Positions 1 through 64,000 of a stretch of 64,000 bases of DNA are shown here, one piece after another. This DNA is from Takakia lepidozioides (lineage: Eukaryota; Plantae; Bryophyta), in assembly GCA_030704615.1 (NCBI GenBank), contig CM060733.1, forward strand, positions 26,164,001 to 26,228,000. The letters run 5' to 3'. Each line of letters opens with the position of its first letter. The stretch's first letter is position 1. Below the pieces are notes generated by a model. It was not told where the DNA came from and did no database searches. It saw only the letters and a list, made by a program, of their open reading frames with translations. The position numbers and the translations under genes are program-made.

Positions 1-2640
1 CTACCAGCTCTAAGATCAGTTTCGAAATGATTTTGTCAGCAACAAGTTGGTCCTCTTTGTTCTTTTCCAACACCTGTCGTATTGTGTCTAGAATGCCACA
101 AAGAATCCTTACCTCAGCTGTATATGTGGTAATCACAAGTCAAACCATGAGTGCAAAAGTATGTCTAACCCTAAACCATATACCCACTGGATGACTCCTA
201 TGAGCTCTCATGAGGTTCTGTTTCCCTGCAGTCAATACAATTCAGGAGCAGGACCCTGAGGCAGCTAATTTGAGTGTGAGAGTGCTAAACAAACTGAAGG
301 AGGCTGCCCTTGGTTGCAGCAGATATGAAGAGCCAGAGGACAGAATACAAAATGCACCTCTGGTGACTAAAGAGGTTCCTAGATGGTGTTATGGATTCAA
401 TTTAGCCCAAAAAGAAAGTTTTACGTGATTTTGGTCAGGTTATGATGCAAAACTGCCTAGATGAAGCTAAAACCAAGCAGTGTATAATTCAGATAGCTCT
501 GGCAGTAAAGAAGAGGAAGAGGCCAAAAGATGTTCAACCCTTCTGAAATGGAGAAACAAGATCGACATGAGACACACCAGACTTCTGCTTAAGGACAAGC
601 AGGAAGGCCAGGGCAAAGCTGCACAGCAGATGTGCTGCTTGTACCTTTGATAAACTCCACTGCTTGATGCATGTAAGTCTCAAAAAACTTTCCCTTTGCA
701 TTCTGTGGAACATGCAACCCACTGTTATATTGTGCTTGTTTGCACACAATGTGGCAAAGAGTTTTTGCTATTCTCTGCAACTTGCTAGCTTCGCCCAAGA
801 CCAAAATGACAATCGACAAATCAATTGCATCCAGGCCTTCAACACAGGCCTATATAATTTCTAATAGTTTCATTTATTATATAGTTGGAGTTCATCTTGT
901 TCAACTCACTGGTCCTATTTTGGAGCTCATATCTATCACAAAATCGACCACCATGGAAAGTTGTCCAGTCCCATCTACAGGGCATCACAAGAACCACAGA
1001 ATTATCTCTGACGTATGACAATTATTCTGAAGATTTTGCACTGACAAAGGAGGACCATTCACTAGTAGAGCTCCTTTCATGTTTGATATGCAGAGCAAGA
1101 TAATGCCATTACTCTGAAGGGTGCATCTCAGCTGGAATGCAGACAACATTGAAGCGAAGCCAAAGCAGAAGAACAAGATCTAACACGAGGGTTCTCACCG
1201 TGTAAGACCATGGTTAATGGAGGTGTATCTTTATAATAGCAAGTGACTGTCCTAATTCAGTGGACATCAGCATATGTGCAGATGATGCCAATCGTAAGGT
1301 ACGGCACCATGTGCCAGACTTAGCTGCAATAAAGCTGGATAGGCCACAAACGGTGCAGATGCATAGAGTCGCAGACTCACACATTGGTCCTTGGACATGG
1401 AAACATTACGCATGAATCTCAACTAATGGCAGCAGAAATTTACGACATGCAGTAACCTTCTTATATATCAAACCCTTCATGTTTGTAAACAGCATCTTCA
1501 CTATCTAAAGCTTAGCAGGACACAAAGCACTGGATATGAAGACCAACTGAAGCTGCGAAGAATAGAAGTAACAAGACCAACAACCTGAGAGGCCTTTCTG
1601 ATGCTGCTTCACTCGGCTTAAAATCCTCACTGCTCCACATACCAACAGTGGAGTAAAATATTCCGTTCTAACAGCACTCTACTCAGGACAATACAATCAA
1701 GAAGGCCAACAGCCATGCCCTGAGCTATAAAGGCTACAATTAACTGCTGTCCTGCAGTCCCTTTAGGTTTTGATTTATTCCTAACTACGCATCAACATTT
1801 GTTTTACACGGTTCACGATACAGTAACTGTGCAGCTTTCTGGTAATGCCGTGAAGGTAGGATGGTATTGAAAAGTTGCTTGCCTGACTGCTGCAAATGCG
1901 TAAACATTGCACAAATCAGATATACACCTAATAAGCAAGAGCAAATTGCGAGGACCAAAAATATACCGTTTCTGAGGAAGCGTTGAACTGAAGTCCGCCT
2001 GACATGATCATCATTACTAATTGGAGCTACAATGTTCGAACCTGACAACTTATCACCTTCAGCGGAAAAGAAAATACATTTGCATGGACCAAGAAGAGGT
2101 AACTTATCCAACACTGCACCACCTGCTTCCAAAGTTGACCACAAATCAGATCTTCCTTGCAGAAAGCACAACTAAAAGCTCGTGTGGTCAAGGCAGTGCT
2201 TTAAGCATCCTTTGCATTTATGTGAGATAGAGTGGAATGAGAGACAGAAAAATAGGTTTTTGAGGGAACTGAAGAGGAAGAGCAAGAGAAAGAGAGAAAT
2301 CGCCACGCAGACAGTCATTGAAGCCATCAAACCACACAACAAGAATGTACTACAGGTCGTTGGTAGAAACGGACCTTCCATCTCATGAAGATCCTGCTTT
2401 AGTGAGAGGAGTTCTTGCTTCAGACGCTTAGCCTGCGCCTCAGAGGCCGATGGTCATCTCACTTCACAGCACATGCACTATCTCTTCTCGCATATCAGGT
2501 AATTATCCAGCTGCTTGGTTTTCAGTTGTATTTCATCAAAACAACAGCTGACTCAAATACATTATCAGAATGAGTGGCAGGCGGTATAACCGTTGTTCAT
2601 GCGCTTTCTTTCATCAGCATTGTTGGATAAAGTCAACAAC
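1..2640 (-). pseudogene. Probable degraded multi-exon host gene (helical/coiled-coil product, unidentified)
   Basis: Short minus-strand reading segments with AG or GT borders, e.g. ~118-1 (EVRILCGILDTIRQVLEKNKEDQLVADKIISKLILELV), ~850-647 (ACVEGLDAIDLSIVILVLGEASKLQRIAK...AVEFIK), ~2445-2375 (EAQAKRLKQELLSLKQDLHEME). Stops lie in between; no family recognised. Confidence 0.3.
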
Positions 2641-3142
2641 TGCAACCGACATAGCACGTCCCAACCGATCGCAACAGAAATTCAAAGGATGCACAAGGAA
2701 CAAGGACCTCTTAAGCTTATAATTTGACCCCCTCTTAAAATACTTACTACTTCGAGTCACTTCATTCATATTGTCCGGTCGCGAATCTCCGAAAGGTGTA
2801 CTTTCCTCCCTCTTCTCCTCATAATTTTTCTCAAATTAATTGACAGCTCACTGAGCGGGCAAGCAAAATCACCTTCTTTTTCCAATGATGTCCCTCCGCC
2901 TGAGAGCCAGCACGTGCTTTCACAAGTGCAATTGCAAGCTCTAACTTCATCTCTGCTGAAGGCTGCCATGATGCTGCCATTGCAGCAATTGTTGCTACTC
3001 CAATTCTCACTCACAACACGTCTGCGCTGCCCTCGATTCCGTCCCCAATTGAGGCCTGGCACCTACTTGTCAAAACTGAACTCCGAGTACGGTAGGACGT
3101 TTTTCTTGAAATTCTTGGAAATGACTAAAACCGACAAAGGGG

Positions 3143-3310
3143 GAGTGTTGGGCGGTATTACATTTTTTAATGCCAGCGGGGTCCTGGTATTGAAAAATAT
3201 ATATTTCTCAATACCAGCCGGTTCCATAGTATTAGAATATACACTTAATTCTAATATCCACCAGTTCTCAACCTATTAGTGTGATTTTTCATTTGTGGAC
3301 GGGTATAAAT
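3143..3310 (+). mobile_element. hAT-like terminal remnant
   Basis: GAGTGTTGGGCGGT resembles the CAGTGTTGGGCGGTT TIR at 7757 and is followed by GGTATT/AATACC motifs. No partner TIR seen. Confidence 0.35.
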
Positions 3311-3317
3311 AGGTAAC

Positions 3318-6300
3318 ATGAATGGGAAGATTTGGGCCCCAAGGATCGTTACTGTCTGTGGAATCCCAGATCAATACCTATATTTCCTCCCAAACATTGG
3401 GAACTCCTTTGGTTACTACCTGGGTTGTCTGGCTGTTTTTGACCATGAGATGTGTCTGGACAACTTGAGAAAAGATCAAGCATGGAAAGGCGTCACAATT
3501 GCTTCCAAAATGAAGGAGAATGGATTTGCCCAAAATTGTGATTATGATCAAAATCCCAGGCTACATCAGGTTGCCCATAGACAACAAGGGAAACTTCTTC
3601 TCAGTCAAACTAATGGAAGACTCGCCTGGTACTGGTTGTTTCAACTGTGGAAAACAAGGTCATATGAAAGCAGACTGTCCAACTGGAAAGAGAAAACGCC
3701 ACTCTCCAGTCCAATTGGCCTCTACTTCGCGTCTAGCAACCTCTACTCCGCTGATTAAAACCTCTCTCAGGAATCAATTAACACCAGCAAATGTCACACC
3801 AACGGGTCCAAATAGGAATGCCTCTTCTAAGGAGAAAGTCCCCTCAACTCAGGCTATGCATGCACCTATGGGGAATGCCTCTTCTAAAGAGCAAGTACCC
3901 TCTCCTCAGTCAAGGCCTAGTCGGGATCAGGCAGCTGTTTTAAAACAAACTACACCTAGTATCTATGGTGATGGCCCTGGCTGGCCCCTATATGGATTCC
4001 ATCATCAGCACCAACTGCCAAAAAACACCACAGACCAAATGACCCAATGGAGCTAGAAAATGACATCTCCAGATCTGTAAGAACACCAGGTCCCCCCTCC
4101 AGTATATCCATGGCGGTGAGGAGATGTCAGCTGGCATACTGTGGTCACCAATACTGGAGTTACAACGGAATTCAGTGATCATGGAGGCCCCACCAGATCA
4201 GTCATCCCCACAACATGGGCCAATTGTCACATCCACAACAGTTCTTGTTGATTCTGAAGATACCCCAGCATCACCCGCAAGGTCACATCCAAATCACGAA
4301 ACCACTGGGCTCCCCTCCAACTCCAAGGCCCCTACGAGATCAATTGACTTTCAAAATCCAGATGCAAACATAGGAATTGCACTTAACCCTATAATTGCTA
4401 ATATATGCCTGAGGTTGCAGACCTTCCCCACTCTCTCTCTCCGTGGATGCACTCAGCTGGTATCTTCAAAGGAACCCCAAGCCACCTGCATTACCCCGCT
4501 GATATTCTGCAACAAGGGTGTACCGAGAATTCTGATCACATCCCCTGACAGGGAGGGGATGGAATCTTTGCGGATCACGACATTCGAAAATTCGTCATCA
4601 AAGAGCCCATAGATGATAGCCCTATCCCCACTCTCAGAAGAAAAATTGAGGAATACTTTCATATACATCTCCCTCAGTTTTCACTTTCAAGCTCAGTTCC
4701 AATCTCTTGGGCTTCCTACATTGAGGCATACCCTGGCCTAAGTGATGGCCCCTCCACGCAGGTTCTGGCCCTCATAAATGTGGAACACCTATGCTCTAAT
4801 CTGCCCCCCCTCTGTGACATCTGGGTCTGTGAGAAGAGTAGTTCGGATCCCTGGTGCACACAACAGGCTCAGTTCCGAACAAAGGATATGCTTCACAATG
4901 GTTTTGCAATGTTCTATGCTTTGCTAGAGGTGGAGGCAGGCATGCAATCCACCAGGCAGGGAATCACGGCCAGTCTCTCGGAGGACTCGGTGGAATCGGC
5001 CCAAGAAATCAAGAGGGAGGCAGGAAGCTGCCAAGGGAAAGGTTAGGCTCAATCACACATCACCTATCCTCAAGCTGCCTTTTCTCCCAGCACAACCAGC
5101 CAACATGGAGGCTCAAATACTCCCCAATCCACTCATTGTATTCATTTTCTCTAGGAAAGCTACAGATTCGCAGAGATGCATGGTGCTTTGCAGGAAGCCT
5201 GTCAACAAAAAGGGGAAGAAAACCAAAACCCTGCCATCACTCTGGTGGAGTCCCCAAACTATGCACTTAGCTCCAAATCTGAACCAAGCAACTCAGCCAT
5301 TGTCAAACCTTCAGACAAAAACAATAGTGGCCTCTCCATTGGCCTAGTTGCGGAGCCAACCCCCAGTCTGGCTCCAGCAGAATTTTCTATGGCCTGCACA
5401 AAACAATTCAAACCTATACCTGGATCTTCCACCCATACCCTGGCAAGGGTGTTATTCATCCAGCTCCTGTCGCCCCATCGAAAGCTCCCCAAAAACCTAG
5501 TATGGGAATGTTCCTTACTTCCTTCGGACAAGAGAGCAAGATTCTCATTCTCTTCCTCAAGGCAATCAAATAAGAGCCCAACTCTTGGCCCATCTTTCCC
5601 CTTAAATGCTGGTTAAAATCCACTCTTGGAATATCAGAGGGATTGGATCTACTCAGTCCTCCCTCAAAAAGGCAAAACTTAAAACCTGGCTTTCCCCGTT
5701 ATTAAATCAAGAAACTATTATCTTGTTACAAGAACATAAACTTGACTTGGCCAAAATCTCATCTTTAGGGGATCAACTCTGGCCCGCAGCCCATAGCTTT
5801 TGGAAACCAACCATAGAAGGATCAAGAGGAGGAACAGCGATCCTTCTTTCACCCTCAATAGCTACCCTGATTCAAAAAGAAGAGATGTGGTTCCAAGGCA
5901 GAGCTCAATTCATCTCAATCATCCTTCCCAATGCCAAGGGAACAATAGGCATTGTCAATCTGTATGCCCCTAACTCATCAGCCGAGAGGGAGGCTTTCGG
6001 GGAAAACCTACACACAAAAATGGAGTCTGAGCTCTCTGTTGAGCAATGGTTATTGATGGGTGACCTCAACATGGTTGAATGTGTACAAGACAGGCTGGGG
6101 GCTGCTGCCCAGGGTCTGGGTGATGGTGAGGCCACATCATGGCAACGAATTAGAAACAATTTCTCTTTGTCTGAACCGTCCAAAGCCAGAACCGCCGACA
6201 ACCATCCATGTTTTACATGGACAAACAACAGGGCATGTGCTGATATCTGTATGGCAAGGCTTGACAGGCTTTACCTCTCGCCAAGGCTATCCCCCTGGGC

Positions 6301-7095
6301 AGAAATGCTTCCTCAAGTGCCTATCTTCCAAGAGTTTGACCATGCATGCATTTCCTGTCAAATCAATCTCCCAAACCTGCCAAAAAGAGGCAAAGGATGG
6401 TTCAGACTTAATACATCCATGCTGCCACATCCAGCCTTCAAACTAGCACTTGAATCGGCATGGGCCTCTACAGCCAATGAAGTTCTCTGCCCTATTGAGC
6501 GGTTTCAAGCCAAACTCAAACAGACAACCATCGCTGCTCAAACCCTCAATTCCCAAATAGCCAATCAGAGACAGCGCAGAGTACTTGCTCTCAAGAAATG
6601 TCTCGGAACATGCCAAAGGCTCTTGGAACTTGGGAAACTGGATACATCATCGCTACAAACATATCATGAAGCTAGGCGGAACCTTGAAGCCTTCGACTCT
6701 ATAAGGGAGCAAAAGTATAAATTGCAGGCAGGTATCAACTGGGCTTCAAAGGGGAAAAAAATGTCGAAATATTTCTTCGAGAAAGTTCAAGTTCGTAGAA
6801 CCACCCATATTATCTCAAAGCTGCAAGACCCATTGGGTCACTCTTCCTCAGATCCCAAACAAATGGTTTCAACGGCGCACTCACACTTTGCAGGGCTCTT
6901 CAAACGAAGACCGGACTCGCAAAGCATTACTGTGGCCAGGGAAATCTGCCTGCGCAATCATCAAACCAAGCTCACCCAATCAGGCGCAGCCTCTCTGGAT
7001 GGAGAATTCACTGAAACTGGGCTCTCGAAAGCCTTGAAACTTATGTCCAAACGAAAAATTCCGGGCATAGACGGTATGCCTGTGGAATTTTACAG
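3318..7095 (+). mobile_element. L1-clade LINE, degenerate ORF1 plus 3'-truncated ORF2
   Basis: ORF1 pieces with zinc knuckle CFNCGKQGHMKADC (3520-4056). ORF2 begins at 5606 and is cut at PGIDGMPVEFY by foreign sequence. Confidence 0.9.
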
Positions 7096-7126
7096 CTCCA
7101 TCTTGCACAACGACGCAATGGCGTGA
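5606..7126 (+). CDS. LINE ORF2 N-terminus: APE-type endonuclease plus linker, RT missing
   Basis: Motifs SWNIRG, LQEHK, NLYAPN, MGDLN, FTW, RLDRLY, DH; GKGWFRLNTSML; KYFF; PGIDG. Confidence 0.92.
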   Translation: MLVKIHSWNIRGIGSTQSSLKKAKLKTWLSPLLNQETIILLQEHKLDLAKISSLGDQLWPAAHSFWKPTIEGSRGGTAILLSPSIATLIQKEEMWFQGRAQFISIILPNAKGTIGIVNLYAPNSSAEREAFGENLHTKMESELSVEQWLLMGDLNMVECVQDRLGAAAQGLGDGEATSWQRIRNNFSLSEPSKARTADNHPCFTWTNNRACADICMARLDRLYLSPRLSPWAEMLPQVPIFQEFDHACISCQINLPNLPKRGKGWFRLNTSMLPHPAFKLALESAWASTANEVLCPIERFQAKLKQTTIAAQTLNSQIANQRQRRVLALKKCLGTCQRLLELGKLDTSSLQTYHEARRNLEAFDSIREQKYKLQAGINWASKGKKMSKYFFEKVQVRRTTHIISKLQDPLGHSSSDPKQMVSTAHSHFAGLFKRRPDSQSITVAREICLRNHQTKLTQSGAASLDGEFTETGLSKALKLMSKRKIPGIDGMPVEFYSSILHNDAMA

Positions 7127-8489
7127 GCGTTGCGCGTGAGCGAGCGAGCGTACGCTCACGCAGGAATGACGTAGCGTGAGCGTACACGTGGCGTGAGCGT
7201 CATGTCAGCATGCTGATGTGGCGGTAAATGATGACATGGCAGTGTCCGTCATCTGCCACGTCACCATTAACATACGCCGCCTATAACCGTGGATGGTCCT
7301 ATGACCGTGGAATTAATGCAGGGAATCTTGCCTAAATAGAATCAAGACGAGCATTGAGGCCTACAATTGCAGCATCCAACATTGTGCAATTACAAATGCT
7401 TGTTTCACTTTTACAATTACGAGGACGACAAAATATCCTCACAAAGTGTGCGCCATAAAGGCTGCCACGGGAAGACCTTCCTCCCTCCTCAAATAACAAT
7501 GAGAGTTAGGATCATCTTCAAAAGATGATTGTAGTGCATAGCGACAGCAAGACATGTAGACTTCGAACGGTGCAATGACAAATGTGCACTACCTAAAAGT
7601 TGTCACTCAGAGCTCACTCTGTATAGTTGGAGGCCATATCATTGCACAGCCGACGAATTGATGTGAATTACACATTTCAAATCATGGTCATCCACATACC
7701 ACATTACATAGTTCATGCTACCCATGTGTTATATCCCGCTGCAAAAGAGTATTGACCAGTGTTGGGCGGTTCTTGCCTTTGTGAAGGAACCTTCGGTTCC
7801 GGTTCCACAAATTTTTGAAGAGACGGTTCCGGATCCGGATCCGGTTATTTTTTATTAAGGCGGTTCCGGTCCGGTTCAGGTTCTGACTTTTTAACATGGG
7901 GGCGGTTCCGGTTACCGGTTAGTTGCTGGAAAAAAAACGCCGGTTCCCGGTTAGGTTCCGGTTCTTTTTTAAAAATATATTAAATTCTTCTAATTTTTTA
8001 TTCTTCTAGAAAATTAGATGAACTAATCTGATTGGTCATACTGAGAATTTTCAACTAAAACCAGGGAATTTATTAGTAAAACAGAAGTAAATAAACTTAT
8101 ATGTTTTTTGTGATTGTCTTTTATAGTATATATAACTAGTTATATACGCATGGTCTCCATTAAAAACGGAAAACCAGAGATTTTATAAGTTGTTGTACGG
8201 TGTAGCAAAGAACAACTAAAATAGACTAACTACATAAGGATCTTAATTCAAAATACAAAACAAATTAAACATGTGTAATTCTATGGTTACCTTTTATGGT
8301 GCAGCAAAAGCACAACTAAAAAAAACTACATAAATTTGTGTTTTATGGATGATACTTTGTCAATATAGCATACAACAAACTAAGTACACGGGATGTCACT
8401 GAAATTTTCAATAAAAATGACAAATAAACAAACTCCAATCAAAGGAGTATAGTGTAATATGTTGAACAATTATTTGTCTCTAAGACAAA

Positions 8490-10821
8490 TCAGTCTACCT
8501 CAAAGAGGTTTGCCTCTGCAATCAAGTCCTCATTCTCATCTAAGATGACTTCTTCCCTATCCAAAAACTCTTTCATGGAAGTACTAAAGCAACCAACTCT
8601 AGCATCATTTGGCCAATTCTTGACTACACTCACAAGCATATCAAGGTTTTCAATATTTAACCTGCACCGTCTCAAGTTTGTTATGACACCTGCAATACTA
8701 AAAACCCTCTCAGCTTCAATCTGAGATCCAACTATGCCCAAAATTAGCCGTGCCAAAAATCCCACATACGGAAAGAGAGACTCGTGTTCTTTCCACCATT
8801 TCAAAGGAGCCACGCACTCACCTTCATTTATCTTCGTCCTTCTGAAATGTGATAGTTGTTCTCTCACCACTGTCAATGTCATGTCTTCATTGTGGTCATG
8901 CACACCAAATAAGGACATCTCGTCCATTGTGGCAGTGGGCTGTGATTGGGCCGAAGTATCCGGATGTAAGACCTTGAAACACTTTACCAAAAGAGGCTCT
9001 AACACCATACTATCATATTGGGACACAATATGCAAAGCACGCTCTTTGCCCACATATTGTGATACCAATGACAACCCCTTGTAACGTGGGTCAAGCATAA
9101 GCGCGAGCATATTGTGAGCTTTGCGCGATTGAAACCCTTCCAAAAAAGAAAGAAATGGTTCCAAGACATATACCACCTCTCGAGCCATCCGCCATTCCAA
9201 CAATGTCAACTCTGTTGAGAAATCCCCCATGCAATGATCCACAGTTGCAGCCCCCCCAGCACTACTTCCTCGCATGCGAATTGTTGTGGCAATGGCTGCA
9301 TTAAGAGCATCGGACAACAACCAAAATCCCCCAGATTGATTCATAATGCACTCATGAACCACAGGCCCTAGAACTGTAGAAATTGATTGGGCAATGGCCC
9401 ACACTTGTGGACTTGGTATGCGAGATTGCAGTGCCAATGAGGTTTGCCTAGAGTAACAAGTGATTATGGCTTGCCTAAACTCCAAAGTCTCTTGGAAGAG
9501 GATCACCTTGGAAGCAAACCGTGTCTTCACCGGAGTCTTCAGTTTGCGGGGATGAATGCCGCTGTCCACACATGCCTTTGCCCATTCTTGTCTCCCTTTG
9601 CCACTTTTTTTGGTCCAAGTAATGGTTTTTTGCAACTCTGATTGGGCATTTTTTATAGAAACCGATCTCATATCTGCGCATACTTTTGCATCATTTGTTG
9701 CATACTGGCAACACTTGGACATTGCATGCCCAAAACAGCTACCCACAAATGGAGAATCCAACCCCAAACACGCACATGAGACCACCGAATTCAAAGCATT
9801 GGTCAAAGTGGCCAAGTTACCTCCCTCATCTTTGACGTAAGCAATAATGCGAGTATTGAGGCCATACTTCACAAGAAGATTGTTGACTTGATGTGCCATG
9901 GCAGCCCCAGATGTGTCAGGTGTCTCAAACATGCCAAGAGTCACATGACATTGCTCCCACTGTTCATTAATAAAGTGCGCTATGATGACAAAAGTGTCAG
10001 TTCCCCCTCTTGACATCCACAAATCAAAACTCACGGAGCAAGTAGCACAACTTTGAAGAGATGGGGACATGTAGCGCTCTTTCGTCTTCTCTGCCAAGAT
10101 TGGAATGGCCTCATTCACAAATGTCCGTCGAGAAGAGAAAACAATCCGAGGATTTTGCCTCAACACCATCCTTCTTAGCCAAGGGGATTCTACCAAAGAC
10201 AGTGGAACCAACTCCTTTGCAATGAATAAGACTAAATCCTCATTGAACTGCTTCTGTTGATCATCATTTTGGTTGTATGGAGTGGAGCTCCTAAAAAAAA
10301 AACTATGTTTCCAGGATGGGGCCGGGCCTCTTTTTGGCTGGCCTACGGGCCTTCTCAGGTCCAAGATTTTCCCTCTCAATCCACCTACGCAAAACAATGT
10401 CATGTTCTTGATCCACATGCTTTCGAAGGGCAGAGATACCATTGGTTTTGCCCTTCTTGCTTTCAGGAGTGACACCAACAGGATGACATAGAACACACCT
10501 CATTTGTTGTGGATTTGTTATGTCCACTGGAGCAGAGTCTTTTGTTGCATAGAATGCCCATGTCGAAGCAGTGCGATTGTGGGGCTTCCAAAAATCCCGT
10601 TGTTTGTCAAGTACTGGGAGCTGCGCCTCCACATCCAACACCGTGTGTGATGGCGAAACTGTGGAAGATGACATTGCAGCCGAGGCTTGATGAGCTGATG
10701 TAAATGAGGCTTCATGATGAGCATCCTCCGCAACATGGCACTCCACCAAAGCTCTCTCATTATCAACATTCATGTCAGGAACAACTTCCCTTTCTAGTTC
10801 ATCGAAAATATTGGGCTCCAT
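8490..10821 (-). CDS. hAT transposase (BED finger, DDE core, C-terminal dimerisation domain), frameshifted at the A-run near 10293-10302
   Basis: BED: WAFY...CVLC...LRKHVDQEH. Core: FDLWMSR, VKDEGGN, CFGH, KTRF, LDPRYK. hATC: LKWWKEHESLFP...QIEAERVFSIAG...RCRL. Confidence 0.93.
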
Positions 10822-12811
10822 GACATAAAAAGCTTGTGGAACAACTCCTGTGTAAAAACAATGCAAACAAAGAATCCAAAAGGCATTTAATAATTGTGCA
10901 CAACTCATATATTTACAACTAAAAATGTAAACAACTAAAAAAATAAAGCTCAATGAAAGGGAGTTACAGGCGGGTAATGGTGGCTGGTTGGCAGGTCCCT
11001 CCCTACTTTGGGCTCCCTCCCTCTCATGCAGAATCTGCTATAACAGAAGCCAAAGGGGCTATCTCATCAACCCCCAATTGTATCAAGAATTAAAAAAATT
11101 TAAAGAAAGGGAAGATACTTACCAGTGATGATCAATGTGGGCTGGTTGGCGGGCCCCTCTTTGCTTGTGCTCCCTCCAATATAAAATCTACCATAGTGGA
11201 GCAAGGGCTATCAGCCCCTTGGTATATCATCAAAGAAAACAGGAAAAAAAAAAAGAAAAAAAAAAGAATGATGATCAATGATTACCATGGACCAAGGGGC
11301 CTGGTTGCAGGTGGGCCCTCCTTGCTCGTCCTCCTAAACTTGTGCACCACATGCCATAGCAGAAAAGGAGGAAGCTGATTAGCTTCATGGTGAACTAAAG
11401 CTAAAAACAGTAAAATAACCAAAAGTGGTGGATGCTTACCAACGTCACTAACTCTACTTGCTACAGCATTGACATCCACTCGATTGCTTAGATCATTCTC
11501 TTTTGAAAAGCCCTCTTCAGTAGCTGAACATCACTTGGAGACGACTGGATGACTAAATCACTGACAACCAAGACCAGGTTGACTTTCAAGTGAAGACAGC
11601 CAGAATGCAGTGCCACGTGGAGTAGCCAGAAACTATGAACGAGAGAGCCCCTGAAGGAGAGGATGGAAGAGACGGGGGGATGGCTGCTCACATACCTCCT
11701 CTCGCCAGTCAACATTGTTCAAGATTCCCTGACACACAGCGAAAAGAGGAACACCCTCGTACAAAACCTGCATAAGCACCTTATTCAGCTCCACCTGCAG
11801 CTATCCTACCATCCCACAATACAACTTCTTGGAAATGAACAGTGCGGAGACCCCTCACAACAGGGTGAAAATCAATTCTGCCAATACAATAACCCACAGA
11901 ATGGTGAACAAAAGAAAAGGGGGTTACCTCACTCGCTGCAAAACCTGGGTAAATCTGGAAGGAGCTCACTGAGTGCCCGTGGTTCAAACACATTTCCCAA
12001 AAGTATGTGTGCACCTGCCACATATACAGGAACAGTCAGGCGCCGAGGTTCTGTATAAATCTCTGTTGCACGATGAACAACATTGATCATGGCAATAGAC
12101 ACTGAGGCAAGGAAGCAACCTACTGTCATTACGCCCCAACCAACTTGCTATCCATTATGTGCTGCAAAAGTACAGATTGGTCATACAAAGCTAGCCTGGC
12201 TGTCATCCAGATTGTACAACTAAGCACCGTACAAGAGAGGGGCAGAAGCTGACCTCTTTCTGGGTTAATTCTTCTCGGTTGGTCTGAATTCATCTAGATT
12301 ATGTAGCTAGCACAGAAGCGAAGAAGTGGCAAATTTGTTGACCAACTACAGCGCGAGGTGCAAACCTGCAGAATCTATCTCACTGTACAACCGATTTGAT
12401 CTTCGGGGAGCAGCAGCAGTTGTTGGTCTATTTCTTCGCTGCTCCAATATATTGTCCAGGTGACTCGATGTGGGCCATTCTGCACTTGCGCTGTCTGAGT
12501 CAATACACTTGTCTTGCTGCTCGCTCTAGATAAGCAAATTACTCATAGGGCCCTCGTTCTGAACAGCACATGGGTAAGCGCATTGATCTTTCGTGTTATG
12601 ATGCAGGGGCATGCTCTCCGAGGTGGGATTAATCAGAACAGGAAGGTGAAGAGGGACAGGGAGGGGGTTCTGGAAGGCTAAGCTGCAGCATCAACTTGCA
12701 CTGGCCTATTAACCAGGATTAGCCATGCCAGACACAGACCCTGCCTGCAGGGGGGCCTTTCCCTCAGAGAGGGCGTACCTCACGCTGGTGAAGCCACGAG
12801 AGAAACAAGAG

Positions 12812-14176
12812 ATTGTACTCATAAGACGTTGTTTGCCGTAGCCTTGTGGCCATTGACCCCGCGCCCAGTTTGAGCGGGAACAAAAGGAACAGAACCTACC
12901 TCCGTCAGGGGCTGACGTTGGTAGTAAGACTTACCATCGTATAAGGAATTAATCCGGGTTTTCCAGATATCCTCTAGAAAACCCTTCACACAAGCATCAA
13001 TCTGCTGTGTGTGATTTGCCCAAAAACTAGGCCTCAGGAGGGCCTGGGCTTTTGGCTCAGCCTCGAGACTTTCAAAGTTGGTAAACAGGGGTACAGGCAC
13101 AATTCCCTTGATAAAATTGAAGAGAGCCTCTCTTTGGTGAGAGAACCCCGGACAGCGTATCAGAAAATGAATACTGTCTTCAGATTGCCCACAGAACGGA
13201 CAATTGCACTCTCCCTTTCCTCTCTGCTTCTGTTTGCTGTTCAAAGGTAGGCTTCCTGCCCTGAGTTTAAATTTCAGTCTAGTGCCGAGAGTGGGTAGAC
13301 CCTTGAGGTCATCCAAGATGTCCACCCCCATGTCACTGACTGGAAACAAGTTCAGGGAAGTTCTCTGCCTAACTTCATTTTCATCAGACAATCTCATGGC
13401 AACAGACATGGCCTCAGACACTACAGCCTCTAAGGCAGATTTATCCAACAGGGTCAAGACTTGCGGATCCAGATCCAGGTCCTTGAGAATCTTTTCTACT
13501 CTCTTCTGCCAGGACTTAGCCTGTTTGACAGGGCGGTCCTGTTTCCAAGATATAGAGTCGATCAACTTAGGATATCTGGTGTTGGGCATATGTTGCAGCT
13601 GACCCCACCATCTGACCTTGAATTCATCTCGTCGGGAGCTTAAGGATGGAATGCCAAACTCACCCCGAACAGCCACATTGGCTGTTTTGGAGCATGCTGA
13701 CATACACTCCTTAAGCACCCCCACTTGAATGGATTCTAGAGACTTAGCCTGGTTGGAGTTATCAACCCATATAGCAGATCCGTACTCCAAGGCAGGTCTA
13801 ATAACGCGACAAAGCATGGTTTTCTTAACCTCAGAGATGACCCCTCTGCAGTGGAAAAATTTAGTGAGCCCCAGAGCTTTGCCCTTGCCAGTTTGAACAA
13901 CTTTCCGGATATGTGCATCCTAACTACAAACGGAGGAAAACTCAACGCCCAGGTAAGTGTAGGAAGGGAGGACCGGGATCTCTTGGCTACCCCACTGCCA
14001 CAAGATCACTTCCTCCCTCTCCTCTGTCGTTGAATGCTACCACTGCACATTTGCTGACATCCAGGAAAAAAACATAAGTGGGTTTCCCTTCTTTTTTCCT
14101 TCCCTGAATAATCTGGCTTAGAGTGAAGATATGATCCACACAGCCCCTGTTTCGCCGAAAGCCGAGAGAAACAAGC
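12812..14176 (-). mobile_element. 5'-truncated RTE/RTEX-like LINE with RT core deleted, nested in the hAT
   Basis: GFRRNRGCVDHIFTL...FFLDVSK fused to CAVVAFN...YTYLGV; RPALEYGSAIW; C-terminal CPFC...HFLIRC. 15-bp TSD CGAGAGAAACAAGAG at 12797-12811 and 14177-14191. Confidence 0.85.
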
Positions 14177-14837
14177 CGAGAGAAACAAGAGAAAAGAGAA
14201 GAGAGAGAAGGTAAGCTGCGAGAGAGGAGGGAGAAACTAAGGAGGCCAACCACCAGAGGGCCTGTAGGATACGGTAGAACTTGAACCAAAACCAGCACTG
14301 TTTTAGGGGGTGTGGGAGCCAAGGAGCTCACGAGAGAGAGGAAAGAGACTGGTGTGTGCATTTGTGTCTTAGGGTGCGGAAAACCTCATGTAAAGAATCC
14401 GTTTATCCTCATAAGAAATTGCCCTTGCATTCACTCCATACATATATGCATCGTGAAAATGGAGGAGAGAGACTGAATGACAAGTTATATACGCTTCGAG
14501 ACAGTCTGAGCAGAAGTATTACCCGGCGCTGTTCTGGCACTCTCCCCGCCATGCCTTCGTTCTGTTTTCCTTTGCTTCTTCCTGAATCCGGTCGAGTTGA
14601 ATCACGACCCCACCAATGTATTGCACAACACAAGCGTCCGACACGGATTCTCTCCTAAGCTGCTTCTACCAGAATCCACATTACTGTAATCAGGCATACA
14701 GCGTGAAACATATCATACTCCCGCTCTCCCCTTCCCTGCCTTGTTTCTCCCGAAACAAAGTAGAAACGTTGTGACCCAAACAAATCACACGCCCCTCCCA
14801 CACTTCCATCTCTCCCCTGTCCGATCCTTCAACGCAG

Positions 14838-14965
14838 ACGCATGCTACAAAGCCCGAATTCACAATGAGATGGAGATGGCAAGCCAATGATGTGGCCTTC
14901 TGGGACTATTGCAGCACTACGGCGTGGCCGATTACCTTCCGCTTCGCCGCATCATGAACCGCGCA
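14838..14965 (+). pseudogene. tauD: TauD/TfdA taurine dioxygenase C-terminal fragment captured in the hAT
   Basis: [23 protein letters not shown] then, after a frameshift, [18 protein letters not shown]. Matches the TauD C-terminal signature (RWRW..ND.A.WDNR.TQHY..DY.P.RR.M.RA) as recalled. Preceded by a CT-rich tract and CAG. Confidence 0.82.
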
Positions 14966-17900
14966 CGTAGAGGCACTTAGGGCTACAGCCCAGGGGTGGA
15001 ACCGGAACCGGAACCGGAACCGGAACCCTAAACCCGGTTCCCACACATGTGGTCGTAGCTGGAACCGCCGGTTCCGGTTCCCACACAATCCTGGATTTCC
15101 GGTTCCGGTTCCGGTTCCGGTTCTGCGTAGGCAGGTCCGGTTCCGGTTCGGTTCCACATAACCGGAACCGGAACCGGAACCGGCGGTTACCCGAGGCCCA
15201 GGCGGGTAACCGCCCAACACTGGTATCGACCTCGTTGAAACTCATAGTGGCCTGGTGAATGAAGTTGTCACGTTTGGGATCCCAAACCATCCTCCTCAAA
15301 AATATGAAATACAAATGTTTGCAGGGTATGAATTTACCTCTCTTGCCCAAACTGGTTGATAGCATATTCACAAAATCAGGACATGTGCAATTGGGGAAAT
15401 TGGAAACCGTGATGTCGTAGGTCCTGTCATGAACAGCAGATGTGGAAGTGATGATTGTGAATACCCGACCATATCCTGGATCGGGTACTTCCGTGGTGCT
15501 TCCAACACGAGCTTGGAGCATTCTTGCGGACTCCACTTTGCCAAAGTGTTCAGCGGTTGGAGGGAAACGCCGAACGAGCTTTCCATCTCGTTTGGTTGGC
15601 CACAAGTCAGGATTTGCCGGGGGGACCCGGGAGGACGCAGAAGTAGTAGCACATGCATGGAGTTGGGGTTGTCTCGCAAGGGAAAAACCTGCCTCCTCCA
15701 GCATTTCAATCTCCTGAAAGCTGAGATGTGTTCCCACCTTCACGGGCCAAACGGTTGGAGGAGTTGGCTTCATCACTATGGAAGGACGCACAGTTCCATG
15801 CACACATCTGGCACAATCATCTGCGCAGAACCAGAACTTGTGGTTCTTGGCTTCTGGTTGACTGTATGGACGCATCAAGCCCGTGAAAGTCGGAGTAGGA
15901 GTTCGGGCACCACCTCTGGATATAGATGAAGTGCACTTCTCGAAATTAGTTGCCCTGATCGCTGTACATTTCACACGAGACCCTACACTTGTGCGTTCTA
16001 TGTGCCAAACGTGGTCGGGGCATGCGGACTCAAGCACATCAAGGGGGTTGTTTCTCTCCTGCACCATTTCAGTGGCACGGTTTGATGCTGGAGCTTGCCG
16101 TCGTGTTGGAGGTTCCTCCACAATGGAGGTTCCGGACATGGAGCTGTCATGCAGGGGAACACGAGGCTTCGAGAAGTTATCACGGTCTGCCCTGTGGGAA
16201 TCTGAATCCGAACCAGGTGGAGTGTTCAATTTCCTCTTACAGGAGCCGAATCTCTCCTCCCCTTCAAGATGTGGAACTCTAGAAACAAGTGGCGTTCCCT
16301 AGGCATACATGCTCACCGCCCGTGCTATCTTGATTGGATCCCCAGATCTGTTTGCAGCACGCAACATCAACTCCCATTTGTCCGGACCCTTGCCACCAAC
16401 CCCACCTCGTAAGAAATCACGGTATCGGGTTTGTTGTTGCAAGGCACGTATCAAATCATCTGTTGTTGCCACATACAAATCCCGACCTCGTTTCCCAGAC
16501 TACTACAACCATGCGTTGTGCACAGTTTCTGCCAAATTGCAAGATGGCATGTCCGCCACTTCCTCAATGGACATGTTCTGCAAAGAGGATAACCACACTT
16601 CAGAACAGTGCACAGGAAACAACATAAAGAAAGCAATGAGTCAAAAATATGGAAAGCAAATGTATGAATAAAGCATGAAATAGAAGCCTCGTACCATTGT
16701 CATGGCTGCTCCCCACTGTCTATACCGGAAGTGCCAAAACGCCAGCCAATCTTCCAATGCTCTCATACTCTCAAGTGATGCAGCTCCAGAAGAGAACCAC
16801 CATGCACGAATTGTCTGGAACAAAGTGTCCGCCTCCTTCATTGTTCTAGCATCTTTGTACTCTTTGCACAATTTACGGTGCTGAGTCTGCATCTCTGGTT
16901 TGATGTCCGACTTTGTATGTTTTTCCAGAGATTGTGTCCAATGGAATAGACATGTACGCTCTCTTCCTGGCATAGGCACTTTTGGGTCGCCCGATCCGAA
17001 GACAATACGAACAGCATTGAAATTTGCTTGAGCACTATCCGCCATGAAACCTGTGAAATTTGGAGATGGCAGCCCAGGGAATTCCACATGAGCTTCTGGG
17101 ATTCCGTATCCTCGGATTGCATGTCACAAACTGCAATTGTCATAACTCGTTGGTACACTGGATCGTAGACATGACAAGCCATTGTCGTCCAATCCTTCAC
17201 TCGTTTGCAATGAACTCAGTCTTTACTTCGGAGCCAAAAACTAGAACAAAAGGAGAGCCATGACCATCCGGTCTCCACTCATCTTATACTTGGGCTGATC
17301 CCCTAACTCCACCTTACCCCGCCGCCTCCTTCACGTGATTATTTAATAGCAAGTCAACAATATTTAAGATCCTACAACTTTTGGACATCAAGTATGGCGG
17401 CCACCGGGTCTTATCCCCCTCTACAGGCCCATCAACTTCTAAAAACATACGATACCCACGTGTTTTGTTTCTCAACCACTCTTTTAGCTGCATGTCACTT
17501 GCTAATATTTAATATGGCCACCTTGTTCCTAAATTACTGCTGCATCTCCTTTCTTTTCGCAATTTCTTCCCAGCAATGATAAATCGATCATTCTCTCACA
17601 TTTCATCTCTCTGCCAACCCGTCATTCATCTGGTATTCAATCCATGTTTGAATGAAAAATTGGCGATTTCATCCGCTTCTCCTTAATGAAAAATCGCGAC
17701 TTCAGAGCCCCCACAAACCCTACGTGCTTTATCTGTTTCTTGCATGTCTTCCGTGTTTCCCTCATCACCTCCCTTCGACCTACACTTTCGTTTTAAGATA
17801 AAAAAAAATTCTTTACGATTTTTCCCTTCGTATTTGCGTTGGGTGATCCTTCCTGTCTTCTTTTTCTATCACACTGAACCTCGAGTGGGCAGTGAACATT

Positions 17901-18094
17901 CATCTATTTTCTTTTTGCCGTGTTGGACTCTGCACTGTTGTACATTCTGTTCATCTACATATATTCGTGACATGGGGGTTCTGGCTTACAAAACAAACAG
18001 TGCACCCAAAAAAAAAAAATGCTGGCACAACCCTTGGATTCTTTCTTTTCCAATCCGGTCTAAATGTTTTATTGCAATGTCTTGTTCTAGTGAG

Positions 18095-19000
18095 TGCGAG
18101 TCTTCCATATTTGTTTGTCCATTTATATATTTACCATCACCTCTAAATCTTTACCCTTCGTTTTATCCTTCCCTTAACCCTTCCATAGGCTTAAGCCGGA
18201 CACTTAGTACCCTAAACCATTACTCTTACCATATACCAAAAACCTTTGTGTACTCCCATAAATCCAAAACCTAAACCCTTACCCTGGCCTTAATCCTTAC
18301 CCTAAGCTTAAACCTGACACTTACTACCTTAAACCATTACTCTTACCATATACCAAAAACCAGGTTAGTGTACTACCCTATTTACACTCCAAACCAAGTT
18401 ATTGTACTACCATGTGTGAGTCTTCTATATTTGTTTGTCCCTTTGAACTACCCTAAATCCAAACCCTAAATCCTTACCCAATCCTTTACCCTGGCCTTAA
18501 TCCTTACCCTAAGCTTAAGCCTGACACTTAATACCCTAAACCATATACCAAAAACCAGGTTAGTGTAATACCCTTCTTACACTCCAAACCAAGTTATTGT
18601 ACTACCATGCATGAGTCTTCCATATTTGTTTGTCCCTTTCTACCCTAAATCCAAACCCTAAACCCTTACCCCTCCCTTTACCCTTCCCTTAATAATCCTT
18701 ATCCCAAGCTTAAGCGTGACCCTTCGCACCCTAAACCATTACTTTTACCATGTACCAAAAACCTTAGTGTAGTACCCTACTTATAATAAAATCCAAACCT
18801 TATTGTACTACCATGTTACCTCTTGTAAAATTTGTATCATTCTCTTAATGTTTTCTTTAATTTTGTTGGATAACATATGATACAATGATTACATGGATAT
18901 CAAATTCCCCTTACATTTATACATTCTACAGAGGTTCAGAGTCGTCCATATTTGTTTCTCTCTTTCTATCCTAAACCCTTTAAAACCCTAAACCCTTCTC
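18095..19000. repeat. Degenerate tandem repeat containing telomere-like CCCTAAA words
   Basis: Unit start GAGTCTTCCATATTTGTTTGTCC recurs near 18099, 18418, 18613 and 18940 (spacing ~195-325 bp), with CCCTAAACC motifs. Confidence 0.75.
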
Positions 19001-20120
19001 CGAGTCACCACAAACTTGGACCTTATTGCACTTAATATATCTAGTTACACCCCAAACCTTATTTTACTACCCTAGTAGGTCATCTTCCTAATGTTTCAAG
19101 CTATTTTAATATTTTACTGCCATTCTCACACCCAAAACATCATTTCAATGGCATTGTCTATGAATATTGTGCTTGTCAACATGAAGATTCAATCAAAATT
19201 ACTATCAACTTATATCAAGTATGGTAGAGTACTATGAGTCTATCCCATGTTCGATTCGACACATTTGTTTATCGTGATTACATAATGTAATATTACATCA
19301 TTCGACTTCCCAGTGGACGTTCAATGAATTGTTCAGTTACACTACAACTTCACAAGCACTTCAATGTCAAATGGACATCTTATATGTTACATTTTGAAGC
19401 AAGTATGACATCACTTGTAATTTCACAAAGTTCAATCACACATCACTATCCAAGATATTATTAACATTTGAATTAATTTTAATTAAAATATATTAAGTTT
19501 GGTCCGGATTTAAGCCAAAAGTCCATAAATAGTTAAAATAAGGTTAAAATGGGTCAACATCTGGTCAGCATCAATGAAAACTCAAACCGATTCCGGTTGT
19601 TCCCCTTAAGTTGGCTCTGAGCTTCCAAGAAACCTTTACAGATCTGCCTCTGTTATAGCTGTACTCATCATTTTAAGTTGCCATTGCCTTGTTGGTAATT
19701 TTCTGGTACATACATAGCAGATTGGGGTCATCACCATAGCCGAAAGGTTGTTTCAGTGTTTGAACCTACACAAATAAAGTACAATCTGACCTTCTAAGTT
19801 TATCAAGGGGGCTCTTTGTGACCCCTGTTCTTTGAAAAAAAATAAAAAAAATTCAACTAATATAGAAAAACAAAACGTGAATGTGGAGACAGATAAAATA
19901 TGCTTAAGAAAAAGACATATATGATGAAAGCCCGAACAAATATGCATTAAATAAAAAACAACCAAGCTTCAATTAAATCAAAACAATTTGAAATCTAAAC
20001 TAATTGAGAAAAAGATGAAAAAAATATCATATAAACAACATTCATAATCCAAATCGATTAAATATTGGGGCTTCATCCCCTTTATCCAAAAAAAAAAAGA
20101 AAAAACATCTAAATCTACTT

Positions 20121-20367
20121 GTTTTTTTTTTGTTTTTTTAATTTTTTAAATTTTTAAAGGAAACCTGGGAGCGACTGCTCACAATTCAGGCCCTTGAGGA
20201 GGGGGAAAAAGTAACCCCCTTTCAGAGAAGCCATTAGGCACACAGGTGGGAAACGTCACCACCAGACCAACCGGTCACGAATGATCCACACATCAGGCAG
20301 GGCAGCGGGTTCGAACCCCGAACCACCACGGCGACACATTGTGCACTTATCAGCTGAGCTACCAGCT
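20121..20367 (-). mobile_element. tRNA-derived SINE
   Basis: Minus strand: A-box TAGCTCAGCTG, B-box GGTTCGAACCC, A-rich tail. Homologous to 27274-27475. Confidence 0.75.
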
Positions 20368-20569
20368 GATGTGCTACTTGTTGTATGAGTCAAAATGAGA
20401 GTCATTACACTGGTCAAATTAATATTAGATGAAATAAGCCTCAAATTGCAATGGGATCTCTTGCTTTGTGAAAACATAAGAGGAAGGGAAAACTGGAGAG
20501 CATGACGCAGCAAAACACACCCAAGTGCAACGCTTGACACAGTGTAAGGTCCTTTGAATCTCGACGTTG

Positions 20570-20614
20570 TTTCAGAATTCGTCGCTAGTAGTGCGGAGCA
20601 ACGCGAAGCCCTAG
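20570..20614 (+). mobile_element. Possible Helitron 3' end
   Basis: GC-rich GCGGAGCAACGCGAAGC then CTAG|T; similar ~45-bp copy at 63112-63155. Confidence 0.45.
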
Positions 20615-21049
20615 TATGAAAAAAACGACAACTGGTTGGCATGGTGGAGGTTGTGGTTTGGTGGTAGGTCGATGGTGATGTAGCGATGCAAATCTTGGGT
20701 TCCATTCCATGTGGTTCCGGTCGATGGCGCTGATTGCAGCTACCTCCATGGAGGTAGTAATGTATCTACTCTCATGCAGGTAGTTCAGCTTGGTTTTGCA
20801 ACTACCTTCATGTAGAAATCCTAAAACTACCTGCATGGAGGTAATTTTAAATTTCATATGCCAAAAAAAATTCTAAGTCCTCGACGCATGTTCAAAGGTA
20901 GTTTGCTCCTATATTAATGAGACGGCGGGCCCCATCATCTGACCAGCCGCACGACGAGGCCACACAAAATTCTGAGCTGGCATGAAAAATCTGCGCTGGC
21001 ATGTTTGACAATGAGGCTTGAAATCAGTTTTCTTTTAACAAAGCTCGCT

Positions 21050-22900
21050 TCAATCCGCTGTGGTTATCCGTAACGATTCCAGACATTCTATGTTTCTAGA
21101 GGAGATAAGAATGGAAGGAGGCTTACCTCTCCTGAAGATCAAGGGAGTGACAAATGATGCCCTTGGAATATCGTCCGAGTCCAACTGTGAACATCCACCT
21201 AGGATCAGTTTGGGGTATGTGTTGAGTCTTGTGAGGCACAATCTGGCCAGGATGGGGTTGCTGGCTATGCCTGACAGCATGCTTTTGTAAATGCCTCTTG
21301 GATCCAATTCCGATTTCAGGCCAGCCCTCTGGGATTTGGTTGCATATCCCTCTCTTGCTAAGTGTATTTTCCTTTCCCTTTGTGTGCTGGTGGGAGCATC
21401 TTCCCTACTTCGAGATACATGGGATCTGAGTGCTTTTCATGTGTCTTTGGTTCCCTTGGCGTTGGACTGATCTGCAGCAGGTCTGTGTTTTGGGCTACCT
21501 TCCCGTGTGCCTTCTTTTGCCCAGCTTGGGGGAGGGCGTTTTTTTCCCTCCATTGCTGGTTTTTTGGCGGCAGTGGGCCTGACTTATCTCCTGATCCTGG
21601 GGACCTTTTCCTTTTCCCCGCGGGACAGTCAGCTTTGATATGGCCAATTTTTCTGCAATTGAAGCACGCTGCCGAGGTCTTCTCCTCCAGCAGTCTGATT
21701 GTAAAGTAGTTACCTTCCTCATCGATGGGGAGCCTTACATAGTCTGGGAGTGTGTCCTCTTCCGGCATCATAAGCACCATTTTTGCGAATCCATTGTCAT
21801 TTAGCCTTGATGCTATTGTGGCATGTTTTCATGCCGGGTATTTTCTAATGTTGTCAGTGCACATGAGTGGATCAAACACTCCCAAGCATCCCATAAAGGA
21901 TCCAAAGTGGTTGGCAATGTCACGGATGTTGAGAAGATACTCATATGGAATATACGGAAGTGATACTATTCTTGGGCAACTTCCCGTTTTTGTGTCCCAT
22001 CTTTGCTGACCATGGAAAGATATTTATGTTAAACCCCAACAAGTGTGGGTTGATGTGGAGGGCTTTTGCCGCTGCCTCTTGGGACTCAAATTGCATGGAG
22101 AAGAAGCCTCCGCCTTTGGCATGGCAGAAATGATGCAAGAGCTCACCCCCCCCTCCCAAGTGCTTGATTGCCCAGTCCCTCACAAATGATCTACCCACTT
22201 TCTTACCAGGGAAGTGGACGAGGATTCCGCTGTCTTCCATGCAGGATACCCTGCTTTTGAGGTCTGGCATGTCCACCATTATAATCTGGTGGTCCCCACT
22301 GAGGGCCTCCTGCGTGGTAATGAGGTCTTCCCCCACCAGGTCGTCTTCCATCTGATTCTGACCTGCCTCCATCTGTTGTCTTGCAGGTGTGAACATCGGC
22401 TGAGGTTCCTGTGCAAGCTGAAGGGCTTAAGGTGGAGGTGGTGGTGGGCCCTGCATAGTATCTGCGAACGTGGGCGGATGAGGATTCGTGGTCTCCCTTG
22501 TATTCAACTACCACCTTCTCTCTCCTCCCCCACCGATGGATTGAGTTTGGTGTGCAAGAAAGTATCATGTACCGGAAGTTGGGCGGGCCCTTGGCCAGAA
22601 GTGAGATCTGGTGCCGGTTCGAAATCCCCTACCTCGAGCTGAGCTCTGGCCTCTCGAGCTGAATAATTGCATGTTCCTTGGCGGAGACATAGTGAGCCGT
22701 TGAATTGTCTGCACCTTTCAGTTACTGAGAGTAGCCCAACGATGGAAGTGAGTGCACTTCTGCTTGGCTTGGGAATGAGTGAGTGTTGAGCTCGGGGGCT
22801 GGCTGGCTGGGGGCGCGGGAGTTTGCTGGGCACATAGATTATTAGTTCCTATTGTTAGGCCACTTCATGGGTTCGCCTCGACTGTGGAGATCGCCGCTTT
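21050..22900 (-). mobile_element. L1-clade LINE ORF1 (degenerate; no ORF2 attached)
   Basis: RRM/DUF4283-like GGGFFSMQFESQEAAAKAL...IFPWS; knuckle CFNCRKIGHIKADC; aligns with ORF1 at 3318-4612. Confidence 0.85.
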
Positions 22901-25129
22901 GAGTTGATAAGTCATTAATAGAGACGGCCACTAGATAGTGCTGCCGACCGTGCTAGTGATGAATGCCATCGTTGGGAGACAGATTCCTAGGATATGAACT
23001 GAAGTACGTAGGAAACTGCGCAAAATGGGAGGCTTCCTCGTGGAGAACACTTGGATCAGCCCGACCTGTAAATGACATGAGTGTACTGGAGCTATTTTAA
23101 CCCTGGGGGTGCGTTGGATGACTTGGATGCGGCAGGGGTTTTGCGATTGGATTGTGGGAATAATACAGTAAATCAAATTGTAAGTCATATGAATGAAGAG
23201 CTAACAGCGAGGATAACCTACTAAAAGTAAAATCATCATGTTGCTCTACAAACTAAGAATATGGGGAGGACAAGGGGAGAGAGACGAAGCGATCGTTGGG
23301 CGCAGCTTCGCCATCGCTTCAGTTCTCGTCAGTTTTATAGCGTGAATTTTGCAACATAGTATTTACTTTGTGAAATCAAGGTCGTGGCGTTTACAGGCTC
23401 AACCACTACAACAGATTGTGGCTTTTACGACTCTGTGTTATGACTGCAAATGCAGTTATGAAAGCCATTTACGACTTCATGACTCTGTAGTCGTAAAACC
23501 CTAGTCAGTTGTGGCATGGCAGATATGACTCGCCAGCCTGGCTGTGACGTGTCGCCTGAGCAGCTGTGGGGGTAGTCATACACGCTAGCTTTACTGAATG
23601 ACTGAACGGGTCCATGTCAGCCGCTGTGTAAGAGAGACACGTGCTCTCTACAGAACACGCCACGTGTCAGACTGCGACGCCATCCCGACTGCAGAGGAGG
23701 GAATCAGACGTCAGCACGTGTTGCATCGTGATTGTAACACGTGGTTCCTCATGTCAATTGACACGCGTCGATGTGGGGGGGGGGGGGGGGGGGGTTGGGG
23801 ATTTAATTTATTGTTATTATAATTACTATAATAATTATAATAATTATAATAATTATTACTTTTGACCAACATGGGACAGTGGCACATTATTAAATAACGA
23901 ATTTTTGAAATTATATTTATTCGCTCAGATACCTAAACACACCCTTACGGGGAAGGAGAGTTTGCCTTAGTGCCTATGCTGAATTGCGTCTGCTACTCTC
24001 TGTAATCTAACAGGCACTCACTTTTTTGCCTCTGTTGTCCCACCATTGACTGGGGTCAGAAAAGTTCATTCCACAGCTTCTCCTCATCTCTGTTACCTGT
24101 TTATGGATACTTTTTTTTTGTCACTTTGGCAGTATCATGTCAAAGTCACTCCAAACTATCTACCATCTACCCATGACCATCTACCCATGCAGGTTTCTTG
24201 TAGCTATCCTTCCACAGGGAATCATCGGTAATCTGGAGCTTGAAATCCGGCTTTCTTAAATGATCTGGACCCACACTCTATCCCTGCTCCTTCAGCTATC
24301 CATGCCTCTGCACAGATCATGCATATATCCTTGCATTGCTGTTAGCAGCTGACAATGACAGCCTACATTTGTTCCAGCAAACACCCAACTCAACTTACCA
24401 CTATTCTCAATTGCATCTGCTACTATCTGTAATCCAACAGGCATTTACCTTTTTGCCTCGGTTGTCCCACCATTGACTGGGGTCAGAAAAGTATTCATTC
24501 CACAGCTTTCCCTCATCTCCGATAACTGTTTTTCGATACTTTCCTGTTGTCACGTTGGCAATATCATGTCAAAGTCACTCCAAACTAGATTCACTCAACC
24601 AGCTAACTTGCAGACATTGAAATTTAGGGCCGGTTCTGATAAGAGGGAAAAACAGGGTGAAATGTGTTGAAGAAGGTGCCTTTATTAGCAATGCCTGATT
24701 TTATCAATTGTGCCGCTACTCCTGCGGCTTCCAGTTCACCATCTACCCATGCAGGTTTCTTATAGCTAAATCCACAGGTAATCATAGGTAATCATGTGCT
24801 TGAAATCTGGCCCTCTTGGATGAATCTGGACCCATACTCTATCCCTGCTCTTTCAGCTATCACTGCTTCTGCACAAATCATGCATACTTCCTTGCCTTGC
24901 AGCTGATAATGACATCCTAGATTTGTTCTAGGAAACACCCAACTCAGCTTATCACACTAGTTCCTATGCTGAATTGTGTCTGCCCTCTATAATCTAACAG
25001 GCATTAACCTTTTTCCCTCGGTTGTCCCACCATTCCACAACTTCTCCTCGTCTCTGTGACCTGTTTCTGGATACTTTCCTATTGTCACATTGGCATCATG
25101 TCAAAGTTCAGATCGACATCTAGTACAAT

Positions 25130-25910
25130 TCCAGCTTGGGCATAGTTCAGAACAACATTTGTTTAATTCCAGTTTGGACGATGTCATCACAAACCCCATC
25201 TTCACTCATTGCCTACCCTAGTCAAGTGCAATTATGGGCTAGGCTGGTACCACATCTCATTCAGCCATATTATCAAAACAGCCATGTATCCTTGTAGTTG
25301 CACCCTGCAACCTTGGCATACATGTCCACTACGGCAACGTTCAGAATCACATCAGATACAATACCAGCTTTGACAATATCACCGTGGACCTCTGTACCCT
25401 TTTTCAGGGCTGCCAGGCATGCATTTGACATACATATCCACCAAGGTAGTGTTTAGAGTGACATCTAGTGGTACAATTCCAGATTTGATAATGGACCTTT
25501 GCGTCCTTTCCAGGGCTACCAGGCTCGCATTTGACATACATGTACACCAGGGGAATGTTCAGAATGACATCAGGTACAATTCCAGCTTTGATGATGTCAC
25601 CATGAACCTCTTGGCCCCTTCCCAGGGCTGCTAGGTTCGCATATGCATATTAACAAACACAAATGAACATGACCTGGTTTGGCTTCATCCTTTCCCACAT
25701 CATTTGTTCTTAGGTTTCCAAAGCCTTACTCCCACACCTATGCTGCACACACCTGGCAGTCCACAACACCACATCTCATTTAGCCATGTTGTCGAACTCT
25801 CCCTTTGCATCAGGCTTGCTGCACCCACATTTGGCATACATGTCCACTAGGGCAGTGGTCAGAATGACAACTAGTACAATTCAGCTTTAACGATGGCACA
25901 TGGCCAAGAG
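25130..25910 (-). pseudogene. PLS-class PPR protein fragments inside the CACTA
   Basis: TALVDMYAKCG; FDNMAK*DVVLWTA; MKPNQVMFICV; LAALGRGQEVHGDIIKAGIVPDVIL; LAALKKGTEVHGDIVKAGIVSDVILNVAVVDMYAK. Confidence 0.85.
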
Positions 25911-27273
25911 ATATCCCAATATCCCGCTACCAATGGGTTCAATGCATACTCTTGTCACATTGGCAGTATCATGTCAAAGCCACTCCAACTAGATTCACTC
26001 AACCAGCTAACTTGCAGAATTGAACATGAAAATTTAGGGCCGATTCTGATAAGAGGGGAAAATAGGGTGAAATGTGTTTCAGAAGGTGCCTTCATTAGCA
26101 GTGCCTGATTTTATCAATTGTGCCGCTGCTGCTGCGGCTTCCAATTGACCATCTACCCATGCAGGTTTCTTGTATCTATCCTTCCACAGGGAATCATAGA
26201 TAATCTGGAGCTTGAAATCTGGCCCTCTTCCACACTCTATCCCTGCTCCTTCAGCTATCTATGCCTCTGCACAAAATCATGCATACAACAATCATTCCAG
26301 CAAACACCCCCAACCCTACTTATCAATGAGCAACGAGCTAACTTACATAATTCAATATGCATCTCAAGGCCGAGTCTGATGAGAGGGCAAAACAGGCTGA
26401 AATAGGTCGAAGAAGAACCCATAGAGGATTTGACCGACCATCAACCCAAAAGGACCTCTTGTGTGTGCTGCTTGTGTCTTGTAGTCAGGTAATGTCGGAT
26501 TGGTCTGTGAGAACCAGCACGGTGCAGATGAGCAGGCAGAGATTGAAACACGGCCTGCTAAGACCAAGCTGACTCTCCCAAGAACCTTGAAACATCAGGA
26601 AGAATACCAAATCATGGTACTAACAGGAGCCAACAGCCCACATTTGCAGGATGGACAAACTTCTTCACATCGTACATTAAGGAAAAGCCACACCTTGCCA
26701 TTGCGGTTGTCGCACCATCGTGAATGATCTTTAAAAATCTCATGCCAACTCTGCTCCGTACTGCAAATGAAGGGCCGAGTCTGATGAGAGGGCAAAGCAG
26801 GCTGAAATAGGTCGAAGAAGAAGGTGCCCTCACCACATTGTCCTCGACCTTGTGTCATGACCCATGGAGGATTTGACTGAACATGAACCCAAGAGGACCT
26901 CTTCAGTGTGCTGCTTGTTTCTGTAGTCAGGTAATGTCGGATTGGTCTGTGAGAACCACCACGGTGCAGCTGAGCGGGTAGAGATTGAAACACGGCCTGC
27001 TAAGACCAAGCTGACTCTCCCAAGAACGACGAGCTCCCAGCCAAAACCTCCTCGCACACATACCATAGCGTTTCTAGGGTTGCTTGCTTCAGATGCACAG
27101 GTTGCTCCAATTGCGGCCTCCCATGCATGTTTGCCTTCCCTCCCGCTCGCTCGCTCTAAGTCCCAGCCCTCTCTCTCTATCTCCCTCCCTCCCGCTCACT
27201 CTAATTCTATTCACGGCTACCGTGATGGGCAACTTTTTAAGTTTTTTAACCTTCTTGCAAACCCTATAAGCAA

Positions 27274-27475
27274 CTTTTTGATTTTTTTTTAAATTTTTTT
27301 TAAAGGAAGCCTCAGGCCCTTGAGGAGGGGGGAAAATTAACCCCCTTTCATTTGGGCCATGAGATACAGGACGATCAACGCCCAAACATATCGTCACAAA
27401 CAATCCCACACACGGGGTGCGGGTTTGAACCCCGAACCACCGGGGCGACACACTGTGCACCTCCAGCCGATGTGC
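27274..27475 (-). mobile_element. tRNA-derived SINE, second copy (inside the CACTA)
   Basis: Shares CAGGCCCTTGAGGAGGGGG...AACCCCCTTTCA and GGGTTYGAACCCCGAACCAC with 20121-20367; T-rich tail on the + strand. Confidence 0.72.
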
Positions 27476-30400
27476 TTTTTTCAAATCTTTTGCATTTTGA
27501 TTTTTAAAAAAAAAATTCATTTTAGTGGTTAGAGTCTCCGACATTTTTTCAAAATATAATATTGATATATTATATATATAACCAGAAAAGCATTGTCGAC
27601 ACGTGCAGTCATGTAGTGATTCATCCATGTGATGATCTGGCAGAATGCATTAGAGTGAGAGTCATAAAGTCATATGTCCGTCTAGCAATTTGTACACGTC
27701 ATTCCAGTGTAGGTATGGTCGTGACTGGTAGTCATATCTGCCATGCCAATATTCGTGGTCAAACATGTTTGACCTGTGTTGCGCAGAGTCTGGAGTCATG
27801 CAATCGCATATACGCCTTCCCCGGACCTACATTATGACTTCAAAAGGCATCTACGACTTCAAATGGCATTTCTGCCACAAATCTGTCATGACTGCGCAGC
27901 CATGGGAGTCATAAAAGCCGCAATCTGTTGTAGTGAACTCCAGCCACCTGAAAATTCATTCTTTCAAGCGCGGGCTGGAGAATGCCTGGAATCAAAATGG
28001 CAATGACATTCAATGCCCCATCCAAAAATTTCAGGTCAAACTCTGTGCGGCTAGCAAGGAAAGCCATGAACTAAGTAGACAGATAGCGGTGGAGCAGAAA
28101 AAGAAGATGAAAGCACTTCAAAAATGCCTGGGTATGTACCAAAAAAGATTGAAACCTCTACCTGCGATGACCACACATTCCACACTTACCGCACGTCAAA
28201 ACCTGGAAATTTGAGAAGGTCAAGCAGCGTAGATCCCTTCAAAGAATTCAAGATCTTTACTCGGACAACCAGGGCTCTGAGGAGATGTGCAGGGTGGCTT
28301 TCTTGCATTTCCGAACCCTCTTCCAGCAAGACCCTAGAGACCCCCAATACCATCAAAAGTTGCAAGACTGCTTGCAGGTAGTTCTGAACAAGCTGCATCC
28401 AGAAGAAGCTCCATATCTAGATGATGAGTTCACAACTGTTGAACTGCAGGATGCGCTGAACAAGATGAGTACCAATAAGGCTTCTGGCATAGATGGATGA
28501 CAATGGAGTTCTATAAAGCTCTATAGGATCAGATTGCCTCAGACTTCTGTGCCATGGCAAACAAAATAAAAGCCATTGGATACATGCCCCAATCTATGTC
28601 CCAAGTAGTCTTTGGGATACCTCTTAGACTCCAATGCATCGGTGCATGGGCTCAGGATCTCCAACCAATTAACGCAAAACACCATGCAGGTGAAGGACTC
28701 CATGTTCGTGGATGACACCTTCCTACTTTTAGACGCCAATCCCGTTACCCTGCAGGCTCCCCATGACACCCTCACACAATTCTGTGAAGTCTCTGGATTC
28801 AAGGTCAATTGGTCAAAAACTAAAGCTATCTTGGTAGGAGATATCTCCCAGTCCACTATTGGAGTTAACCCTACCTGGGGAAATGACATTGGACTGGTTT
28901 GGCTCCAGCCGGAGGAGACAACGATACTCTTGGGATATGTCTTTGGTAAAGAACTAACAGACAGCCAAAGAATGGGTCCATCTTGGCTATGCTAAAAACG
29001 AAACTATCGCACCGGGGATCCCGCTTCCTTTCCATTACGGGTAGAGCTCTTGTAGCAAACCAGGTCCTTAAGGCCGGAATCTGGTACTTTGCCTCAACCT
29101 GGGGACCAGACTCTGAATTTATAAATGAGGTTAAACGCTGTATCAGGAACTTCATTTGGGGGCTCACAGCTCTGCTGAGAACAAAAGGCCCCAGGTCTCT
29201 TGGAGGCAGATTTGCCTCCCCAAGAAGAAAGGTGGTCTAGGGATCTTGGACCCGGAGATGCAAATCCAGGCTCTCCTTGGCAAATGGCTCCCCAGATTCC
29301 TGGGTCCTGAGGGGGGCTGGTGGAAACTCTTGATTGAGGACAATATAGCATTCAGCTCTCAACTGCTTTCTACACACTGGAGAAAATCCACAAGATGGAT
29401 AACTCAGGGCTTCAACCATAAATCGGTTGGCTCCCCCCTCTGGAAATCTATCTGGAAAGCTTGGAAGAGATTCAAACCTTTTCTTCTTAAATCTGAGCCA
29501 ACCACTTACCAGGAAACAATGAGGCAACATCTCTTTCTAAACTCTTCTAGGCCATCTCCAGATGAGAGAGGCCAAGCAAGACGTTGGGCTGCTTGGGAAA
29601 CGAGAGGTTTCTCCCAGATAGCACACTTGTGGAGAAGCACCCCGGACTCCCTCAGATTTGGCGCTAGGGCAGAACAGGCTCACAGCAAGTATTCAAAACA
29701 TCATCTGCAGTATCCCGGATCAGTGGAAGCATCTAAGAGAGGGCAAAGAGATTCACAAAGAACATCAATATTGGGTTCAAGCCATCAACAAACGAACCCT
29801 TCTCTGTTTTATACATCACACGAGCCACGGAGAATTCCATTTCTGGATATGGTTTTTATGCAGAACCCTACTCTGGGTTCCTCTCCATCTTCTCCAGTCA
29901 GCCCCTGTCCCTGGAAAGGTGCCAAGCCCTGCCCATTAGAGTCTGCCTCTGGTCAAGTTCAGGCAAAGAGCTGAACCCAATGGCCCCACTGGATAAAATC
30001 TATCATGTATTGGATCCATGGTAGCTCCTTTGCCTGGATAGGAAGGGTGCAAATCCAATACCTCCAACTCGACCCAGGCGAGTGGCAATGGAATCTTGAC
30101 GGGGCTCGCTCTCAATTCTTTTCCTACTCAGCCAAGAAGGCCTACAGATCCCTGAACAACACCACGGCTCTTGCAGCTAAATGGAATGACAAATGGGGGC
30201 AGCATAACTTTCATGAGGAGAACTGGGATACAATATGGAGTCTTGTATGGGAAAAATCTAAATCAGCAAAGCTGAGTGCCTTCCTGTGGCAAATCGCCAA
30301 CAGAGTCTTAAAGGTGGGGCAATTTCTAAACTTTCAAGAGGCCTTGCTCTGCACTTGTTGCTCTGGGAACAATAGAAACCCTGGAACACTGTCTCATCTC

Positions 30401-31409
30401 ATGTCAAGGACCATCTCTCATCTGGCCCATGGTTGCATCCCTTACTCTCAATGGGGCCCATTCCCAAATAGTGTGTTGGAGTTGCTCCTTAACTACAACC
30501 AAGTCTCGAAAACAGTGGCATGCACTTGCCCTGTGTTCGAGGTTCTTCGGGGAGCTACTCTATGGCAATTATAGAAAGCGAGATGCAACTGGTCGCTGCA
30601 ATCTTCGAACTCCAATGCTACTGCAATACTGTCAAGAATATTTTTTGAACTCACCATCGCTGCTAAGCTGGTTTGGAAAAAAGTGTGTGCAGGAATTGCC
30701 AGAAAACCAGAACGAGAACATGCGCTCCTTGACAGGTTCAATTCCACCTGGGGGAGAGGGGGCATCATCTGTTCCTGCTCAGGACCTGACTCCTGTGTCT
30801 GGCCAAGGCAAATCCCCCCTCAATGGAGGGGGAAGCGAGCCAACCTCTTCTGCTTCCCCAGAGTTTGAAAAGGAGGACGTCAACTAGAAATATGTGAGGG
30901 CCTCCGCGAAAACAAGACTTGCCTTCATTAGATAGAATACCACAAGCTCCGCATTTAAATGGCCGAAGCACTAGATCTATGTTTACTTAGATCAGTGCTC
31001 CTCACTGGAATTCTCAAACTAGGATCCTTAGTGTGAAGTACTCTTTTCCTAGGAAGCTTTTTCTAGGATAAAATTGCTCTTCTGGTAACAGTCGTGTCTC
31101 CCTCGAGACCAGTCTATCATGCTTAGTGCTGCTAATTGTCTTCTTCATCGAATCATCCGTCACGATATTCGTGTGTTCAGGCCTTATGGCGGCCACGTGC
31201 CACTCAAAGGGTTTTAATTTTTTTTCCTTCAAATAATCTGAATAAAACAAAATCCAGGGCCTCCTCCCCTGTTCTCCCCAAAAAAATAAAAATAAAATCA
31301 AGTATGCTTTTTAAATTAAAGGCATATTAATGATTTGGTGGTATTTAATTTTAATTTTAATTATTTATATCCGGGTTTACAACCGGCCGGTATTACGATT
31401 GGAATACCC

Positions 31410-34400
31410 GTCTTTTCTTTTTCTTTTTCTTTTTTTTGAGAGAATATTTTCACACATTTTATTATGAGAGGGGAAAAAATAAATCCTTGTGGGGCCATAA
31501 GGCAAACACACCTGACGGTGAGGGACGAACCCAGAGTACTTTAACGGAGAGAAATCCATCCGAATGGATGATGATGAAAGCTACGATTATGAGAGAAAAA
31601 AAACAGCTAGGAGAGGGTCAAGAGCGAAAGAAGTGCTCACGAGATGCGAGCACCTGGAATGCCGACTGGCCCTGACAGATTCCTACTACTGCTAATAGAG
31701 GGAAGATCAACCTAAAATGGAACCATGCATCTATAGAACAAGGAAGCGACAATGAGATTGAGAGAAAAAATCCCTAGAGAGAACAGCTATGGACTATCCA
31801 AATCGAGCAGGGGTTGGAGCCCTAGAGAGAATATAATAGAGAACACCATAGAACACTTGAAGAAGACAGAGACCAGGGAGCATGATTTCGCTGCTGGAGG
31901 ACGCTATTTGCCGAAGCTAAGCCGAGTCGAGTTCTTTGCCATTGATGTGCTTCCAATTAATTTCCCTATCGAACTCCGGTGAGTCATGGTAGCAGAGTGA
32001 TTGCCCCTTGCCAGGAGTCCGGTGGGTCTGTGGTCCAGAGACAGATTGTTGACGAAGAGCAGTTGCATATGATGTCATCTTTTCCCCATGAGCATTTGAA
32101 TTTGCTGACGAGCTGATATTCAGCCTCTGGATTCTTTCTGATGTCTGCTATCAATTTTGCCCAGGCCTTTCTACCCTCAATTTGCACCTCATGGAATATT
32201 GTAGATAAAAGCACAGAGAGGCAAGTCTTTTCTCTTTTTAAAACCCATGAACATCTTACTTTCCAGATGTATAGATCTGATCGCCTCATAAACTGGACAA
32301 TGACTGTGAATGTTGTGAAGGTTTCCATCATAGTTAAGAAGCTTGTGGGTTGCCGAGGGTATCCCAGGTTCCCATATCTGCATGATGGGTGAGAGGCAGG
32401 GCCAGGTTTTTGATGGGATACTGCAACGGAGAAGACAATGCTCCAGAGATTATGTCATCCCCATGCTGCAACATTTGCATATTAACGCCTCTGAGAATGC
32501 CAGTCACGATCCTACTTTCAAAACCCTATTTGCAACCTGCCACAGAAAGGCTTCCACTTTGGCAGGCCTGACCTTGTTCCAAATGGCAGCCCATATGAGG
32601 TTCTATCTAGCCAGATTCAAGCTATAGCCAGTCCATTTGGAGGCCCATTTATCCTGAGGCTTTAGCAGTGAACGATATGCTGCCTTAGCTGAATAGTTGA
32701 AGAACGAAGGACATGAAGCTCCAAAATTCCAAGACCATTCCTTCGGGTCCACCATGAACCCCATAAGAGGCACTCCCTCCACCCAGAGAAATAGTTGAGA
32801 TGAGAGCCAATCATTTAGGGGTTGGTCCTTTGGAACAGATGGGTTCTCTCTTTCAGGAGAAGACCACTGACAGATACGAATTGGAATGAACTGCCCAGCA
32901 GAGATAGTCACTGGATTCAATGATTCCACCACTAGAAAGTTTGATAGCTCAATTTTGTTTAGAACTATACCCTTAAAGTGGATGGGCCGTGCTTCAGTGA
33001 TGTATATAACCTGATGAAGGGCTGCTGAGCAAGTGACCCAGCAACCAGGGCGAGCTTGCTGAGGACCTGCCGAGAGAGTTTGAATCCAGCTGTCAGGAAT
33101 ATTTTGATTCAATTGGTGGTAGCCTGACGTCCCTCTTTGAGTACCAACTATTGGAATTATTTGGTCCAAAGGTAGAAAATCTCGACCGCCCCAAGTGTCT
33201 TTGATTTGGGCTATGTTCAATTTATCCCAGGCAGAGAATTTTGCAGCAGAGGCTCTATCTGCAGCGGAAGGGTTGTTGCAATTGAGGGTAAGGGATTGGC
33301 GCATGGTTTCCTCATATGATTTTGGGTCCTCTTTAACCAACCTGGGCCGAATGGTTCTCTAGACATCCCATATGGCTCTCCATAAAGGGGAACCATTAGA
33401 TTTGTGTCTAAAACCCTGTGTGATCCATCGGAGAGATGGGCTCCATATTTTAGTTTTGAGGGGGGAACTTTTGAGAATGTGCTGATAAACAAGATGCTTA
33501 CACCATCCACCTTCAGGCCCTAATAGCCTTACTATCCATTTACCCAAGAGTGCTGATATTTGTGTTCCTGGATCAATGATCCCCAAGCCATCTTTTTTTT
33601 TGGCAGACAAATCTGTGCCCAAGCTGAGACAGCTGGTCTACGGCTTTTGGCATCTGAATCTGCGCCCCATATGAAGTTTCGGATGGTTTTTTGGATCTGT
33701 TTGATCTGTGGAGCTAAGGGGCTCCAGACCGCAGCAAAGTACCATATGCTGGCCAGAAGAATCTGGTTGGCTACAAGAGCCCTTCCAGTAATTGAAAGAT
33801 GACGAGAACCCCAGTAAACGAGCCTGACTATGATATGGCCCAACCTCTGGTCATCCGAAAGGATAATCCCAAATGGGTGCCCAAGCAGGGTAGTAGCATT
33901 CCCTTGTTGCAGCCATTTGAGCCCCAGATTCCCTCCCCAATTAGAGCTGAACCCAGCAGGAATGGTGGCTGTGTCTCCAGCAAGGATGACAACTATTTTT
34001 GTCCAATTAACTTTAAAACCAGAGGCTTCACAAAAGGTAGCGAGAGATTCAGTTGCCTCCTGCAGGTTGGCATCCGTGGTCTGAAGGTATAAAACCGTGT
34101 CGTCTACAAACATTGAGTCTTTGATCTGGAGGTCAATGTTGGCTTGGGTTTTGATTTGGAGCCCAGTTATTTGGGTTGCTGTCCAAGAGATATCCAAGAG
34201 AGTCTGCCACTATGAGGAAGAGGAATGGGCCAGCGGGCATCCTTGATGAACTGATCTTTGGAGGTCAATTTTTTTAGAGATGAATCCATTCACTGAAACC
34301 CTACTGGATGCGTTGAGGAGGAGTATTTTGACCCAGTGACAAAAGTCGTTTGAGAGTCCTATTTTTTGGAGAGTAGCATACAGCATTGGCCATTCAACCT

Positions 34401-34618
34401 TATCAAACGTTTTTTCAAAGTCTAAAAGAAGCATGGCTATGTGTTGCCCAGTGGATTCTGCATAGATTGGGGTCTCTTGTGCCAACATAATATTGTCAAG
34501 GATATATCTTCCCTTGACGAATCCAGCTTGACCAGGCCTAATGATGGTTGGAAGGAGAGGCTATAGACGAAGGGCTAATGCCTTTGCAATGATCTTGTAT
34601 GAAACATTGAGCAATGTT
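31410..34618 (-). mobile_element. 5'-truncated L1 ORF2 pseudogene, tail-to-tail with the L1 ending at ~31295
   Basis: LTLLNVSYKIIAKALALRL; QAGFVKGRYILDN; LDFEKTFDKVEW; QGCPLA; MFVDDT; SITGRALVANQILL; T-rich tail at 31410-31437. Confidence 0.9.
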
Positions 34619-34859
34619 AAGAAAGACAGTTAGCATGTTACTTCAAAACAAGAAGTCAAATAATCCATTTAGACCAGGCTTTCTCTTCCGCTGCAGTCTG
34701 GGATAGATGGAGTACTGATGGGTAGTACTGGCATGGGCATAGGACCTCTCTTTTTACTTACAAAAGACCGGAAATGACCTCAACATTTAGTCAATGGATG
34801 GAAAGTGGTTCGCAAGAAGGAAACCTTCAGGTATCTAGCTGAAGGTTAGCTACCTCCAA

Positions 34860-37800
34860 ATTCGCGCGCGCCTTCATTGCTTCCACCGATGTAATTCTCT
34901 TGGTGCTATTTCTTGTCGTATTTTTTCGTGGCGGCATTGTCCACACGACATTGTTCACGTGGATACATTGAGCAGGATCTGACGGGTTGTACTCCCAAAC
35001 TTTTGACCAATAGTCCCTGTACCTCTCAAAGTCTAAGGGGTTACCTCATTTCTTCGGTCTCCACCACTCCACCTTCACTTTCTTAAAATTAGGATCTTCC
35101 CTTTCTCGGATGACATCTGAAATTGCCATTCCCATCCAGACCGGGCACGTCGTTGGGTCATGAGGGCGAACGAGCACAAAAAATCCTTTCTCAATATTCT
35201 TGAACGGATTCAAGGGTATCCTTGGACGCTCGCACCTAGGGCCACAGTAAGAATCTGGAACTTCATCCTCATCTTCCATATCTTCCAGTATCTGTGGCTG
35301 GATGCCATCCCTCTGATGGTTTGAGGACCAATTTGTTTTCGGCCAAAATCCCTCAAGAAGCTGAATACGATCCGGAATGTCCTGCATTGGCTTATCAAGT
35401 TCGGCGAGAATATTTCCCCAGTATTGGTCATATTGTTCCATCACACCCCGGTAATGATCGTCAAGCAACATTCATTTGGTCCAAAAATCTCTGTATTTCT
35501 TAATACCATTTTTTTTGAATGACTGTTTTTCTGAGGAGTCGTCCTCGACTCCCCATATCGGTCTTCTTGGAACGGCATTTGGGTCTCCTTCAAGGAGATT
35601 TGGAGTCCCATCAGGGTTGGACTTCCACATCTTAACGCTGGAGTTTGTAGGAAGCCACTCCGAATCAATAGTTGACTTTTTGTATAACTTCATAACGGGC
35701 CAGCCATCCGCATCCTTAAAAAACCAAAAGACGTGCATCTCTGAGATCCCGACCAAAGCCTCATTTCCATCATGAATACAACCCTTAACAAACTTCTTGA
35801 AGTCGGGAACCTCCTGAATGATTTGATGAATGAATTGCATATCTTGGGAGATCATGAATGACCTCATCAAATCCGGAAGAATGTAGGTGTTGCGTTCCTT
35901 TAGCTTCTTCGAGAGATAGCTAAAGAATCCGTCAATATCCTCATGGGTGTGCCCGACCATGAGAAAACCAAGCTGGATCCCTTCAAAGACATCTTTGGCA
36001 GTGAGGAGGGATATGAAAGCAAGCATCTATCTGTTCTTATTGTCCTTGGAGGAGTTGTCCATCTGCAAATAAAGTCGTCTAGGAAGTGGTCGAGCACCAC
36101 GTTTATCGTGCGGCCTGCAGGGTTTTAGAGCCTCCAAACATCTCGATTTCCCTCTCATGAGCGTTTCAAAAAAATCATTTTGAACTTCAGTATCAAAAAT
36201 GTTCCTGGATTCCCGGCATGTCGGCTTTTCCAGTTGGCGCAGGCACTGAGCCAGCGACCCAATTATTGTGAAGTTTGAATTGCCTTTCCAGAACTCAAGG
36301 GAAAATTGAGCGTAAGCTCCATCACCGTGTCCGTGCGTAACCATTCTTGTCAATGAGACAGGCAACTGACCCAATCCCGAGACCATCTTGTTCGTCGTCT
36401 GTAGTCTCGGAATAGCCGTTTTCCTATGATCCATCTTATCGTGAGTACTACACAGGAACTCATCCGGAATCATAACAGACTCATTCCTCCAGCTATGGTG
36501 CAGCCTTATGCATGACTCTTGATGCCTCAAGTGCAAATCAAGCGCCCGCTTATGTGCAACCTGTTCGGAACTCCTCTTAATTGACTTCTTGATCAAGTCC
36601 TTCAACATCTCGCATTATGTGCACTTAGCAAAGGTGCTTCTTGTTTTCCGAACCTCCACGTTAGGAAATATTCGATTCCGTATACGGCTTATAGCTGGCT
36701 GCGAGACTCCTTTCAAACCGATCAGTCTGTTCGTCTGCACCCCAACTTCCCAATAATGTCAACGTCCACTGGGCAGTGGAGGTTCTACAAAGTGGAAGAA
36801 CAAGAAAGCATGATGGCATCAAAAAGAATAAAATCAGCCACAGTATTTTGAAAAAGGAAAAGGGGACAACGAATAAAAGTCACCTCGTTGGACTCCTCTC
36901 GAATTCTCTTCCAGTTCATTTCGGATGGCAAAATTCTCAAAGTATCCCGACGTCCATCTCCAATGCAACGTGTTTTGTGAGGCATAAGGTCAGTATTGGC
37001 ATTGATAATGGACATAATGTTCCCCTCTGCCTGGAGTGTCCCTGGTCAAGGCCGCTTGACGCCACGATTTCCATGGAAAGATGACAAACAGCCCTCTTTA
37101 CTGAGCTTTTTGTACTCCATGTACGTTGACCTTCCAATTCCGTGCATTATCCACCATGCTTTCTCACAAACATCAACACCTTCTATCGTAACATACGACC
37201 TGCACGATGACCCATCTATAATGTGAAGTCGTTTTGAAACATTCAATCCAAGTTCTCTCCTCATCGAATGACAAACCCCAAAGTACGAATTGCTAAGGTT
37301 TTTCTCCAATCAAAATACTGGCAGCACTGAAGCTTGCAGCAAGGTTTGCTGCTCACCGACCTCACTTCATCCAAAGTAAGATTTTTCTTGCACTTTTTTG
37401 AGTCCTCCATATTGGATGGTTTCTTCTTCCTAGTAAAATGCCTGTATGCTGCTTTCTTTACGCCTGTACCATGGTCGTCATTCTCCATGTCACTGCATGA
37501 TCGTAGGAAATTTTCGAGATCAACGGAGAGTATCCGGCCATTTTCAAGAAGTCTTGTTTTTGTTAACGGCCATTTCACAATCGACATCAGTGAACCGGAT
37601 CCTCCAGAGATTGTTCTGGTGACCAGAACCCCAACATCGTCCTCTCCGAATTTGTCATTCAGAATGATCTCGTTAGGAATGCATGCCTGAATTCGGCCTT
37701 CGAACAGGGCGTTTCCGTCCTCCCCACGAAGAAGACACTGCAAGTTTATCCAACAATCTCTCCCCAGACCTACAGGCAGATCCCCTTCAGTCTCACCGTT

Positions 37801-38052
37801 GGACGGAATTTCATTGTTTTCAGTGCTTTGTCTTTGATAATCACTATCTTCTGTGATGGAATGACATCCTGGGTTTCTCTGGGATGCTGAATCCACTGTT
37901 TCATGCGTGCGAACACAAGACACGTCCCACACAACTGGAGTCCCAATCGCCTCCTTCAATGTGTCAGCATCCATGTGTCGATAAGGCAGAGGACAGGAGC
38001 CGAATGCGTCATCACAAAAGATCAGGGTAACTGAAATGGTGGACGAACACAA
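34860..38052 (-). pseudogene. Sola-like (DUF7869-type) DDD transposase with an intron and several stops/frameshifts
   Basis: CCKLQCCQ; VCEKAWWIMHGI; STFAKC..C; HDKMDH; LYLQMDNSSKDNKNR; FLMVGHTHEDIDGFFS; GT-AG intron ~36882-36736. The superfamily label is inferred from the DN..xNKN and GHT motifs. Confidence 0.8.
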
Positions 38053-41000
38053 GTGGTGTCCATGGCAAGTTCATTCCCCAGAAACATTCAGGCAATCTCC
38101 TGAGGCAACAATTGAAGGAGATCCAGGAAGCGACAGAAACACCCTTTGGCCTACTTGGAACCCCATGAAGTTAGTAACCTCCACTGGGCAGTGGAGGTTC
38201 AGTAAAATCCTATTACAAGACGGAAGATTAACTAATATGGTTTGAAAAAGTAAAGTCAATGTTTGGATCTACACTGGGACTGATGAAAATCAATTGGAAT
38301 TAAATTGGAGTATGAGGGCGGAGTATAGACTATATCTATCTGAACTGTCAGATGAAGTCACAAATGCCAACCTCCACTGGACAGTGGAGGTTGGATGATA
38401 TCTGTTGATGAAATCAACCACATGGATGAACAATGGATAATGAAGAAGCCCTCTGTAGATGAAAAATTGATTCTATGGATGCATGAATATTAATGTGGCG
38501 ACTGCCCAGTGGAGGTTTGGGAGTAACTTTAGACAAACAATAGTGCACATGGAGAGTACACAAAAAAATGAGTATCATACTATATGTGCAGTTGGCACCT
38601 GAGACTAAGGAAGCAGGGAGAGACTCAGAGGCTGCTTCAGAAGTACCCTATGGGCAGAGTGGTGCAGGACAGGCAAAGAGGTACATGTTGTCCAGAGAGG
38701 TGCATGAGAGAAAAGAAGCAAGTGAGAGGTTCACAGTGGGAAGTTGGTGTTGTGTGGAGTTGGACGTTATATAGAAGTGACATGTAACTTTCATCTTTGA
38801 ATCGCTCCAATGGCAGTGTGGTATGCTTTCTCTCCCGGATCGATTGTGGCCACCGTGGATTAAGGCGGAATCGAACGGCTTATCTAACCGAAGTAAGATG
38901 TACAAGATTTAAACACACTTCAATTCGCATTGTTGGCGCTGCTGGACAGTGGTGCGGAGGCGAGCTCAATCGAGGTGGGCGGCAATATTGTTGGGAGTGC
39001 ATAAGACTGGTTCAAACCTGTAGAAGGGGACGAGCCGGCGCCAATGTCCCCGTCTCCCGCAAAAGAAATGGTAGAGAGAGCGAGGACAAAGAGCACGTGT
39101 CCCACAAAAGACAGCGGACACAGAGCGAGGACTAAGAGCCCATCTCCCACAAAACGGGACAGTGGTGACAGAGCCAGGACTAAAAGCCCATCTCCCGGAA
39201 AAAACAATGGAGGCAGAGGCAGGACTCAGAGCCCAACTTACTCTCAAAGTGTCTCCCAGCATGTCAATTTGGATGTAGTTAATGAATGACACCTGGAGAT
39301 TTATGGTGTCTTTAAGTATTATAAATGGAACAAAATTTTGTGTGTATTGCATCTGGTTGTGTTCTGGTTGTGTTTTTGCCAATATCTAATCTGTATCTTG
39401 ATTTTTCCCACCTTCTTCAACTTTACATGTGACTGACGGTTACGAAAACTCGTATAGATCCATGAACGGAAATTGGAGGAAATCACACAAACCCGGACAA
39501 AATCCATCGTGACTCAAACAGTGAGGAGGCAGGTGGACTTAATAATAAGGGTCAGCCCACCTGATCCGGTCATACAAGCAACCTCCACTGCCCAGTCGAC
39601 GTTGCGAGATGAAGGAGATGAGTCGGAGATGGTCGTTGCTCAGAGCGAAGGAAAAGAGAGCGAGCAGCCACAACAACAAATTCGGAATCCCTCCCCGAAA
39701 CGGATATACACTTCATAACCATCTTAGCTATGTTCTTCTTTTTTCCTTCTTCTAGTTTTCAAAATAAATTAATTGTTCTGTTATTCCACAGGATGATATG
39801 ATTCACCCTCCAATCGACTATCACAAATCTGTGAACCCACAGGATTGGTATCGCCTCTCTGAGGGACCGAAAGGATGTCGACCATGATACTACGTCCTGG
39901 GTACCTTGGTGAGGTTTACCTCCGAGATGGCCCGAGATCCCCTCCCGCAACCCATCCTTGTGTGTGCGCAGGAAAATTCAAGCTTGCAGTCCGAAATGGG
40001 TTGGACGACTTCCTAAAATGGGTCCTTAAGCATTTTAAGGTCTATTTTTGGAACACTGGACCATTAGAAAATGTCTTGGATATAGGGCTGGCTTTGTTTG
40101 GAAGAAGGTTTTACAAGGTCAGGGAATTCAGCAATGAGAACTGCGTGAAGCATAGACAGACTTTCAGTGACGAATGGCCCAAATATCCGAGAGCGCCAAT
40201 ATATCTTAAACGTCTCTACGACCTTTTCACTGTAGACGACACTGTAGCGTACAAATCAAACACACTTCTTATCGACACTGTAGAAAATATGTATAAGTCC
40301 TACTTGAACCCAAAGTCGATCGGTATCTTCCTTCCAAAATATAAAGCGTTCGTCGACCATACATGAACTCAAACCGCACCTGGAAGAGTTGCGGTTATCC
40401 GGAAAAGACGCTGATATATTCAACGTGGAAAAACCCATAGGATGTCGACCGTATAATGACCCAAAGGTCAAATGCCTCTTGCTATGGGATTTGCAGTGGC
40501 AGATTTATCTTAGAAAACAAAAATTTCATGACGCTTCCTTGGAACAGATTGAAACGTAGATGGCTGCTGTAGATTTTCCTGAACCTCGACTGTCCAGTGG
40601 ACGTTGCTCCCAATGTCTATCTTGTCCTTGGTTTATCTTGATTACCACCTAAGTGGATGTATGAATTTATCATAGATTGCAGCACCAGTTTCTCCAGTTG
40701 CGAAAGGATTGCGCTTGATAATTTTTGACCTGAATGGAGTTTTGTGCAAAGTCTTGAAGCACTAGAAGAGCTACAATGTCCCCCGAATGTCCGAGACAGA
40801 CTACATGATACCAGCTCTTGTTGGATTTCGACTTGTATATAGGCGGGAAAAATATCGTGAGATGTGGACAGAGTTGAACAAACATTTCCGTCTAGGTATA
40901 TGGAGCTGCATGATGTACAAGAACTTGCAGCCTGTCCTGGACTTTATGCTTCGGGGTCTTCCTCAGCCGGCATTCGTTATATCTCAAGAAAATTGTATCT

Positions 41001-44000
41001 CTTGTCCTACTTCTGTCCACCCTCAATTTATATCAGGATACGACCCACCGAGTCTGTTCTTGAAGCCATTGATGACGGTCTGGCAAAGATTTGGTGGTCA
41101 GTACAACAGGAGTAACACTCTACTCATTGACGATTCTGCTATTAAGTGTGTGTTGAACCCGCCTAAATCCTGTCTGATTCTAAAATCGTTTGAATCCATT
41201 GAGACGGACTCTTGCTATCTCCAGAAGGTTCTCCAGAAATATTTGCTTGAAATGAAGAAATCTCGCACCGTTTCCAGTTATCTCAAGGAAAAGATGATAG
41301 GACTTAAACATTGTCAGAATGTTTCCACCGATCCCAAATTTAAGCCTCTCTTGGATTATGTTGATGATTCTAATTACATGAATCTCCGATATGATGCTTC
41401 AAAATAAAGATTTTATTGATCAACCACGTCTGTGATTCAATGTATATTTTTGACTGGTTTTTCTATAGGTTGTATTGTTTTTCTATAAAAACTGTTGTCT
41501 ACTGTGATTTCTTTTTCAATCTGAATTGACATGGAATTATTTGCTATCTCCTAGTCTCATCCAGGCGTTTCTCAACTCTATACCATCCCGATCCTATGAG
41601 ATACATGCCTTCGCCGAAACTCGTCTCGGGGGTTTTTTCAAATCCGACAACCTCCACTGTGCAGTGGAGGTTATCCCGTGTCTGTACATTGACCTTATAA
41701 GTTCGTTTCTGCAGGTTCATGGAGATGCTGCTGATGCCAACTTCTTGTCGGGACCTCCATTGGAATCCTCCATGTCAGAAATTCGTCGACAGAGGGACAA
41801 CATTCACACTACTGTTGAGATTTCTGTCATCGACGGTGAAGCATCATCCAGGCACTTGACTTCTCTTCAATTGCACGACCCTCTTCTTCAGCCCATTCCT
41901 GAAAATGATGTTCTGTCGCAGGATTGTTTAGGATTGAATGTCGAAGATGGAAGCCAACTTGACAAATGTGCAGGGGATTTCGTGGACCTCACTCTACAAT
42001 CCTCACCCTCCATGTTAAGTGTCAAGGGTCTGAAATCTACCTCAAGAATGTCATCCATTGAGGACGCGGCTGAGGCTACGGCTCCGCAACACACTGTTGC
42101 CTCTCTTCCTTCCTTCTCTCCCTAGCACAAAGGTGGGACAGCCCAAATCAGAAGGAGTCAGGTAAAATTACTTATATCTGAATTCTAACTCGTCCTTTTG
42201 TTTTCCTTAGTACTAGGTCTGATGTTCTTGTTTTACTCCAGGCCAGAAAATCTGCGAATTGTGACCTTCCTGTCAAACGACGTCTTCATTGGAAATCTTT
42301 TCCGAGGTAATCCCTTCGTTACATGTGAATTCCATTCAGGATGTGGAGTGCTCAAGGGACAATTTCCATTCCGTTCCCCTTCTCCGCAACCCTTTCGACG
42401 AAGTACAAGGACGAAACTTCAATTGCAACTTCCCGACCCTGCAATGTTGGCGCAATGTTCTGCACCGAGGAAGCGGAATAGGGCCGCCAAACCATTTCCA
42501 TCTCTTCTACAAATCGGTTCCACCGGAGAGAAGTCCTTCGTCAAAGACAAAGCAAACTCGAGGAAGAAAAGGAATACCTCGGACATACCGGGGTCTCGTC
42601 AAAACAAGTCCGTTGGGATGTCAAGCCCGCCAGCGAGTTTCCAATAAGGCAACATCAATATTATTCGATATCATTTCTCCACTTTCTTCTCTTTTATGTT
42701 CGTTTGGTTATGCACTAATTAACTCCATCTTTTCTCAACAGGCGGAGATGCAGCACGATACCTTCATCAATTTCCCTCCGTACAAGGTACTTTCTTGAAC
42801 CTCCACTTGGCAGTCGACATTCCTCTTCTTAGCAATATGAACCCTGCTCTTGAAACATTCCAAGCCCACAACATTGTGCAGCATTTTGCCATTTTCTGCA
42901 CAATCGTGTTGATCTTCCATACACTCAATCATTCTGGGTCATGGGTATTTTCATGGCAGAAACACTAATGTCAGTGTGTGATTAACCTGCTCAGGATAAC
43001 TTTGTCTCTCATCCCTTACATGCAACAGTGGGGAAGAGAAAACAGATGTTGTTAATTTTGAGTGTCAATGGACTCCTCTGCTACTAGCCACCCCCAACCG
43101 GCGGTGAACTGTTTAAGGAGAAATTTCGATTCAGGAATGTGACACTTCAAGTTCCTGACAGACCGTTTGTGGTGCCTCGGCAGGGAGTCTTGGAGTTTCT
43201 GGACCTTGCATTGAAGCATTTTCACGTGGCCATTTGGTCATGTGCTGATAGAGGTATTCTTTGTAGGATGTTGGAGAGCTTCGTCCCCACGAAAATAGCG
43301 AAGAAGTTTTGCTTCATATGGTCTGCTGAGGATTGTAAGGATACCACCGGTTATATCAGGCTCGGAATGAAATATCTCGTGAAGGATATTCGAAGTGTTA
43401 TTGCCAGGTACCCTGACAGACCGTTTGCTACGCAGGGGCAAATACTTCTTGTAGATGATGAGCCATCAAAAGGCCTGCGAAACCCACAAAATACTGGATT
43501 CTTCCCTTTCTCATTCAAGCCTTCACCAAACGGATTGCATGACCGGGATGATATGACAAAAGCAGTGTGGCCATATATATCGGAGATGGCTGGAGCTTCA
43601 AGTTGATTACATTAGCGAGAACCGGACAAAGTGTTCTCATAAGCCTATTGGTCGAGACCATGCCTGTTGGGCGTGATATGGAAGATATCTTGATCCTCGT
43701 GTTTGGATCCCACAACAAAAGGAACCTGATTACCTTGGTAGGCACGTGGATCCCACTATTCTGTTGTTTGTTCATAAGTTGATTTTCCAATTTTTTTGCA
43801 TTTGCATTTGCAATCTTACCTCAACAAATCCATATGCAAAACTTCCACTTTGGGCCTAACATTTGTCATTTCAATCGTTTGTCCCCAGTTACATTCAAGG
43901 AACGAATTCTAAAAGAGGAACAAGAGCTGCGTGAATGGGAAGAATGGCAGGTGTGTCAGGAGGCTTCAAGGGCATCAAGTAGAGTTGGCAGTAACATTTT

Positions 44001-44498
44001 CAGATGATAATGTCAGCCGGTTTTACCTTCTTGAAAGTATCTCCGTGTCTTCTGGTGCGGAGACCGTTGCAAGTGGTTGTGGTAACCGGAGGCGTCTTCA
44101 GACACATGCCTTGACTGCGAGCCGTTTGGGAGGAAGCTCAGTATTATTAATGAGTTAGTATAAGCCGTAACGGTTCTATGGCTTCAGAATCTATGGTTTG
44201 TATGGCATTAAGTCCATGAACGGATGGACAGTTGACGTTCATTTTTCTGTTGGTCCATCGCCTTGAATGATATAATCTCAAATAAAATATGAATGTTTCA
44301 TATCATCAATCAAGTCCCGACAGACTCGTTTTTCCATGTTGTCCTCTTCATCACATGCCATCATTGTTTCATATTTGGTTCTGCCATTGTTCCATATTTG
44401 TTTGTGTATGTCATTTTGGATATCAGAGCTCTCATCATTGTTTGATTCATTGCATCCTCCCATTCCTTTTAATGAACGTCAACTTGGCAGTGGATGTT
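36761..44498. repeat. Dispersed 24-bp palindrome AACCTCCACTGNNCAGTGGAGGTT, about 9 copies
   Basis: Copies start at 36761, 38176, 38369, 38494, 39580, 40582, 41649, 42798 and 44475. Confidence 0.9.
38568..43610 (+). pseudogene. Multi-exon accessory gene(s): Ser-Pro repeat region plus three FCP1/NIF HAD phosphatase-like domains
   Basis: Domain 1 ~39875-40366 (RNGLDDFL...NTLLID...NP). Domain 2 ~40700-41407 (LIIFDLNGVL...GIWSC...KPL...NTLLIDDSAIKCVLNP). Domain 3 ~43030-43606 (LILSVNGLL...RQGVLEFL...VAIWSC...KDI...LLVDDEPSK..RNP). In-frame TAG stops in domains 2 and 3. Exon linkage not proven. Confidence 0.8.
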
Positions 44499-44804
44499 CA
44501 TCTAAGACCACAATACATATTTGTATTTTTGCATAGAATGTGTGGAGGATTATATAATTCGTTGTTACATAGTGCACAAATAGTCAAATAATTATAGATA
44601 TATCTCTTTATTTTTATTATAGATTATAATTATTCATATATCTTGTATTATTTCTAGACCAAACAAAAGTCCAGAATTAGTTAAAATAGAGTTTTTTGCA
44701 TTCCAACGGACAGGGACAAGTCTCCAAGGCTAATACCATAAGAGTCCACACCCCCCCAGCACCTCTCATCTTCTCAACACAAAAGTAAAAGAAGGATATC
44801 GTGC

Positions 44805-45810
<1,006 letters not shown>

Positions 45811-46694
45811 TGTAAGCCCCAAATTACTCCACTCAGAATCCTACTTCGAGATTAAGAAATTTACAAACAAAGTTCCACCAAGGTGCACCATTTTGCAGGA
45901 AGATGCAGAACCTCTTGCCTCTGCAAAGGAACATGACTACTTATATCATGGTTGTATTGGCTTTGCAAAGAAAGACAAGAACGACTTCACTTGAAAAATG
46001 CAGTTTCATCCACTGAGAATGATGAGTGTTTGGGATATGGATCATAAAGACATGACTTCTGCAATCTTTCATCGTCCTTCAGCTATCCCTGCCTGTGTAC
46101 AAATCATGAATACTTGCTGCTAGCAGCTGATGCTGACGGCGGAAAGTTAGCAGTTCTGGCGAAAAACAAGCTACTGATACTGTCAATCACTAAGACATAC
46201 CTTACAAGAGGCCAAGATCATACTCGAAAGACAAGAACAGGCAGGGAGACCTTGTCAAATCCTGTCCGAGATCGTTGTGTAAAACCCCTCCGTGCTCAAG
46301 CACGCAGGGCATCATCCTCCCTTCCCTGCGCACGTCTCCTGGTTATTTTCGGGCAGTGCGGGCAGGGTGCACAAAATTGATGTTGACGTGGCACTATGAC
46401 ACCCTATTCCTGCTCTACGCTAAACCAGCTTCCCACCTTCAGTCGTCACTAGACTATAAGAGAAACAAGGCAATAGGGATCGTTTTAATGTAGTGGGGTC
46501 CGCTGTCAGGTCCATGTCCCTTGCACCGTGCGACCTCGTTACAACGAGGCCACACAAAATTCAGAGGCATCTGCAATGAGGTCCTCCTCTTCATCAATCC
46601 TATTGTCTTCCGACAAAAAGAAATCATTGATCCCTTACTCAACCACAACCCAACTTCATATCTGTACCATGTGTTTAGTCCTTGTTTTTGCCCA

Positions 46695-46850
46695 TATTAA
46701 TGGGTATAGCACGAGTATTTCTTTTGTCAATAGTCAATACCAGCCTAGTAGGGTATTGACCTAGGTATTGGAATTGTCAATAATAGGCGGTTCGGTTATT
46801 TAATACCCTGGTTGATACCCGGCCAGGCCCTATATACCAGTCCAACACTG
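46695..46850. mobile_element. hAT-like right-end remnant
   Basis: Ends CCAGTCCAACACTG, with AATACC/GGTATT subterminal words. No left TIR identified. Confidence 0.4.
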
Positions 46851-47852
46851 AAAGGGGTCCAGAGTCCAATAAGTTTGCCCAAGAATCCACTTTTTTTCTG
46901 TTTTTGTTTTTGTTTTTGTTTTTTCACAAGAGAGGGCAGGAGGCCTCAGAGAAATTTTATTCATAAGGGAAAAAAAAATTATATTTATGCTGACAGGGGA
47001 GAAAGCAAAAAAACAAAACACGACTTGAAGGTTGTATTTCCTCTCACTGTAACTAAGGGGAGCAGGTGTTTCCCTTCACAAATTGAAAACAAACACAATT
47101 TTTTTTTCAAATATTGCTGGGCGAGTCCGATCGGCCTTTAGTAAGGGCCTGTGCAGTATTTCCAGTGACACCTTCAACAGCAATTTTTGACTCAGTTTAA
47201 AAAATTAATATGGGCTTCAAAAAGAAAAACAGTTTTTAAACTTAAATCATTTGTATTGAGAGTTCAATAGTGCAAACTGTTTTTCCCACTACATCTCATT
47301 ATCATTTGAAGCTCATATAGGTTGCACATGATTTAGTGCATACAACTATAAATGTTTTTCTAAATCAGTTAAGACAGTTAAAAAATCATTCATAGATATG
47401 CAAAGTTGTAGATATCATATGGATCATTGTGTACTGTAATTGTCATTTTTCCTCAACTCTTCATGATATAGTATCTTTCATAGGTCAATTTTTGTACAGA
47501 CATAGAGTGAGAGAAAGAAAAGGAAGAAAATCAGGGAAGAGAGGGATGTAAAAATAAGAAATAGGAAGGTAGAAAACTAAGAAACGTTAATCCCTTAGCC
47601 TGGGCAATCGTCTAGTCCATTTGTTTAACCACAACAAGCAGTTTGTGAGGGGTAATGATCTAGTTTGAGCTTGCACCTCTTGTTTATATAGTTCAATGGG
47701 GAGTAGCTGCAAGGTGAAGTGGCTCTTAGTTAGCTAGAGAGCTGGAGTCTTCTCTCTCTCTCTCTCTCTCAATTAGTAACTTGTTCGACATAATCTTTCT
47801 CTAAAATGGCTAACGATGGCAATTTTTTGCCTTGGTATTGAATAGGAGAGTT

Positions 47853-49021
47853 ATGGGGTCACTAAAAGCGTTTTGGAACAGCCCAATGGGTCCGAAAACT
47901 ACTCATTTCTGGGGGCCCGTCGCCAATTGGGGTTTTGTTGTTGCTGTAAGCACTTTGTCTGGATGATGTAAAAATAGAGTCGAGTCATGATTTTGGATTA
48001 ATACAATTTTCACTTCATCTAATGCAAAGATAATCATGAAGTCTATAGGGATTTATCGTCCTACAGAGGAGTGCCCATTAAAAAAGGTCATGCAATTGTG
48101 TACTTTGAAATAGAACCATGCATTGCATTTAAATTAATAAATATTTATCCACAAACCTAATCAACAAACGACTATGAGTATAGAATTTCATGAAGGAAAA
48201 AAATGAACATACATGTGATTTATGTGGTTTTGGTGTTTATCTCCTTACGATAGACCCAAAATACCTCTACAATCTAATATGTATCTTTTGTCATCAATGG
48301 TTTATTGTATGCTAGGGATTGGCTGATACACAAAAGCCCGTGGATATGATATCTGGAAACATGACAGGCAGTATGTTTTCAATTTCACTTATAGTATATT
48401 ATTTACTGATAATTATTGGAGGGATATCAGATTAGCACTCCATAACATTCACAGTAGCCAATTAGGAAGTTCAGTCATTTTTATCTCAAAAAAATGGATG
48501 TACATAGTTTGCTACTATTACTGCAATAGAAAATTAAAAAAATAGTAGACATCTTTAAAATGACAAACACATAGCATGGAGAGAACTAACAATTTTTTCT
48601 TTTCTTTCTTTCTTTGTTCTGCAGCAATGTGCATATACTCCTTGTTGTTTATGAGGTTCGCGTGGATGGTGCAACCACGGAATTACCTCCTCTTCTCTGT
48701 GCATGCCTCCAACGAGTGTGTGCAATTCTACCAGTTTCAACGTTGGTATCGTGCTGGCCAGTAAGTTCAAATTGCTTATCTTTGTGTTAATAATAATGAC
48801 TTGTGGATGTTGCAATAGACTTCTCATTGAAAACCTACATGAGTTCTTTTGAATGTTGCAGTGCAAACAAGCAGATTTCTCAAAAGCAATTCAGGGGAAA
48901 TATGGATGGAAAGCATAATATAACATGGTTTCTCTTTTCTCATTATATATATAATATTTTGTTGACTTACATCTTTGATTGTTGTAGGGTATCAGAGAAG
49001 ACTGGTGCTATAAAACGATAA
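47853..49021 (+). CDS. MPC1: Mitochondrial pyruvate carrier 1, 4 exons (47853-47945, 48316-48370, 48625-48760, 48988-49021), 105 aa
   Basis: Spliced product [105 protein letters not shown]. All introns GT-AG; 318 nt in frame. Confidence 0.95.
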
Positions 49022-50207
49022 CTATTCATATTATGATACCAAAAAGAGTATTACACATTTTTGATATCCAGCAGTATTAAGGATACCGTGTATTTATAAT
49101 GACGACAAGATACATGAATTGTAGTAGACAAAATTAGATATATGTTATGACTTGTACGCTAAATTTACAAACTGATTAGATTTTCAGTGGACGTTCTTGT
49201 TGTTTATCTAAGAGATAGGTTGACGTTCGAATGGGATTTAAATACCATATTTCTATTATTGATTGATTAAAAACGATGAATAAAATTATTAGCACATTGT
49301 TATATGTGACTGATCATGGCAAGGCATGCACATATTGTACATGATAAATAATTTATATTGATTAATACCTGTTATAATCACAGCGACAATAAATTCGTAC
49401 AATATTAATTATAGCCAAAGACAAAAATATGTATTGTGAGAGAGGGTGAATGTGTACCTCAACAACATTAATAGTACTTTGATGAAGAAGAGAGAGTCAC
49501 CTACATATAATTGTCTATATTAACTCTGCACCTTCAGTTTTTAAAACCAAAACTGACTAAACTAGTATACTATTATTTATAAATTTGTGATGTGAAGCAT
49601 AATGAGCAAATGGAAGATAGTAAGTTTGAGTTAAAATGTACAACACCATCACTATTTGAAATCCTACAAGTTGAACAGAAACAAAAATTCGCTATTAAGA
49701 AAAGGGAGGAAGTGCGGCGCTATAACTAAAAACAAGGAATTAAATTAACCTTGTGAGAGCATAAGGAGGGGGCCTACTGAGCATCTCTACATTATACACA
49801 GAAAGCCAACAATCCCTGTCCTAAAACATTGTTTGTTGTAGATAGAATTTATGAACTTAGTGTGTCCTAAAGAATATATGAAGTTTTAAAACTATGAACT
49901 TACTATAATTATTGTTATTTTAGAGGGTACCATCCGCTCACAAAATCAGGCCCCCTAACCATAGGGAGAGGTGAAAATAACCTCTTTGAAAGCAGAAGCA
50001 ATAATATAGATGATGATTAAAATACTCTCAATTGGAATAAAAATAAAATAAAATGAGGATGATATATTTAGACAGACTCGTGTTTGTATTGTACAGATCA
50101 TTGCAAGGTAAGATTATTTGAATTCGAATTTACTTTTACCTTACATATCAAATGATATAACATGATGCAAGCACAAAAACCGAACAAGTTGAAAAGTTTA
50201 CTGTATT

Positions 50208-50562
50208 TGTCAAGTTAAATAAACACAGTGTGAAACTAACTAGAATAAAACTAGTTATTTGTATTTAACACTTGGATTTAGTTCAAGTGTTAAGTCAGGT
50301 GTCAAGTTTGAGCTTGACACCTGAACCATCTTATCTTCACGAGAGCGTCAGTCGCGCAGCTCATCTCTCTCGAGTTGAGCCTGCGCGACCGAGCTCCTTC
50401 ATGCTTTAGAATCTGAGTGTGCTTATGTAGGGGTATAGGTTGTTGTGGGGTGGAGTCCCCATAGCTTGGGGTGCCCCTGGCTCGACCATTATCTTAAAGA
50501 GTGATAGTGATGGATTTCATGTTTCTTGTGTTAAGAGTGTGTGTCATTTAGCTTTCGTATCA
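50208..50562 (+). repeat. Terminal repeat A1 (355 bp)
   Basis: TGTCAAG...GTATCA; about 5 mismatches to 62114-62468. Confidence 0.95.
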
Positions 50563-50579
50563 CTCGAGAGAGCTGAGCT
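50563..50579 (+). promoter_or_regulatory. Putative self-priming primer-binding site
   Basis: CTCGAGAGAGCTGAGCT is complementary (16/17) to LTR positions 50358-50374. No TGG-starting tRNA PBS. Confidence 0.7.
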
Positions 50580-50869
50580 TGTTTCTGTGAGTGCCAGAGG
50601 TGAGTTTAGTTTTAGCACTTGTGGTTTTTGTTTTGAAAGTGAGAGAAGTGATTATCTGTGTTCAGGTAATTTTTAGTTAAAAAGATGTAAGTTTGGTCAC
50701 TGGAGCGATGGTTGGAAAGCACGGTGAAGCCTTCTACTGTCTATCAGCATTGTCATCGTGGTTGCCATCATAAGGCTGACGGTGTGACAATGGCGGCGCC
50801 TTCCAGTGCCTAGGTTGAACGTATATGCCCGGAGCATACTGGTCACCGCCAACTTGTGCATTACGCGCC

Positions 50870-51105
50870 ACCGCCGGTGCGGAAGCCGATGACGAAAGAA
50901 TATCCTTCTTGCTGAAGGAGTTGGATGGTAAAGATATTACGGAGGTGATTGCTTCCGGCAGGGAAAAGTTTGCATCTGTGCCATCAGGCGGAGGCAGCGG
51001 CAGCGGTGTTGTGGTGGCTCCCGCTGGTGGAGGTGGAGGTGTTGTTGTTGCACCTGCCGGAGAAAAGGAGGAAGCCAAGGAGGAGTCTGATGATGCCATG
51101 GGTGC
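50870..51105 (+). pseudogene. RPLP2: Captured 60S acidic ribosomal protein P2 fragment
   Basis: [40 protein letters not shown]...[12 protein letters not shown]. Confidence 0.9.
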
Positions 51106-51117
51106 GGCCTGGACGTG

Positions 51118-51263
51118 GTCATTGAAACGCGGGCTCCATTGCACACAGTCTGCATTTTCTGGCCCTGGAGAGCCGACATCCTCAACTGCCCATTCTTTTC
51201 CCTAATGCTGGATGATGTGACCGCCGGAGCTGCCACTGCTGAAGTCGCTGCTAGAGCCGCCAT
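51118..51263 (-). pseudogene. Captured N-terminus resembling a plastid transit peptide
   Basis: [48 protein letters not shown]; Ala/Ser-rich and ends in a cleavage-like RVSM. Confidence 0.55.
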
Positions 51264-53188
51264 TGTGGCTTGACAGGATGCAAAGGTGGTGGATGTGAGT
51301 TCATCATCTAGTGGAGACGTGGTAGCAAAGAAGACAAAGAAAAGAAACGGAGAGATGAAGCAGAACTTCAGATCTGCAGATGTTTAGATCTTCACTGAGC
51401 CGCAACATAGATAGATGAACTTGCTGCGGTTCAACCATGTTGACTAAGATCACTCCTTGAGCGGCCACCACGGCCAGCGAAAATGGCAACATATGTCACG
51501 GTCTGTTTTCAGTTGCACGTTTCGGTGGTGGTCAGCAGTGCACAAAAATAAAATATAGTCATTGCGGCTGGTGCTATAAGGCAGACCAAGATGTATATGG
51601 TGCACAGAGGTTGATGAATGAGGCCTAAGACAACAATCCGGGCCTGAAGTTTAAAGACCCCGAAACCTGTGATTACACCTGCGGGGACTTACTATTCGTC
51701 CTAGCATTGAACGTTGTGGAACTGGTCAGCCAATCCACATCCGAGTCACTGGTGGTTACTAGCAATGGGTGGGAAGCTGATGTGCGACTATAGCCAGCCA
51801 CTATGAAGGAGTAGTTGTGGGCTGGTTGATGTGAGGTTGTCTAGCTGCACATTGCGAGGAAGCAAGCAAATGGATGGACAGGGTCAGGCTAGATTTTCTA
51901 GCAAGTGCGTAAGCTGCTGTCCAACAAGGGAAAAGCTGATCAGCAGTAGAAGCATGAGATGCGACGTGTGTGACTTGAGATAGATGTGCACAGGGAAGGA
52001 CCAGCCGCGTAGCCTGCTTTGCGATCAGGTCTTGCATCAGGTCTAGGCGACAGTGGCGGCATTAATGTTTGTGAGACGGGGTGATCTCATATATTAACAT
52101 TGCGGCCTAGTGAAGGAAGACCAAGTGAGGCTCTACATACATGACCAGCGGTGCTTTGATCCGGAGTTGCAGTTAGAAATTGTGAGACAAAAAAAAAAAA
52201 AAAAACATTGTAGTACATTTGGCATTTCGGCCACCAGCAGGTGCAGGTCCAATTATATCACTTGGTCCTTGAAGTGGTACACCAGGCCGAGCTTCTCCCT
52301 TTTGATTTTGCGTTCAGTTGGAAGCCCGCTATCAGTTCTCAAGATGGGGCAGCTTCATCCCATCGCCTTGGTTCTGTGCATGTCCCTAGTCATGGGGACG
52401 TAATAATCACCCTAAGCCAGTTTAGAGTGGTGTTTGAGGTCCTGGAGAGCTTGAGCGTTTACAGCACCAGCGTATACTGTAACCCTCTCGGCTATGGCGA
52501 TCTTCAGGCTGCTCTTGGGGTATATGCCAACGGTCGATGAAGGTATTAGCACCACCTTGGAAATCACAAATTGAACGTGATGGTCTTATTGCTGTGGTTG
52601 ATATGTATTTGCCCAGTACATGAATGGTTGCGGAAAGCCATCTTGGTTGTGGTCACTCTGACAGGGCAGTAGACATGGGCTCTCATATAACAACAATAAG
52701 ATGGCATTGATAGCAGCAGCTTCAATAAGGTGTTCTCGTTCTGAAAATCTGGCATACCAACGAGGACATTACCTTTATCATGGTAATTCCACTGTGGAGA
52801 GATTGAGTTAAGAATCCAAGGAATTCTTAGGGAACCAGGGAACAGGGAACCAAGACAAGTATTGAAAAAAAAAAAGGGGGGGAGTTTTCCTTGTATTTGT
52901 TTTGTCTTGTTAAAAAAAAGAAAAAAAAAAGAAAAAAAAAAGTGTTATGTTTAAAGAGCCTGGTTGGTCATATCTTTGTCAAATGAGCTCCGTTTGACTT
53001 AGTTTTTGAGGGGATAGCTGCAGAAAGGGGAAATCTACCTATCTAGACCTGGTTTTTGTTTTTTGGACTCTGCTAAAAATCTATGGAATTTTTAGAGTGT
53101 GAGTGTGCCATGAAAGATCCACAATTCTGTTTTTTCTAGAACCTGTTTTGGTCTATACGAGAGACAAATTTGTGGATGTCCTCCTTGT

Positions 53189-53938
53189 ATGGCTGGGGGA
53201 AATGAGGACGTAATTGAAGGGCAGGTCTCGTCTCTTAGCCTGTGCACACAAGGGGACAAGATTTATGTTTCCCAAGGAACTCAGACTGATTTGAGTGGAG
53301 AACAGTTGGACGAGTTGATTGCATACTGGGAGTCAGGCATTAGCAGTAGACAACAAACTGCTGTAGTTGGCGTTGAGGGCCTCAATATTGCTTTGGACAG
53401 TCAGAACTCTGTTGGAGCCAGCAGTTCTGCAGCTGTAGGTGAAATACCAAAGTGGGTGAAAACTAGGCTTGGAACACAGCCAAAGACAGCCCCGGGGACC
53501 AAGGTGTTCAGCCACAAGGCCGTGGTGTACTGGAGTAGAGGAACAGGAGCTACACAAGTTTGTGCAATCAGACAGCGTTGCAGCCGGACACGCTCTGCAC
53601 AAGGCAACCACGAGCGGGGGTTCATTAGCAATGACAAGTTTGTTCTGTTTGAAGGAGATGCAGTCATTCGCAATGAGGACACCCGCAACCGTCTCAAAGC
53701 TTTCGAGTTGAGAGACTATCAGACCCTACCTTTGTTTTCTTTAGTGTTCAGTGAGCGGGAGATAGCAGAGTGTTGCTTTGTCTCTACCTGGCAGAAAGAT
53801 GAGGAGGGTTGGTTAGAGCGAGCTACTGTAGCTTGGGACAAGGTTAGTGGCAGGTTTTTGGACATAGATATACCTCCTACACCTTACTATCATGCAGAGC
53901 GAGGCACTTTGAGAGAAGTCTGGCAGTTGATAGCATAG
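53189..53938 (+). CDS. Extra ORF upstream of gag, unknown function (249 aa)
   Basis: Uninterrupted ATG-initiated ORF inside the LTR element; no recognised motif. Confidence 0.6.
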   Translation: MAGGNEDVIEGQVSSLSLCTQGDKIYVSQGTQTDLSGEQLDELIAYWESGISSRQQTAVVGVEGLNIALDSQNSVGASSSAAVGEIPKWVKTRLGTQPKTAPGTKVFSHKAVVYWSRGTGATQVCAIRQRCSRTRSAQGNHERGFISNDKFVLFEGDAVIRNEDTRNRLKAFELRDYQTLPLFSLVFSEREIAECCFVSTWQKDEEGWLERATVAWDKVSGRFLDIDIPPTPYYHAERGTLREVWQLIA

Positions 53939-54467
53939 ATCAGGATTAGATCTTGCTGGGTCGAGCTTCTATTCTTCCCCTCCATCTCTGTACTATTTTC
54001 ATTATCTTGTACTTGTAGTTGCCAAAGCCTCTCTTGGTGGAGGCCAATCAGTCCGGGGTTTTGGGCTGGGATATTCTGCAGGTCAGCACTGCAGATGGAT
54101 TTTGGTGTGGGGGTGTTGATGTTTTGATTTCTTGTGTTTGGATCCCCCCCAACACCTGCATGCTTGACTGTGCGCCATGTTGGTTTTGTGTGGGCGCTTG
54201 CTTTCATAGGGATTAGGCCGGATTTGATCACCGGTCAATCCTAGAGTATGCTGTCGGTGGTGAGGCTTGGAGTGATGACCAGCAAGACCACCAGTGTTTC
54301 TTCTATGGTGAGGCTGGGTTGATGACCAGCCAACCATATGAGTTCTTGCGGTGGATGCAGGTGCAGGTGCCCTGAGCCACTGGGATATGACCCTTAAACT
54401 ACAATAGGTGCCCACCCGTGTCACTATTAGAATTAGTACTAGAGCATTATAGTGTCACGTAGGGGAG

Positions 54468-56558
54468 GTGCACATTGTGAGTGTCATCACGGAGTTACCC
54501 AGGGGTTCTGAGGGGAGTACGACTACAGGCAGTAGCAGTGAGAGTGGGTTCACTAGACGAGGTGTTCGTTTTAGACCACCTTCACCTCCACCCTCAACTA
54601 GTGCAGAGTCAGACACAGACTCGGAGGCTTCATCAACAGGTGTGCAGTTTCATTCGCCATTGTTGTGGGACGACATGGAGGAGATGTATGGAGCTACCAA
54701 GGGGCCTCGTAGGTACTCTGGAGTTGTGGGCATAATCGAGTTGGATGACTTTATCCAGGAGTTCGACAGCTGGTGTGATTTGCAGCAGATGCGCAATCCA
54801 CAGCTATTCACCCCATTCATGGCGTGGAAGGGACTGTTCCAGCATTTGGAAGGCCCGCCTATGGACGACGAGTTCAGGCGAGGACATGAAGCAGAAATTG
54901 AGGAGTGCAGGATGTATTGGTCACCTAACTATGTCTCCATTACTCGAGGCATGACGCGACCAGCAGCTGCATCAGTACCAATATCTCCCACTGCCAGCAC
55001 TAGTAGTGGAACAAGTAGTGCCGGTACTTCTGCAGGTGGTACCAGTTCAAAAGGTGCTACTACTCCTCCTGCCATGACTACAACACATGTGCCTAGATTC
55101 AACCCGGTGGTGGAGTTCTTTCAGGAGTTGTGGAGGAACTACCAAGGTGTACGGACAGAGAAGCTGCGAAGTTTGCAAGACTTCCAGCGCAAACCCAGTG
55201 AGAGCTTGCGAGAGGCCTACACTCGTATGAGGCGCTTGATAAGTGTGACCCAAGGGGTTACTGAAGCTTAGGCAATCCAATTCTGGTATGGAATTTTGGA
55301 CAAGGAGCTCAGGAGAAGGGTGTGGGATGCAACCCTGTTACAAGCAGCCCAACCCACATTAGCAGATGTGTTTCTGCTGGCTGAGCGGATTGAGCTCAAC
55401 ATGGTGGAGGAGCGAGTTGTTACCATTGGATTTGGCAAAGACATGCCTGCACGAGGCGCAGCTGCAAGCCCACAGGCACAAGGGACTGCCCAACAGCGTG
55501 GTCAGGGGGGCAAGGTTTCCCAACCCAAGTTCCATAGAGCTTACAGAGAACCTCAGGTGCAGAGGCTCGTGGCATCTTTTGCAGGCCAATAGCAACCAGG
55601 GGTGATATGTTGGACATGTGGAGGACCCCATGTCAAGAGAGATTGCCCAGAGAGTGGCAGAAGGCCGGCACAAGCACAGCCTGCACAGTTGCAGTGTAGG
55701 CATTGTGGCAAGTATGGGCATGGAGATGCTCAGTGTTATGACTTGCATCCTGAGTTGCGCCCAGGCCAGTTCCAAGGAAACAATGGTGGCCGGGGGCAAG
55801 GTGGACCAGCCCAGAGAGGACGAGGTGGTCGGGCACAAGGTGCAGGCCAAGGGCAAGCTCAACATGGCCAAGGACACGGAGGTCAGGGTGTTGACCAAGG
55901 CATGGCCAACCGGCTTCAGCAGCTAGAGCACAGGCTCGCTGCCATGGCTACAGCTCAGGCGGTACCGGCTCCCAGGCGGGATGGTCCACCTCCTGCGCCT
56001 GAGGGAGGAGATATGGGAGGCATGGGATTCATGTGCGGAGCAGCACTACCACTAGTGCAGGTGGAGTCTGCTGCAGCCGTGACTCGAGGAGCAGCACGAG
56101 TTCCTGAGCCACGAGGTGCAGAGGTGGAATTGGATCCACAGCGTGGGGAGGCAAGCCGTCAGGCGAGGCTTCCTCAGTCATTCACATTGGCGGAGACAGT
56201 GTCGACGCCATCCATGGCACCTAGTTCTCGCCCGACTGTTACCGAGGCAGAGGTTACTATGCCATTGGGGAGAGCTACACGTGCATCACTGACACCTGCT
56301 ACTAAGGCTAGTGCAGCCGGTGTGTTGTTGGGGGCAGCCACCTCTGTGTGTCAAGCCTCACTGTTCTCGGCAACCATGATTGCGACGCCGGGGGTAAGAC
56401 CAGCTGCAATGTTCAGATTAGCAGCAACACTCTATGAGAGTGAGGAGGTCACTTCATCTTCTGCGGAGTTAGTGGAAGGTGTAGTGGCAGAGGGATCCTC
56501 GGATTTGAGGTCAAGACTACCACGGCTGCGCCATGGCAAGCTGCAGCTGCCAGGTTGA
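54468..56558 (+). pseudogene. gag: gag with two zinc knuckles
   Basis: FIQEFDSWCD; FQRKPSESLREAYTRMRRL; CWTCGGPHVKRDC; CRHCGKYGHGDAQC; Gly/Gln-rich tract; stops and frameshifts. Confidence 0.88.
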
Positions 56559-57050
56559 CGGAGCTGCCAGCTAGGCCAGCCTTTGAGCGCGCCATGGTGA
56601 CACCTGGAGTTGTCTTGTTAGACAACCAGGATGGCATTTTCACTTTGAGTGGACCGGCAGGCAAGAAGTACCGGCCACTGCGGGTCTTGTTGGACTCAGG
56701 AGCTCAGCCACTGATGTTGGGCAAAGCTGCTATTGCAGGTTTGGGCCTCATGGAGGTGGATATGGAGCCTTGTCCTTTCCAGATATAGACATCTCTGGGA
56801 GGATCAGAGCAGGCTCGGGGCATGACACGGCGTGAGTTGGCCATTGGACTACAGCCGGATCACCCTACAGATGGCTCAGTGATGCGAGCCAAGGCCATTG
56901 TGACAGACGCGGTCTCGTACGATGTCCTGGTTGATGGGGCAGTGTTGTACCCCATGGGCTTCACCCTGGATTTTTGGGAGGAGTCAGCTTCCTATAGGCC
57001 TGGATGGCAGTCAGGGGAGGGTCGTCGTGTACAGCTCCCTGTGACATTCA
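56555..57050 (+). pseudogene. Retropepsin-like aspartic protease
   Basis: RVLLDSGAQPLMLG ... YDVLVDG; in-frame TAG at 56786. Confidence 0.8.
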
Positions 57051-57404
57051 TTGGAGGTATTGCGGCTGCCCAGCGGGGTAGGATGCCAACACTAGCTGCT
57101 TTTACAGCTGCAGTTAGTTGGCCTGGAGAGTTGCTGGAAGGCAATGCCCATGCAGAGGATGTGTCACCTTCAGCAGAGCAGGATGACATGCATGGTACGG
57201 CGGAGTTGTCTGCCATGGTTGCTCACACTCCATTGTGGGGTACGAGCAAGGATTTGCAGCAGGTTGCTGATGGACGGGTGCAACAAGCCTGGGTAGAGGC
57301 CTTCGTACCGTCAGGAGAAGAGGAGAGTGCGGTGATTGCACCAGGACCACCTCAGTTGTCGCCATTGGATACCACACCTTTTGTGTGGCAGTGCCCGGAT
57401 GAAG

Positions 57405-58343
57405 ACATATGCCTTCTGGACTTGTTTGGCGGAATCAACACTGGATTGGCTGCAGTACTGCAGGCAGGTGTACGAGTTTGACGTTACCTATATGTGGAGA
57501 GGGATGAGACTGCACGACGCGTCTCACTGCGCCATGTTGCTCAGTTGGTACAGCAGTACCCTGATTTGTTGCCAGTGTCTGCAGTTCGTGAATACCAACA
57601 AGCCTTGTCAGCAGACATTTCGTTGCTGGGGGCGCAGGATTTGGAGCAGGTTGGCTCCATTGATCTGGTAGTGGCAGGTTGGCCCTGCCAAGGGCATTCA
57701 TCAGCCGGGCATGGCAATGGATTGCGAGACTCGAGAACGGGTCTATTTTGGGAGATGGGTGCGGGTTTTGCGCCACTTGCAGCTTCATCAAGCTGTATCT
57801 CCAGCATACATCTTGGAGAATGTGCCACTGATGGGTGATTCTCGGGCCAGGATGATGGCCAGTGTGCATCAAGTCCGGTCGTGGCTTGGGTCAGCAGTGT
57901 TGCTGGATGCAGCTGCAGTGGGATCACGGGCTCATCGTCCACGGCTATGGTGGACTAACTTGATGTCACCCGCACTGCTCAAGCATGCATTTGATGGGGT
58001 GCAGCGGCCAACACACCTCATAATGGACAACATTTTGGACACAGGGAGGCAATCTCAACATGTGAGACACGATGACCGTTCGCCTTTGGCAGTCGTCAAC
58101 AGGATGGGTCAACCACGAGCAGCATTACCTACACTGCTCAGCTTCCCGGGATCCCATGCTTTTCGGGATGGTGGACCTGGCCTCCTGTGGGATGCTCAGT
58201 TGCAGCAGTTAGTGGAGCCTAATGCCGACGAGCGAGAGCGGGCTATGGGGTTTTCCACTGGGACCATGGCGGTGCCTTCTCTTTCTGAGGCATCACGTCG
58301 TCAGGTGTTGGGGCAAGCAATGGATCTCAATTGCTTGACCTAG
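57405..58343 (+). pseudogene. DNMT3-type C5 cytosine methyltransferase domain within pol
   Basis: I LDLFGGINTG; IV DLVVAGWPCQGHS; GLFWEM(V)RVL; VI YILENV; VIII LLDAAAVGSRAHRPRLWWTNL; IX ERERAMGF; X RRQVLGQAMD. TGA at 57479; frameshift near 57757. Confidence 0.93.
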
Positions 58344-58779
58344 ATTATTAACTTGGCTATGGCTGAGCAACGTAGAGTGCGGAGTGCACTTCCCTTGACG
58401 GTCTCTCTGCCTACCGAGACGGTACAGGCAGCGAGTGGGGGCGAGCTGGTGAGGACCACGGGGTGTAGACATCCATGGCACACGTGGGAGGTGCTCGAGG
58501 TTCAGAGGGAGTTGGCAGCCAAGGTAGCTATGATGGATGAGGTTGGGGATTCTTCTCGGGTTGATGAGGTCCTCAAGGATGAGATGATGGGGCAGGATGA
58601 GGCCTTGTCATTGACTGAGCAAGCAGGGAGTACTGCTCAAGAGGTTGCGGCATAGCAACCACGGGACGCGTCCTCTACCTCTAAGCCCACTGGACTTAAG
58701 GTTGCAGTTACGGAGGACAATTGGGAGCCTGACATTGGACCCATTGTCACCGGAGGAGAGAGACAACGTATACGGTGGT

Positions 58780-60680
58780 TCCTGAGGGCTTACAGGAATT
58801 GCTTTGCCTTCAGTTTGAAGGACTTAGGAGCACTGAAGGGTCAAGAGATTCGCATTGAATTGGCTACTGACACGCCAATCTTTCGGAGACCCTATAGATA
58901 CAGTGACATGGAGAGGTCCTTGATTCAGATGAGAACTCAGGACCTTTGGGAGGCTGGTTTGGTGGAGCTATCTGGGGGAGAGTATGCTTCAGCCATAGTG
59001 ATGCCAGCCAAGAAGGATGTCTATGGCAATTGGACGGAGAGACGTATGTGCGGTGATTACCGGCCTGTAAATCGTCAGACCAAGTCCGATAGGTATGCCA
59101 TGCCGACACCAGAGGAGATCTTTGATGCCATTGGGCATGCCAAGGTCTTTAGCACGTTGGATTTACGATCCGGATATCACCAGTTGCCGATCAAGGAGGC
59201 GGATAAGCAAAAGACGGCATTCTGGGGGATCAATGAGCACGGGAAGGATTGTCTATACCAGTGGCGGTTCTACCATTTGGGCTTAAGAACGCTCCGGCAT
59301 AATTTCAGAGAGTCATGGACATGATTCTAGCAGGGGTGGAGTTTGCTCGGTGCTACATAGATGACATCATCATTTTTAGTGCTACGGTGGAAGAGCATGA
59401 GAGACACCTTCAGGGGGTTTTGAGCGTTTGAGGGCGCACGGATTGAAGTACATCCGGGAAAGTGCAAGTTTTTCCACAACCAGATGAGTATCTGGGTCAC
59501 ATGATATATCCTGGAGGATTGGGGTACAGCAGACTAAGGTAGAGTCCATTGCACAGGTTCCACGCCCCACGGATGTGAGCCGAGTTTGAGCTTTCATGGG
59601 GTTAGCAAACTATTATAGACGGTTTGTTAAGGGATTTAGTGCCATTGCAAAGGCTCTAACCAAGCTGACCAAGGTGGACCAGGAGTGGCAGTGGGAAGAT
59701 GAGCAAGAACAAGCTTTTCAAGAGCTCAAGGTGAGGTTGACCTCGGCGCCCATCTTGTGACGACCTATCAGGGGGCGTCCTTTTCAGCTGCATACAGATT
59801 GGAGCATGTTGGGGATTGGAGCATGTTGGGGCTTGGAGCGGTGCTCACATAGGTGGATGATGAGGGAAAAGAGTTCGTAGTGGCTTATGCTAGCCGCTCG
59901 AACAACGTTGCAGAGTCTAAGTATAGCTCATATGAGGGAGAATGCTTAGCTGCAGTGTGGGCCGTGGCACACTTCAGGTGCTATCTATATGGCAATCTTT
60001 TCACCCTTGTCACGGATCACCAACCACTCAAGTGGTTGATGGAGTCAGACAAGCTTACGGGGAAGCTTGCACGGTGGGCACTCATCCTTCAAGAGTATGA
60101 CTTTCAGGTGGTGCATCGACCGGGTTTGGTCAATCGCAATGCAGATGGGTTGAGTTGCAATCCATGCACGAGCCAACAGGATGACACTGGAGCTCGGTGG
60201 CATGGTGAGACGGACGAGGAGATGGTGCCTGGATGGCATGCATCTGCATTTCTGTGCATCTTGGCAGCGGAAGGCCAGGTTGGACCTCCAACAGGGATGA
60301 TTGTAGATCAAGTGTCTGAGGACCCTGAGGCCAGTAATGAGCAAGGTGGCGCCAAAGATATACATGAGGATTCAGTTGTGTTGGACTACCTCCGCACTGG
60401 AGACACTGCAGCCACTGTGACTGCCAAGGAGAGGGATCGGATCCTACAACGAGCCAAGAGGTTCAAGTGGGAGGGGACACACCTGCTCCGAGTGTGGGAG
60501 GATGGTCGAGTAAGGATTGTGCCTCACCCAACACAGCGGGCACGGTTAGTGCGGCATGCCCATGAGGAGTTGGGGCATTTTGGGGTGCGACGCACTCATA
60601 GTCTACTGCAGGGGCAGTATTGGTGGCGTGGTATGCACACAGAGGTGCAACAATTTGTGGCTAGGTGCATGGTGATGGAG
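58780..60680 (+). pseudogene. pol: RT, RNase H and integrase HHCC zinc domain; integrase core absent
   Basis: RMCGDYRPVN; STLDLRSGYHQ; KTAFW; YIDDII; LHTDWS; VAYASRS; TDHQPLKWL; ARWALILQEYDF; NADGLS; HEELGHFG...YWW...VARC. Confidence 0.95.
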
Positions 60681-61503
60681 AATCTCCACAGGTGACGACA
60701 AATGCGCAAGAGCAGCTTGACACCCAAGCACATCAGTTCAAGCTGGAGAATTCTGGAGAAGCAGAGAGCCTACGCGACTTTGTGGCGAGGTACTTTCTGC
60801 TCTACAAAAATGACCTGTTCTTTCGAGAGATACCGCATGCCCGCCGGAGCCACGAGTTCACCGACCAGCCGAACGCGGACAAAGCGGCAATGCGCCTTCT
60901 GTATAGGTAAATATGTGGTGCTCCTCTTTGATCTGTGGCCATTGTAGTCCCTGGAGTTCCTGGATGTAAAACGGCTTGTGTGGGGCATGACAACTGGTTG
61001 TGAAGAAATGGCTAAGTCCCTGGAAAAATGGCGCCGAATTTCCAGATTCGGGCTAGTATTGATATTCTTGAAGTGGATTTGTTCTAACTGTAGGATGCCA
61101 AGTACTGCAGGAGGGACGTCTACACCGCAGTTCATGGGCAGGAGGAACGTGCCTTATTTTGCCAGGGGGGATTTCATGCCGAGTCCAGAAAGGGACTACA
61201 TCCTTCCTACTTATGCTGCCCAGCTTGCTTCGGTGTCCATTAAGAGGTCTTCTGAACCTAGTCGTGTACAGCAGATTTTAGATGAGGCAAGCCTCAAGAA
61301 AATGAAGATGAGGGAGGAGGCAGCTCATTGCGATGCCCCAGGCGTCGCAAGTGGGGATTTTCAGGGGGGTTGGATCTACGACCCCCCTGACGTTGCCTTA
61401 AGTCCAAAATCTGCGACGCCCCCATAACGACGCGAGAGACGTTGCAGATTTGTGATTTTCACCATTCTGGAAATCCGCGATTGACGTCGCTGGGGCGTCG
61501 TTA

Positions 61504-61542
<39 letters not shown>

Positions 61543-61619
61543 CAAACGGTGTAATGCATAAAAAGCAGCATTGACAAGTGGCATTTTGGGCACTGGATGC
61601 AGTGGTATCTGCAAGTTTG

Positions 61620-61766
61620 AGGTGCATGTTGTGTGGGTCTGCTAAAGGGGCAGCCACCATGTTGGTGTGTGATCGATGCTCTAGAGGTTGGCATATGGGA
61701 TGCTTGACTCCACCTCTTGAGATGGTTCCGGATGGGGATTGGTTATGTCCACAATGCATTGGATAG
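61620..61766 (+). CDS. PHD finger (C4HC3) at the pol C-terminus
   Basis: CMLCGSAKGAATMLVCDRCSRGWHMGCLTPPLEMVPDGDWLCPQC. Confidence 0.92.
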   Translation, partial: RCMLCGSAKGAATMLVCDRCSRGWHMGCLTPPLEMVPDGDWLCPQCIG

Positions 61767-62026
61767 TGGGAGTGGATACAACCATGGGAGACTAACAAGA
61801 AATGCAAGGCCAAACTACTAGGAGACCTTGAACACACGAGATCCTGGCTCAAGTTCACAGATTGCAAGACGACGACTAACGATGGGGCTACTCTTGTACC
61901 CGGCCTCTTGGTCTACAGAGTTTGAGTACAACAGGGCCAGTGATAGAGGACTTAGTACGGCTGTGGCTATTACATCTTGTAGCTATCTAGAGTTAGAGGG
62001 ACCTATCCACCAGCTAGGGGGGCGAT

Positions 62027-62555
62027 TGTGGCAGACTACTTTATTGTGCATCTATGTGTGGTGTGGTTTGGACAGCGATGTAGTTGTATAGCGATATGTA
62101 TGCGTACGACAGCTGTCAAGTTAAATAAACACAGTGTGAAACTAACTAGAATAAAACTAGTTATTTATATTTAACACTTGGATTTAGTTCAAGTGTTAAG
62201 TCAGGTGTCAAGTTTGAGCTTGACACCTGAACCATCTTATCTTCACGAGAGCGTCAGTCGCGCAGCTCATCTCTCTCGAGTTGAGCCTGCGCGACCGAGC
62301 TCCTTCATGCTTTAGAATCTGAGTGTGCTTATGTATGGGTATAGGTTGTTGTGGGGTGGAGTCCCCATAGCTTGGGGTGCCCCTGGCTCGACTATTATCT
62401 TAAAGAGTGATAGAGATGGATTTCATGTTTCTTGTGTTAAGAGTGTGTGTCCTTTAGCTTTCGTATCAATTGTGGCAGACTACTTTATTGTGCATCTATG
62501 TGTGGTGTGGTTTGGACAGCGATGTAGTTGTGTAGCGATATGTATGCGCACGACA
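62027..62555 (+). repeat. 3' terminal repeats B1 (62027-62111), A2 (62114-62468), B2 (62471-62555)
   Basis: B is 85 bp, TGTGGCAG...ACGACA, with 2 mismatches between copies. Junctions CA-GC-TG and CA-AT-TG. Confidence 0.95.
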
Positions 62556-63194
62556 TATTTGATATGATATTTAGATATGATGGATTATGACAATTACTGG
62601 TTGTGGATATATGTATTTTTTGGTTTCATTTTTGGTTGTTTTTGTATTGTGACATATGTCTGAAAATATATTTTCTCATTTATATACAAAATTATTCATT
62701 AAATGTGAATGATGATTTAACTTCATTTTCAATTGGGCATATCGCAGTTACAATATATCATGTGAGTCACACATGATGCTAAAAGTTATACTTTTGTTTC
62801 ATTTGATTTAATAATGAATAATAGGCCAACATTATCACCAGTGAATTTTATTTACCTTTATATTTTCTATCGTGTCATAGCTACCGCCTTTTATTTGGAA
62901 AGTAAACATTTTTTAACGGCTGTAACCAGGACAACGAGGAAGGGTTAAGTTACCGGTTGTTCCATTAGCCCTTTTTCTCAACAAAGCTTAAGGAGCCAAC
63001 GCTACCTGAATCCGGCGAAAGTACGTCAAATTGCACGTGTGCATTAGGTAATTACATTGTTTCTATTGTTTTTCGCACAAAATATATTTCCAATCAAAAT
63101 GACCATCGGTTCTCAGAAGTCGTCACTAGCAATGCGAAGCAACGCGTAGCCCTAGTAAACAATAACACTAACTGTCTCAATTGTGCACAATAAG

Positions 63195-63990
63195 GCTATG
63201 GCTAAGAGGTAAGACATCATGTGCATTCACCTATGGATCTTGGGTCAAAATCCTTGTGAGTTGTTTGTCTCTATCTGCAGGCTGGGACTCTGCCCCTGTT
63301 TGCTTTCATGTCCCTCAAAGGGGGTTTATACCACTGTTGGGCGGTTATCTAAAAAAATTGATAACCTACAGTTCTGGTTATATAGTTAATTTTTTTTTAA
63401 TAACCTGCTGTTCCTGTTATTTGAAATTTTATAAATTCTAATAACCTGCCGGTTATCAATAGATCCGGTTATCTCTTGGATGATAACTGGCGGTTATATA
63501 TACCGGTTTTCAATTGCTGATAACTAGGATAAAAACCATCGATCGCATTTAATTGAATAAATATTATATATAAGGTGATAATTATTTTAAAAGGGCAGGG
63601 CGCGTGTGGGTCTGCTGTGGGCTCACGCCCTACATGGCCCTGTACCCCCTCCTCGCTTGATACCCCACACCCTAAAATAAATGTAAATAATATATGTATA
63701 CACACATAACCCACATTTTTATTTCCCTTGTCCGCTTCTCTATCAGGTTATTTTATTATCTTATAACGTGCAGTTATCAATGTAGCCCTGTTATCAAAAA
63801 CCACATAACCACATGTTATCAATATCATTTTTTTTTGAGAATTTTCCGGACATTGATAATTGGGTTGATAACCTGGTTTTCATGTAATCCTGAATACCTA
63901 ATAACCGCCCAACACTGGTTTATAATAATCCCCCTCAAGGCCAAGTTGCTTGGCCTGCTGTTGTTTCCTTGGAAACAAAACAAAACAATT
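63195..63990 (+). mobile_element. Diverged SINE copy interrupted by a hAT MITE
   Basis: AAAGGGGGTT...TCCCCCTCAAGGCC...GTTTCCTT...AAAC matches the 3' end of the SINE at 20121-20367. Confidence 0.5.
63332..63917. mobile_element. Non-autonomous hAT (MITE), 586 bp
   Basis: TIRs CACTGTTGGGCGGTTAT / ATAACCGCCCAACACTG; 8-bp TSD GTTTATAC / GTTTATAA; GGTTAT/ATAACC subterminal words. Confidence 0.9.
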
Positions 63991-64000
63991 TTTTTTTTTT

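Follow-up and report, generated by a model that had tools for sequence, protein, structure and literature searches.

The window analysed here, a 64,000-nucleotide stretch of Takakia lepidozioides contig CM060733.1, raises the question of whether a retrotransposon that carries both a DNMT3-like DNA methyltransferase (DNMT) and a PHD finger represents a new system, as an earlier note had proposed. The element concerned is a broken Ty3/Gypsy retrotransposon spanning positions 50208-62555 (Table 1), whose family is abundant. Its order Gag-PR-RT-RH-INT and Ty3-type RT (best PDB match Ty3 Gag-Pol, E 4.4e-98), the rve-type DDE integrase of its relatives, TG...CA ends and a 4-bp target duplication are those of Ty3/Gypsy elements, the exception being that the ends are formed by parts A and B of a split repeat instead of two full direct LTRs. 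On the evidence of its sequence, the window copy is dead, and its intact relatives are Ty3/Gypsy elements of the KnitGypsy-Dnmt3 kind.

Table 1. Features of the element, in window positions
Feature	Position	Strand	Details
Left target-site duplication	50204..50207	+	TATT, 4 bp, identical to 62556-62559
Repeat A1, left element end, likely U3-R-U5	50208..50562	+	355 bp, TG start, CA end
PBS-complementary sequence; predicted RNA 5' end and self-primer	50358..50374	+	Pairing counts and shuffles
Primer-binding site (PBS), self-priming type, directly 3' of A1	50563..50579	+	
Captured 60S acidic ribosomal protein gene fragment	50867..51106	+	PF00428, E 7.2e-12
Accessory ORF upstream of gag, no known family	53189..53938	+	In high-depth family part
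ORF1: Gag with zinc knuckles and aspartic protease, broken	54675..56998	+	tblastn, domain map
ORF1 C-terminal DNMT3-like C5 methyltransferase	57407..58367	+	Two stops, one frame change
Predicted leaky stop, conserved in-frame UAG and CAA CCA, between ORF1 and ORF2	58653..58661	+	
ORF2: RT, RNase H, integrase H2C2 finger, broken	58656..60668	+	PF00078, PF17917, PF17921
Unrelated sequence in place of integrase core	60672..61592	.	No P0075 match
PHD finger; integrase C-terminus in intact relatives	61611..61763	+	PF00628, E 1.9e-12
Polypurine tract (PPT), directly 5' of B1	62012..62024	+	82-94% conserved, 17 loci
Repeat B1	62025..62111	+	87 bp, CA end; 97.7% identity to B2
B|A junction palindrome GACA-GC-TGTC, predicted integrase attachment site	62108..62117	.	
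Repeat A2	62114..62468	+	98.6% identity to A1
Repeat B2, right element end	62469..62555	+	CA end
Right target-site duplication	62556..62559	+	TATT

The inactivation of this copy, already noticed, is extensive: upstream of the RT, the reading frame changes twice and is interrupted by no fewer than five premature stops, several more such lesions fall in the RT and RNase H, and about 920 unrelated bases replace an integrase core of about 320 residues in relatives. The replacing sequence matched neither P0075 residues 1138-1459 nor the related loci and proteins compared, no Pfam family was found in the two ORFs scanned there, and contigs of run X5 diverge from the window at 60674 and 61599. Sister copies were surveyed through contigs, and relatives through their loci and proteins. 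With regard to the 5' part, the ribosomal protein fragment sits in a low-copy stretch (contig depth is low over 50508-52777), while the accessory ORF has two homologs (34-38% identity), with neither a Pfam family nor an Atlas match. The Gag of ORF1 matches Marchantia protein P0006 from residue 1 by tblastn, its PF03732 match being weak (E 0.049).

The novelty first attributed to the element does not stand as claimed, since a Gypsy element with a DNMT3 and A-coding-B-A-B repeats is already described as KnitGypsy-Dnmt3 from Klebsormidium nitens (de Mendoza et al. 2018, PMC5890265), and the Chlamydomonas reinhardtii element Gypsy-7a_cRei has been reported to encode a PHD finger in its Gag-Pol (PMC9940879). 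KnitGypsy-Dnmt3, compared by its description, is the closest known element, sharing the Gypsy domains, an unpermuted Dnmt3-related domain under purifying selection, and DIRS-like A-coding-B-A-B repeats (PMC5890265). Its DNMT and RT are described as occupying the same Pol ORF, whereas in most of the present families a conserved leaky-type stop separates them, and it was reported from one alga, whereas the present lineage comprises members from liverworts, moss and other charophytes, plus a second clade. The main text of that account has no mention of 'PHD', and self-priming, target duplication and a junction palindrome are likewise unmentioned in the sections compared (PMC5890265). For Gypsy-7a_cRei, whose insertions are 2.6 times more intergenic than chance, the figure legend names no methyltransferase, and the LTRs are ordinary-looking with subparts (PMC9940879).

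Among other Ty3-type elements, the Tf1/Sushi and Tcn1 chromoviruses, which also occur in mosses, share the self-priming PBS and a chromatin reader at the integrase C-terminus, but this reader is a chromodomain and their ends are conventional LTRs; the words 'methyltransferase' and 'PHD' do not occur in the chromovirus survey (Neumann et al. 2019, PMC6317226). The present elements thus have the self-priming PBS of chromoviruses, but not their integrase C-terminal chromodomain. The DIRS/PAT/Ngaro elements, including SymbioDIRS-Dnmt3, likewise have A...B-A-B split repeats, many of them with a methyltransferase (PMC5890265), but use a tyrosine recombinase, whereas the present elements have an H2C2 finger and rve DDE integrase, TG...CA ends and 4-bp duplications. 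Membership of DIRS was rejected because of the DDE integrase and target duplication; in the intact relative L041 (9317 bases), two ORFs fill 976-8229 and show rve, and no recombinase family was found. Literature matches listed for split direct repeats combined with an integrase and a methyltransferase all concerned tyrosine-recombinase elements. In the literature searched, no earlier report was found of the spread in liverworts and moss, of a leaky stop or CARYYA readthrough in retrotransposons, of the sister clade described below, or of the B|A junction palindrome; Repbase, theses and the supplement of PMC5890265 may show land-plant members, and also the stop or the PHD.

How such elements end and prime is the first point on which the sequence is informative. 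Both permuted ends and self-priming, suggested beforehand, were borne out: the window copy has the order A...B-A-B with a 4-bp target duplication, and its PBS is complementary to 50358..50374 at 10/10 and 16/17 positions, which 0 of 2000 shuffles reach. A PBS complement exists in four families of differing sequence (10/10, 10/10, 15/15 and 12/12). A1 and A2 differ at five positions. The A-coding-B-A-B arrangement was found in the window and in at least eight distinct related insertions, and the 4-bp duplication is perfect in four of six two-ended elements (one of the six being joined from two allelic contigs), the other two agreeing at 3/4 bases. In the best-sampled family, all ten distinct 5' ends read flank-TG-A-PBS, none being preceded by B, and the distinct 3' ends comprise eight of PPT-B-flank type (A...B copies) versus four of B-A-B type. 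No B-A...B-A copy occurred among related loci, and no A-B-A...B copy among the copies seen. One single-copy contig carries PPT-B and then unrelated sequence.

The B|A junction of the window is the sole perfect palindrome of its sequence there, the looser GACA..TGTC pattern occurring twice. The same junction is found in L002, L016 and L061, with a variant in L041, so that the motif is common to the window, two moss-type families, L041 and L061, the last belonging to the other clade. In one family, the end of A and the start of B lack CA/TG, unlike the B|A junction motif, and reads at the termini reveal that the 3' part of A varies among subfamilies.

The conserved end motifs coincide with the B|A palindrome inside the element, which suggests that a DDE integrase opens a circular intermediate. 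We lean, with some confidence, towards a cycle in which a packaged DNMT likely methylates the cDNA, the integrase likely opens circularised cDNA at B|A, and the PHD finger likely steers it to chromatin. If the element follows the usual LTR cycle, reverse transcription from its own primer would produce a linear cDNA bounded on either side by B+A, whose end joining would create an A|B junction, as at A2|B2. If both strands of the left B|A palindrome in a two-repeat circle were cut 3' of CA, A...B-A-B would result. A...B copies, as dead ends, would come from circles with one repeat, or from cuts at both palindromes of a linear cDNA; these copies could instead reflect B1/B2 recombination or assembly collapse. 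Integration from circles has long been discussed for retroviruses and is generally thought minor. Random cutting of a simple two-repeat circle would give A-B-A...B equally often, and since none was seen, an as yet unexplained asymmetry is needed.

The permuted ends might also arise with no end-joined circle, an extra strand transfer copying A|B from the RNA and the integrase processing an ordinary linear product, a templated route resembling one proposed for split-repeat tyrosine-recombinase elements. It would account for finding A...B-A-B only and A-B-A...B never, and for an A|B junction that is nearly invariant among copies and free of joining scars. However, given a PBS that follows A1 and a PPT that precedes B1, a standard cycle would place B+A at both ends and never copy B2, the letters of the A|B junction are those expected from blunt joining of PBS-defined and PPT-defined ends, and templating would require either a dimer or an additional priming event. 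We regard this route as doubtful, though not negligible, and retain the circle.

The weakest step of the cycle via circles is the purpose of methylation, which might be to mask or protect the cDNA, or to mark one of two identical CpG-containing attachment sites. A bolder version would apply to a Ty3 lineage spanning green plants: with the attachment site moved to mid-LTR, end-joined circles would be the obligatory substrate of the DDE integrase, and the DNMT3 packaged alongside it would methylate the CpG of the earlier-made of the two identical palindromes, leaving only the other to be cut, as a restriction-modification-like switch within the particle. We consider this version decidedly unlikely.

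With regard to coding layout, the element had been described as a single pol polyprotein. This holds only across a stop: an in-frame UAG at 58653, followed by CAA CCA, splits DNMT from RT. Decay was rejected as its origin, the stop being a family feature across related loci: L041 has a 1369-aa ORF (Gag-protease-DNMT), TAG CAG TTA, and a 1047-aa ORF (RT-RNase H-integrase-PHD). Among 67 loci examined, 13 of them without an RT anchor, an in-frame TAG/TAA followed by CAR-YYN lies 43-54 codons before the anchor in 38 of the 54 anchored loci, many of which represent the same family or insertion, amounting to about five distinct sequence contexts; the remaining 16 lack the motif (decayed or divergent). 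On the window's + strand, 10 of 1438 TAG/TAA triplets have the CAR-YYN context. Type I readthrough is defined by UAG-CAR-YYA (PMC3542737), and this tobamovirus-like form is present in the window, L030, L041, L043, L065 and L072, while the commonest context of the moss-type family is CAA CCC (CAR-YYC), not full CAR-YYA. DNMT and RT share one open frame with no stop in the relatives P0049, P0075, P0085 and P0104. Taken together, the UAG conserved between ORF1 and ORF2 is likely read through. DNMT would then be made at Gag level, hence packaged in many copies, and would likely methylate new cDNA inside the particle.

The DNMT lies at the end of the Gag-protease ORF and the PHD finger at the end of the post-stop ORF, and the two would therefore mostly act apart. 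The PHD finger first noticed was confirmed by PF00628 (Table 1), its position at the integrase C-terminus being seen in intact relatives; domain scans of the window, related proteins and L041 gave no chromodomain family, the PHD taking its place. Its best matches are CHD4, PHF12, KDM5B/A PHD1, ATXR5, DPF3, PHF21A, BAZ2 and UHRF1; such fingers read unmethylated H3 tails. A Trp two residues before the PHD His marks the K4me3 cage, and Gly, not Trp, stands there in 168 of 175 sequences. The finger on the integrase thus likely steers insertion to chromatin with unmethylated H3 tails.

The earlier reading was that writer and reader form one unit, the PHD finding a histone state and the DNMT methylating the insertion site or new copy. 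Host DNMT3 is indeed steered by a PHD-like ADD domain reading unmethylated H3K4, the readthrough product would contain both domains, and in a sister clade of 25 proteins the DNMT follows RNase H, in the order RT-RH-DNMT-INT-PHD in one frame, where DNMT, integrase and PHD could stay linked. In the window's clade, however, the conserved stop and about 1000 residues separate the two domains, and the polyprotein would presumably be cleaved by the element's own protease, which makes joint action unlikely. Were the stop instead a true ORF end, with Pol made via splicing or internal initiation, the moss-type ATG two codons after it, and the many Pol proteins that gene callers begin just before RT, would be accounted for; yet neither L041 nor the window offers an ATG in the interval from the stop to the RT start, and the stop is in frame with a six-base context kept across families below 50% identity in DNMT, so that readthrough is preferred and the alternative seems very improbable.

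The DNMT itself lies, as first described, between protease (about 56627-56998) and RT (about 58800-59506), and PF00145 matches the piece 57482-57835 (E 2.2e-8). The motif order is unpermuted, which led us to reject a DRM identity, and reads LDLFGGINTG, AGWPCQ, LENV, AHRPRLWWTNL, ERAMGF and RRQVLG; the strings quoted previously are DNMT3 reference motifs and not window letters, five of the six occurring in the aligned DNMT3A chain. The DNMT3-like assignment was upheld by an intact relative, whose model (pLDDT 96.7; alignment-based, single-sequence prediction reaching pLDDT 33) folds onto DNMT3A (E 1.8e-19), all 30 Foldseek matches listed being DNMT3A/B/C (best TM 0.71/0.84). Similarity places DNMT3A (8e-11) before DRM (4e-7) and HaeIII (4e-4), a ranking only, the DNMT trees having no host outgroup. 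Host DNMT3A/B (PDB 6F57 and others) share fold, motif order and catalytic residues, but are 21-23% identical and have PWWP and ADD domains that are absent here, where the enzyme is fused to Gag-protease. We rejected the reading that a transposon had interrupted a host DNMT3 gene, because the domain is intronless and at the same position in more than 60 loci.

DNMT is regularly present in sister copies and relatives, and among 174 full domains the catalytic Cys is conserved in 160, the ENV Glu in 167 and both Arg in 161. As judged from substitution patterns, the domain is under purifying selection (dN/dS 0.12 and 0.16 in two divergent pairs, and 0.48 between two close decayed copies). That it is a non-catalytic nucleic-acid-binding or structural passenger, as the inactivity of the Klebsormidium enzyme in yeast (a result its authors call inconclusive; PMC5890265) and a motif IV often reading WEC instead of PC (Glu 69, Pro 81 of 174) might suggest, is the least probable reading, given that the SAM-binding motif and catalytic Cys, Glu and both Arg are kept across two deep clades and that a dinoflagellate retrotransposon DNMT3 methylated CG de novo (PMC5890265). 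The element shows no special methylation signature, its CpG depletion (ratio 0.49) matching that of the remaining window sequence (0.51).

If these conclusions hold, the methylomes of bryophytes may be shaped by a de novo methyltransferase that transposons carry, and retrotransposon DNMTs would inflate host DNMT3 gene counts. Given the leaky stop, particles are predicted to contain the enzyme at Gag level, so that its role can be tested on particle cDNA, and ends at an internal palindrome would predict DDE-integrase integration from circles. As to distribution, 61 pattern matches in viral contigs included no relative. The land-plant presence suspected earlier is borne out by named matches in Marchantia, Calypogeia and Sphagnum; the sequence searches gave no match named as Klebsormidium. 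Half of the DNMT domain matches 873 clusters at 50% identity, not all shown to lie in retroelements, and their named members come from liverworts, peat moss, charophytes and Volvox, so that methyltransferase capture, if this holds, would not be an algal oddity.

The two repeat pairs, found by self-comparison, give the element the order A, coding region, B, GC, A, B, where A and B are the parts of a split terminal repeat. In its broken frames, Pfam recognised a C5 methyltransferase (E 2.2e-8) and a PHD finger (E 1.9e-12), together with RT, RNase H and integrase H2C2 domains, so that the pairing of a methyltransferase (DNMT) with a PHD finger in a Gypsy-type element, put forward in the earlier note, was recovered. 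Mapping with intact relatives gave the gene order Gag, protease, DNMT, RT, RNase H, H2C2, replaced stretch and PHD. This copy is indeed inactivated: upstream of RT the reading frame is interrupted by at least five premature stops and shifts twice, further lesions lie downstream, and unrelated sequence replaces the integrase core. According to the sections on KnitGypsy-Dnmt3 in de Mendoza et al. (2018; PMC5890265), that element has a Dnmt3-related domain within a Gypsy Pol, a DIRS-like repeat order and signs of purifying selection; it displayed no activity in yeast, an inconclusive result, and the authors propose cDNA methylation. The same was restated in 2025 for streptophytes and dinoflagellates, in the part concerned of PMC12344493. 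The present element resembles it in its Gypsy backbone, DNMT3-type domain and split repeat order, and we are highly confident that the feature is real, that the copy is dead and that the element is of this kind. PHD fingers are described, in the relevant passages, as widespread among retrotransposons (PMC6673714) and as present in the Gag-Pol of Chlamydomonas Gypsy-7a_cRei (PMC9940879). The literature searched, which lay apart from Repbase, theses and one large supplement, yielded no land-plant members, leaky stop or palindrome.

Features of the window and of the element
Feature	Position	Remarks
LINE-like endonuclease/RT ORF	5606-7126	label by eye
hAT-like transposase frame	8490-10499	669 aa, apparently open; label by eye
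Telomere-like CCCTAAA-rich repeats	18170-18760	label by eye
Element	50208-62555	starts TG, ends CA; TATT on either flank
Repeat A pair	50208-50562 and 62114-62468	98.6% identical
Low-depth segment	50563-52800	~2.2 kb, downstream of the primer-binding site
Accessory ORF	53189-53938	upstream of gag
Gag	start 54675	mapped with intact relatives
DNMT	57407-58367	between protease and RT; mapped with intact relatives
RT, RNase H, H2C2	to 60668	mapped with intact relatives
Unrelated stretch	60672-61592	~920 bases at the integrase-core position, ahead of PHD
Repeat B pair	62025-62111 and 62469-62555	97.7% identical

Several peculiarities of this copy deserve mention. The two A repeats are identical at all but 5 of 355 bases although the coding region is full of stops and frame changes, which suggests that the copy was already defective when mobilised and moved in trans. 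The unrelated stretch is itself of high depth and terminates near a 35-base C run; it represents either a large non-autonomous subfamily or a different abundant repeat. The low-depth segment (0.8-1.6 thousand vs 0.15-1.1 million for the family core in sequencing run X1) contains a poly-A run as well as a piece of a 60S acidic ribosomal protein gene, and is likely host sequence taken up by a small subfamily. The accessory ORF occurs family-wide, with two homologs in metagenomes, and no known family was found for it.

With regard to the methyltransferase (METHYLTRANSFERASE), its C-terminal half, used as query, matched 86 longer proteins, the best named matches being from Calypogeia (74%) and Marchantia (72-73%), followed by Sphagnum and Closterium; this half also matched 873 clusters at 50% identity. 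These matches make a bryophyte host likely. The DNMT3-like assignment held: against solved structures, the Calypogeia protein ranked DNMT3A (8e-11) above DRM (4e-7) and bacterial enzymes (4e-4), and the modelled domain of the intact relative L041 (pLDDT 96.7, alignment of 81 sequences) gave DNMT3A/B/C in 30/30 of the Foldseek matches listed (best E 1.8e-19, 21% identity). Catalytic residues are conserved across the family: of 174 full-length domains, 160 retain the motif IV Cys (13 others have a gap there), 167 the ENV Glu and 161 the Arg pair of the HRxR stretch. dN/dS was 0.12 for L041/L043, 0.16 for L030/L001 and 0.48 between two close decayed copies, synonymous sites being saturated in three further pairs. 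The enzyme of intact members is probably active. In contigs from four runs, where summed depth does not equal copy number, DNMT (0.70-1.10 million in X1) is on par with RT (0.80-1.13 million), with 250 in the left flank bin; DNMT is thus present in sister copies and a standard component of this highly abundant family. Since contigs of run X5 diverge from the window at both edges of the replaced stretch, integrase-core loss is not universal. Six loci (L044, L046, L051, L078-L080) are family copies sitting head-on within other family copies, a hint of targeting to their own kind.

Many homologs stop 90-140 residues past the last DNMT motif, at the site of TAG 58653 in the window. The metagenome set comprised 80 loci (best 80 of 88); 67 sequences contain the RT start, 54 of them with an anchor, and in 38 of these 54 an in-frame TAG/TAA followed by CAR-YYN lies 43-54 codons upstream of the RT anchor, the redundant loci having the independent weight of about five sequence contexts (CAA CCA in the window and L030, CAA CCC in the moss-type family, CAG TTA in L041/L043, CAA TCA in L065/L067, CAA TTA in L072). 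Such a context accompanies just 10 of the 1438 TAG/TAA triplets on the + strand of the window. In plant viruses, UAG-CAR-YYA is the signal for type I readthrough, as given in the corresponding part of PMC3542737. As the intact L041 comprises 1369 codons (Gag, protease, DNMT), TAG CAG TTA and 1047 codons (RT, RNase H, integrase, PHD), and lacks an ATG between the stop and the start of RT, stop readthrough is the simplest reading and a very probable one; P0049, P0075, P0085 and P0104 are exceptions that continue from DNMT into RT. Of the writer and reader proposed to share one pol polyprotein, both domains stand, but a single plain ORF is not supported for this clade, given the in-frame stop in 38 of the 54 anchored loci. 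Because this stop separates the two ORFs, DNMT would be translated at the Gag level and hence packaged, PHD instead going with integrase.

PF00628 was listed for 119 of 120 integrase matches, the PHD being part of the query. Its closest solved structures are CHD4, PHF12, KDM5B/A PHD1, ATXR5, DPF3, PHF21A, BAZ2A/B and UHRF1. An Asp follows the third Cys in 165 of about 175 fingers, and a Gly stands two positions ahead of the His in 168. We take fingers of this residue type to be those with affinity for unmethylated H3 tails and no K4me3 cage, for which reason the PHD would direct insertions away from active promoters. Downstream of the PHD, the C-terminal 200 residues of P0060 contain DPWAGTG and SPWF motifs, presumably resembling an amino-methyltransferase; this stretch has no Pfam match and is possibly a second captured methyltransferase.

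The primer-binding site lies directly 3' of A, and its complement lies within A in four families, with sequences differing between them: 10/10 and 16/17 in the window (reached by 0/2000 shuffles), 10/10 in L037 (2/2000), 15/15 in L041 and 12/12 in L061, a sister-clade locus. A TATA box lies 32 bases upstream of where this complement starts in the moss-type family. This self-priming pattern is as in Tf1/Sushi and Tcn1, going by the pertinent section of PMC6317226; together with the A...B-A-B order of the window, it bears out the self-priming and permuted ends noticed earlier. With a polypurine tract adjoining B on its upstream side, standard reverse transcription predicts B+A at each end, yet integrated copies begin with A and finish with B. 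No B was found upstream at 10/10 distinct 5' ends of the best-sampled family and at four of a second; 3' ends were B-A-B at four distinct sites in the first and 4-5 in the second, and PPT-B-flank at eight in the first, a count omitting two with internal deletions and two truncated by contig ends. Target duplications are of 4 bp, perfect in 4/6. Conservation at the ends centres on the B|A junction, CGACA-GC-TGTCA, which forms a 10-base palindrome in the window, in L002 and L016 (moss-type families) and in L061, and has a GT spacer in L041; natural cDNA ends of the second family lack CA and TG. The model that assumes least has the cDNA ends joined first; integrase would then cut the left palindrome after CA on both strands, and the overhangs so produced would be two bases long, as at ordinary processed ends. 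Copies of the A...B form could come from one-repeat circles, cuts at both palindromes, or later B-B recombination or assembly collapse. Since no A-B-A...B copies were seen among those examined, the two identical sites must somehow be told apart. The junction site contains a CpG, on which we base the rather improbable proposal that the co-packaged DNMT might mark one palindrome and leave the other to be cut. Circle-type integration is marginally favoured, and the whole mechanism (packaged DNMT, circle opening, PHD steering) has a moderate probability at best.

A sister clade differs in DNMT position: 25 proteins have RT-RH-DNMT-INT-PHD as a single frame, and a further 28, one of them from Volvox, have DNMT-INT-PHD. 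The RT-RH tree (63 sequences, support 0.99) and the DNMT tree (90 sequences, 0.96/0.96), both FastTree reconstructions with a midpoint root and no outgroup, divide by DNMT position, and P0185, with RT and no DNMT, falls in the second group. Either a single capture was followed by relocation of the DNMT, or there were two captures. A Coleochaete transcript codes for an RT-to-PHD ORF. P0059 and P0139, of this clade, carry a G-patch domain between the DNMT and integrase regions. Family members P0032 and P0345 are carried under cyanobacterial names and are probably algal or plant contigs within bacterial bins.
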